DNA of 64,000 nucleotides from Oculina patagonica (Eukaryota). The position numbers and the translations under genes were made by a program. A model generated the notes under the pieces. That model saw only the letters and a list, made by a program, of their open reading frames with translations, was not told the origin of the DNA and made no database searches. This document shows, one piece after another, positions 1 through 64,000 of this stretch (positions are counted from its first letter, which is position 1; each line of letters begins with the position of its first letter). The stretch is taken from contig NC_135768.1 of the NCBI RefSeq assembly GCF_052425735.1, positions 19,406,001 through 19,470,000 of the forward strand, in the 5' to 3' direction.

Positions 1-182
1 GTTATTTTAAATTTTGAATCCATCTCTGTGAGATAGGGAAGTTCTTGGGTTTCATTTCCACCGTTTCACCAGATATTCTACGGAAAGTTACTTGGTCGTG
101 AATAAATTTCTTGCAGAAGTTTATCTTGTAAAGAAAGCAGCTTTTGATGCCATCGATAAATTCACGCCGGCCGTTTGTTGAA

Positions 183-13070
<12,888 letters not shown>

Positions 13071-13570
13071 ATAGAGTGCAGTGATTAGCTTTGAATTTCT
13101 TCGCCGTAAATAAAAATGTTTGGGTCACATAATCAGCACTAGAACATCGTAGATTTTGGAGATCAGCGCTCCGTTATAAAGAAACTATTTGCTGAGGAAT
13201 CAAAACAGAAACGAAGATTGCCATCTTGTTTCTTTCTTTGACCAGCCGGGCCTTCTTATTGGACCGAGGAAGATTGGAAACGAAACATGTTTGCTATTGA
13301 TACTTCATGTACGAAGTCGTATAGTGTCTCTGGCGGGGAAAAACAAGGAAGCCTTCGGTTCATATCGAAAGCATGGCGCCTTTGGAAGAAATGTTTTATC
13401 TTCTTGGCCGTTTTTCCTGACGTAAGACATAAGTTCTTCAGTACTACAGAACTTAAAGAGCATCTTAATAGCGTGTTCTTCTTGTAATATGGCTTTTACT
13501 AGAGGAGAAGATTGAAAGAGTGATGTATTTTGACTCAAATGTACAAAATTCTTGCTGTTGACAATTCAAC
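13071..13570. promoter_or_regulatory. Putative bidirectional promoter shared by BECN1 and AP4B1
   Basis: The start codons diverge with only 500 bp between them. The interval is CpG-enriched and contains ATTGG boxes, TGGCGGGGAAA and TGACGTAA. Confidence 0.7.
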
Positions 13571-16500
13571 ATGTCGAACAGTCCAACGTCATATTTCAGC
13601 GAATCAAACAAGAAGGGAGAAGTGAGTGAATTAAAGAAAAGTTTACAGTCGGCTGAAGTGCAGCGCGATGCTACTCAGTTCAAGAAAGTCATCCAAAAGG
13701 TGATATCATGTATGACACTAGGCATGGATTTATCCTCTCTGTTTATGGACATGATAAAGGTAAGATCAGGTTCAAGGGTAACCTGCAAGCAGTTGGTTTA
13801 TCATAAAGTTAGGACACAGTGTGAGCCAGTGAGCCATGTGAGCCAGAAATCCCAAATCCCAACAAAAGGGTAACTGCAAGCTACCTAAACTAACTTTAGG
13901 CCAACCAGAGTGCCATTTACATGTAGGCTAACTGGAGTGCTATGTAGGCTAACCAAAGTGTTATTTAGCCTAACTGAAATGGCTCGCTGGCTCACAGATT
14001 GTCCGGATCACCTTTCTCATATTACATAAGTTACATGTACGCTGTGAGCAAGAGAGAAGCGCAGCATTTAGCATTTAGCTTAGGAGAAACGAACTGCTCA
14101 CTGGGAAGGTCAAGTTTAGTCGCTGTTGTCCTTTCACTGTGCCTTATGGGTAGTTTTGGCTAAGACATCACTTGGACAAAATCGAACAAAAAATCAATCA
14201 AACCCAATCCAACAACAATCGTTTGATTGGGTTGAGTAATTGACAGAATCAAACATCTACTTTGCTACGAGTTCGATTTTCGAACTAATCAAACACAATC
14301 AAGCACATTTCGATTCGATTTTGTTTGGAATCTGTCTTTTGATACATGTATTAGTAAATAACGCAAGACTAATCAGGGGGACGTTGCGCCGTACAAAATG
14401 TCCACAATATAAACAAACAAAATTGAGTAGAAATGTCGACTGTCTGGTAATGGAACATTTGATTTTGTTCAGTTGACCAAATTTTTTTGTAAGTTTGATT
14501 ATGTTCGATCACCGAACCCAATCGAATGATTGGTGTTGGATTGGGTTCGATTACCAAACGTTCGATTGGATACGCTGAGACAAATAAAGCCGGCCTTATT
14601 TTGATTAACAGATAAAAAGCTTTGACAGCGCTTTGTTCTGTTATAAAACATGCAAGGAAGTGACAAGAGCACAAAAGAAGTGTAGGGTGAAACATCAGCT
14701 GCTCATGTTTCTCCCTACTTCTTGTTTGTAATTTTTTTTAAACTGAATGCCTTGTTTATTTCCTTTAGGCTGGAGCCACTCATGATCTTGTACAGAAGAA
14801 GCTTGTATATCTGTACATCTGTAGTTATGCAGAGTCCAACCCAGAACTGGCTTTATTAACTGTGAACACAATGAGGAAAGACTCACAGGACAGCAGTGCA
14901 ATGGTCAGAGGTCTTGCCCTGAGGAGCATGTGCTCTTTGAGGTAAATCATTCTAAACTTCAAAGTGCTCTCTTTAAGACTTTTCTTCTACTGCGACTGCT
15001 TTTTTGAGGGTTGGTTGGGGGAAGGGGGGGGGGGGATTAGAGAGATTCTTAATCCCTCAAAATAATATTTTTCTTGTGTGCCATTGGTCAAACATGTCAT
15101 ATTATGCAAACTGAGGAATATCATTAGTGGCGAAAGACTCTCACCCTGCCCCCGAGGCCTTTCTCTATCACTTCCTTCATTCTCTCTGTTTTATATAATT
15201 TTCTCTTGTGTGAGCCTTTGCAGAGGTGAGAGTTCCAGATGTACTTACATGTAGCAAAAACTTGGGTCAGTGCTGGTACATAAAAAAAGGAAGTTTATTT
15301 TATTCTGAACCCCATTATGATAAGAAAACGTGTGTTTGTGTAGCATTGTTTACCACTTTTTAATTCCTTTGTATAATTTTCAGTCATAATTTAGAGCAAA
15401 GGGAAACAGAATACGGATAGCTTGCATGGCTCGAACGGCATTCCCTTTCCATTCTCACGGCTACTGAATGACAAACACGCGGCTATCGTGTCAAAGCGGC
15501 AAGTCCTAAGGAACGTTTTCGCGTGAGAGGTCACATATTCATGGACCAGTGGCTGTAATTGTCATTGTGTTACTCAAAGAACATGATTCCCGTCCATTAT
15601 CCAACAATATTTCTCTGGTTGAGTCTTTTTTTTAATTTTCCTTCCTTCTAATCTGCAGGCTGCCAGATCTTGTAGAATATATTGTTGAGCCTCTCCTTGC
15701 TGGTTTAGGAGATAACAGTTCTTATGTGCGCCGCTGTGCAGTTATGGGCTGTGTGAAGTTATACCATCTTATTCCTGATTTTATAGAAGGTACATGTAAG
15801 AAATCTGCTATTCTCTACCCTCTTTATTCCTAACTCCTTTGTTAACATTCTTAGATATTTACCAGCAAAGGGAATAAAAATAATATAACCTGCTATTAAA
15901 AGATGGCCTGGTATTTTTAACCAGTTCCCTGCATTAGCTGGAAAAGCCTCCTGTCCTGATAGCTCAAACCAAAAGTCATTACCCTTAGACTTGCTTCACT
16001 CAATTGTGCAAGTGCTGCAATATTATTTTTCACACTGTTTTCTTGAACTCCCAATTTATCAAACAAATTTTTGTTTCCCTGAGAGGTTCGAGATATACAC
16101 GTAGGAGTTCCACTTTATATGTCCTTGTTGTTTTATTCACTTGCCACACTTTGCGCCAGCTGGCACGATGAGGATGAGATCAGATGACCTTCTTAACACA
16201 TGTACTTGAGTAGAGCAGGATAATAAACTCATAACATGCAATGTAGCATTCAAAGCCCAGTGAAAACAGTTTTAAAGACTGAATAGGAAACTTGAACTTT
16301 CCCTACTTGTACCACAACAGATAATGGAATCATAGAGAAGCTTTGCAGACTGTTGGCAGACCCAGATGTTCAGGTTTGTAACTTACTGTCAGTGATTTAT
16401 GTCGACTGTGACTTGTCAAAAAATTGGTATTTATTAAGCAGTCAGACAATCAAGAAAATCTAACAAAAAGCAGTTTACTCACTGTCATTTCTGTTTGTGT

Positions 16501-19500
16501 TCATTTGGCAGTGAATTAGTTTAATTTGTATTTAACCTTTTTCGATTTGACATTATCTCTATACATTTAGGTTGTGTGCAACTGCATTTCAGCTTTGGAT
16601 GAAATCCTTGCAGCTGAAGGTGGACTACCAGTGAATCAGAAGCTTGCCCATAACTTATTGAGAAGGTACGGCAACAAACTGACCTAACGAACAAATTGAG
16701 CTACAGCACAGTAACCATTCAGATTGTTAAATTACATGTCTCCTTTTCAGTAACACAATAATAGTAGTTTGACTGTGTCTTTTTTTCACTTTAAATTTGG
16801 ATAATAAATTTTTAAGATGTGTTGTATGTTCCCCCAAATGCCCTTAAAAGCAAGAGCTGCCATCATCATCTATGTTCAACCAAAAATGATTGAACATTAT
16901 TGATATTAAGAACAAATTTATAATTAATTGTTTGTTGATATTTTTATTCTTTGCAAAGTGAGGACTGGTCAGCAGGACTCGCAACTAACTTTTTAACTTA
17001 CTGACAACTCAGATTTAACTAGCTAGCAAAAAGTATATTTTTCAGTCACTAGTTCAGATATTTTGACTTCTATTAAGAACTGCTGACTGTTCTGAGTTTT
17101 TCACTAGCCAAACGGGCTAGGAGGAATGCTAAACCTGGTAGCCAAAGCCTAAACTTTACTTTCTAGTCTTTGGCTAGTTGGCTACCATTTGTCTCGAGCC
17201 CTGGATAAGATGACAGACATGTACTTACAATACTGCTTCTTATACACAACTGGAAGCCATACCAGCCTGAACCACACAGTCTGACCTTTACTAACTACAA
17301 ATGCAACAAAACACAACTGGACAAACTACCGGTATTCCAGGGGGAAAGCACAAAAAAACACTGCAACTGATGACTGATTACAAAACGTCCAATCACAAAA
17401 AAATTCACAACCCAACAAGGACCTTAAGTTATAAGAATCAATGTAAAATGAGATTAACTAACTAAAGAAAGCTGTACAGTGTATCAACAAATATGTTTAT
17501 TTGCAACTGAGTTTGTCAGAATTACGTTTAGTGATAGTGAAAAAGAGGAGTCCACAATGTGATGTCATTCATTCATATTTACACTTTATTTATCAGATTA
17601 AAGGCCTTTAGTGGCTGGGGACAGAGTATGATCATGGAACTACTGTTACGTTATAAACCAGTTGATACAGATGAGTTGTTTGACATCCTGGTAAGTCTAC
17701 AACTTTGATATATCACAGTGGAATCCCGATTTCATCGGCCTCCAAGGGAAATAAAAATATTGATTTGAGAAATTGGGGAGTTTGAGAAAGGAGGCAGAGG
17801 CGGGGGAGGGGGGGGGGGTGGAGGTAGGTAAAGTGCAGTGTTTGACTGAGCGAAGGGAAATAATTTTTGTCATTTGTGACCAGGATTGAGTACAACTACA
17901 AATTTGCCAAATTTAATGGATTGATTTTTTTTGTTTCAGTTTCAAAATTTACAAATTTTACAATTATTTTATGATTATTTTGTAGAACCTGCTGGATGAT
18001 CGCTTGAAGCACCCTAACAGTGCTGTTGTGATGGCTTGTATACAACTGTTTATCCACATGACTAAAGACATGGAGGAATTAACTGAACATGTCTACAAGA
18101 GAGTTAAAGGTACATTGATTGAATTTTTTACAATTTTAAAGGGGCTAGGTCATGGTATTTTAGGAAATTCTTTTTTATTTTTGTTAATTATGAGTTAAAT
18201 TGGCAGGGCGAAAGTTGTTAATTTGCAAAATCACGGCCACTTAACAAACAGGGATGATTTCCAAACATTACAAGTGAGATGAATTTGAAAAAAGTTGGGC
18301 CAATGTAGCTTACCCAATTGCAATCTATTTTAACCTTGTCTCCCTTCTTGGCTTTTCTGTGTTTCTTCTGATATTTCAGTTGATTCAATGACCAGCTGAA
18401 CAGTACTGAAATTGGCTAAAATGGCCTGACATATGGCCCATTTAATTAAAAAGAAACATGAACTGAGAATGAGCCATGTTATTTTTATTATAAAAGTATT
18501 TTAATTTATTTTTAATTTGTCCTAATAATACAGATTCTTTAATTCTAAACAAAGAAACTCTTTAGTAATCGTATACTATTTTCTCTTCATCAGCTGATAA
18601 GAGAATAGTTGCTACATTTATGGCTGATGTATTTTTCACAGGCCCTCTGATGACAATTCTGTCTTCAAGTAACTCTGAGTTGGTGTACGTGTGTCTGTGC
18701 CACATAGAACTACTGCTAACTAAAATGCCAAAGTTGTTTGATCAGGAATACCGTTCATTTTTCTCCAGGTGAGACCTTAGTTGCGACACTGGAATGATTT
18801 GTATTGTTGGTTGATTATAAAACAAATGACAATTTAATCGTTATTACATCTTTAAGCCCCAATCAGTCCATACATTTCTTAGAACCAGTTTAGACAATGA
18901 ATACAAGTTTTTCCTGGCTTACAACTATTACTTGCAACATGCTTCTGACACCAGCCTGTATCATCTTATTCGAACCTGTAGCTTGCTTAAGACTGTTTTT
19001 TAGTTGTGTGTGTGTGTTTACAAAGTTGACTCAAACACTTGTAAATGGGACACAAAACAGTCATTATGTTACACATGGCAAAATGTTACACATAGCAGTT
19101 GTGAACCAAAAAAAAACATTATTGTACTGCAGTCTGAATCAGCCCTTGTACATGTATTTAGTAATATGATTGGGAGATTGTCTGTTGAAATCACCACAAT
19201 TTCCCTTGGGTGGTCAATTTCTTGATTCTTATGATTTTCATGGTACCAGTAATTATGTTGATGTGCTGTTATCACAAGTAGAAATAAATGTAGATGAAAA
19301 TTATTAGGTCCATTTTCAATATCATTAAAATATAATAATTGTGTTTATTTTTCAAGGCATACTGATCCACAATATATTAAGACCAAAAAGCTTGAGATCC
19401 TCACAACTATTGCATCAGTTTCTAATGTTGAAGAAGTTGTCACTGAATTAAGGTGCGTGGTAAGCATGGATACAGTAATAATAACTTATACATCAATTGT

Positions 19501-22500
19501 TACATGCGGTTTTCCACTGAAATTGCTGTTTTTTGCAGTTTATAAAAATTAGGTTTCCATGTTACTTTAGTGGTATAGGAGGGACCGATTTTGGGGGGTG
19601 GAATCTTATTAGAGTAAGGAGGAATAAATTAACTTGGTAAGGTCATAATCTAAAATGCTGTGGATTTAATTACCTTCAATTGTTGAAGAAGTCATTATTG
19701 TTTTCAAACAATAGTTTTATACTAGATACGCTTGAGTGAACTAGGTGATAAAAAGTGCTAAAAAATTAGTCCTTAGCAAAAACTTTTGTAAAATTATATC
19801 TCCTCCTTCTCCACAACCACCACCACAACAAGTTTATTGTTCACTTCCTCCCTCTCCACAATTCCACCTCACATCAGCCCTATATCGGTCTCACATCAGC
19901 CCCACATCGGCCTCACCGGCATAATCGGTCTTTCCTATCCTACTTAATTACTTCATCTTCAAGCTGGAAACAACAGCACAAAAAAGTGTTGTGATTATTA
20001 TTCTTGCTACAAATAAAATTCTTTTAACTCTACAGTGCCCATGTTCATGACGTAGACATTAAGATGTCCAAGAAATCAATCAAAGCCATTGGTGAAATTG
20101 CCATGTGTCTGTCTGAAGCATCAGAGTATTGTATTGATGTACTTCTCACATTTCTCTCCTGGGAAATTGAGTACATTACTTCACAGACCCTGGTCGTCAT
20201 TAGAGGTAGGTGGATCAGCTAGACAATTTTTAGTGACAGTTGTAAGTTTTTCAAGTGGAAGGTGTGCTCTTTAGCTGATTATTTGTTGCACACCACACTT
20301 TAAACCAATCTAAAGCAACCACAAGACACTATATGGCCTGATATTGATCTCAGTAGAGCTACATGTATCAGGGATAAACTATCCATCTGTTGCATGATTT
20401 TTTATTTTATAAAGGCTGGGAAATAGGAACTTGGGTAGGTTCCAAAGCCCTAACTAGTTTCTTGACAAGTACCTACCTGTAGCTAAAACATTTTCACCAG
20501 TTTCAAATCTTTTTGTTGTTGCAGACTTGTTGCTTAAGTATGAAAAGTCAACCATCGCTGTTCTGCCACAAATGGCACAATGTCTTGAAATAGTACAGGA
20601 TCCTAAGGGTTTATCCGCTATCATTTGGATTCTGGGAGAGTATGGACAGGTACTATATAACAGTGGTTTATGTCCACCGTAAAGAAGATGCTAAGAAAGT
20701 CACACAAGAAATCATTGACACTGATGAGGGTTGCAAAGGGTTTATGCATGACACGTGAAAAGGGCAAAACTTATACCGTGACATGTGAAAATAGGGCAAA
20801 AATTGTACTGTGATGCATGAAAATGGCTAGAAAAGACACATGATTTGTGAATTCTGCTGTTTTAAGTGTAAGTGACACGTGAATTCAGTTAACATTTGTG
20901 CGTGAAACGGGATCACGATACCCCTTTTGCTACCCTCACAGACTGTATTAGATAATCGTTATTTGAAAATGCCAATTAAGACTGGTAATTAAGGTGTTCT
21001 GTAGGCTCACTGTAATATGATTGTGGGCCACATGATGTTTTTTTATTTCAGTGTTATAAAAGTTTATGTTGTATAATATCATTCATATTTAATTTTATAA
21101 AAGGGAATGATACATCTTTAGGTAAACTGTAAGTATTTAACATTAACTTTTTGTGTATCATTAATTTTAGTATCTTCCAGTGAGTGAAATCAATGGAGTT
21201 TTGTACATTTTATAACAGGGTGCAAAGAAATTGAATTTTCCAGCTTACCCTTTAGGCAAGCTGTAGCCAGGACGCACTGGCCCAAAAGTCACACTTCGCT
21301 AGTCGAAATGCTCCTTATAAGCATGACTAATTTCCTCAGAAATTTTCCCTGAATACTTTCACTTGCCCGTCGGACAAGTGAAGGATACAATCCACTAGCC
21401 TGACTTCAAAATCCACTAGCCCTGGGCTATCGGACATGCACTTCTTTGCACCCTGTAAAAGAAACTCTCACTGATTGATTAATAAATAGTTAGAACTTAA
21501 TTAGTAAATACTTAGCAGTTCTTGTATTTGTCATCAGTCAATTCCTGACAGTCCTTACATGTTGGAACCTCTGGTGAACAAAGTTGCCTCAGAGCAATCA
21601 GCAGAAGTCAAGTTACAGCTCCTTACTGCAACAATGAAGCTATTTTTCAAGAAACCACCTGAATGTCAAGACATGCTGGGTCGTCTTCTCAAGTTCTGTG
21701 TAGGTGAGTTTCACACAGTTGGCACAGCCTTCCTACTCTTCGGTTCTTCAGATGACATCAGTTTACCTACAGCTGTAGTTACAAGCCACTTGCAGTGTAG
21801 TTACAGAGTCCCCTATACTTTTTACATGAAGCGTGATTGAGGCTATTTATTTGCTGTGAAACGCGATTTGGGCTTTTATTTATTCGTGATTCGTGATTCC
21901 CAATTTTAAGATCTTTTTACGTGTGCATGAACGCAATTTTTAGCTTAAACGTGACCTGTGAACGGAGAGTTTCAAGAATTAGACATGAACCGTGAAATTA
22001 TCATCTTTTTCGTGACTTCATTTCTGTTGTTTTTTTAGGTAAGTTCTAGTAAACGTACATCTTTGTTTTAGCTCTGTGATTGGATTGGAACTTTTGTCAG
22101 CTATTTTGTCATGTGTATGATCTTGACAGGCACAATATCCGGTCTTACACCTTCCGAGCATAACAGTCTAAACAGGGATCGCAATGATTTTTCCTTGAAG
22201 GTGGAAACATTTTTAGAATTTTTTGTGATGCGTGAAAAGCCAAATATCTTTACGTGATTCCATTTCGCAGAGAGGTATAGGGGACCCTGTAGGTAAATTA
22301 CAAGGGTTTTAATAAAATTTGAAGTAGGCTACAGAGCTGGTTTGAGTAGAGTACGTAATCGACTGTTTGAGAGAGTCTATTTTTAATTAGTTCAATTTTA
22401 CGAAAAAAGGTAGCCGACTTCTCTGAGCAAAGTAGAGCAAAGAAGGCAATGCTATTCATAAGCCATTGGTAATTGTTGAAAGCAATGAAATTAAGTAAAC

Positions 22501-25500
22501 ATAATGTTGTTGTTGTGCACAGTCAGCAGTATTTGAAGGGCCCCTTGAAATATATTTGCCACCTTAATTGTACGTGTAATTGATAAATATATGAGCATGA
22601 TCAGTCAACATAATTTTGTGATAATTACAGCACAACTCATTTGTTATCTCCAGATGAAGAATCTCACATGGATGTACATGACAGAGCTCTGTTATATTAC
22701 AGACTCCTAAAAACTAATCCAAAAGAGGTAATGACACAAAGCCATTTATTTATTTACAAGGAACTTTGTACTGCTGATAAAAGTGATATATCTTAAGGTG
22801 AGCTAGTGACACACTAGCTTTGGATTATTTGACTTGTTGAATGATTAATTGACCGATGGATGGTCAGACTGATTGATTGATATCTGGCTGGCTCTTTGAC
22901 TTACTGACTGACTGATTGATGGATCAATTGGTTAGTTAGTCAGTCCACTAATGACTGACTGACTTACTGGCTGACTGACTGATTCAGATTGATTGATTGG
23001 CTGATTTACTGATGAGTTACTGACATACTGACTGAATGATTAGTTGTTGTCGGTTTGATTGATTTTCATTGATTGGCTTGCCAAAAAGTCGACAAAAGTT
23101 ATTGAACAATTTGTTCATTCATTGTTCATGAATTTCATTCATTCATTCATCTGCCCATTTGTTTTATGTCGTTCTTTTTAATTAACAGGCTGAGAGAGTT
23201 GTTTGTGGTTCAAGTTACAAGCCAGTCACAAATCTACTGCACTTGAATACTAGCACCCCAAGTTCAAAGGTACAACCTACAACTTTAAATCTGTTTGTAA
23301 TAATATTATAACGATTAAATTACCACTGTTAGTTTTAGTTTATTTTGTTTTTGTGTTTTATTAGTGTGTTCAAGGGGCACAATTTTCAATGGAGATACAT
23401 GAAAGTGTTACCTTTCCTGTCAGAAGTGGTATATAAAGCTTTAAGGCCAAACATTAAAGCACAGTTAATGGAGCGAGACACTTGTGCCCCCCGCCTCGGG
23501 TTGTTACTGTTTATTTTGATTGTGTAATGTAACATCTGTATGTCTTTCTTGTCTCGAAAGGACAATGATTACAATGGCCGTTTAGGTACAAATGTTGTAT
23601 CACTGTCTAGCACAATTATATCATGCATATGGCTAGTCTTTTAAATAACTCTATTCATGTCTCGTTTAAGCCTGTATGAGATCCTTACTTTCTATGGTAC
23701 ACTATTTGCCTTTGGCCTAAATCCAGACAACTGACAGTGTCTGGCTGTAAAAGTTTATAGAATGAACTTTAACATCATTCGCTAGTTTTATCGCTTGTGT
23801 TACTGTAACTTAGTTCGAAATTTGTAAATCTTACCCTCACTCTATATTAAAGGGTAAGGGTTTAAAGTAGACCCCCACCCCCACGCCAGATTAAACAACC
23901 AGCCAGGGCACATTTAATATTTTCAAAGATAATATTATTTTTAACAGTACATAATTATTAACTGTTTTTATAGGAACCCCTCTTCGAAGAATTCAACTCA
24001 TTGTCAGTAATTTATGGACAACCATCAGATCACTTCATCAGCCAAACCATACCTTACATCAAAGGACGACCATACACACAAAAAGAAGAGGGTAATATAA
24101 GCTAAATCAACCATTAAACCTACTTGTTAGAATCAGATGTATTTTCTATGCTAGGTTCAATCTTGTTCTTACAGTGCTCATTATAATCTAACAAGCCTGG
24201 TTAAAATCTGTCTGTAAGCCTTTGTGGCTTTATATCAGGGCGGGGTTGTTCAAAAGCCGATTAGCACTAACTCAGGATTAAAACAGACTGAAGTTTATTA
24301 AGGGTTCAATTTTCTTGTATTATAATAATTATAATATTTAAAAAGTCTGTTTTCCTACGTGTTGTTGAGCTTGAGATTGATTAGTCAACATCGAAACTGG
24401 AGAACAGAAAATATTAACAGAGCACTTCACTGAAACGTTAAAAAGCTTAAATCAATCCTGGATTTATCGTGCTTTGAACAACCCAGCCCAGGTTGGTGCT
24501 CAACTCTGGATTGCTTTCAAACGTGGACTGCATACAAGTCCATTGTGGGTACCCCTGAGGTCAAACACGAGACCACGTGGCCTAGCTAACTAACACCCCC
24601 CACCCCCTTCCCCAGCAGTTTTTGTCAGGCTGCCCTGACAGACTTGTTTAAACAATTGTCTTAATTTCTTATTTAGAAGGAGATGAACGAATTCCACACC
24701 AGCAAGGAGAGATTGAAAGAGAAGAACCAAATCGACCTCCTTTGGGTCAGCAAGTTACTGTTGGCAACCTGCTGGTAATTTATTTTTGCACCATTCAACA
24801 CAATGCAAAAACATGATGGTTGGGATAATTAGTACTTTTTTGCAGTCAGAAACTTATTTACTGAGTGTGTAAAATCAAGGTCCCGGTTTTTGTCAGAAAT
24901 GTGGCTGAGTCAGCCTTTTGACATTATTATTTTATCCAGCATCATAGACCCACAGTGCGCACAGAGAGGTTAATACCGGTAATATCATTTATGGTGTCAC
25001 TTGTCCACAGGCACCATGCCTGGATTCTGGCATGGGTACTTAAAAAAAGGTGTGTTCACCCAAACACCAAATGTGAACATAACGACCTAACCCCCTTCCA
25101 AATTTAAGCCCATGGGCTTACTTGTGGAACTGGATGGTACTTGCATGAGGTTTAGATGAATAAAAATAGGATGTAAACTGGAGGATTTATGTACTACAGT
25201 AAAAACCCGCGTATAAGAACCTAACATTTAAGAACCTGTTAGGCTAAAATTTCATTTTTAAGCACCCTTCACATAAGAACCGTTTTAGGCTAAAATTCTA
25301 AAACAGGTTCTTATTTTCAAAAAAGAAAAAAATAATCTTCTCAAAAATATATAATTAAAAAATCTTCTCAAAAATATATTTATTACACAGTCTGCTTTTA
25401 AAGAGGAACTTTGACATTTTATCATGTTATGTTGTTTTGTATACAAGATTTATTTGGGAATTATAGTGAAGGTTACAGTATAGGTTTGATTTTAACAGAA

Positions 25501-27497
25501 TCAGATTAAAATAGTATAGTATTTTGCTTACCGAAGCTTCCAAGAATACTGTTATTGGACATTAAAGACCAGATCATTTAAAAATTCTACTTTATTTCTT
25601 GAACAAAAGTTAAGAACCTAATTAAGAACCTAGTTAGCCTAATTTTACACTAAATACCATTTATATAAGAACCTGTTTAGGCTAACTTGAAAAAACCTAG
25701 GTTCTTATACGCGGGTTTTTACTGTATTAAGAATACTTGTGTTGATTCCAAGGGAGAAGATGTTGGCAATGAACAACAAAATGAGGAACAGGAAGAAGAA
25801 GACTTCCTTGAATTGAGTGATCATCCAGCCCTGACGCCTGCCCAGTTTGAGCAGAAGTGGAAATCCCTTCCACAAAGGTAAGTTATAAAATTGTGTCATT
25901 AAATCAAGTTAAATCACTTGGTCTATAGGGCTACAACTCCACCTTGTGATCAGACTGAGAGTATAAGATTTGATCCCAGGTTGGGTAGATTCAAAGTCCA
26001 GTGTCAACGCAGTTCAGACAATCCCGCTTTATGGTGCTTTTTGGGTTGTTCTTTAGACATCGGAGGGGAGAAAAATGTAAAAGTCGCCAATGCCACAGCT
26101 AATGTCAAATACAATCTTAACAGATTGTGGACCTCTCTAAGTAGCGTTTTGCGGAAATGAGTTTCGTTGAAAGTCCTACGCCATATTATCCACCAAGCAC
26201 GATCCTAATAAAACGATTTGTGACTTGACAAACCACAATTTTATGCTGCACTAGCTATACTTTTGACACTGAAATGTGGGGGGCTACAGCACCCTTCCCC
26301 CTCCCCTCTGGGCTCTGCTGCCCATGATGTAGAAGTGACAAACAAACAAAAATTATACCATGTAATTTGATTTTTCTCTTCCTCTCCCCCCTCCTCACCT
26401 TAAGCCTGGAAAAAAATTAAAATTACACTCACTATCTATCCTGCCCAGCACCCCAAAAAATATGTCTTCCTCTCTATAAGGCTAACTTCTTTTATAACCT
26501 GTTCTACTGGTACTTTTAAATTTATTTAATTATAATTAATTGTCTCAAACTAAATTAATGAAATACCGTGAGATAAATTTTTTTTATTCATTTATTATGT
26601 ATTTTTAATTTAGTTCTTGTTGGGAGGAAGCTATGGCTCATCTTCCATCCACACCTGACGAGCTTCAGCAACATTTCTCAGAAAATGGAGTTGCACTGAT
26701 GGCCAGCAGCCCCCCTGGTCAATCTGTTCAGAGATATTTCTTCTATGCTCAACAGGTACGCACAAAATTTCATAAAAATCCAATCCCCCCCCCCCCGAAA
26801 AAAAAAAATCTAAAATCCTTCAGATAAAAAGCCCTCTCTCTAATATAGCTCTTAAAAGAAAGATGCATGTCTAATCATAAGCTTCTTGTTTTAGATCTAT
26901 TATCGTTTGCTGTTAGTTTTCAGAGACCTGGAATTTTCACATAGCTAGATAGCCCATATATGGGAGTGTCCTTCCCCCCTCCCCGGGTATGCGCCTACTT
27001 GACATAGTATCCTGTCATTAAATGCAAATTTCCATGTGAAGACAAGCTCCTAACCCCTCTCCCCCCCCCTTCCCAGTACTGCATGTACAGTCAACTCTCT
27101 CTAAAACAGACACCTTTGGGACCAGCTCCAGAGCGGCTCTTAAAGGGGTGTCCATCTTATAGGGAGTTTAGTTAGAGATAAATGACTGAAAAAAGCAGGG
27201 ACGGGATCAACACCAGGTGTCCGTCTTATAGAGGTGTCTGTTAACAGAGAGTTGACTGTAGTGAGGGGGTACTTTAGGAAAAAGATGAGGAGGTGCAAGT
27301 AGAGTACTTTAAAACCTGGTGAAAACGTCTTCATCTCTCAACAGGCTTCAGGACAAAGTTTCTTCCTGGTGGAAGCTGTTATTGATGTCACGTCGAAGCA
27401 GCTTAGAATTGTCACCAAAGTAGAGGATTTGTCATTAGTTCAGCAGTTTGACACATATCTCAGAGCTTGTCTTGAAGAATGGATAGAGACCAAATAA
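13571..27497 (+). CDS. AP4B1: AP-4 complex subunit beta-1, 19 coding exons: 13571-13759, 14769-14941, 15659-15789, 16321-16373, 16571-16665, 17597-17690, 17986-18109, 18642-18768, 19357-19452, 20036-20205, 20525-20649, 21538-21703, 22654-22727, 23189-23269, 23974-24091, 24677-24774, 25753-25877, 26614-26755, 27345-27497; 2334 nt, 777 aa
   Basis: GT-AG exons in consistent phase. Beta-adaptin motifs [92 protein letters not shown] and [12 protein letters not shown], plus a short beta-4-type ear ([10 protein letters not shown]). Confidence 0.93.
21216..21455. mobile_element. hAT-like MITE in AP4B1 intron
   Basis: TIR cagggtgcaaagaa / ttctttgcaccctg; flanks tataa / taaaa. Confidence 0.6.
22845..23150. 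repeat. Degenerate tetranucleotide microsatellite (GATT/GACT/TTCA)n
   Basis: Runs such as gattgattga, actgactgactg and ttcattcattca. Confidence 0.75.
25197..25724. mobile_element. Tc1/mariner (pogo-type) MITE, 528 bp
   Basis: Perfect TIR cagtaaaaacccgcgtataagaaccta with TA on both sides; internal taagaacc repeats. Confidence 0.85.
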
Positions 27498-28130
27498 AGC
27501 TACCATCAGCCACATCTCACAAGAAATGGATGCTCTTATGAGTAGCTCATTTCTTTTTTTCCAAAAATGCACTAAACACACGAGGCTTCAGTGGATTTGA
27601 AGAAACATCAACAATGCTTCAAAAGAGGCTAGTTAAAAGGTGGTTATTGAGAAAAACCTTGGAGCCCAAAAAATAATAGCATGTTCACCAATCCTAGGTA
27701 AAAAGGATTTTCATGGTCAGCTACAAAACCATGAAATAAACTCGGAATTCAGTAGCATAATTTGAAGTTATATGAAAAGAAAAGGACAGAGAATAAAAAA
27801 GAAACAAATATCGATAAAAAGAAAAACAACTTTTGTACAGCTAAAAGTAAATCAGATTGCCCGATACTTACCCTGTTTCTCCTAAATCTGCTTTGTCACT
27901 CCAACCCACTAACAGAGAACCAGGAGAAAGCTAATAAATTATTATTTTAATTTGCAACTTCATCCTTATGACATACAACTTCAAACCAAACCATATGTTC
28001 ATGGCCTTTCATGATGCATGGTTTGATTAGAGACTTTTAAAAGATGTAGTTACAGGCTTCAGGTGGGATCCTGGCCAGTCCTTCTTGTATTACAACATGG
28101 GGCTGTTTCCAGGACAGAACAATGTGCATG

Positions 28131-28220
28131 AAGAAGAAGAAGAAGAGTGCCTTTATTTAAACAGGGTTGCTCTTTCAGTAATTATAAATTACAAAATTAC
28201 TGCTATCAATAGAGGCCCTA
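28131..28220 (-). mobile_element. 3' end fragment of an L2/CR1-like LINE
   Basis: Minus strand reads agggcctct...actgaaagagcaaccctgtttaaataaaggc followed by a (TCT)n tail. Confidence 0.4.
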
Positions 28221-31200
28221 TAAAAAAAACCTTAATTAAAAATTAATGTTTCTTAATTAAGAAACATTCTCACACACCACTGGTAGCCATGCCAGGCCGA
28301 CCGCCACCTCACCTTTATTACAAACTCAAAACCATACAATCATGTACATCATGCATCATAGGTAAAATAATTATTACAAAGTGGCAAAGCTAACAAAAGA
28401 TACAGCACGAACTAAAAATCTTTGGGCGGGTGGGACTGCGAAAAGGTCATTAATGGTGGAAGCAACAAAAACAACTGCCCACCAAAGGTCACATGACCCT
28501 TTCCCAGGTCCCAGCGGTGTGTGAGAAAAACATTTTCCACTTATTTTGTTTCACTCGGCCTGTGGAAAATAACACTTATTTTTTGTTCTCTCCCTCCTAA
28601 CCCTTTTTCAGGCATGAAGAATTTAACCCTATAATAATACTGAATCAGATCTGTTTGGTTTGATAATCAGATAGATGACTGATGCAGGTGAACTTGTCAA
28701 TTCTCTTTACTTCAAATGAAAATAAATACACCACACCAACGGTCTCAACATATCATTTATTCATACACTGAAGACTTATTGATCATCATACAGATTCTCC
28801 AATGTCAGGAAATTGTTTTACAAATCATGGGGTGCTAGGGCATTTTAATATTACAGATCTGTCACCCTATAACTCCAATATTGTCATATTCATTTACATG
28901 TAGATTACACACTCGTATGGTGTATCACAACTTATTTCCTAACAGATCTACTGAATCTCGCTGCCATCCAGCTTAATAATAATATTATGGTACTTGCTTC
29001 TCTTCCCCCTTTGGGGGGGTTTATTTGTTCATCAAATACGTCTAGTAAATAACCTACCAACAGTGTGTTCACATCACAATGATGGGTTATCTGACTGGCA
29101 ACATTTTAATAATAATTATTATTATAACATGCAATGGCAAACAGAAAACTTTGTAATGGATTGTCAAACTTCTTAATACTAAATTCTTTACAAACTTCCA
29201 CCTACTTTAAAAATATTCAGCTAGAACATACATAGTAAGCTTACAGAATGGGAATCAATAATGAGGCAAAGTACAAAAGTTAATTAATTTAAAGTTCCTG
29301 TTACAAAACTTGCACTCTGAACCTTTCAATGTTAAAAATCCCCACCATTATTTTACTCTTATATCTCATCCATGAGTAGGAAGGCCTGATTTTCACCCAC
29401 AATTCTCCCAAAGTAAATTATCGAAAATGTATCAAAGACAGAAAGAGGAATTGAGATGTTGATCTTGGGAATAAATGGGTTTAGTACTCCGCTGTGCACA
29501 AAGCCATTGGAAAAATCAACAATGATAACATGCACAAAAGGAAACGCAATGTTGATATCTGCTTGTTTTTTTTTTTTTTTTTAAAAAGTCTGTTGTTTTA
29601 TTCAAGTTAAATTAACCTTATATTATTCCCTAATCTTATGATCATATCATCTTGTGAAGCAAATTGTTATTTTCTACATTAAGCATTGCAAGCACACATA
29701 CACCACTGCTACGCTTGAATATAACTGCAAAACAAAAAAAGCAAAAACCCAAATTAAAATAAAAACCCACATCCAGCTGTAAATTCACACACACAGACAA
29801 AATTATAGAAAAGAAAATGATAAATCTAAGCCCAGTCAAACTGTATGGGAAAATACATTTTCATTATTCTTGTGTTACATTACATGTAACTATATAACAG
29901 CTTTGTTGTGCTCTGTGCTGAAGAGAGATGTGTTCAGGTTTAAACTGAACAGAAGTTATTTTGCATACGATATTGTATTGTTGGTAATCAATGTCTATAC
30001 CGTTGTGTTTTCTACAACTAATCTACTACACAAAAGCACTGTGATGTAAAGTAACAGTGCTTTAATAATGTACAATTTTAAAGCTAACATAATATTGATG
30101 TTCTCCAGTAATGTCTTTACGTCACAACCCTGAAATATTAAAACAGCGTTATTAATGAAAAAAAAAAATCATTTTGATACTGTTTTACCGACATACATTA
30201 AGTGTATAGGAAGCCCTTAAAAGCTAGAGGCTTTGTTCTAACGAAAAATATATATATGCACAGTTTTGGTTTTACTCAAAAATTTGTCTTGGCACCATTA
30301 AAATACTTGTAGCATTTTTATGGTGTTAGGCTACTAAGGCAGAGCATTACAAAAAACGTCTGGAATCCCAATACAGTATTCTCATATCAATGCAACTCCT
30401 TACATTATTTGGTTGATTGCTATAATTACTATAATGAAAATTACATTAATTTTAGATGTTTGAACAACGGAGAGTAAAATAATATTGCTACAGCTGTATA
30501 GGTTTGATTGTTCATGTTTCCTTTGTTCACACATTGAAGCCACATACACAATTTTCAAATTTAGATTTGTTAGTCAAAAATACATGTACATTAAAAAATC
30601 AAATACAATAACTGTTTCCAAAAACAAGAGCATAAACTTGTCACATACAATGTGATTTGATTACCCAGTAAAGCTTGATAAGTAGTGAGGGAAGGGGAGA
30701 TAATTTATCACAAGAAAAAAATCACTGTTTGACCTGCCGGGAGGCAGGTGGCTAATTCATGCTGGTCATTAATTATTTCTTACAATTTGAACACCATAAT
30801 ATTGTGAAAGGCAAAAAAGACAAAAAGCAAAGACATCAAAATAAGAAATGAAAATTAAACTAACTAGCTGCAGACATGTTTCTGAAAACTTAATTATGAA
30901 AATTGCAAAAAAGGAATAGTTCACAATAGTTTGGGGTTCTTACACACATTTACAAAATGAAATTATGAACTGTTTCAAAAACTTGTTTTATTTAAAGCAA
31001 TAGATTCCTTTGAATATTTCCAATACTTTTTTGGAATAGGCACATACAACAATCCATCCTCATAAAGGGAAGAAAGATTTGAGTAAAGAATTAACAAATC
31101 TACCCAAGATCATGGACTATTCAAATCTCATAACTGACATATAACATTCAACAGATTTCCCTTGAAATTAATTTTGGAAATCACTAATTTAAAAAGCTCA

Positions 31201-34200
31201 ACAAGTACTTGTCATTTCTTTTCAAAGGCAAACCTGCCAATTCACGACAGCCAATCAGTGAACAGTTCTAAGGCAAAAAACAAGATGATGATTGGTTGAA
31301 AATATGGAAACCACATGTTAATAATTTATGAAGTATATAAAGGAGAAAGATCAAAATTAATTTGTTAACTGTAGTTAGATTGTAGTGTTGTGAAGATGAG
31401 AAAGTATTCTAGAAATCATATTTAAAAAGATTGTTTGAATGGAGTTTTTATTTTCAGTTAAAGAAAAAATATTTTACTGGTGATATTGTTGTTATGGCTT
31501 TTTCTCACACACTATTTTTTTATCAATTTTATGTGTATTCATAAATCCCTGCAGTGGGATTTTTAAGGAAAACAATAATTACACCATCTGTAATGTTGCA
31601 ATTTCAAATTTAGTTTAATCATTTTTTGTAAATCCAAAATACATGTACATTAAAAATCTCACAATTCAAAAACAAAAGTTGATAAATGTGAAACAGTTTG
31701 GCCTGAAAAACTGCAAAGAATTATATTGTTTGTCATTCCTAAAAACAAGTTTATGTACAGTGTATATAATTCAATACATGTACTAAAACAGAAGAATCAC
31801 ACTGATGAGTTTATTTATAAGTTTTAATTCACATTCTGTAAATTCTACATACAACAGAAGAAAATACAGTTTTATCCATTCAGAAGACCTTGCTAGAATT
31901 TGACCTTGCCTTCTTAAGGCTATAATAAATATTTTACCAAAACCATAACTTCAACTTATTAAAATAACACTTGATGTATAAAAAAGAAAATCAATTAAAT
32001 AATGCATAATCTCTACATTGTAGCTCATTAAAATCTTGAATGTATCATGTAACAACTGAAAGTAGTTTCACTCCCTGGGGGAGTCACTGGTTTGCAACTA
32101 AAACGGAAAATTTTTACTTTTGGTTTTTACAACATTGAGGCTGCCATCATTGAAAGCCTAGTATACATTTTTACAAATCAAATGGGATGCCAGAAATATA
32201 CTCTTATTAGTAATTCATTCTGAATTTGTTTGCAACATTGTTGGAAATAACTAAAAACACAACATCAGTCTGCAAATTATTATGGTTAGATGCAAATTAT
32301 TAAACCTTTCCACATGTACATGTATGTACAATAATTATTTGCTTATAAGCAAGAAATAAATTAATATAAATTATATTGATTGTCAAGGAAATGACAGCTT
32401 TGGAAGAGTCTTGTTCAAGTATGCGTCCTAAAGAGGTACAAAAGAAATTACTACATCACAAAAGATGTATGATTACACAAGAAACTGTTACACTTGCAAC
32501 CTTGAAAATTAAGTTAACTGTACACGTTATGAGACCAACAAACAGACAACAAGAACACATACAATATTGCATAAATGCATGGAGTTGTAACAACACTAAT
32601 AGTGCTAACTCATCAGAACATGCCTGAGGGAAAAAACTCATTCCATTAAAGAAACTTGGTATCAATTGACACCGACAAAACAGAATCTACAATGTATTAC
32701 TGTACTGTTTTCCAGAAAGGAAAATGTCTTTATTACATTTTTGGTGCTATCACTTATACACACTTTGTATTAAATCCTATGCAGTATGCTGAAAAGAAAG
32801 AGAAACTGCAGAATAGTCCACAAAATGTTTTCAGTTACGAAAGCATGTGGTGAAGCTAGTGGCATTAATTTTAATGTCTTGCCAAGTGTTTGGAAAAGTT
32901 TTTTTTACACCTAGATTTGTGAATTGCTGCCCAAAAATATATTTCTGATGAAGGCTGGTAATACATGTACCTTGTCCTCATTTTAAATCCTAGCTAAGTG
33001 CAAGAGCAATGTAACTTAAAGTACCTTTCTTTTATCACCAAAAACTTGAGGAATATTGGGGTGTAAAAACTACATGTATCTGGACACAGAACACTTTGCA
33101 TTGGTGTTATTTTGTTTTTCTTTGTGTTACGCGTAGCTCACATTGTCAACGGATGTTTTATACATTGTATTACATGTACATAATAATCATTAAGAAATGT
33201 AGTCTGTCACAGTATTGCAAAGTGGTAAGTAAAGCAAACATTTTTTTTTCTTACAACAAACACTAACTATTGTTTGCATTATAATAAAGCTGTGTGCACT
33301 TGTCAATGAAGTTAGCTTTTATCCTCTATATGTAGCATTATTACATGTACCTTAATTAAGTTAAACTTGGCATTTGTAAGGTCCCTAGGAGTTGAATTAT
33401 TTTTTCCCAGCACTAGAAATCTGTTGACCTTAAAAACCTGACTACATACTAGTCCGGCAGATTGGTGCAAAAATATGACAGAATTGTGGGATTTGTGGTA
33501 AAAGCACCAAATTTGGCACAAAGATAGAGAAATACCAACTGAACAATATTAGCTATGGACCCACCTGGGAAACATCCCATAATTGTAGTTTCAACGGGTT
33601 TAAGGTGGCTCACTGGAATTTTAACATGGAAACGAGGCTGTGATTTTGTTTCTTGTGTAGCAGCCACAGTATTGCATCAAAAGAGAGACAGTCCACCAAA
33701 AGTTAAGAATTATTCAATATAGTGGTTTTTTCTTTGATTATGGAGTTGTTTTAGTCGATCACGTGACATGTCACGCAATTTCACGTACAGTACCGTGACA
33801 TAATTATAATTAATAAGATTTAGAGATGGCGATATTGCACTGATATTGATGGATGGTTGGCAGAAAACACATATTTCTTAATAACAAAAAAATGATATAT
33901 TTTCTCCTAGCGTCCTCAATGTGAGGCTGTAATGCTACCTCAAAATTAAAATTCAACAAAAAATAGGCTGTTGATTAAAATAGAAATGAAACTATTTGTG
34001 AGTTTTTGAAGTGAACATATGTACCCAAAATGATATTTCCTTTTGCTTCCTGTAGTTCTTATTCAAACGTCTTCTTAAATTCTTCTCTTCTCAAGTAAGA
34101 AGGTCAGCCAAACAAATTTAAATGGCTATCCAATGGGGTTTTTGAAGACAAGAGTGAAATGAAAGAGAAAAGTTAACCAGCCGCCCCATATTTAACATTT

Positions 34201-34824
34201 TCCAAAAAAAATTGTTCATAATCACGATATATGCTAATCATATATCTTTAACTACGCAACCACTTATCGCTCTTATTTATTGGTTGAAATACCATATACT
34301 AAGGTGACAGCTTTTTAAACATTTTAATTCACGAAATTGATTTTAAGTATATTATTGCCATGTTTAGTAAAGTGTGGACTAAACAAAATGTATTTCGTGC
34401 CAGGAAATAACCTCAGAACCGCTTCAATGTCCAAACTCACAAAGATCAGATATCGATTGTGGAACAGGGTAGCCCACCTTGGCTAGACACATTCTTCTAT
34501 TTAGTGAAATACGAAGTTTACCAATTCCCATAATTGTTGAGAAGCTAGGTGAAGGTGGAGGGATTGCAGAAACACTTACAGCAGAAATAAATTAAATAAC
34601 ATAAAACTAGAAACAGCAGACAAACGGAAAAGACAAGAAGAGCCTCAGTCCCCTCAACCTTCTAAATTTACAAGGGCACCTTGTAGTGCAGCCACTTCCA
34701 AAGCCAAAAAAGCTGCTTTTTCTGTGAACGCTTCATGTAGCCTCGACTATGGTGGCCCATCAGTGCCATAGTATTTTACGCTGTATTTTACACAATTTTT
34801 TCTTTTTTATATTTATATTTTTAT

Positions 34825-34968
34825 NNNNNNNNNNNNNNNNNNNNNNNNNNNNNNNNNNNNNNNNNNNNNNNNNNNNNNNNNNNNNNNNNNNNNNNNNNNN
34901 NNNNNNNNNNNNNNNNNNNNNNNNNNNNNNNNNNNNNNNNNNNNNNNNNNNNNNNNNNNNNNNNNNNN
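34825..34968. other. Assembly gap inside the left TIR repeat array
   Basis: N run. Confidence 0.99.
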
Positions 34969-36148
34969 TTTTTTGATCAGCAAAAAAAAAAAAAAAAAAA
35001 AAAAAAACGTCCGTGGCCCACGAGTGCCATAGCAAAAAAAAAAAAAAAAAAAAAAAAAACAGCCGTGGCCCAGTAGTGCCATAGACCATGATGCATTGAG
35101 AAGGAGTAGTTAAGCAACATGGCGGCTCGAACAAGGAAAGATATATACCTGGAAAGAAGATGAAGAACTTACGCAGGACTTAGGGCAATACTGAAACAGG
35201 GGCTGAAAAGAGATGACATTTTGGCATAGAAAAAGCAGGTGACAGGCCTACACAGAATACTTCGTTCGTGACATTTGAACATTTGCCATTTTGTATTTGA
35301 TTTGGTCGGCCAATTGACTTTTTGCTTCTCACTTCTTTAGAAAGGGCACTATATATACGCCTGCAAATGTGCAGAGGATGTAGGACTGCACGGTTTCCCG
35401 TAAGTAGATTTTGACACCTCTGTATTAAATTTGTCATGTATCTTGGCTCATTCATATTTGCAAGATATGGTGGTATACACAACACACAAAAAACAAACTT
35501 GCGTGTTGTAAATATGCAGTCAAACTAAATTTGAACGTTTGGTGCAAGAATGTCACACAACGAAAAAGGGAGGTAAAAACATTAACATCGATCGATATCA
35601 AACGACTTAACGCTCGATCAAATTGATGCAAGAAACACATAAACATAAACTTACCGACACATGTCCTATGTCTTCTGCACATTTGCTGGGCGGCTGAAGT
35701 CTTACGACTCTATTTAACTTAAAATGACTCCTAATAAAACAGCTGACAGCGTATAGTGCCCTTTATAAACGAGTGAGAAGCAAAAATAAATTGGCCGACC
35801 AAATCCACTACAGAACGGCAAATGTACAAATGTCACGAACGAAGTATTCTGTGTAGGCCTGTCACCTGCTTTTTCTATGCCAAAATGTCATCTCTTTTCA
35901 GCCCCTGTTTCAGGTATTGCCCTAAGTCCTGCGTTAGTTCTTCATCTTCTTTCCAGGTATCTTTCCTTGTTCGAGCCGCCATGTTGCTTAACTACTCCTT
36001 CTCAATGCATCATGGTCTATGGCACTCCTGGGCCACGGCTGTTTTTTTTTTTTTTTTTTTTTTTTTTTGCTATGGCACTCGTGGGCCACGGACGTTTTTT
36101 TTTTTTTTTTTTTTTTTTTTTGCTATGGCACTCGTGGGCCACGGACGC

Positions 36149-36184
<36 letters not shown>

Positions 36185-36193
36185 ATCAAAAAA

Positions 36194-36336
36194 NNNNNNN
36201 NNNNNNNNNNNNNNNNNNNNNNNNNNNNNNNNNNNNNNNNNNNNNNNNNNNNNNNNNNNNNNNNNNNNNNNNNNNNNNNNNNNNNNNNNNNNNNNNNNNN
36301 NNNNNNNNNNNNNNNNNNNNNNNNNNNNNNNNNNNN
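36194..36336. other. Assembly gap inside the right TIR repeat array
   Basis: N run at the mirror position of 34825-34968. Confidence 0.99.
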
Positions 36337-37029
36337 ATAAAAATATAAATATAAAAAAGAAAAAATTGTGTAAAATACAGCGTAAAATACTATGGCACTG
36401 ATGGGCCACCATACTCGACCTTAATATAGATAAAAGATTCGCGAGTTGGTGCATCAGTTGCAAGACAAGGTGTAAATTGCGAAATTAAGTACAGGCCATA
36501 TGTTTTCTCAAGAAGCAGTTTATCATGCAAAATGCCTGGTAGCACTTTAAACCACAGAGCGGAGTGGTCCAAACAGAGTACAATAAATAGAAATGAAAAG
36601 AGAGTCCAAGGTATCGCCTTAGCACAGCTTATTGCATATATAGATGAAACGCGCACCGAGACAAAGGGTAGCGCCCCGACAGCGTTAAAGCTAGCAGAAC
36701 TTACAGACATGTTTTCTATCCATCTGGCACAACTTGGAGTGGAGGTGTCTGGTCAGGTTACTCTATTGATCTTAAAGAAATGATCTTAGCAATTTTCCCA
36801 GGTTTTCAGGCGCATAAGAAAGGGCGAGACATTTTACTAGCATTCAATGATGAAGTTGCTATAGCGCTTCAACAGGCTTACGCAATTCTGAAAAGGTGAT
36901 GACTGTCATTAAGGCAGCCATGAAAATTGGTAGGGATATTTTGGACAAGAAATCAAAGTTCAACAGTACATTTAATAACAGTTTTTAGCAGGAATCTGTC
37001 CCAAAGTCTCTGAAACAATTATTTATTTA

Positions 37030-37860
37030 CCGTATTTATTCGGTTATAAGGCGCACTCGGTTATAAGACGCACCCCAAACTTGGCAACTTTGTCATGCTA
37101 AGTTTCCAAACTGAAAATTCTCCAAAAACACTCGGTTATAAGACGCACCATGAGTTGGAGAGTTGTAAAGTTTCGGTGATCAATTTTCGGACAGTTCTTC
37201 TTACAGAATTTGAATGATTGAATGTTGTTCATACTTCTTGGCACAATCTTCGAGTGAAAAGGTAACATTTCTTGCTAAAAAAGACGTAAATCCACTTGAG
37301 CAAAACATCTTTCCATCGTTCATGCTTCAAATTTAGCTGCTTAGTAACCTGGCAGATGTGTAGTTACCAGTAACCACTGAGTTTGTAGCTTGGTTACCAA
37401 GTTCTCAAGCATGCTTCGTATCGCTTCGAACTTTGTTTATCGAGTGGTTTTGAAAGATTCTCAAGCTTTTTTGGTGTTTTCCCTGTCTTCTAAAGTCATT
37501 TCCAACATTCCATGCTTAGAAAGGTTTGTTTCAAATGAGTATGCTTGATTTTCTTTGTCTGTTTCAACAAAATGCTGGCATAGACACGCATTGCTAAAAC
37601 GTGTTTATACGTGACAATAAACTTTACATTGAAAGTTGCTGTTTCTTATATCTGTTTTCTTGTTCTAAAAGTCAATGACCAACATTAAGTGTTTTCATTT
37701 TTCTTGTTTTGTTTGTAAGTTCCGGTAAAATGGCGGTCATGAGATTTTGTTGGGCGAAAATACTCGGCTATAAGACGCACCCCAATTTTGGCATAAACTT
37801 CCCACAGAAAAACAGATTTTCCTTGAAAAAACCGTGCGCCTTATAACCGAATAAATACGG
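37030..37860. mobile_element. pogo/Tigger-type MITE, 831 bp, nested in the Academ transposase
   Basis: Perfect 27-bp TIR ccgtatttattcggttataaggcgcac; TA TSD (37028-37029, 37861-37862); internal ctcggttataagacgcacc repeats. Confidence 0.88.
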
Positions 37861-40215
37861 TATATTTATTTTTTTTTTGGGGGGGGGGACCAGATATCAA
37901 GACCCAGTCAAGCGATATGACTGAAGCGCAAAACAAATCTAAGTATATCTCAACTGATGCCTTTCAATGCAAGCAAAAGGCGACATGATAGCGGTACAAC
38001 AGCTTCTTCAAATTACCATTCCAGGGATCGCGAGCCACAACTTATTACTTAACTAGGCCTCATGACACATGCCGAAATGCCAAAGCACACACTTGTTGCT
38101 AAGCTCTACAATCTGAGATTTTCGAACTCATATCTCAAAGTATTAGAATTATCAACTGACATTGGAAACAGTGTTTGCGTGCACTTTGAATTGGAAGGAG
38201 TCGTTTGCCTATTCAAGCTTCTTAAAGGAGTTTTCACAACTGCAGAAATGGATAATTTTTGACCACAATCCGAGTTCTGTAAGTGCTCATGATCAGGGTG
38301 CTTTTCGCTGAACTGGTATATCGTTTTTTCAACATCCCACTTCCTATGCCTTGGGAGAAGAGCGAGAGGTGGCTGCTAACAGCAAATGAGATTTGCGAGT
38401 GCAAACACCTGAAATATCAGTTTGCCAGGACTTGATATAGCCCGTCATTTTGGTCAGGAGGAGTCACAGGCTCTCCTCACATTTCACGACTTTATGATCA
38501 AACATCGTCTTTTGCGCACTATGGCAAAAAGGTGGCATGGGAAGTGTGGGGCATATTCGATGAGTTAACATCAGCTTTTTATTAAAGTTCTATAAAGCAC
38601 TGCTTCAACGCTGGATGTTATGGATGAGGTAGTGCCTATTCTTGAGCGATACGCCATCATTAAGTATGATTGTACCGTAACAGCACATGCATGAGAGTAA
38701 ACTAGTAATAATCAGAGATTAGGGGAGTGCGTTCGACCCAAGATAGGTACCCAAGATAAGACTAGTAAACGTAATCCGAGTTACACGACTGTTTATATCG
38801 TCATACAAATTTAAAACTACCGCGCGTGCAACATCAGTAAAGCGCGCATCCAACATCACTTGAAACTATCAGAGAAACAATCTCAATCCAACAGTGCATG
38901 AGGCAGCACTGCAATTTTTTTTACTACTGTTAAAAGGAGGACTGCCGAAACGTTTATTTTTCAGCACAACTTACAGGGCAAACTTGAAAACGCAAACCGA
39001 AGAAGATCGTTCGAACGAATCAACCTCGTTCCCAGGGTCTCTCGCAAATAAAAATTGCGACGTCATTAATTAGCCAACCTGCCACATACCAAGATACATA
39101 GAACGAAACATAAACGACTTTCACTGGACAGCCACGGGACCACACGCCACCACAAGATTAGGATTTTTTCTCCTACCATCGAACGCAAAAATTGTTTACA
39201 GCGGCAGCGTAGCGGTATCGGCTTAATTGAATTGTTTTTGCGCGCGGTGTCTTTGCGGCTTAATGTCATTGTTGATGTTGCTGTGACGCAATTAATTGCT
39301 TTCTAATGTCTAATCAACTTGCCACATACCGACATACATAGTACCACACATAGAACCACTTTCGCTTGCGCGTTCACAGGACAACCACGGGGCCACAGGC
39401 CACCGCAAGATTAGGATGCGTTCTCCTACCGTCGAACGCAATGATACACAGAAAGATTTGTTTACACGTAAAACGTCAAAAACTTTGATCACATGGTTGG
39501 TAACGTGATCATAAAAGAACGCCAATATTGTCACAGAATGCATTTTGTAATTTATTTAAACTTACTATTTTTTACGATACATTGTGTCATAATAATTATT
39601 TACCTAGCCTCATTTTCATGCTAAAAGCCCAGTAGGCTACCTTAAATCCATTATAATTACAATTATGGGATGGATCCCAGGTGGGTCCATAGCTATTTTG
39701 TAGTTTCTATGTATGAACTTGATAAAAAGTTATAATATAAACTGAGAGATTCAGGGAAAGATAGGAATGTCCAATGCTAGGCATGAAAACGTGTTTGGTC
39801 ACGTGATCACACAAGAAGGCCAATAATGTCTCAGAATGCATTTTGTTTTTCATTTTTTGGGTTAAACTTGTTAATTTCTAAGGATACATTGTTTTTTTGC
39901 TGGAAAGAAAGCAAAAATTCACCCAGCCTCGTTTCCATGTTAGAGGTCCAGTGGGCCACCTTAAACCTGTTATAACTACTATTATGGGATAGATCCCACG
40001 TGGGTCCATAGCCAATATTGTTCAGTTGGTAATTCTCTATCTTTGTGCCAAATTTGTGCTTTTACCATAAATCCCACAATTCTTGCACCAATCTGCCGGA
40101 CTATACTTGACAAGCACATGATAGTGCACTGTACTGTAAAGAGAAAATACCATTTTGATCACTGTTGAGATGCAAGGGTTAGTATTTCTTCACTAGAAAA
40201 GCAAGATAGCTTTAC

Positions 40216-41724
40216 TTACAGTTTCTGTGTGTCTCCTGTTCTGCTATTCACCCATTTTTGATGTGCTGCGAGAAGCATTGTGACACCATAAATTCCTGCC
40301 GCTATAAAACAATTTCTAAAATTGAAAAAACAAAATAAATTATGGATCTTACATGCATCTAGTGCACATATTACAAGTCTCACGGTGCTTTTCTTATAAA
40401 CGTATTTGTGAGATAAGACTTAAGCTCTTAAAGATAAAGATTGGTCCATTTTACAATCTCGCATCATCCACCCAACCCATGGCAACCAAAGAGAATGATA
40501 TGCTGTAAAATTCTGATAAGGCCATACCCCTCCCCCGCCCTGGGGAAATAAGCCCCCCCCCCAAAAAAAATAAGCCCTCCTTAATACTTTGTATATTTAG
40601 TTAAAGCTCTTAAAGAAATCTGTAAATTTTATTGCAAGCCCCAATCGTAGACCATTTTTTGTCTATTTACGCTGTTAGATGTTTGTTTTGTTGTGTTTAA
40701 TAGAGAGTTCACATGTGGCATTCTTGTCCATATATGCACCAAAACAAAAATTCAGACACAGTATCCCATCCAAATGGAGACCCAAAGATTTTTTTTTAAC
40801 TCAACTTTCTATACAAAAAGAAGCCAACTGGCTTAACCTCCTTGCTGTCACATACCCTGCTTTAGGACACAATCCCCTAAGCAGACACAAACTTCTTTAT
40901 GCAAAGCTGGTTAATGGTGGCATGAGTCACCAACTGTTGTTGTTCTCGTTGTTTGAGAATTTTATTTAGCCTCGTAGCATTTACTCCAAACTTGATACAG
41001 TTACCTGGGTAGGGATTTTGACATCCACAACGGCCCTCTTGGTGAAATATTTTACTCAGTCCCCATCTTGCAAAGTGGAGAGGGCCTGGCCAAGGGTGGG
41101 AATTTGACTCTCAATAGAGTCCCTAGGGTGGTGAAATTGACATTTCAAAACCTGGAAATGTCAAATTCCCCTGGGGGTTGCCTGCACACACCCCCCCCCC
41201 CCCATCCTAGGGCAAACCATGACAAATTGATAGCTAGGTGCATAACACACTAAAAAAAGATAATAATAATAATAATACAACAAAGTGACTCTTCCCCCCC
41301 CCCCCTTTTCCACAATACATATACGTGTCAAACTGACCACCCTAACCACATAAGGCACTTGATTAAAAATTATTTTAATACAGGTTGTATTAGTTTTCTA
41401 TTTATACAAACTTTGCTGATGATTTGTATCCTTTTGTTTCGTCCATACCACTAGGGACATCTTCTATAAGTGCTACACTCCTTGTACTAAAAAATACGCC
41501 TAACAGAAGCTGAAAACAAAGAAAGAAAAGAATCAATTTTATCTGATTTTATGTGAAAAACTAAAATTCAGTTTTGATATATTGCCAAATGCTTACTCCC
41601 TTATTCATGAATACACGAAAAATAGCGATTAACTTTGAAAATAAAACCTTACCAACATTAATACGCCCCATAAGCTTAATAAAAAGCAACAATTTGCTAG
41701 TTTTGGGCCACAAATTCTAATCAT
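40216..41724 (-). CDS. RNASEK: Ribonuclease kappa / V-ATPase subunit f; exons 41653-41724, 41412-41509, 40216-40315 (89 aa). Possible alternative end by splicing 40220 to 30117-30129 (adds VVT, 92 aa)
   Basis: Spliced translation [43 protein letters not shown]...SAKNCFIAAGIYGVTMLLAAHQKWVN matches the RNASEK signatures CGPKL..C...LS.WG, S..LIED and NCFIAAG.Y. GT-AG boundaries are in phase. Absent from the ORF track. Confidence 0.9.
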
Positions 41725-41849
41725 CTTCGCTTTACCTCCAAATTCAATATGGCCGATCACAAAATAAATTCACGTGACAAACTGCCCTCGTTTTCACGAC
41801 AGTCCGTTTTCACCTCAATAAGCAAAAGACTGGGGCGAGTGGGAGTAAT
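41725..41849. promoter_or_regulatory. 125-bp bidirectional promoter RNASEK / SERHL copy 1 with a CLEAR-like E-box
   Basis: GTCACGTGAA (minus strand, 41769-41778) between the divergent ATGs at 41724 and 41850. Confidence 0.65.
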
Positions 41850-42777
41850 ATGGCGGACGAAGCGAGCTTCAGCAATTCTTATCAAGAAATTTCTTTTAAA
41901 GTTCCTTGGGGTGTTATTGCAGCTAAAGCATGGGGACCCGAGGACGGCAAACCTTTCCTTGGGCTTCATGGCTGGCTAGACAACGCCAACACATTTGACA
42001 AACTAGTTAGTTTGCTGCCTGAAAACATCCGCCTTATCGCTGTAGATTTCCCAGGACATGGTAAATCTTCCCAACGGTGGCCTGGAATGTCGTATTTCCC
42101 CTTTGAATATGTTGCAGATGTAAAGAAAATTGTTTCAACTGGGATGGAAAAGATTTTCGATCATAGGCCACAGTATGGGAGCTTTTGTGGCTTCCCTGTA
42201 TGCGGGGAGCTTCCCAAATGAAGTCGAGAGTCTCGTATTGCTTGACTATGGTGGATATGCAGCTTCGAAGGGAAGCAAACCCGCTGAAGTCTTAGCTAGA
42301 TATGCAACCAGAATGTCAAACGTCACTCCAAACACTCCTCGTGTTTATGAAAGCGTAGAAGCAGCGGCTGCCAAACGAGAAGTATCTCTCGATGGTAACA
42401 TTTTACGTAAAGAAGATTCGTTGCTATTGACAAAGAGAGGAACTACAGTCACCAAGGATGGCGTTATTTTTTCGCACGATCCAATCCTTAAAGGTTTTGT
42501 TTACCCGTTTTTCCCACCTCAGTCCTCTTTAAAGCTAATTCTGTCCAAGATCAAGTCTGCAGTACTGGTATTAGAAGCTACAGATGCTGTGTACATGGTT
42601 GAAGGCATCCAGGAAACTCGTAAGGAGAGGCTTGATGTCATTTGTGATCATGCAAAGTTCAAGATGTGGAAGAGTGTTCAAGGTGGTCATCATTTGCATC
42701 TTGATAATCCTGAGCAAACTGCATTAGAAATTAAACGATTTTTAGCTATTCAGAACTCACTTGATAGCAAACTGTAG
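41850..42777 (+). pseudogene. SERHL: Serine hydrolase-like alpha/beta hydrolase, copy 1, split by a 2-bp deletion (about 42135)
   Basis: ORFs 41850-42221 and 42130-42777 join. The sequence reads gtttcaactg where copy 2 has gtttctcaactg. Motifs VPWG.IAAKAWG, LHGWLDN, GHSMG and GGHHLH; ends in SKL. Could be an assembly error. Confidence 0.8.
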
Positions 42778-42820
42778 TATGTGAGTGTTGGAGGGTCTTG
42801 TAAGTCTGGCAAGGTTTGGA

Positions 42821-43295
42821 ACCCGGGTTGGGGGGGGGGGGGGGAACTCCAATATATGAGCTATATGGGTATCTGCTGCTGTGAAGGGTATGGTTTTCAA
42901 GCAGTTCAGTCTGGGATAGGGTATAGAAATCAGAGAGTTTTTGGTTAGAATAGGGTATCATTTGCCGGGAAACTGATCAGAAGTATGACAAATTAGTTTA
43001 GAATAGGAATAGAAACTCGGAAGAGAAAGAGGCTTTCCGAAACATAAATAAGATCATCGTGGCAATGTTGTTGACAGATGGCTTTTAAAAAATGCAGGTC
43101 TGGGGTAGGGTAGGGATTTTTGGTGTCTAGTCTAGTATAGGGTTGCAAAATCCAGTTTAACTCCTCTCCCCATCCTGGGGCAAACCATTGATAGGTGCAT
43201 TAGGTCTGGAACAAGGTAAGGGTTTCAAAGTCCCAGTGGCACACCCCCACCCAAAAATATACAGAGTGCCCCCTCCCCTTCCCCCTTCCCCGTGG
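42821..43295. mobile_element. CCC...GGG-ended MITE just downstream of SERHL copy 1
   Basis: Near-identical to 45640-46069, at the same position downstream of copy 2. Confidence 0.55.
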
Positions 43296-43938
43296 TTTGG
43301 AATGGCTCTTATATGATTTTACTCTTCAAGAGAACAATTAAAAAACAACAACAGGAGCATATCCTAGCCCTGCAAAAACAATTACAGCAACTGCTCCATT
43401 AGAGAACTAGTAGAATTTAGGACACAGTTGCTCCTCTACAGGCAACTGTGCTGCTGAGGGAAGACTAGGAATGAACAAAGGGGGGTAAACGAGAAAGAAT
43501 AGGAACAATAGTGCTTCCTATGGCCTTTTGTTCCTAGTCTGTAAACATGTAATATGAATGCAAACAGCAAATTGTATTTCTGAGAATTAAGAGTCATAGA
43601 TTGATTTGTGAGAATTTTATTTATTATAGACCACCTGTTCTTATACGGACAGCACAAACTGTTCTCAAATAAATATCTATCAATCTGATGGTTATCAAAA
43701 TAAATTATGAATTTTGAACATTATAATTAAATCTTCTCGAGTTTTACTTTTTACAGTCAATTTACGAAAGTACAACCCTCCAAAAGTAGTGACAAACATT
43801 ACTAACAAAATGTCGTGAGAAACAATGGTGCGTCTGACCTTCCCACTTCCTTTACCTTTAACTCCCGGTTCCTCCCTCTTTGTTCTGGTAAATCTTTTCC
43901 CGATCCCCACCACCTTGGCAATCCTTCAAGGCAATCCT

Positions 43939-44249
43939 CATTCTCGTCCCCATAGCCCTTTCGTTTCTCTTAGCCGGCTGGGCCTTGGCATGAGAAAACA
44001 AAAGGCTCTGGGGACACTGGATTCTAAGACTTCCAGTCTTCATGTATGCAGTCATGATGTTTCAAAAGAATGTATGAGAGAGTTGTTGCGTTTTTGACTT
44101 CCGTTTGGGAATTCTTTGTACAAAACTGCCAATCAAAAAAATTCGAATTAATTTTAAAATCCTTTGTCCCCAGAGCCCTTCGTTTTCTCATGCCAAGCCG
44201 GCTAAGAGCCTAAGAGAAACGAAAGCTAAGGGCTATGGGGACAAGCATG
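43939..44249. mobile_element. Palindromic MITE with 9-bp TSD (MULE or AcademH type)
   Basis: CATTCTCGTCCCCATAGCCCTT ... AAGGGCTATGGGGACAAGCATG; exact TSD GGCAATCCT at 43930-43938 and 44250-44258. Confidence 0.8.
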
Positions 44250-44657
44250 GGCAATCCTATACCCACCCCCACCCTTCACCGCGGTCAAACGTAGCACATG
44301 CGCAATGACTTTAATTCCAGTCGCCCACGGCACAAATTTCCTGCGCAAAAATTCAAAGCAAACCTATTGCAGCAACACGGTGTCACGCCAAGATGAAATT
44401 AAAACACGAGCGTGCGACAAATAACCGTAAAAAATAAGAAAAGTCGGTAAAAGATAAGGGTTTCACTTTCAAAACTTGAAGCTGGTTAGTTTTTCTACAA
44501 TTTCTGAGCTTACTAAAGTTTACTTTACGCGCTCCAATCCCGCGCATGCGTAGACGATTGACCGCGGTGGACCCACCCCAAACCGTAGTTCCCACCCCCT
44601 CTCGTTTTCACCTCAATAAGCAAAAGCAAAAGACTGGGGCGAGTGGGCGTATTCAAT

Positions 44658-45590
44658 ATGGCGGACGAAGCGAGCTTCAGCAATTCTTATCAAGAACTTT
44701 CCTTTAAAGTTCCTTGGGGTGTAATTGCAGCTAAAGCTTGCGGACCCGAGGGCGGAAAGCCTTTCCTTGGAATTCATGGCTTGTTCGACAACGCCAACAC
44801 ATTTGATAAGCTAGCTTGTTTGCTACCTAAAAACATTCGCTTTATCGCAATGGATTTCCCAGGACATGGTCAATCTTCCCACCGATGGCCTGGAATGTGG
44901 TATTTCTTCTATGAATATGTTGCAGATGTAAAGAAAGTTGTTTCTCAACTGGGATGGGAAAGGTTCTCGATCATAGCCCACAGTATGGGAGCTTTTGTGG
45001 CTTCCCTGTATGCGGGGAGCTTCCCAAATGAAGTCGAGAACCTTGTATTGATTGAGTATGGTGGATACGCGGCTTTGAGAGCAAACATACCCGCTGAAGT
45101 CTTAGCTGGATATGCAACCAAAATGTTAAACGTCACTCCAAGCACTCCTCGTGTTTATGAAAGCGTAGAAGAAGCGGCTGCCAGACGAGAAGTATCTATG
45201 GATGGTAACACTTTACGTAAAGAAGATGCGTTGCTATTGACAAAGAGAGGAACTACAGTCACTAAGGATGGCGTTATTTTTTCGCACGATCCAGTCCTCA
45301 AAGATCATATTTACCCGTTTTTGCCACCTCAGTCCTCTATAAAGCTAATTCTGTCCAAGATCAAGTCTGCAGTACTGGTATTAGAAGCTACAGATGCTGT
45401 CAGGTTGATGGTTGATGGAATGCAAGAAACTCGTAAGGAGAGGCTTGATGTCATTCTTGATCATGCAAAGTTCAAGATGTGGAAGAGAGTTCAAGGTGGT
45501 CATCATTTGCATCTTGATAATCCTGAGCAAACTGCATTAGAAATTAAACAATTTTTAGCTATTCAGAGCTCACTTGATAGCAAACTGTAG
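44658..45590 (+). CDS. SERHL: Serine hydrolase-like protein copy 2, 310 aa, intronless, PTS1 (SKL)
   Basis: VPWGVIAAKACG, IHGLFDN, DFPGHGQS, AHSMG nucleophile elbow, GGHHLHLD; start set at the MAD ATG shared by all copies. Confidence 0.9.
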   Translation: MADEASFSNSYQELSFKVPWGVIAAKACGPEGGKPFLGIHGLFDNANTFDKLACLLPKNIRFIAMDFPGHGQSSHRWPGMWYFFYEYVADVKKVVSQLGWERFSIIAHSMGAFVASLYAGSFPNEVENLVLIEYGGYAALRANIPAEVLAGYATKMLNVTPSTPRVYESVEEAAARREVSMDGNTLRKEDALLLTKRGTTVTKDGVIFSHDPVLKDHIYPFLPPQSSIKLILSKIKSAVLVLEATDAVRLMVDGMQETRKERLDVILDHAKFKMWKRVQGGHHLHLDNPEQTALEIKQFLAIQSSLDSKL

Positions 45591-45639
45591 TACATGTATG
45601 CGACTGTTGGAGGGTCTTTTAAGTCTATCAAGATTTAGA

Positions 45640-45676
45640 ACCGGGGGGAGGGGCACTCCCATATATGAACTACATG

Positions 45677-45711
<35 letters not shown>

Positions 45712-46069
45712 AGTTCAGTCTGGGATAGGGCATTCATTATATAAATCAGAGAGTTTTGGTCTAGAATAGGGTATCATTTCCTGGGAAACTGATCAGCAGT
45801 ATGACAAATTAAGTTCAGAATCGGAATAGAAACTCAGAAGAGAAAGAAGCTTTCCTATTAACGTAAATAAAATCACCGTGGCAATGTTGTTGACAGATGG
45901 TTTTCCATTAAAAACACTGATAGTGATACAGTTCTAAAAAATGCAAGTCTGGGATAAGGTAGGGATTTTTGGTGTCTGGCTGAACATGGTCTGGTACAGG
46001 GTAAGGGTTTCAAAGTCCCAGCTGCACACCCCGGCCCCGCCCAAAAATATACAGAGTGCCCCCCGGGGG
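45640..46069. mobile_element. CCC...GGG-ended MITE downstream of SERHL copy 2
   Basis: ccggggggagggcactc ... gagtgcccccccggg; paralog of 42821-43295; a related element lies at about 47136-47526. Confidence 0.6.
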
Positions 46070-48121
46070 TTTGGGATGGCTCTTATTCTTGAAGAGAACA
46101 ATTAAAAAACAACAACAGGAGCATACTCCTGGCCCTGCAAAAACAATTACAGCAAGCTGCAACTGCTGCATTAGAGAACCAGTAGAATTACAAACACGCT
46201 ACTTATGGGTACCCTAGCTAGCTTCTCCTCTGCAGCCTGCTAGACTTTCTCAAAGCCCGTTTCTGGTAGTTAGGTCATCTGGTGGAAAATGGACTTTTTT
46301 CGCCTGCATCGTGGCATTTTTTACCGACCAGTTTTCTGGTCAGCGGTGTGTCGGGGGTGTGACAACGCTGATATCCAATCAGGGAACGCAAGACGTTAAT
46401 TATCATCCGGGAAACTTGATCCTCACGAATCCTTCACTTGTTCTGTAAATGCTCTCGACGTGAGAGAAAGTTAAGAAGTGCGAAGGAAATGAACGTGAGA
46501 GAAGCTATAAACGCGGGTTAAACGAAGCTTGGTTCCAAGGAAATTCGAGAGATTCAACGAGCACAGTTTTTACAGATAATTTAGTCGAACAGCTTTCTTT
46601 GTCTAGCTTTGCACCAACGAAAATTTTTAAGTTCGCGCAAGCTGGCGACTAAGTTTGGCCCGTTTTAAAGCTTTCAGAGATAACTCTGGTTCGAATTTTT
46701 GGCTTCCACGCACAAGATACAGACTGTTTCTTTCGATTTCGGGGAAGGACTGACTCGGGAAACAGTTTGCTGGAGTCATCTCCATTCATTGTGAAATTCA
46801 CGTGTGTATACTGTCATTTGAGAAATGTTTTATATTTTTTTTATTTGAAAGCGAGAGGGCTGTCAAATTTACTTCACACCCATCACTTTTCACGCCTGCA
46901 ATATGCAAATTAAATTCAATCTCTTGCAGGCGGAACAAGTGGACTTGCATCTCGCATTTTTTTTTTCATTTCTTTTGTTTGTGTTCTGAAGGCCTAGCTA
47001 CCAAGCTGAATTTTAATATATCGAAAGAAGCCTATTGAACCAAGAAAACAATATGCTGGGAAATGGGATTTGGGCAAATTTATGGGATTTATACCTCTCA
47101 TCCCCTTCCTCCTTTTTTAGGACCCTCCTTACGGGCCCGGGGGCACTCCCATATAAGGGCTATACGGGTATGTATGCTTTTTGCCTATCTGACTCTGGAA
47201 CAGGGTATAAAAATCACCCTTTTGACTCTGGAACAGGGTCGATTTTTTTTACCAGAATCCTGATTAAACACGATCGAGTTTAGCTATGAAACTCCGCTCC
47301 TCTCATCGCTTTATCTCCGAGCCACAGACGAAGTCAAGTGAGCGCATTGTGATATACGCTACATATATTTCCATTGTGGATATTGTCTGGAACAGGGTAC
47401 CTATTTTGCAATGTTTGTCTGGAACAGGGTCGAAAATTCAGCGTTTTTTCTCTTGAACAGGTCCAGAGCCTCAGAGACTCAGCGGCACACCCCCGTAGTA
47501 AATTTTAGGGAGTATCCCCCCCCGGGCTTACGGGTAACAGGAAAGGAGAGGGTTATAAGTAAAATTGCCAAGCTGACAGGAAACAGGAAAAAAATTGCCA
47601 CATTGAACAATATTTTGAAACAGAAAGAGAACAAGGAGGATTGAACTGGGTCAGACCCACCATTGTTTCTTATGATATTTTGTTAGTTATGTTTGTTGCT
47701 ACTAGTGGTGGGTTGTACTTTCGTAACTTGGCAGTAAAAAGTCAAACTCAACAAGATTGAAGCATAATGTTCAAATTTATAGTCATAATTTATTTTGTTA
47801 GACTTACTATCAAATTGATAGATATTTATTTCAGAACAGTTTGTACTGTTTGTATATTAAAGAACAGGTGGTCTATAATAATTACTTATTCTCAGAAAAT
47901 AATTTTGCTAATTACATGATTGAAGCATACTGCAGTTGAATCCCGATAACTCGAACCTTGGAGGGAAATCCAAAAAGGTTCGAGATATTGGTAGTTTGAG
48001 TTATCGAGGGTAAAATTAGTAAGAAAACAACCTGGAGGGGAATTGGATAGTCATAATCTGTTTTGATAGACTTCTATCAGATTGATAGATATTTATTTCA
48101 GAACAGTTTGTACTGTTTGTA

Positions 48122-48451
48122 CCGTAATGATTAGATTTAGCGCCCTCCTTCCAATAAGCGCCCCCTTCCGAATAAGCACCCCCCTTCAAATGTGTTTTGT
48201 CAATAAGCGCCCCTATTCCAATAAGCACCCCCATTCTAATAAGCGCCCCCATTCTTATAAGTGCCCCTATTCTAATAAGCGCCCCTATTGTGGATAACTG
48301 CCCCTACTTAAGTCATACTTAACATTTGATTGTTTCTCAAAAAATAAATAAGCGCCCTGTCCCAAATAAGAGCCCTGTCTCGAATAAGCACCCTCCTTTG
48401 AGGTGCCAAAAAGTAAAATAAGCACCTGGGCACTAAATCGAATCATTACAG
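48122..48451. mobile_element. Tc1/mariner-type MITE with internal aataagcgcccc repeats
   Basis: TIR ccgtaatgatt...gccc / gggc...aatcattacag, TA TSD. The empty site is visible in the local duplicate at about 47840-47870. Confidence 0.8.
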
Positions 48452-48631
48452 TATATTAAAGAGCAGGTGGTCTATAATAATTATTTATTCTCAGAAAATA
48501 ATTTATGACAAATAATTATCAGAAATTCATTTTGCTATTTACAGGCATAATTGGAGCATAGTAAGTAGAGGGAGCTCATATTTGAGGAAGAATGACTATG
48601 CTTGCCTGCTGATATGTCTGTATAATGCCCA

Positions 48632-49573
48632 CTACAGCTTACTGGTGCATAAATCATGCTTGTGGGGTGCGTCAACAGCCAAGAACTTTCTGATTTCTTG
48701 AGCAGTTTGCTCAGGATTATCCAGATGTAAATGATGACCACCTTCAACTCTCTTCCACATCTTGAACTTTGCATGATCACAAATGACATTAAGCCTCTCC
48801 TTACGAGTTTCTTGAAATCCACCAGAGAACACAGTACCAGTAGCTTCTAATACCAATACTGCACACTGAATCTTGGACAGAATTAGCTTTATAGAGGACT
48901 GAGGTGGGTAAAACGGGTAAACATGGCCTTTAAGGATTGGGTCGTGCGAGAAAATAACGCCATCCTTAGTGACTGTAGTTCCTCTCTCTGTCAATAACAA
49001 CGCATCTTCCTTACGCAAAATGTTACCAGCGAAAGGCTCTTCTCTTCTGACAGCCGCTGCCTCCACACTTTCATAAACACGAGGAGTTTTTTGAATCATG
49101 TTTGACATTCTGGTTGCATATTTAGCTAAGCTTTCAGCGGGTTTGTTTGCGCGCCAAGCAGCGTATCCGCCATAGTCAAGCAATACAAGGTTCTCTACTT
49201 CAGTTGGAAAGCTCCCCGCATACAGGGAAGCCACAAAAGCCATCATACTGTGGCCTATGATCGAGAACTTTTCCCATCCCAGTTGAGTAACAACTTTCTT
49301 TATATCAGCAACATATTCGAAGTCGAGATACGACATTCCAGGCCATCGGTGGGAAGATTTACCTTGTCCTGGAAAATCCATTGCAATAAAACGGATGTTT
49401 TCAGGCAGCAAACGAGCTAGCTTGTCAAATGTGTTGGCGTTGTCTAGCCAGCCATGAAGCCCAAGGAAAGGTTTGCCGTCCTCGGGTCCCCAAGCTTTAG
49501 CTGCAATAACACCCCAAGGAACTTTAAAAGAAATTTCTTTGTAAGAATTGCTGAAGCCCGGTTCGTCCGCCAT
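48632..49573 (-). CDS. SERHL: Serine hydrolase-like protein copy 3, 313 aa, intronless, PTS1 (SKL)
   Basis: LHGWLDN, DFPGQGKS, GHSMM, GGHHLHLD, C-terminal CTSKL. Confidence 0.9.
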   Translation of the reverse strand: MADEPGFSNSYKEISFKVPWGVIAAKAWGPEDGKPFLGLHGWLDNANTFDKLARLLPENIRFIAMDFPGQGKSSHRWPGMSYLDFEYVADIKKVVTQLGWEKFSIIGHSMMAFVASLYAGSFPTEVENLVLLDYGGYAAWRANKPAESLAKYATRMSNMIQKTPRVYESVEAAAVRREEPFAGNILRKEDALLLTERGTTVTKDGVIFSHDPILKGHVYPFYPPQSSIKLILSKIQCAVLVLEATGTVFSGGFQETRKERLNVICDHAKFKMWKRVEGGHHLHLDNPEQTAQEIRKFLAVDAPHKHDLCTSKL

Positions 49574-49627
49574 TATATTGAAATTACTCCCACTCGCCCC
49601 AGTCCTGCTCAATATTGAGAGGCCGGG

Positions 49628-49939
49628 AATAGGCTAGTTTCGAATTACGCTCCACTGATCATAAACAAAAGGTTCAGGGGAATAATTTGAATTTGCTTGT
49701 TTTATTCCCCTCAGCCTCGACTTCACTCCTTTGTTTTATAGGATCAGTAGAGCGTAATTCGAAACTAGCCTATTCTCTATTTTCCAATTGCCCATAATGC
49801 ACTTTGTTTGCCCCCCAAATTTTGCATAAACTATTGTTTTGGAAATATGCAGTCCTCCCAAGAGAATTTGAAAACAATAGTTTATGCAAAATTTGGGGGG
49901 CAAACAAAGTGTATTATGGGCAATTGGAAAATAGAGAAT
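49628..49939. mobile_element. Two abutting hairpin MITEs (49628-49774 and 49772-49939) immediately upstream of copy 3
   Basis: aataggctagtttcgaattacgctc / gagcgtaattcgaaactagcctatt, and attctctattttccaattgcccataat / attatgggcaattggaaaatagagaat. Confidence 0.75.
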
Positions 49940-49991
49940 TGGGATTTGGGCAAATTTTCACTGGCAGAACGGGATTTGGGTCACTGGGACT

Positions 49992-52900
49992 CACAGGAAA
50001 AAATTCTGAAATTCCAAGTTGGACTTTTATTGGAAAATAACAAAATTAACATTCCAATATTGGAATACTATTGGAAAAACATTGGAATACTACATAATTT
50101 CTCCTGTACGATTAAGTTAGTTGGTAGATTATTGGTATATCATTCATTTAAAAATCCAACTTGGTTTTTTAATGGTAATTTATTGGGACATCATAAAATA
50201 CAACATTGGAAAACCACTGCAGTATTTGGTAGATTATTGGTTTATCAGAAATTTAACAATCCAAGTTGTTTTTCTATGGTGATTTATTGGAATATTATGT
50301 CCAGCAAGTGAAAAGTACAAAAAAATATTTATATATTTATATGAAACCATGCCAGACTGAATGCTGTACTGACTAAAATAACCCTCATCCCTCAAAGTAA
50401 TAAAAATTGTTGTAGCCTGATTGCAAAATTTGAAAAAATAAAATTACATGTACATGTATCCTTGTTTCAAGTTCCTCCATTTAAAATAGCAATTACTTTT
50501 ATGGCAAAAATGTATAAACAATCTTTCAAAACTGTGAAGACAGTTTGGTTTGTATGTGGGGTTACACGCAGTTTCAACTTCTACAAATATGCATGGCTAC
50601 TTTTGTAGTTACAGTGTACCATTTACGAACTATCACTGGAAGCTGCTGCTAAGCACTTTATATGTAGATCAATAAGGTTAGACAAAAAGGCCTCTGAATG
50701 CCACCCACATGATAAGACCTGTGGAACTGATTGCTAATCCTCTTCATCGATCCAAGAAGAATGTTCCACCTGCCAGTGACCCTTTGACAATAACAGCTAG
50801 TTAGAATCTCTTCTTCTGACGGCTGCATATCTTGTTAAATCAAGTCGATCCATTGATCGCTTTCGCCATTTACATTCTGATATTTCTTCGATACGGTAGA
50901 TACGTTATGTATGGGGAACTATTATGTCCGCAACGATACATGCACTGACCAAACGGATCGTGGGCGCCTGGTACAAGCCGCTGACTGCGCATGAGAGATT
51001 GCGCGCCATTTTTCGCGCCAAAATACTACTGTTCGACTGTTCGAGACGTCAACCAGGAGTGAAAGGAGCGGGAAAAGAAAGTCTAGAAAATTATTTCCAA
51101 ATGGCAAGTTGTTCGTCCGAAAGAGGAGACCTTTCTAGCCCAGGTAATTTTATTAATACGAGTTTCTAGTTGGTCATATAGATAAAATCGCGACGTGATG
51201 AGCTTTTTACCAATTACAAGGCACTGGTTTTTTATTTCTCGAAACTCAACGACTTGATGTAAAACGACTATGCCAGAATGGCGACAACAATCCTCAATTT
51301 TGATCAGCAAATCACTTATTACCTAAAAACTCGAGTTTACATTTATATTTAACGAAACACTTTAATTTCACAGAAGTTCTTTGACCTCGAAATCCCTGAA
51401 ATTCTCACAAAAGTCTGAAGTGCTTTTCATGCTAACTTCGGCCTTTTTGTCTGCAATATGCATATGGACATAGTGTAATTTTATCACAGAGTGATTTTAT
51501 TAGCTTTAATTTCGTATTTGTACGCTGCAGTCTGTGAGGTGACTCTTCTAGCTAGTGTAAATAGACTGTCCGGGTCAGGCTGGGCTTAACACTCAGCTAA
51601 ATTAAAAATGACCATTAACTTGAAATTTTTAAGCCCTCCGGTTCTTGTTATAATTCAGAGTTACAGTTAAATACAACAAATGAAGTGGAAAAATGGAGCC
51701 CCAGTGACATGGCCATATGTGGTTAGAGAGTGTTCAGCCTGAAATGAAAGAGGAAGCACAACTTTTGCAGAGTGAGTTGAGTTTGTGGTGGGCTCTTCAT
51801 TCTACTTTTGTCTGTTCCTGTAATTTGATGAGAAACATCCTTTATATTATTATTTAGCATATACATATAGCATTACCATTTAAGCTTATACACGATGTTT
51901 TGTTTGTGTAGAATCTGAGATATCTGGAAAAACATTAACCATGGTTGATAGGGCATGCCTCAGGGACATCAACATAACATCAGTCGGTAAACAACTGACC
52001 ATTTTGATAATTTGTAATAACTCCTTTATAGCAATTTAACCAGTATGGTAATGGCTCATATCATTATCAAGGCTGGAATTTTTAAAGCATTTCTCCAGAG
52101 CTAATTTATGCAAATGTAGCAATCTACAAGAGCAGTTCAATGACCCAATGACCAGTTTTCCATTTTTCTGATTTTTTTTTTCAGCGGCTATACGAAGCCA
52201 TATCTTACAATGGGTAAATGGAAAGAATCGGAAGTTAACTGATGGGTTTGATTTTGAGGTATGTAAAAAGTATATTTCTTTGTTACAAGCATTTACAAAT
52301 TTCTATAACATACGTACTGGCTTTATAACTACCACGATACTTCTGTTTGAACTTAAAGTGTTACATAATTGACAACTTTGTTGGTTTTTTTGCTTCAATA
52401 GAAATCAAGAATACCAGCCAAAAGGGCCATTTTAAGTGAACCAGAAATGAGCGAAGCCCTCGGTAAGTTAATGATGACAAATGAACTCATTCTTGGGCCT
52501 TAAAATGGTATCAATTTTCGCTTTCTTTATCCTTAAATAGGGTCAGGGTTTACGAACCTTAGCGGCACGCCCCTATCTGAAATTAATGGGAGTACCCCAC
52601 CCCCTGGGAGTAATCCCCCTAGTTCTGTTATTTCTATGAAATCACAAATATTGAGTAGCAGTCATTACATGTACACATGTATAAATTTTATTAAAGCTTG
52701 AATTACATCTAGATTCAGTGTCTGAATTTTAGCACATTGGATTTATCTTCTTAACATAAGTAACCTAATTCTTACTTTTTTTGCTTGCAGCCGAAACAGA
52801 TACAGAGAAACCGACAGAGACTGAAAATTCTGAAAACGTGGATGAAATATCTGATTACAGCGCACAGCTGTTATGTGCTGTAATATTTCATGTACCTGCA

Positions 52901-54120
52901 TTCAGAAATCTAAGCCTTAAAAAACACCTTGTTGAAGGTGCCAAACTACTCAAGATAAAGACACGAGGCTGTGGAAAATATGAATTGGCCAAAAAAATAG
53001 CAATTTCTCTCGTCAACGAGGTGTTTGTTCGTATTCAGGCACCAATAAACTACCGAGATTTAACAAGGGAGCAAATAATCATCATCAAAGAGCTTCAGCT
53101 GCCATCTCCACGCTCTTCATCTAACAGCAGTCCTGATCTCAGTTGTTCCTCGTCATATTCTACTGAGTCTGTGAATGAAACAGATGACTCTTTGGTGTCA
53201 GAGCCATCTGATGAGTAACACTGCTGAAAGGATAGTGGACATATATTGAAACCTGAATACTGTGTTATTGGATACTGTTGATTATCACATTAGTTTATAA
53301 CTGTGTGACATGCAAGTTACTATAAAGAGACAGTTGTTGTTCCCATTTTTTAATATTTCAATGTTTTGCAAGTGATATAACATTGGACACTGATCATTGT
53401 CACATTTGTGTGGCAGCATAAGAAAGGAGTCAGTTATTGTTCATGTTGGATTTTTTTTACCACTTTTAAGTGATAATAATTTAATTATTACATTGGAAAT
53501 GTGTTTTTATAGCATTTCTGGTCATGTCTACAGTGGCAATATTATTACAAGTAACAGAATAGTCCCTAAATATTAAAAGTGACCTTTATTATCATAGCTT
53601 TGACATTTTCTTAAGCAACTTTCACTGCTGGACACTGTAAAGCAATAACCAACCTTGGTTATGCTCATTACAGTGCAGGACAATTTTAAGAATAACCAAC
53701 ATTGGTAACAATCCTTCCCAAGCTGGAACCTCAAGAAAAAATCCAACCTTGATAATGCACTTTCCAATGTTGGGCAATTATTTTTAAGAATAACCAACCT
53801 TGGTAATGCTTTCTACAATGTTGGACAATTTTAAGATTAACCAACATTGGTAATGCTCTTTCCCAAGTTGGAACATCTAGAAAAACTCCAATCTTGGTAT
53901 TGCTCTTTCCAATGTTGGAAACTCTTTTAAGAAATACCAACATTGGAAATTCAAAATAGATTCCCAACCTTGGATTCCTATATATGACTTACCAATGTTG
54001 GAAAGTGTATCTCTTTTCCCAAAATTGGTAAACTTACTAATTTTCCACTAAATTCCCAATGTTTTACCGAAAAATAACCAATGTTTCCCCAAATTTGGAA
54101 TCTCAGAATTTTTTCCTGTG
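49992..54120 (+). mobile_element. CACTA/EnSpm-like (CMC) non-autonomous element, 4129 bp
   Basis: TIR CACAGGAAAAAATTCTGA(A/G)ATTCCAA; exact 3-bp TSD ACT (49989-49991, 54121-54123). An empty site of the host repeat is at about 57980-58000. Subterminal ccaac(a/c)ttgg repeats are present; no transposase was seen. Confidence 0.8.
51101..53218 (+). pseudogene. Six-exon SAM-domain gene inside the CACTA-like element (51101-51143, 51659-51771, 51912-52013, 52185-52258, 52402-52462, 52791-53218), with one 2-nt frameshift
   Basis: Exon phases are consistent except for a TG duplication at about 51718. The restored protein VEKWSPSDMAI-WLESVQPEMKEEAQLLQKSEISGKTLTMVDRACLRDINITSVGKQLTIL fits the SAM consensus. 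Confidence 0.6.
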
Positions 54121-54947
54121 ACTGGGAATCGAAAACAAATAAACAATAGAACTGGGATACGGATTTGGAAAATCGAGAAAACTATGCTGGGAAATGGGAT
54201 TTGGGCAAAATGTGGGCTGAGAAATGGGATTTATACCCCCCTTCATTATGCATTCCTTCTCTTCAGGACCCCCTGAAGAGAAGAGTTCGTCCAAACCCGA
54301 CATTGTAGACACATTGCCTGCGACTGACAGCGAAGGCTTGCTAGAAACTACACCTTGAGCCACCGTCAAAATATCGGTCTTTGTAATAGAATCAACTGCA
54401 GTGGTGACCTACGGGTACCAAGAGAGGAGAGAGGTGGCTGGAATCGGGGAAAAAGATTGCCACATTATAACAATAGAAAGAGAAAAATTAATTAGGACTG
54501 ATGGAACTGGCTCAGACCTACCATTGTTTGTTATGACATTATGTGAGTTGTGTTTGTCACTAATTTTGGAGGATGGTACTTACAAGTCACTATTAATATC
54601 CCAGGGGGGTACTCAGGATTTGAAGTGACGGGGATGATCGCATTGGGGCAAAAGTCAAGACCCCCAAAAAATCCCTAGGGCTCTAAACAAAACCCCAAAA
54701 AATCCCTGTACCAAAAATCAACCCCCCAAAAAATCCCATGCCAAATTTCTGACCCATTAAATTTTTCAGAAAAGGGGAATCATCTGAAGATATAACACAA
54801 AGAAAACATTAGAAACACGTTCAGTGTTTGTATTTTATTCGCAGAACTATGCGGCCAAGGCACTACCACGAATCTTTAGATTGTTTTTAATACCAAAAAA
54901 ATCCCTACTTAAATCAAGCCACCCAAAAAAATACTTGGCAAATTTTC

Positions 54948-56453
54948 GAGATATGTCCAGAAATGCACGCAATGACGAAAATGACGAATTTGGCGAAATT
55001 TCACCAAAGTCTAAGATTTGAGCGAACGAGCTCGAGAGGGGGGTACCACGAAAGCGGCGAATTCGACGAAAACGACGAATTCGACGAAAATGATGAATTT
55101 GGCGAAATTTCGCCAAAGTCTAAGATTTGAGCGAACGAGCTCGAGAGGAGGGGTACCACGAAAGCGGCGAATTCGACGAAAACGACGAATTCGATGAAAA
55201 TGACGAATTTGGCGAAATTTTGCCAAAGTCTAAGATTTGAGCGAACGAGCTCGAGAGGAGGGGTACCACGAAAGCGGCGAATTCGACGAAAACGACGAAT
55301 TCGACGAAAATGATGAATTTGGCGAAATTTCGCCAAGTCTAAGATTTGAGCGAACGAGCTCGAGAGGAGGGGTACCACGAAAGCGGCGAATTCGACGAAA
55401 ACAACAAATTCGACGAAAATGACGAATTTGGCGAAATTTCGCCAAAGTCTAAGATTTGAGCGAACGAGCTCGAGAGGAGGGGTACCACGAAAGCGGCGAA
55501 TTCGACGAAAACGACTAATTCGACGAAAATGACGAATTTGGCGAAATTTCGCCAAAGTCTAAGATTTGAGCGAACGAGCTCGAGAGGAGGGGTACCACGA
55601 AAGCGGCGAATTCGACGAAAACGACGAATTCGACAAAAATGACGAATTTGGCGAAATTTCGCCAAAGTCTAAGATTTGAGCGAACGAGCTCGAGAGGAGG
55701 GGTACCACGAAAGCGGCGAATTCGACGAAAACGACGAATTCGATGAAAATGACGAATTTGGCGAAATTTCGCCAAAGTCTAAGATTTGAGCGAACGAGCT
55801 CGAGAGGAGAAGTACCACGAAAGCGGAGAATTCGACGAAAATGATGAATTTGGCGAAATTTCACCAAAGTCTAAGATTTGAGCGAACGAGCTCGAGAGGG
55901 GGGGTACCACGAAAGCGGCGAATTCGACGAAAACGACGAATTCGACGAAAATGATGAATTTGGCGAAATTTCGCCAAAGTCTAAGATTTGAGCGAACGAG
56001 CTCGAGAGGAGGGGTACCACGAAAGCGGCGAATTCGACGAAAACGACGAATTCGACGAAAATGATGAATTTGGCGAAATTTCGCCAAAGTCTAAGATTTG
56101 AGCGAACGAGCTCGAGAGGAGGGGTACCACGAAAGCGTCAGCACTGCATGGGTTGAGTTAAATGACATAACTTTGCTGGCTTGACGAATTTGACAAAATT
56201 TCGTCGAATTCGTCATTTTCGTCAAATTCGTCAGCACTGCATGGGTTGAGTTAAATGACATAACTTTGCTGTCTTGACGAATTTGACGAAATTTCGTCGA
56301 ATTCGTCAATTTCGTCAAATTCGTCAGCACTGCATGGGTTGAGTTAAATGACATAACTTTGCTGGCTTGACAAATTTGACGAAATTTCGTCAAATGACGA
56401 ATTTGACGAAATTTCGTCATTTTCGTCGTTGCGTGCATTTCTGGACATAAGTG
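54948..56453. mobile_element. Foldback/MULE-like TIR element with 8-bp TSD, filled with tandem repeats
   Basis: Inverted ends tatgtccagaaatgcacgcaa.gacgaaaatgacgaa; exact TSD AAATTTTC at 54940-54947 and 56454-56461. Confidence 0.7.
54975..56136. repeat. 110-bp tandem repeat, about 11 near-identical units (one 109 bp, one 92 bp), followed by a 93-bp repeat x3 (56137-56400)
   Basis: Unit gaaagcggcgaattcgacgaaaacgacgaattcgacgaaaatgatgaatttggcgaaatttcgccaaagtctaagatttgagcgaacgagctcgagaggaggggtaccac recurs at 55050, 55160, 55270, 55379, 55489, 55599, 55709, 55819, 55911, 56021 and 56131 (last one truncated). Confidence 0.95.
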
Positions 56454-56931
56454 AAATTTTCCTACCCAAAAAAATCCCGAAATCAAAAATTTCAAACCCC
56501 AAAAAATCCTTCGATCATCCCCGTCACTTGAAATCCTGAGTACCCTCCTGGGATTATTATTACGTTTCATTCTTGTCGATTTTGACTTTTTACTGTCAAC
56601 TTGACAGTAAAAAGTGACTTATAGTGACTATCATAATTTATAGTGACTATCATAATAATATTTATAGTGACTATCACAATTTATAGTGACTATCATAATT
56701 TATTTTGATAACCATCGAATTGACAGATATTTATTTGAGAACAGTTTGTACTGTATGTATAAGAACACATGGTCTACAAAAATTAATTTTATTTTCAGAA
56801 AATAATTTATGACTTATTATTCTCAGTAATTCATTTTGCTAATTACATGATTGGGGCATAGTTAGTAGAGGGAGCTCATATGCGATGAAGAATGGCTATG
56901 CTTGTCTCCTGATGTGTCTGTTTTATGCCCA

Positions 56932-57876
56932 CTATAGCTTACTGGTGCATGAGTCATGATTGTGGGATGAGACACGAGCTAAGAAGTTTTTAATTTCTTG
57001 TGCAGTTTGCTCAGGATTATCCAGATGTAAATGATGACCACTTTTGATACTCTTCCACATCTTGAACTTTGCATGATCACAAATGACATTAAGCCTCTCC
57101 TTCTCAGTCTCTTGATGTCCGTCAAACATGTACACAGTATCTGTAGCTTCTAATACCAGTACTGCAGACTGAATCTTGGACATAATTAGCTTTAAAGAGG
57201 ACTGAGGTGGGAAAAACGGAAAAACAAGAGCGTTAAGGATTGGATCGTGCGACAAAATAACACCATCCTTGGTGACTTTAGTTCCTCTCTTTGCCAATAA
57301 CAACGAATCTTCTTTACGTAAAGTGTTACCATCAAGAGATACTTCTCGTTTGGCGGCCGCTGCTTCTACGCTTTCATAAACACGAGGAGTTTTTTCATTC
57401 ATGTTTGACATCTTAGTTGCATATCTAGCTAAGACTTTAGCAGGTTTGTTTGCACTCGAAGCAGGGTAGCCACGATAATCAATCAGCACCAGATTCTCGA
57501 CTTCATTTGGGAAGCTCCCCGCATACAGGCAAGCTAAAGAAGCTCCCATACTGTGGCCTATGATCGAGAACCTTTCCCATCCCAGTTGAGAAACAACTTT
57601 CTTTACGTCAGCAACATATTCGAAGTGGATATATGGCATTCCAGGCCATCGGTGGGAAGATTGACCATGTCCTGGAAAATCTACAGCGATAAAGCGAATG
57701 TTTTCAGGCAGCAAACCAGCTAGCTTGTCAAATGTGTTGGCGTTGTCTAGCCAGCCATGAAGCCCAAGAAAAGGCTTGCCGTCCTCAGGTCCCCAAGCTT
57801 TAGCTGCAATAACACCCCAAGGAGCTTTAAAAGAAATTTCTTTATAAGAATTGCTGAAGCCCGGTTCGTCCGCCAT
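56932..57876 (-). CDS. SERHL: Serine hydrolase-like protein copy 4, 314 aa, intronless, PTS1 (SKL)
   Basis: LHGWLDN, DFPGHGQS, GHSMG, SGHHLHLD, C-terminal CTSKL. Confidence 0.9.
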   Translation of the reverse strand: MADEPGFSNSYKEISFKAPWGVIAAKAWGPEDGKPFLGLHGWLDNANTFDKLAGLLPENIRFIAVDFPGHGQSSHRWPGMPYIHFEYVADVKKVVSQLGWERFSIIGHSMGASLACLYAGSFPNEVENLVLIDYRGYPASSANKPAKVLARYATKMSNMNEKTPRVYESVEAAAAKREVSLDGNTLRKEDSLLLAKRGTKVTKDGVILSHDPILNALVFPFFPPQSSLKLIMSKIQSAVLVLEATDTVYMFDGHQETEKERLNVICDHAKFKMWKSIKSGHHLHLDNPEQTAQEIKNFLARVSSHNHDSCTSKL

Positions 57877-58389
57877 ATTGAAATTTTTCCCACTCGCCCC
57901 AGTCTTCTGGTTATTGAGATGGTGGAAAGGGGTAAAATGTATAGATTTGGGCAAATTTTCACTGGGAAAGTGAAATTTGGGTCACTGGAACCGGGAATCG
58001 CAAACAAATCAGCAATAGAACGAGCACTGGGATTTGGAAAATTAGGAAAACAATAGGCTTGGAAATGGGACTTGGCAAAATTTGGGCTGGGAAATTGGAT
58101 TTATAACCCCCTCCCCTTATGGGTAACAAGAGAGGAGAGAGAAGAGGGCTATATATAAGTAGGAGTGCCAAGGTGGTAGGAATCTGAAAAAATTTGTCAC
58201 ATTGCATAATATCTTACAATGAAAAAATATATAAAGAGGCTGGAACCGTGAGTAACAGGTACTGAAGTGGGAAGGTTAGACGCACCATTGATTCTCACAA
58301 CATTTTGTTAGTAATGTTTGTACTCCTTTTGGAGGGTTGTACTTTTGTAACTTGACACTAAAAATTAACCTTGAGAAGATTGAAACATA

Positions 58390-58730
58390 CTGTGAATGAT
58401 CGATTAAGCCCCGCTACTCGATTAAGCACCGCACTCAAATAAGCGCAGAACCTTTACCGAAAATAATTTAATAAGCACCACCCTCGAATAAGCGCCGCAG
58501 CCCTACTTTGAGTATTTACAAAGAGACTGTGAAACTGTGTTCATGTTACCTCTTGTATTTCATTCGAAATAATTTTATATTAAATTGTGCATACCTAGTG
58601 TGTGCCCTTAGTGTTTTACTGTTAGTTGAAGTAAGTACCGCTCTTGAATAAGCGCCTCTCTCGAATAGCCGCTGCACGTTTAACAGGGAAAACCAAATAG
58701 GTGTCCCTGCGCTTAATCGGTCATTTACGG
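58390..58730. mobile_element. Tc1/mariner-type MITE
   Basis: ctgtgaatgatcgattaagc / gcttaatcggtcatttacgg, TA TSD; empty site (gcaTAatgttcaa) in the paralogous spacer at about 47762. Confidence 0.75.
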
Positions 58731-58962
58731 TAATGTTCAATAGTCATAATTTATTTTGATAACTATCAGATTGATAGATATATTATTTGAGAACAGTTTG
58801 AATAGCTTGTACAAGAACAGGTGATCTGTGATAATTTATTCTCAGAAAATAATTTGACTATTGTAATTATTTTCAGAAATTAATTTTGGCAATTACATGA
58901 TTGGGGCATAGTTAGTAGAGGGAGCTCATATGTGAGGAAGAATGGCTATGCTTGTCTCCTAA

Positions 58963-59457
58963 TGCATCAGTCAATTCCAGCAGTGCCCATCCCCCCGCCC
59001 CGGGCAACCGTGGGGCATTTCCTAATGTTGCCCATCCCGAGGGTGGGGCATTTGCGTACCTCGGGTTGACCCCCGGGCATTTGACACGTGCTTTCAAAAC
59101 CGTGGAGTGAGTCGCGTATTCGTGACAAAGGCGTTTATAGGCCAAGACGTGGACTATGTTGCAGATTAGTTAGTTCATGAAGGACTAGAGAAGCTCGTGG
59201 ATGTTCGTGGATGTTTTTAAAGGTATATTTTCTCAATTTTAGATATTTCTTCATTGCTAAGAAGCAACAACTTGTATTATATTCTTATATCACATATCAA
59301 GATATTGAAAACAATCAACCCGGGAGCGGGGCATTTGCCCGGTTCCTTCATCCCCACCCCGGGGAATTTTCCAATTTTTTTTAAAGAAATGCTAATGCCT
59401 GGGGGTTAGCCCAGGGGGGGAGGGGGGGCATGGGCACTGCTGGAATTGACTGATGCA
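58963..59457. mobile_element. PIF/Harbinger-type MITE inserted about 22 nt after the stop of copy 5
   Basis: Perfect TIR tgcatcagtcaattccagcagtgcccat; TAA TSD (58960-58962, 59458-59460); empty site behind copy 4 (about 56910). Confidence 0.85.
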
Positions 59458-59479
59458 TAATGGGTCTGTTTTATGCCCA

Positions 59480-60424
59480 CTATAGCTTACTGGTGCATGA
59501 GTCATGATTGTGCGATGAGACACAAGCTAAGAAGTTTTTAATTTCTTGTGCAGTTTGCTCAGGATTATCCAGATGTAAATGATGACCACTTTTGATACTC
59601 TTCCACATCTTGAACTTTGCATGATCACAAATGACATTAAGCCTCTCCTTATGAGTTTCTTGATCTCCGTCAAACATGTACACAGTATCTGTAGCTTCTA
59701 ATACCAGTACTGCACACTGGATCTTGGAGAATATGAGCTTTAAAGAGGACTGAGGTGGCAAAAACGGAAAAACAAGAGCTTTATGGATTGGATCGTGCGA
59801 AAAAATAACGCCATCCTTAGTGACTGTAGTTCCTCGCTTTGTCAATAACAACGAATCTTCTTTACGTAAAGTGTTACCATCAAGAGATACTTCTCGTCTG
59901 ACAGCCGCTGCTTCTACGCTTTCATAAACACGAGGAGTTCTTGGATTCATGTTTGACATTCTAGTTGCATATTTAGCTAAGCCTTTAGCAGGTTTGTTTG
60001 CGCTCAAAGCAGGGGGTCCACCATAATCAAGCAATACGAGACTCTCGACTTCATTTGGGAAGCTCCCCGCATACAGGGAAGCCACAAAAGCTCCCATACT
60101 GTGGGCTATGATCGAGAACTTTTCCCATCCCAGTTGAGAAACAACTTTCTTGACATCAGCAACATATTCAAAGTGATGATACGGCATTCCAGGCCATCGG
60201 TGGGAAGATTTACCATGTCCTGGGAAATCCATTGCAATAAAGCGGATGTTTTCAGGCAGCAAACGAGCTAGCTTGTCAAATGTGTTGGCGTTGTCTAGCC
60301 AGCCATGAAGCCCAAGGAAAGGCTTGCCGTCCTCGGGTCCCCAAGCTTTAGCTGCAATTACACCCCAAGGAGCATTAAAAGAAATTTCTTTGCAAGAATT
60401 GCTAAACCTCTTTTTGTCCGCCAT
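59480..60424 (-). CDS. SERHL: Serine hydrolase-like protein copy 5, 314 aa, intronless, PTS1 (SKL)
   Basis: LHGWLDN, DFPGHGKS, AHSMG, SGHHLHLD, C-terminal CTSKL. Confidence 0.9.
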   Translation of the reverse strand: MADKKRFSNSCKEISFNAPWGVIAAKAWGPEDGKPFLGLHGWLDNANTFDKLARLLPENIRFIAMDFPGHGKSSHRWPGMPYHHFEYVADVKKVVSQLGWEKFSIIAHSMGAFVASLYAGSFPNEVESLVLLDYGGPPALSANKPAKGLAKYATRMSNMNPRTPRVYESVEAAAVRREVSLDGNTLRKEDSLLLTKRGTTVTKDGVIFSHDPIHKALVFPFLPPQSSLKLIFSKIQCAVLVLEATDTVYMFDGDQETHKERLNVICDHAKFKMWKSIKSGHHLHLDNPEQTAQEIKNFLACVSSHNHDSCTSKL

Positions 60425-60558
60425 ATTGAAATTACACCCACTCGCCCCAGTCTTCTGCTTATTGACATGAAAACGAGAGGCTTGGGAACTACGGATTATA
60501 GAAAGGGAGAGGGCTAGGGGTGGCGCGCAAACAAACCCGCTACAGTCTTTATAGATAG

Positions 60559-60900
60559 ATATGCTACCAGAACGTCAAACATCAATCTAAAAGCTCCTCG
60601 TGTTTATAAAAGCGTTAAGGCAGCGGCTGTCAGACGAGAAAGACCTTTCGATGGTAACAATTTATGCAAGGAAGATGCGTTGTTATTGACAGAGGGAGGA
60701 ACAACAGTCATCAACTGATGGTTGTTATTTTTTCGCACGATCCAATCCTTAAAGGTCTTTTTCACCCGTTTATTGTATCTCGATGGCCTTCGAAGTTAAT
60801 TCTTTCGAAGATTCAGTTTGCAGTGTTGGTATTAGAAGGAACAGATAGTCGGGTACACAAGAATGTTAAAGACGAAGAATTGAAACCCGGAAGGAAAGGG
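60559..60900 (+). pseudogene. Internal fragment of a sixth SERHL copy
   Basis: YATRTSNINLKAPRVYKSVKAAAVRRERPFDGNNLCKEDALLLTEGGTTV / VIFSHDPILKGLFHPF...KLILSKIQFAVLVLEGTD. It has a frameshift and lacks the N-terminal half and the catalytic His. Confidence 0.85.
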
Positions 60901-62460
60901 TCAGCATCTTGGCAAGACAAAAATAATGCATTTTACCCTATTAGCAGACATGTTTTCCAGGAGATGCAACTGTAATACAGGTAGTTCCAGCAGTGCTCCA
61001 CTTCCCTCTAAAGCGTATTACTTTGTAGCTGCTTACACCCTGGCGAGGGGGGAGACTTCTATACCAAAGCCATGCCTATGCCTGGTTGACTGGCAACCAG
61101 GCATGGAACTGTCAGGCCACTCCCTTGATTATAGTGAAGCAGAGAAAACTAGTCCAAACTACAAAAACTCGCTGCACTAGAATAAAGGAGTAGTTTATAC
61201 AATATAATTCAACTGTCAACATCACGGAATCGTCCATGGCTCCAATGCATTTAATACACTTTTGCCTTTACTTTCACCAGAGTTATCCCTTCGTATGGTT
61301 GCCTCGGGCCAAATTTATAGGGGTAGTATCACGAGAAGTCTTTTTAGCTTTTGTGTATGAAGGTGCACTTTATGATCAACAAAATAACCTTTGAACAACA
61401 CAAGGAAAGCATAAATTCATTCTCCAAGATGTGAATAAATGGTAATCAATGGTTTTTAAGTGATTTTCTTCCAAGTAACACTGTCAAACTTAAAGACGTC
61501 GGCCCAACTTTTTCAATTTTAGGCCACTTCTTTTCTATCCGTCAGTAGGCAAACCCCCTTAAACCACTTTTTAACAATTTTCATGACAAGTATATTTACA
61601 GTGGGTTTTTATCAAGGCCAGGCCACTATTTGTGGATTCCAATTAATACCAACACTTTTATTGCATTTTCAAGTAGCACTAAATCTTGGTGACACATCCC
61701 CTTTAAGAAAAACACTTTTTGCAAGGTCAGTGAAAAGTCAAGGAATTTCAATAGGAAAGTCCCACACCTGAGAACCATCGAGCAGAAAAATCTTGGTTGT
61801 CACGTGATTGTCCGTACGTCCGTCCGTACGCCACTTACACTGCGCGTGCGCGAGCTGAACAGCAAAAGAGGCAAGAGGCTTGGTTGAGTACAGTAAAGCA
61901 AGGAAGTGTACAAGTTAAATAAAAGAGGAAAAAACTATTCGGTACCGTACCATATTTTCCTGTCTGTAATATGTGATAATTTGAGACTTTAAAGCAATTG
62001 TCTTTACAACTCGGCGCCACGCTCACGAAATTAATAACCGTGAAACTCCGAATTTTGGCTTCATAGGTGTCAGCCAAGTTTAAAATGTATCATTGGAAAT
62101 ATTTATTTTCGTAGCTGACGGTCTTTTCCTTTTTTTTTCGCCATCGCGCTGATAACAACCACCACCAATGTAGATTATGGAAAAACAGTAAAAATGTCCC
62201 GCGTTGCCTATTGTTATCGCGAAAAATTTGTGAATTCTAAGGCTTTCAAAACTGAAAAGATATTTAAAAAGACGTCTTCACCCTAAAGCACAAATATGTT
62301 TGAAAGTCAATTGTATTTCTGCACGCGAGAAAACTACATGGCAAACTCTCTCAAACCTTACTAAATGAAACACAAAATAAACTCTACAGTCGTAAAAATA
62401 ATGATGAACATCAAACTTCTTCAAACAGACTGTAGCGATATAGATTTAAGCCCACGGACT

Positions 62461-62733
62461 TTAGGCCTGGCCAAACGGAGACGCAGGTAGACGCAAGTTT
62501 TCATCTTGCGCCCATTTGCGTTTCCGTTTGGTCAGGGCTTTACGTTCACTTTAATTTGGTCGGGATCAAATTTGCGCGCAAGTCAATGCAAGCATTGAAA
62601 TGCCTTTTTTTGATAACTTGCGTGCACTTGCGAGTAAACTTGCGAGTTCGTTTGGCCAGCCAACGCAAGTCTGTACGCAAGTTCAACTTGCGACTACTTA
62701 CGTTCACTTGCGTTACAATTTGGTTAGGGCTTT
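62461..62733. mobile_element. Harbinger-like MITE
   Basis: ttaggcctggccaaacg ... tttggttagggcttta with internal acttgcg repeats. Confidence 0.5.
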
Positions 62734-63338
62734 ACATTCCTAAAGTTAACTATTGGAGGGGTTTATCGGGCTACAATTTTACGAAAATTGCTTTTCGCTG
62801 AATTTCGCGCCATGCACGTTTGTAGTCGGGGAAACAAGTGCCAGTTGTTTGCGACATCACTTAATTTTCCGAGAAGTGACTGAGCCCGCAGTTTTCGTCC
62901 CAGAAGTTGCTAAGCAACATGGCGTATTTCTCGTACTCGTGAGCGCTCGAGCTAGTTTTTGATTGGATGAAAATAATTCAGAAACTCTTCGAGTGCTTTG
63001 GCGAAGATTTGCCAAAACTGGCACTTATTCCCCCGACTGTTTGAGTCCATAACAAGATGGCACAAAAATTTGCAAACTACATAGTTTTATGGTAGTTGCA
63101 CTTCAACTGGCGTAGTAAATATTCAAAGTCTCAACGGACGTTTCTGAGTTTGCTGTCATGGCGTGTGGAAGAGGTTTGTTGAATCCTTCCTTGCCAATAA
63201 GCCAGTATGTTTTCCAGAAACCACGCCCCTAAAAAAAAATCAGAAAGATATTTTATTCATACAGAATGGTCCATGTCATCTGGAGTTCTTTAGTGCGTCT
63301 CAGATCCAACTGGTATTTCTTACGTTCTTGAGACCCCT

Positions 63339-63735
63339 TAGGCCAAGGCCAAACGTCGAACTTCACATAAAACGAACTTAACTGAGCGAATTAAGTTCAT
63401 AATAAGTTCGACGTTTGACTCAGTTGCGTTCGTCCGACTGAATTAAGATCGACCAACACGTTCTTTCCGTTTGCTTCAGACGGATAGAACGAATGAAGAT
63501 CGACAAACGTCGATCTTTTCATGAAACGAACTTAATAAATAAATTTTAAATTTGTATGTTAATGTAATTTTAGCCTCGAAACATTCATTCTGGCTGCTCT
63601 GAATTTGGTTCGACGGTGGGTTCGACGAATTATGTTCGACGTTTGACCCAACGGTCGAGAGCTTTACCTGTCTGGATCGACCAAAACTGCAATTTAGTTC
63701 GTCTCATGTGAAGTTCGACGTTTGGCCTGGGCCTA
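63339..63735. mobile_element. Harbinger-like MITE
   Basis: 30-bp TIR taggcc(a/c)aggccaaacgtcgaacttcacat; a further partial copy lies at about 63846-63882. Confidence 0.7.
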
Positions 63736-64000
63736 TTAAGCCTGCGGCTCTTTTTAAAATCCAGATGGAGTACATGGAAGTTAGACTGAAATGTTGGTTC
63801 TTGTTAAATTTGACCTCGGAGGAAAACCTTCGGAACGAAGCTAACTTAGGCCTAAGCCAAATTCTTATGTGAAGTTCGACGTTAAAACAAAATGGAATGG
63901 GTTTAATACACAAACGAAAATTACGCAACGGGTGCCAAGCGGGGGAGAACGCAAGTCTTCCGTCACCGTCGATTTGCGTTGGTTTTGGTTTAACTCTTGA

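What the first reader, a model, noticed from the sequence alone, without database searches (positions are those of the whole stretch)
41850..60900. Expanding array of intronless peroxisomal SERHL/kraken hydrolases: candidate lineage-specific metabolic or detoxification system
Seen: six copies in 19 kb (orientation ++---+), four intact, single-exon amid genes with up to 19 exons. Established: SERHL is a low-copy, multi-exon, peroxisome-associated alpha/beta hydrolase of unknown substrate in mammals, and the Drosophila relative kraken is linked to detoxification. Inference: a retroposed gene underwent tandem and inverted duplication with birth-and-death turnover, creating a panel of peroxisomal esterases or thioesterases, possibly acting on symbiont-, diet- or microbe-derived compounds. 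I know of no description of such an array, but could not search.
Basis: partly seen in the sequence, partly recalled or inferred. Interest (0 to 1): 0.8.

Follow-up and report, generated by a model that had tools for sequence, protein, structure and literature searches.

The report
Tandem SERHL hydrolase genes in coral
A stony coral carries five full-length copies and one fragment of an old, intron-free, peroxisome-tagged serine hydrolase gene (SERHL) at the gene's ancestral position; this is a real but fairly ordinary local gene-family expansion that recurs in other corals, not a recently retroposed gene.

Summary
There are six SERHL-like alpha/beta-hydrolase copies at 41850-60849, oriented ++---+. 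Four are intact, one has a 2-bp frameshift and one is a fragment. All full copies end in -SKL, and these are the only close copies in the 529-Mb genome.

- **Not a recent retrogene.** The orthologues in Nematostella, Actinia and Desmophyllum are also single-exon. They lie beside the same neighbour, V-ATPase subunit f, which sits head-to-head with copy c1 here. The genome holds no multi-exon parent, and no copy has a poly(A) remnant.
- **Local duplication and turnover are supported.** Copies are 86-92% identical in DNA, with dS 0.14-0.32 and dN/dS 0.34-0.58. Copies cluster by genome, and dS within the genome is lower than dS to the nearest other coral (0.34-0.43). Some mosaic identity points to gene conversion.
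- **Not unique to this coral.** At least four other anthozoan-like contigs carry 3-5 tandem copies. One set has an intron in at least two of its three copies, which argues for DNA-level duplication.

The catalytic Ser109, Asp/Glu133 and His281 are kept in all copies. Differences concentrate in the cap domain. Probable-RNA contigs cover c4 and c5 but not the fragment. The substrate is unknown, and I found no paper on coral SERHL arrays. Interest is modest.

The parts
40219..41733 (-). Exons of the V-ATPase subunit f gene (tblastn blocks at about 40219-40305, 41411-41506 and 41632-41733). This is the conserved neighbour of SERHL in Hexacorallia and lies head-to-head with c1.
   Evidence: Six-frame pieces of the Desmophyllum (L015) and Actinia (L013) V-ATPase_su_f genes match here. 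The same neighbour is annotated beside SERHL in Nematostella, Actinia and Desmophyllum.
41790..41849 (+). Upstream element of about 60 bp (...CGTTTTCACCTCAAT..AAGACTGGGGCGAGTGGG..) present before all five full copies and before copies in other corals. It is probably the core promoter or 5'UTR and marks the 5' limit of the duplicated unit.
   Evidence: Upstream alignments within the window and across L011, L014 and L015. Further upstream, c1 alone matches Desmophyllum and the first copy of coral B, including a TCACGTGAC motif.
41850..42777 (+). c1, the SERHL copy at the ancestral position. It has a 2-bp deletion after 42134 that shifts the frame; otherwise it is full-length and ends in -SKL.
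   Evidence: I could not check the frameshift against reads.
44658..45590 (+). c2, intact, 310 aa. The acid residue is Glu133. It deviates at the conserved positions W28C and W42L.
48632..49573 (-). c3, intact ORF, 313 aa. The nucleophile elbow reads GHSMM instead of GHSMG, and it also carries H70Q.
56932..57876 (-). c4, intact, 314 aa.
   Evidence: Probable-RNA contigs cover the CDS.
58765..59479 (-). Probable 3'UTR of c5.
   Evidence: Probable-RNA contigs cover it while the neighbouring spacer is empty. AATAAA/ATTAAA signals lie at +640 and +725 from the stop codon.
59480..60424 (-). c5, intact, 314 aa. It was the query for all searches and for the structure model.
60527..60849 (+). c6, a pseudogene fragment (residues about 142-247) with a frame change and a TGA. 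It lacks both the start and the end of the gene.
   Evidence: No probable-RNA contigs lie on 60426-60727, and only a trace on 60728-60878 in one run.

Best explanation
This is the ancestral hexacorallian SERHL locus. SERHL here is a peroxisome-targeted alpha/beta-hydrolase with a Ser109 / Asp(Glu)133 / His281 triad and a C-terminal -SKL. Its coding region was already intronless in the common ancestor of sea anemones and stony corals. In this coral lineage a unit of about 1.3-2 kb (a 60-bp upstream element, the CDS and the 3'UTR) was copied locally at the DNA level, in direct and inverted orientation. That produced five full-length genes and one fragment. Occasional gene conversion and birth-and-death turnover followed. 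The paralogues remain under purifying but relaxed selection and differ mainly in the cap domain and the loop after beta7. They therefore most likely form a small panel of peroxisomal esterases, thioesterases or lipases with shifted substrate ranges. The anatomy, ancestry, duplication pattern and selection regime are shown. Peroxisomal import, catalysis and substrate class are inferred.
For: Family and fold:
- Pfam hits to Abhydrolase_1/Abhydrolase_6/Hydrolase_4.
- The nearest named proteins are 'serine hydrolase-like protein 2' of Desmophyllum (73%), Acropora (59%), Actinia, Nematostella and vertebrates (35-41%).
- The cnidarian clade has 97% SH-aLRT support.
- The AF2 model has pLDDT 91.5, with a cap at about 135-225.
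- The closest solved structures are PA1622 and the CurM thioesterase.

Catalytic residues: S109, H281 and H284 are invariant in 81 homologues. Position 133 is Asp or Glu in 80 of 81 and aligns with a Glu of the CurM thioesterase after strand beta6.

PTS1: -SKL in nearly all coral sequences and in Actinia, -CKL in Nematostella, -ARL/-SQL/-SRL in vertebrates, and none in the bacterial relatives.

Ancestral intronless locus:
- Single-exon genes beside V-ATPase subunit f in Nematostella, Actinia and Desmophyllum.
- The same neighbour lies next to c1, and c1 shares upstream sequence with Desmophyllum and coral B.
- Xenopus SERHL2 has at least 9 coding exons.

Local duplication:
- All close copies lie in this array.
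- The tree joins c1+c2 (98) and c4+c5 (96), and copies cluster by genome.
- dS is 0.14-0.32 within the window, 0.34-0.43 to coral A and 0.57-0.65 to Desmophyllum.
- A related coral contig has three tandem copies; two carry the same 500-bp intron, and the first exon of the third falls off the fetched stretch.

Selection: dN/dS is 0.34-0.58. Variable sites cluster at residues 131-165, 171-185, 206-225 and 241-259.

Expression: probable-RNA contigs cover c4 and c5 but not the spacers or c6.
Against: - Gene conversion is visible: over nt 1-150, c1-c3 and c3-c4 are 97% identical against 86-87% overall. Clustering by genome may therefore overstate how recent the duplications are.
- The clade holding all five window copies has only 82% support. 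It dissolves into a polytomy with coral A when c1 is left out.
- Homology between copies is confined roughly to the transcribed unit, -60 bp to about 1 kb 3'. mRNA-derived copies would also look like this.
- Every copy carries one or two changes at positions that are at least 85% conserved in the family, including G111M in the nucleophile elbow of c3. Some 'intact' copies may be decaying rather than specialising.
- The runs used for expression are only guessed to be RNA. One poly(A) raw-read run from a related organism gave nothing.
- c1-c3 expression, the c1 frameshift, localisation and activity were not tested.
Confidence: 0.72

Rival explanations
1. An old array, present since early robust-clade corals, is kept uniform within each genome by gene conversion. 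The within-genome clustering would then reflect concerted evolution rather than separate recent duplications.
For: Arrays at what looks like the same locus in several corals. Copies cluster by genome in every species. Identity is mosaic, with 97% stretches at the 5' end between copies that are otherwise 86-87% identical.
Against: Copy number and orientation differ between genomes: ++---+ here, and all copies on the same strand in corals A and B. Desmophyllum shows one full copy plus a partial one. Spacers between copies are unrelated. Pairwise dS ranges smoothly from 0.14 to 0.32, and adjacent pairs are the most similar, as stepwise duplication predicts.
Confidence: 0.2
2. This is the first reader's reading: a retroposed (mRNA-derived) SERHL copy seeded the array, or the copies themselves arose by retroposition.
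For: The coding regions are intronless while Xenopus SERHL2 has at least 9 coding exons. Homology between copies is limited roughly to the transcribed unit. A very old retroposition before the split of anemones and corals cannot be excluded.
Against: Two anemones and Desmophyllum share the same single-exon state and the same neighbour gene. The genome has no multi-exon parent. No A-rich tract lies within 1.5 kb 3' of any copy. Retrocopies would scatter across the genome rather than cluster at the parent locus. In a related coral contig the tandem copies carry an intron.
Confidence: 0.06
3. The array is an assembly artefact: uncollapsed haplotypes or a misassembled repeat.
For: None beyond the general risk. 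The c1 frameshift lies in a short TCTC context and was not checked against reads.
Against: Copies differ by 8-14% in DNA, with different spacers and orientations. Independent assemblies of other corals show similar arrays. Separate contigs from public runs match c4 and c5 specifically at 99% or better.
Confidence: 0.02

Closest known systems
Vertebrate SERHL/SERHL2 (serine hydrolase-like protein)
   Same: Same family by best named hits and by tree (35-41% identity). Same length of about 300-315 aa, the same GHSMG nucleophile motif and invariant histidines, and a PTS1-like C-terminus.
   Different: The vertebrate gene is multi-exon (Xenopus: at least 9 coding exons over 9 kb). Here the gene is intronless and amplified to five full copies plus a fragment. 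From my own knowledge, humans have SERHL2 plus a SERHL pseudogene; I did not check this here.
Drosophila Kraken
   Same: A putative serine hydrolase usually treated as the fly SERHL relative. It is active in activity-based profiling, and mutants are more sensitive to octanoic acid (PMC13568702). A preprint lists fly SERHL2 homologues among monoacylglycerol-metabolising enzymes (10.1101/2025.09.10.674993).
   Different: The paper does not mention peroxisomes. Kraken is not described as part of an array.
PA1622 of Pseudomonas aeruginosa (PDB 7AL5/7AL6) and the CurM thioesterase domain (PDB 3QIT)
   Same: These are the closest solved structures. PA1622: E 5e-40, 32% identity, TM 0.87-0.89. CurM thioesterase: TM 0.83-0.86. 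Both share the fold, the cap placement and an acid residue after strand beta6.
   Different: Both are bacterial and lack PTS1. PA1622 has no assigned function. The CurM thioesterase is a domain of a polyketide synthase acting on acyl-ACP. Neither defines the coral substrate.
Single-copy SERHL of Nematostella, Actinia and Desmophyllum
   Same: Intronless, next to V-ATPase subunit f, with an -SKL or -CKL ending.
   Different: Within the 6-10 kb of flank fetched on each side there is one copy, plus a partial second in Desmophyllum, against six here. Whole genomes of these species were not searched.

Membership tests
SERHL family (alpha/beta-hydrolase, Abhydrolase_1 type) | Alpha/beta-hydrolase fold with a cap domain | tested here: met
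   Pfam PF00561, PF12697 and PF12146 at E 1e-8 to 1e-21 for the four intact copies, weaker (E up to 4e-3) for the two pieces of c1. AF2 model pLDDT 91.5. Foldseek finds alpha/beta hydrolases only.
SERHL family (alpha/beta-hydrolase, Abhydrolase_1 type) | GXSXG nucleophile elbow with the catalytic Ser | tested here: met
   GHSMG in c1, c2, c4 and c5. c3 reads GHSMM: the Ser is kept but the last Gly is lost.
SERHL family (alpha/beta-hydrolase, Abhydrolase_1 type) | Catalytic His and acid residue | tested here: inconclusive
   H281 is invariant, and position 133 is Asp or Glu in 80 of 81 homologues and in all window copies. The assignment rests on alignment to 3QIT and on my recollection of its triad. 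I could not measure the geometry because no coordinates are returned.
SERHL family (alpha/beta-hydrolase, Abhydrolase_1 type) | Groups with named SERHL/SERHL2 proteins rather than other hydrolase families | tested here: met
   All named hits are SERHL/SERHL2 apart from one bacterial alpha/beta hydrolase and one fusion protein named after its phosphatase part. The cnidarian clade has 97% support. The bacterial group is separate (99%), but its position relative to the two eukaryote groups is unresolved.
Peroxisomal matrix protein (PTS1 cargo) | C-terminal tripeptide of the (S/A/C)-(K/R/H)-(L/M) type | tested here: met
   -SKL in all five full copies and in nearly all coral and anemone homologues.
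Peroxisomal matrix protein (PTS1 cargo) | Import into peroxisomes by PEX5 | not testable with these tools
   Needs localisation experiments.
Processed retrogene | Intron-bearing parent gene elsewhere in the same genome | tested here: not met
   The exon-by-exon six-frame search of the 529-Mb genome finds no other SERHL. The next hits are 31% identical.
Processed retrogene | New genomic position relative to the orthologue in outgroups | tested here: not met
   The V-ATPase subunit f neighbour is the same as in Nematostella, Actinia and Desmophyllum.
Processed retrogene | Poly(A) remnant at the 3' end, with flanking target-site duplications | tested here: not met
   No window with at least 13 A in 15 bases lies within 1.5 kb 3' of any copy. 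I did not search for target-site duplications.
Drosophila kraken orthologue | Reciprocal best hit or tree placement with Kraken | not tested

The most novel reading that the evidence does not exclude
Peroxisomal SERHL has been amplified repeatedly and independently in reef-building corals: here, in corals A and B, and in a complex-clade-like coral. The three anthozoans with a single full copy in the fetched locus (Nematostella, Actinia, Desmophyllum) do not host algal symbionts, by my own knowledge. The cap-domain divergence would then reflect adaptation to a lipid or fatty-acid-derived substrate stream from symbionts or diet, parallel to kraken's role in octanoic acid tolerance in flies.
Probability: 0.12. 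Interest if true: 0.6.

Novelty: new member of a known kind. Interest (0 to 1): 0.33.

Why it matters
SERHL is a conserved animal enzyme whose substrate is still unknown. A natural panel of recently diverged paralogues whose differences sit in the cap domain could help find what the enzyme acts on. If the amplification tracks symbiosis or diet across cnidarians, it would point to a peroxisomal lipid-handling step that matters in corals. As it stands, this is a local expansion of a known hydrolase family.

Tried and rejected
- **Pfam search for the neighbour gene.** The own-genome search with PF23489 (V-ATPase_su_f) found nothing, and nothing in the control genomes either, because the exons are short. 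I replaced it with tblastn of six-frame pieces from the Desmophyllum and Actinia flanks.
- **Acropora gene structure.** The Acropora millepora protein P0037 is not on record. I read gene structure for that clade from an unnamed related contig instead.
- **Cluster names.** A look-up for ten unnamed relatives returned only one name, a shark, so most deep relatives stay unidentified.
- **Literature.** Searches for SERHL plus coral, for 'serine hydrolase-like protein' plus cnidaria, and for the PDB codes 7AL5/7AL6 found nothing relevant.
- **Bacterial origin of the cnidarian genes.** I considered this because bacterial homologues are 33-37% identical, close to the vertebrate value. The tree shows a separate bacterial clade (99%) and an unresolved three-way split, and PTS1 is shared by both eukaryote groups. 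There is no positive evidence for transfer.
- **An ancestral intron.** The single intron in the complex-clade-like coral lies at codon 51, phase 2. Xenopus intron 1 lies at about codon 59, phase 1. They are not the same site.
- **Poly(A) raw reads.** Run X36, from a related organism, gave only 7 partial reads, on repeats. This is uninformative.
Full report
**1. What is in the sequence**

ORF listing and tblastn with one copy find six SERHL-like units, oriented ++---+:

| Copy | Coordinates | Strand | State |
|---|---|---|---|
| c1 | 41850-42777 | + | 2-bp frameshift, otherwise full-length |
| c2 | 44658-45590 | + | intact, 310 aa |
| c3 | 48632-49573 | - | intact, 313 aa |
| c4 | 56932-57876 | - | intact, 314 aa |
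| c5 | 59480-60424 | - | intact, 314 aa |
| c6 | 60527-60849 | + | fragment, residues about 142-247 |

- c1 is broken by a 2-bp deletion after 42134: GTTGTT--TCAACTGG against GTTGTTTCTCAACTGG in the other copies. The rest of c1 stays in frame to -SKL.
- c6 has a frame change and a TGA, and lacks both ends of the gene.
- The four intact copies hit Pfam Abhydrolase_1, Abhydrolase_6 and Hydrolase_4 at E 1e-8 to 1e-21.
- The window is G000:C11:19406001-19470000 of a 529-Mb assembly. A six-frame search of the whole genome finds every close copy inside this array. The next hits, on contig C4, are 31% identical.
- The copies are 86-92% identical in DNA, and the spacers between them are unrelated. They are paralogues, not haplotypes.

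**2. Whose gene it is**

- The nearest named proteins are 'serine hydrolase-like protein 2' of Desmophyllum pertusum (73%) and Acropora millepora (59%).
- Next come SERHL of Actinia tenebrosa and SERHL2 of Nematostella (38-39%) and vertebrate SERHL2 (35-41%).
- Bacterial alpha/beta hydrolases reach 33-37%.
- The genome is therefore a stony coral of the robust clade.
- A tree of 81 homologues gives a cnidarian clade (97% SH-aLRT) and a bacterial clade (99%). A looser third group holds the vertebrates, and the three-way split is unresolved.
- PTS1-like C-termini occur in both eukaryote groups and not in the bacterial one. They are -SKL in nearly all corals and in Actinia, -CKL in Nematostella, and -ARL/-SQL/-SRL in vertebrates.
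- Nothing positively supports a bacterial origin for the cnidarian genes.

**3. The intronless state and the locus are ancestral**

- The Nematostella gene spans 945 bp for 314 aa. The Actinia gene spans 936 bp for 311 aa. The Desmophyllum gene spans 924 bp for 307 aa. All three are single-exon, and all lie next to the V-ATPase subunit f gene.
- Six-frame pieces of the Desmophyllum and Actinia neighbour genes match the window at about 40219-40305, 41411-41506 and 41632-41733 on the minus strand. That places the neighbour head-to-head with c1.
- Adaptin exons further upstream in Desmophyllum also match the window near 26.7-27.5 kb.
- c1 shares upstream sequence, including TCACGTGAC, with Desmophyllum and with the first copy of another coral.
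- Xenopus SERHL2 has at least 9 coding exons over 9 kb.
- The genome holds no multi-exon parent, and no A-rich tail lies within 1.5 kb 3' of any copy.
- The retrogene reading therefore fails for this lineage. Only a very old intron loss or retroposition, before anemones and corals split, remains possible.

**4. How the array grew**

- All five full copies share a 60-bp upstream element that is also conserved across coral species. They also share the CDS and up to about 1 kb of 3' sequence.
- The tree joins c1 with c2 (98) and c4 with c5 (96), and the copies of each genome cluster together.
- Synonymous divergence:

| Comparison | dS |
|---|---|
| within the window | 0.14-0.32 |
| within coral A | 0.16-0.20 |
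| within coral B | 0.08-0.11 |
| window to coral A | 0.34-0.43 |
| window to Desmophyllum | 0.57-0.65 |
| window to coral B | 0.72-0.94 |

- Other contigs carry arrays too. Coral A has four copies plus a split one. Coral B has five copies with a Pao retroelement between them. A complex-clade-like coral has three. An unidentified relative at 44% identity has four to five.
- In the complex-clade-like coral, two of the three tandem copies show the same 500-bp intron at codon 51; the first exon of the third lies outside the fetched stretch. This argues for DNA-level duplication there. The intron site differs from Xenopus intron 1.
- Identity along the gene is mosaic. Over nt 1-150, c1-c3 and c3-c4 are 97% identical against 86-87% overall. 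Some gene conversion therefore occurs, and the ages of the duplications are uncertain.

**5. What the proteins look like**

- The AF2 model of c5 is confident (pLDDT 91.5) and shows a cap at about residues 135-225.
- The closest solved structures are the uncharacterised PA1622 of P. aeruginosa (E 5e-40, TM 0.87-0.89) and the CurM thioesterase (TM 0.83-0.86).
- S109, H281 and H284 are invariant in 81 homologues. Position 133 is Asp or Glu in 80 of 81 and aligns with a Glu of CurM. Naming that Glu as the triad acid rests on my memory of the CurM structure.
- All window copies keep these residues.
- Each copy also deviates at one or two otherwise conserved positions (c1 read by eye from the alignment):

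| Copy | Deviation |
|---|---|
| c1 | H75Q |
| c2 | W28C, W42L |
| c3 | H70Q, G111M |
| c4, c5 | G279S |

- dN/dS is 0.34-0.58.
- Variable positions cluster at residues 131-165, 171-185 and 206-225 in the cap, at 241-259 after beta7, and in the tail before -SKL.
- This fits either relaxed constraint or shifts in the substrate pocket.

**6. Expression**

- Contigs from three public runs guessed to be RNA cover the c4 CDS. They also cover the c5 CDS and about 700 bp 3' of it.
- They leave most of the spacers and c6 empty. Pieces at 99% identity or better lie on both genes.
- Poly(A) signals at +640 and +725 fit the c5 3' end.
- This pattern suggests that at least two copies are transcribed, but the RNA label is a guess.
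- A poly(A) raw-read run from a related organism gave nothing usable.
- I could not test c1-c3.

**7. Function**

- The substrate is unknown for the whole family.
- Drosophila kraken is a putative serine hydrolase that is active in activity-based profiling and contributes to octanoic acid tolerance (PMC13568702).
- A preprint lists fly SERHL2 homologues among monoacylglycerol-metabolising enzymes (10.1101/2025.09.10.674993).
- Together with PTS1 and the structural likeness to a thioesterase, the most likely role is a peroxisomal esterase, thioesterase or lipase acting on lipid-type substrates. This is inference, and I did not test kraken orthology.

**8. Verdict**

The array is real and I found no description of it. 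It is a local expansion of a known enzyme family at its ancestral locus, and similar arrays recur in other anthozoans. The retroposition story is not supported, and the symbiosis or detoxification story is untested.

Noticed in passing
window 41550-41800; L015 about 9890-10000; L014 about 1290-1400: The shared upstream region between V-ATPase subunit f and the first SERHL copy holds a conserved TCACGTGAC (an E-box of the CACGTG type) in this coral, in Desmophyllum and in coral B. From memory it resembles the TFEB/CLEAR motif of lysosomal genes. The other window copies (c2-c5) lack it.
   Followed up: partly
window 54974-56395: A large tandem repeat lies between c3 and c4: a 110/220-bp unit in about 5-8 copies at 93-97% identity (54974-56137), followed by a 93-bp unit in 2.8 copies (56136-56395). 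It creates spurious long ORFs on the minus strand.
   Followed up: partly
L018 3975-5408 and 9406-10762: In a complex-clade-like coral contig, the SERHL copies whose 5' end is in the fetched stretch have one intron of about 500 bp at codon 51 (phase 2). Robust corals, anemones and Xenopus have no intron at that site, so this is probably an intron gain.
   Followed up: yes
L016 4940-12875: An unidentified organism (44% identical to the coral proteins, 50% to P0066) carries four to five tandem single-ORF SERHL-like copies on a 155-kb metagenome contig. One copy is split.
   Followed up: partly
G000:C4:10680258-10687756 (L008, L010): Two alpha/beta-hydrolase open frames about 7 kb apart are 31% identical to SERHL over residues 35-140. 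They probably belong to a different hydrolase family, also duplicated in tandem.
   Followed up: no
L014 12717-18020: A 1767-aa Pao-type retrotransposon ORF (gag-protease, integrase) sits inside the SERHL array of coral B.
   Followed up: no
window 48202-48306: An 18-bp tandem repeat of about 5-6 copies lies just 3' of c3.
   Followed up: no

Follow-up and report, generated by a model that had tools for sequence, protein, structure and literature searches.

The closest described relatives of the genes considered here are the vertebrate proteins SERHL and SERHL2 and Drosophila kraken, which share with the coral copies the same fold and the same length. Vertebrate SERHL2 is about 40% identical to the coral proteins over at least 92% of the length, and the motifs HG, GHS-x-G, RG, Asp211 and GHH-x-H are common to the group, as is a C-terminal tripeptide of peroxisomal type (residues are numbered throughout after copy 5 of the array described below). 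Unlike vertebrate SERHL and kraken, the coral genes are intronless, lie in tandem arrays and differ from copy to copy mainly in loops near the catalytic face. To our knowledge, no substrate has been described for a SERHL protein of any organism, and a function therefore cannot be transferred to the coral copies. A literature search returned no paper on SERHL in corals.

Among solved structures, the closest are PA1622 of Pseudomonas aeruginosa (PDB 7AL5/7AL6; profile E 5e-77, TM 0.80) and the CurM thioesterase of curacin synthesis (CurM TE; PDB 3QIT; profile E 2e-39, TM 0.75). Both share with the coral copies, in alignment, an acidic residue after strand beta6. They differ in being bacterial and only 22 to 32% identical to the coral copies, and CurM TE is a domain of a polyketide synthase. 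The catalytic triad of CurM TE is reportedly Ser-His-Glu, its Glu following beta6. We know of no described function for PA1622, and a literature search on 7AL5/7AL6 gave nothing relevant. A different kind of precedent comes from the arrays of opsin, MHC and some digestive or detoxifying enzyme genes, where conversion homogenises most of the gene and the parts that determine specificity stay divergent.

The locus analysed here is a 64-kb window of the genome of the scleractinian coral Oculina patagonica, in which five intronless SERHL-like genes and one fragment form a tandem array. Copies 1 and 2 lie on the forward strand at 41850-42777 and 44658-45590, and copies 3, 4 and 5 on the reverse strand at 48632-49573, 56932-57876 and 59480-60424. 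Copies 2, 4 and 5 are intact, encoding 310, 314 (counted from the conserved Met) and 314 amino acids, and copy 5 is the most canonical. In copy 2, four private changes (W28C, D32G, L39I and L43F) adjoin the HG oxyanion motif at positions that are invariant in other corals. Copy 3 has an open frame of 313 amino acids. A deletion of 2 bp between 42134 and 42135 interrupts the frame of copy 1, which is otherwise open to the stop after -SKL; the copy is either a very recent pseudogene or the product of an assembly or allele error. Logan contigs from DNA run X1, which may be the assembly's own sample, carry no indel at the frameshift site, a result too weak to count as independent confirmation of the frameshift. 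A sixth copy, broken and partial, lies head to head with copy 5 on the forward strand (60518-60861); it corresponds to residues 139-250, read in two frames, and has a TGA stop. In a presumed RNA run, fragmentary Logan contigs fell only on the coding parts of copies 1 and 2 and none on unique intergenic DNA, which is too weak for an expression claim. Several other stony corals also carry SERHL genes in tandem, with arrays of 2 to 6 copies.

The five copies and the fragment belong to the SERHL (serine hydrolase-like, or kraken) family of alpha/beta hydrolases. All copies match Pfam Abhydrolase_1/6 with E values of 1e-17 to 1e-21, and matches to proteins named SERHL2 span corals, anemones, amphibians and birds (E 1e-143 to 1e-46). 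Among the homologs named SERHL2 at NCBI, that of Desmophyllum has 73% identity, and the vertebrate proteins stand at about 40%. The product of about 314 residues gave an AlphaFold2 model with a pLDDT of 88, the canonical strand order and a cap at residues 133-232 inserted after beta6. When the fold was searched against Swiss-Prot, the top five matches were all SERHL or kraken (human, zebrafish and mouse SERHL, and Drosophila kraken), with TM scores of 0.79 to 0.82. The tripeptide SKL, which as a PTS1 signal predicts peroxisomal localisation, closes the proteins of all five copies and those of all 21 further full-length coral genes in the analysis.

The catalytic residues can be placed with varying certainty. 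The nucleophile, Ser109 of the GHSMG-type elbow (codon at 60098-60100 of the reverse strand in copy 5), is invariant in 93 family members, as is the probable catalytic histidine, His281, after beta8 (59582-59584, reverse strand). Arg197, in the same 93 sequences, and Asp211 are also invariant. The catalytic acid is probably Asp/Glu133 after strand beta6 (Asp133 in copy 5, codon 60026-60028, reverse strand), to judge from the alignments: 91 of the 93 family members (98%) carry Asp or Glu there, and the position lines up with the strand end that bears the acid in CurM TE. The usual acid site after beta7, position 246, is poorly kept, with Asp246 in 56% of the 93 sequences; the invariant Asp211 is a further candidate. 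The elbow follows the pattern small-x-Ser-x-small, and copies 1, 2, 4 and 5 read (G/A)HSMG. Copy 3 reads GHSMM instead of GHSMG (G111M), has lost the small residue and is thus the only copy to fail the rule. Because it also carries H70Q, D246G and a one-codon deletion in the last of the variable segments described next, copy 3 may be catalytically impaired.

The analysis follows up an earlier note on this DNA, which held that divergence among the copies is concentrated in four short segments of the pocket and cap, set in a nearly invariant scaffold, and took this as a sign of diversifying selection on substrate specificity. In copy 5 the segments lie on the reverse strand as follows. S1 (60170-60184, residues 81-85) lies at the end of the beta4-alphaB loop. 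S2 (59999-60022, residues 135-142) opens the cap and starts two residues after the conserved Asp/Glu133. S3 (59759-59788, residues 213-222) is a cap loop just after the invariant Asp211 and has the highest omega across clades. S4 (59666-59689, residues 246-253) is the indel-prone beta7-alphaE loop. By the fold topology of the AlphaFold2 model, all four lie either in the cap or along the catalytic edge of the sheet, which is consistent with loops that line the active site or cap; the specific idea that they line the pocket draws on topology and is weakest for S1. The lid arginine of CurM TE that reportedly binds sulfate aligns inside S3.

All 20 peptide strings quoted for the segments are present exactly in the sequence, and the enrichment is directly observed: with 9.6% of the alignment columns, the segments account for 23.5% of all amino-acid differences, an excess of about 2.4-fold. 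The concentration had nonetheless been overstated, since 76.5% of pairwise differences fall outside the segments. Variable columns number 25 of 32 in the segments versus 85 of 283 elsewhere, so that 30% of scaffold columns vary and "nearly invariant" is too strong a description. Averaged over pairs of copies, amino-acid identity is 53% within the segments and 83% in the remaining sequence. In a permutation of the window scan most of the leading clusters had p values between 0.003 and 0.03, and the dispersion index was 2.15. Equally hot zones lie beyond the four segments: the N-terminal tail, the C-terminal tail (columns 302-310, the hottest window of the scan) and two stretches of the cap, at residues 140-163 and 175-183. 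The alignment is gap-free over S1 to S3; in S4, copies 2 and 3 carry in-frame indels, and part of its divergence is therefore alignment-dependent. Multi-nucleotide mutation was tried as a cause of the clusters and rejected, codons with multiple changes in the segments not being above expectation from difference density in 10 of 11 pairs tested.

Paralogs in the array have exchanged sequence. Recombination between them is detected by the PHI test (p = 0.002) and by tracts shared between pairs of copies (p 0.001 to 0.009), and homology among the copies ends about 45 nt upstream of the ATG. Trees are discordant along the gene. The core groups by species, and trans-species grouping is rejected for it (AU p = 0.001). 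The segments and tail group copies 1 and 2 with a copy of the sister species, which also has the 15-nt tail deletion; trans-species grouping is favoured there by a dlnL of 8 to 15, with AU tests that are marginal on short data (p 0.06 to 0.10). The recombination signal and the discordant trees together identify concerted evolution by gene conversion.

Synonymous divergence follows the same division. Within the genome the core has a dS of 0.21, against 0.38 between species, a within/between ratio of 0.56; the corresponding values for the segments are 0.42 and 0.38, a ratio of 1.10 (random-block P = 0.007). Within the genome, dS in the segments is thus double that in the core. The contrast between segments and scaffold in O. 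patagonica is due largely to homogenisation of the scaffold. In the sister species the within-genome dS excess is only a trend (P = 0.11). In another coral clade segment dS is doubled even among orthologs; some of the excess may thus be an intrinsic property or stem from biased counting, in which case the standard M8 test would also be inflated. The array resembles those of opsin and MHC type in that grouping by species (seen in neither segments nor tail) and the halving of within-genome dS are both confined to the core, and in that conversion tracts are present. It differs in that the coral evidence is moderate, with short regions and marginal AU tests, and in that the role of the divergent parts is putative.

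Site models fitted to 26 coral genes bear on the question of selection. In the comparison of M7 with M8 that the earlier note had suggested, M8 was better (2dlnL 92.2), with 11% of sites at an omega of about 2, and candidate sites fall in the segments; sites with omega above 1 are therefore found. The other nested tests agree (M1a/M2a 2dlnL 74.5; M8a/M8 2dlnL 66.6), and 13 of the 22 candidate sites (P > 0.8) lie inside the four segments. The signal also appears in two other clades and in the window copies alone (2dlnL 17.1), where 24 of 34 candidate sites lie outside the segments. With the segments taken alone on their own tree, the 2dlnL values are 6.4 and 5.8 (p 0.04 and 0.008), and a parametric bootstrap of 86 replicates gave p of about 0.012. 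Given its own tree and synonymous rate, then, the omega > 1 signal of the segments survives only modestly (p about 0.01 to 0.04), at sites 140, 141, 222 and 250. Non-synonymous evolution of the four loops is about 3.5 times faster than in the remainder of the gene. For the segments as a whole, every estimate of omega is near 1 or lower: pairwise values are 0.46 to 1.1, and likelihood fits with the synonymous rate left free give 0.54 to 0.97. The proposal of diversifying selection consequently keeps the support of site models that favour an omega > 1 class, and is weakened by segment omegas of 0.5 to 1.0, by detectable gene conversion and by a contrast that owes much to the uniform scaffold.

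The account that we favour, and consider moderately probable, combines a core kept uniform by conversion, modest positive selection at a few loop residues and a substrate-binding surface that has diversified in part. The array itself would be shaped by duplication, by the decay of copies and by gene conversion. Conversion would hold the core fold similar among the copies of one genome, and the four loops of the catalytic face and cap, other cap positions and the C-terminal tail would retain older, copy-specific sequence. On average the loops are near neutral (omega about 0.7), and in several lineages of corals a few positions (140, 141, 217, 222, 250 and neighbours) change recurrently, with omega at about 1.5 to 2. 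This probably means that the substrate-binding surface has been partly diversified among paralogs and that homogenisation of the scaffold sharpens the look of the pattern. The array and its SERHL affiliation, the enrichment, the signal of conversion and the outcome of the site models are direct results; we infer that the loops contact substrate and that changes in them alter specificity.

The alternative that survives best, possible if somewhat unlikely, is relaxed constraint together with gene conversion and nothing more. The loops, as the flexible and least constrained portions of the fold, would then drift neutrally, and conversion would homogenise the better-matching scaffold, with tracts that break at diverged, indel-bearing loops; specificity would undergo no adaptive change, and the omega > 1 class would be an artefact of discordant genealogies and synonymous-rate variation. 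The intermediate segment omegas, the raised segment dS and the detected recombination fit this alternative, as do the S4 indels, the low model confidence of S3 (pLDDT about 69) and the fact that distant SERHL proteins also vary most in these loops, S2 to S4 being their least conserved parts. A dual-rate model, with both rates free per site, likewise returned zero segment sites with P > 0.9, although its per-site power is too low to confirm or exclude selection. Against neutral drift, M2a and M8 beat their neutral nulls despite partition-specific trees, and the nulls are beaten also with the segments' own tree and rate, as in the bootstrap above. Furthermore, S3 has an omega of at least 1 in four separate clades, and the variability does not extend to loops at the opposite edge of the sheet, where posterior omegas are low (0.16 to 0.42).

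A second alternative sees the array as decaying, with most copies redundant and becoming pseudogenes, so that the clustered changes record early damage to the active site and not new specificities. The frameshift of copy 1, the broken sixth copy, G111M in the nucleophile elbow of copy 3 along with H70Q, and the four private changes of copy 2 near the oxyanion motif at otherwise invariant positions all point in that direction, as does an M0 omega of 0.50 in the window vs 0.39 in another clade. Yet four copies keep fully open frames, Ser, His and the SKL signal, and their private changes at conserved positions (0 to 4) are within the range of other corals. Overall omega is well below 1, and the same loop variability occurs in intact copies of at least four other coral genomes, which makes general decay improbable. 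Least credible of all is a mutational or alignment artefact, in which complex multi-nucleotide changes, indels or a shifted alignment of the short loops would mimic clusters of replacements: the S4 indels of copies 2 and 3 and the change of all three codon bases in G111M of copy 3 and in the Ile/His difference between copies 4 and 5 in S1 would suit it, but S1 to S3 are gap-free.

Returning to the favoured account of a converted core with a few selected loop residues, a bolder extension of it is doubtful. Across stony corals, selection would counter conversion at three or four substrate-contacting loops and so keep a small peroxisomal SERHL repertoire with different substrate ranges, for example towards lipids or xenobiotics of symbiosis. 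If that were true, the array would be a lineage-specific adaptive enzyme system and positions 140, 141, 217, 222 and 250 would form a specificity code. As it stands, the SERHL array is a case of ordinary but real loop diversification, a familiar evolutionary mode for duplicated enzymes that opens no new question beyond two uses. It illustrates compactly how gene conversion can set a few loops off against a uniform scaffold and how the same process can inflate standard tests for positive selection. It also offers a natural panel of close variants, with differences enriched near the catalytic site, for finding the substrates of SERHL proteins and the loops that set their specificity.

The stretch from 41.8 to 60.9 kb of the window is a real tandem array of the SERHL family, comprising five genes, each a single exon of 310 to 314 codons, and one broken partial copy. 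Copies c1 (41850-42777) and c2 (44658-45590) lie on the plus strand, and c3 (48632-49573), c4 (56932-57876) and c5 (59480-60424) lie on the minus strand; residue numbers below follow c5. Every copy matches alpha/beta-hydrolase families of Pfam and all end in SKL. The closest named protein matches come from stony corals, namely SERHL2 of Desmophyllum pertusum (73% identity) and a match in Acropora millepora (59%). The broken copy (60518-60861, plus strand) covers residues 139-250 at about 57-62% identity, contains one TGA and a frame change, and is inverted directly upstream of c5 in a head-to-head arrangement. Its presence points to continuing birth and death of copies within the array. No further close SERHL copy is found elsewhere in the genome.

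Three copies carry defects or unusual changes of their own. In c1, the loss of 2 bp between 42134 and 42135 shifts the frame, which then stays open through the rest of the gene; the read contigs, fragmentary as they are, neither speak against this deletion nor suffice to show expression. In c2, four substitutions (W28C, D32G, L39I and L43F) hit positions that do not vary among 21 other coral copies. In c3 the nucleophile elbow reads GHSMM as opposed to GHSMG elsewhere, accompanied by H70Q. The Gly-to-Met change at codon 111 of c3 alters all three bases (GGA to ATG) immediately 3' of another ATG and looks like a small complex event instead of three separate substitutions. Private hits at conserved positions number 0 to 4 per copy, which is inside the range of copies from other corals.

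The surroundings of the genes contain repeats and unrelated reading frames. Between c1 and c2, the intervals 42832-43347 and 43864-44250 are high-copy interspersed repeats with numerous contig joints at their edges and a summed contig depth in a DNA run of 10,000 to 165,000, compared with 20 to 130 around them. The 7 kb separating c3 and c4 include unrelated ORFs at 49992-54120, for example one of 145 amino acids at 52781-53218, and a satellite array at 54974-56395. The satellite consists of about 8 to 10 copies of a 110-nt unit that are 93 to 97% alike, is also readable at periods of 220 and 312 nt, and is followed by a 93-nt repeat; it has a strong AT skew (0.24) and many spurious overlapping minus-strand ORFs. 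Two further minus-strand ORFs lie elsewhere. The one at 1794-2399 (201 aa) is strongly enriched in Arg, Lys and Ser and combines extended SR/RS stretches with a short central part of globular appearance, so that it resembles a histone H1 or protamine-like protein. The other, of 154 amino acids at 9670-10134, is Glu-rich and coiled-coil-like and resembles an exon from a Beclin-type gene.

Intronless SERHL arrays of 2 to 6 copies are also present in several other coral assemblies, from which 21 intact genes were extracted to complete a codon alignment of 26 genes. In the whole-gene tree, the five window copies form one clade and the six copies of a sister coral assembly form another, and a third species group retains two orthologous lineages. 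The neighbourhoods of the arrays are unlike between species: one is flanked by a Pao/BEL-type retrotransposon polyprotein of 1767 amino acids (L012:15196-20499) and another by a 7TM receptor gene (L015:18615-19517). Two contigs of assembly ERZ25067872, L011 and L017, hold arrays that are related but not identical, perhaps as haplotigs or through duplication of the array; one gene of their nearly identical pair, L011_10001/L017_17293, was left out of the pairwise dS summaries.

The earlier note held that divergence among the copies is concentrated in four short segments, S1 to S4, within a nearly invariant scaffold. Every peptide that it quoted agrees with the window sequence. In the five-copy alignment, 25 of 32 segment columns are variable versus 85 of 283 elsewhere, and pairwise identity averages 53% inside the segments and 83% in the rest. 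Amounting to 9.6% of the columns, the segments contribute 23.5% of all pairwise amino-acid differences. The differences among paralogs are enriched about 2.4-fold in loops of the catalytic face and cap. Variable sites do cluster, though only modestly (dispersion index 2.15; scan-statistic p of 0.003 to 0.03 for most of the top windows). Since the hottest scan window is the C-terminal tail and two stretches of the cap, 140-163 and 175-183, equal the segments in variability, both "concentrated" and "nearly invariant" were overstatements.

The position of the segments was examined in an AlphaFold2 model of c5 built from an alignment of 42 sequences (pLDDT 88, pTM 0.89). By fold it is closest to SERHL of human, zebrafish and mouse and to kraken of Drosophila (TM 0.79 to 0.82); among solved structures, PA1622 (7AL5/7AL6) and the thioesterase of CurM (3QIT) rank highest. 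The model places beta4 at 60-65, alphaB at 84-98, beta5 at 103-108 followed by Ser109, beta6 at 126-132, the cap from 133 to about 232, beta7 at 238-244, alphaE at 254-268, and beta8 at 271-277 followed by His281. Ser109, His281 and Arg197 are invariant among 93 family members, and position 211 is Asp or Glu throughout. The catalytic acid of this fold usually lies after beta7. Since an acidic residue (Asp or Glu) follows beta6 at position 133 in 91 of the 93 members while position 246, following beta7, is Asp in only 56%, residue conservation points to 133 as the most likely acid. In the CurM thioesterase the acid likewise follows beta6. In the model, each of the four segments belongs either to the catalytic edge of the sheet or to the cap: S1 (81-85) at the end of the beta4-alphaB loop, S2 (135-142) beginning two residues past the putative acid, S3 (213-222) in the cap after Asp211, and S4 (246-253) in the beta7-alphaE loop. 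From this topology they would line the pocket, least securely in the case of S1. For the loops at the other edge of the sheet (29-33, 54-59, 99-102, 122-125, 233-237 and 269-270), posterior mean omega (dN/dS) is 0.16 to 0.42, compared with 1.1 to 1.5 for the segments; variability is therefore not a general property of loops.

Goldman-Yang site models were fitted with our own implementation rather than PAML; its M0 fit (omega 0.415, kappa 1.97) matched the branch lengths of the IQ-TREE GY+F3X4 fit with a scale of 1.0006. For the whole gene across 26 genes, the log-likelihoods were -9261.26 (M1a), -9224.03 (M2a), -9248.55 (M7), -9202.46 (M8) and -9235.75 (M8a). The three likelihood-ratio tests each reject the null with high significance, and M8 assigns 11% of sites an omega of 2.06. 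The comparison of M7 with M8 proposed in the earlier note is thus positive, and 13 of the 22 sites with a posterior above 0.8 fall within the 31 segment columns (83, 84; 140, 141; 213, 216-219, 222; 249-251), the other nine being 5, 6, 8, 107, 148, 181, 226, 254 and 307. The signal recurs in the window plus sister genes (2dlnL about 30), the two-ortholog clade (about 15) and the window copies alone (17.1), where the segments hold 10 of 34 candidate sites. For the segments alone, M1a/M2a and M8a/M8 give 2dlnL of 7.7 and 6.2 with a free tree scale, and 6.4 and 5.8 on the segments' own inferred tree, with sites 140, 141, 222 and 250 above 0.9. A parametric bootstrap under M1a reached 6.4 in 1 of 86 replicates. 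No excess of multi-nucleotide changes was found in the segments.

Synonymous rates temper this signal. Pairwise dS is 0.29 to 0.57 in the segments versus 0.12 to 0.30 elsewhere, giving a segment omega of 0.46 to 1.1. When synonymous and non-synonymous rates are both free, segment omega is 0.54 to 0.97 (pooled 0.77; 0.36 for the rest), the synonymous excess in the segments is significant (p = 0.0003), and no segment site attains P = 0.9 or above. In the stable-ortholog clade, the dS of the segments is roughly double that of the core even between orthologs, so some of the excess may be intrinsic or stem from counting bias.

Gene conversion among copies also bears on the contrast. The PHI test is significant for the five copies (p = 0.002), with significant shared tracts between c1 and c5 (codons 117-138), c2 and c5 (108-132), c1 and c3 (33-55) and c4 and c5 (272-308). 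Upstream of the start codon, homology between copies is lost after about 45 nt, and downstream after 0 to 330 nt, despite a dS of only 0.14-0.32. M8 is still favored over M8a when partitions have separate trees (2dlnL 21, 25 and 32 for three partitions; 12.2, 7.3, 22.5, 26.4 and 2.2 for five). Trees built from the core outside the segments cluster genes by species (support 100), whereas segment-only and tail trees cluster c1 and c2 with one sister-species gene (support 88 and 92) that shares with them a deletion of 15 nt in the tail and SYFPF as S1 peptide. Core data reject this trans-species grouping (dlnL 70, AU p = 0.001), and segment and tail data disfavor grouping by species (dlnL 8.4, 12.6 and 14.6; AU p 0.10, 0.10 and 0.06). 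Pooled core dS is 0.21 within this genome, 0.20 within the sister and 0.376 between the two, compared with 0.42, 0.31 and 0.38 for the segments; random blocks of the same size reach the segment dS with P = 0.0075 in the window and P = 0.11 in the sister. The core has thus been homogenised within genomes, with the segments and tail largely escaping, and this accounts for much of the visual contrast between segments and scaffold. The possibly intrinsic part of the segment dS excess qualifies this reading.

Diversifying selection on the pocket, as the earlier note proposed, is therefore sustained in part: the site test is positive with sites where predicted, but the loops are near-neutral on average and their contrast owes much to conversion. 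Under the most stringent controls, support for an omega greater than 1 is moderate and comes from a few sites. The most consistent candidate for selection is S3, whose omega is about 1.0 for the window copies, 1.33 for those of the sister and 1.36 in the comparison of the two ortholog lineages, and greatly exceeds 1 for the young paralogs of a fourth species, where very few synonymous changes lie behind the estimate.
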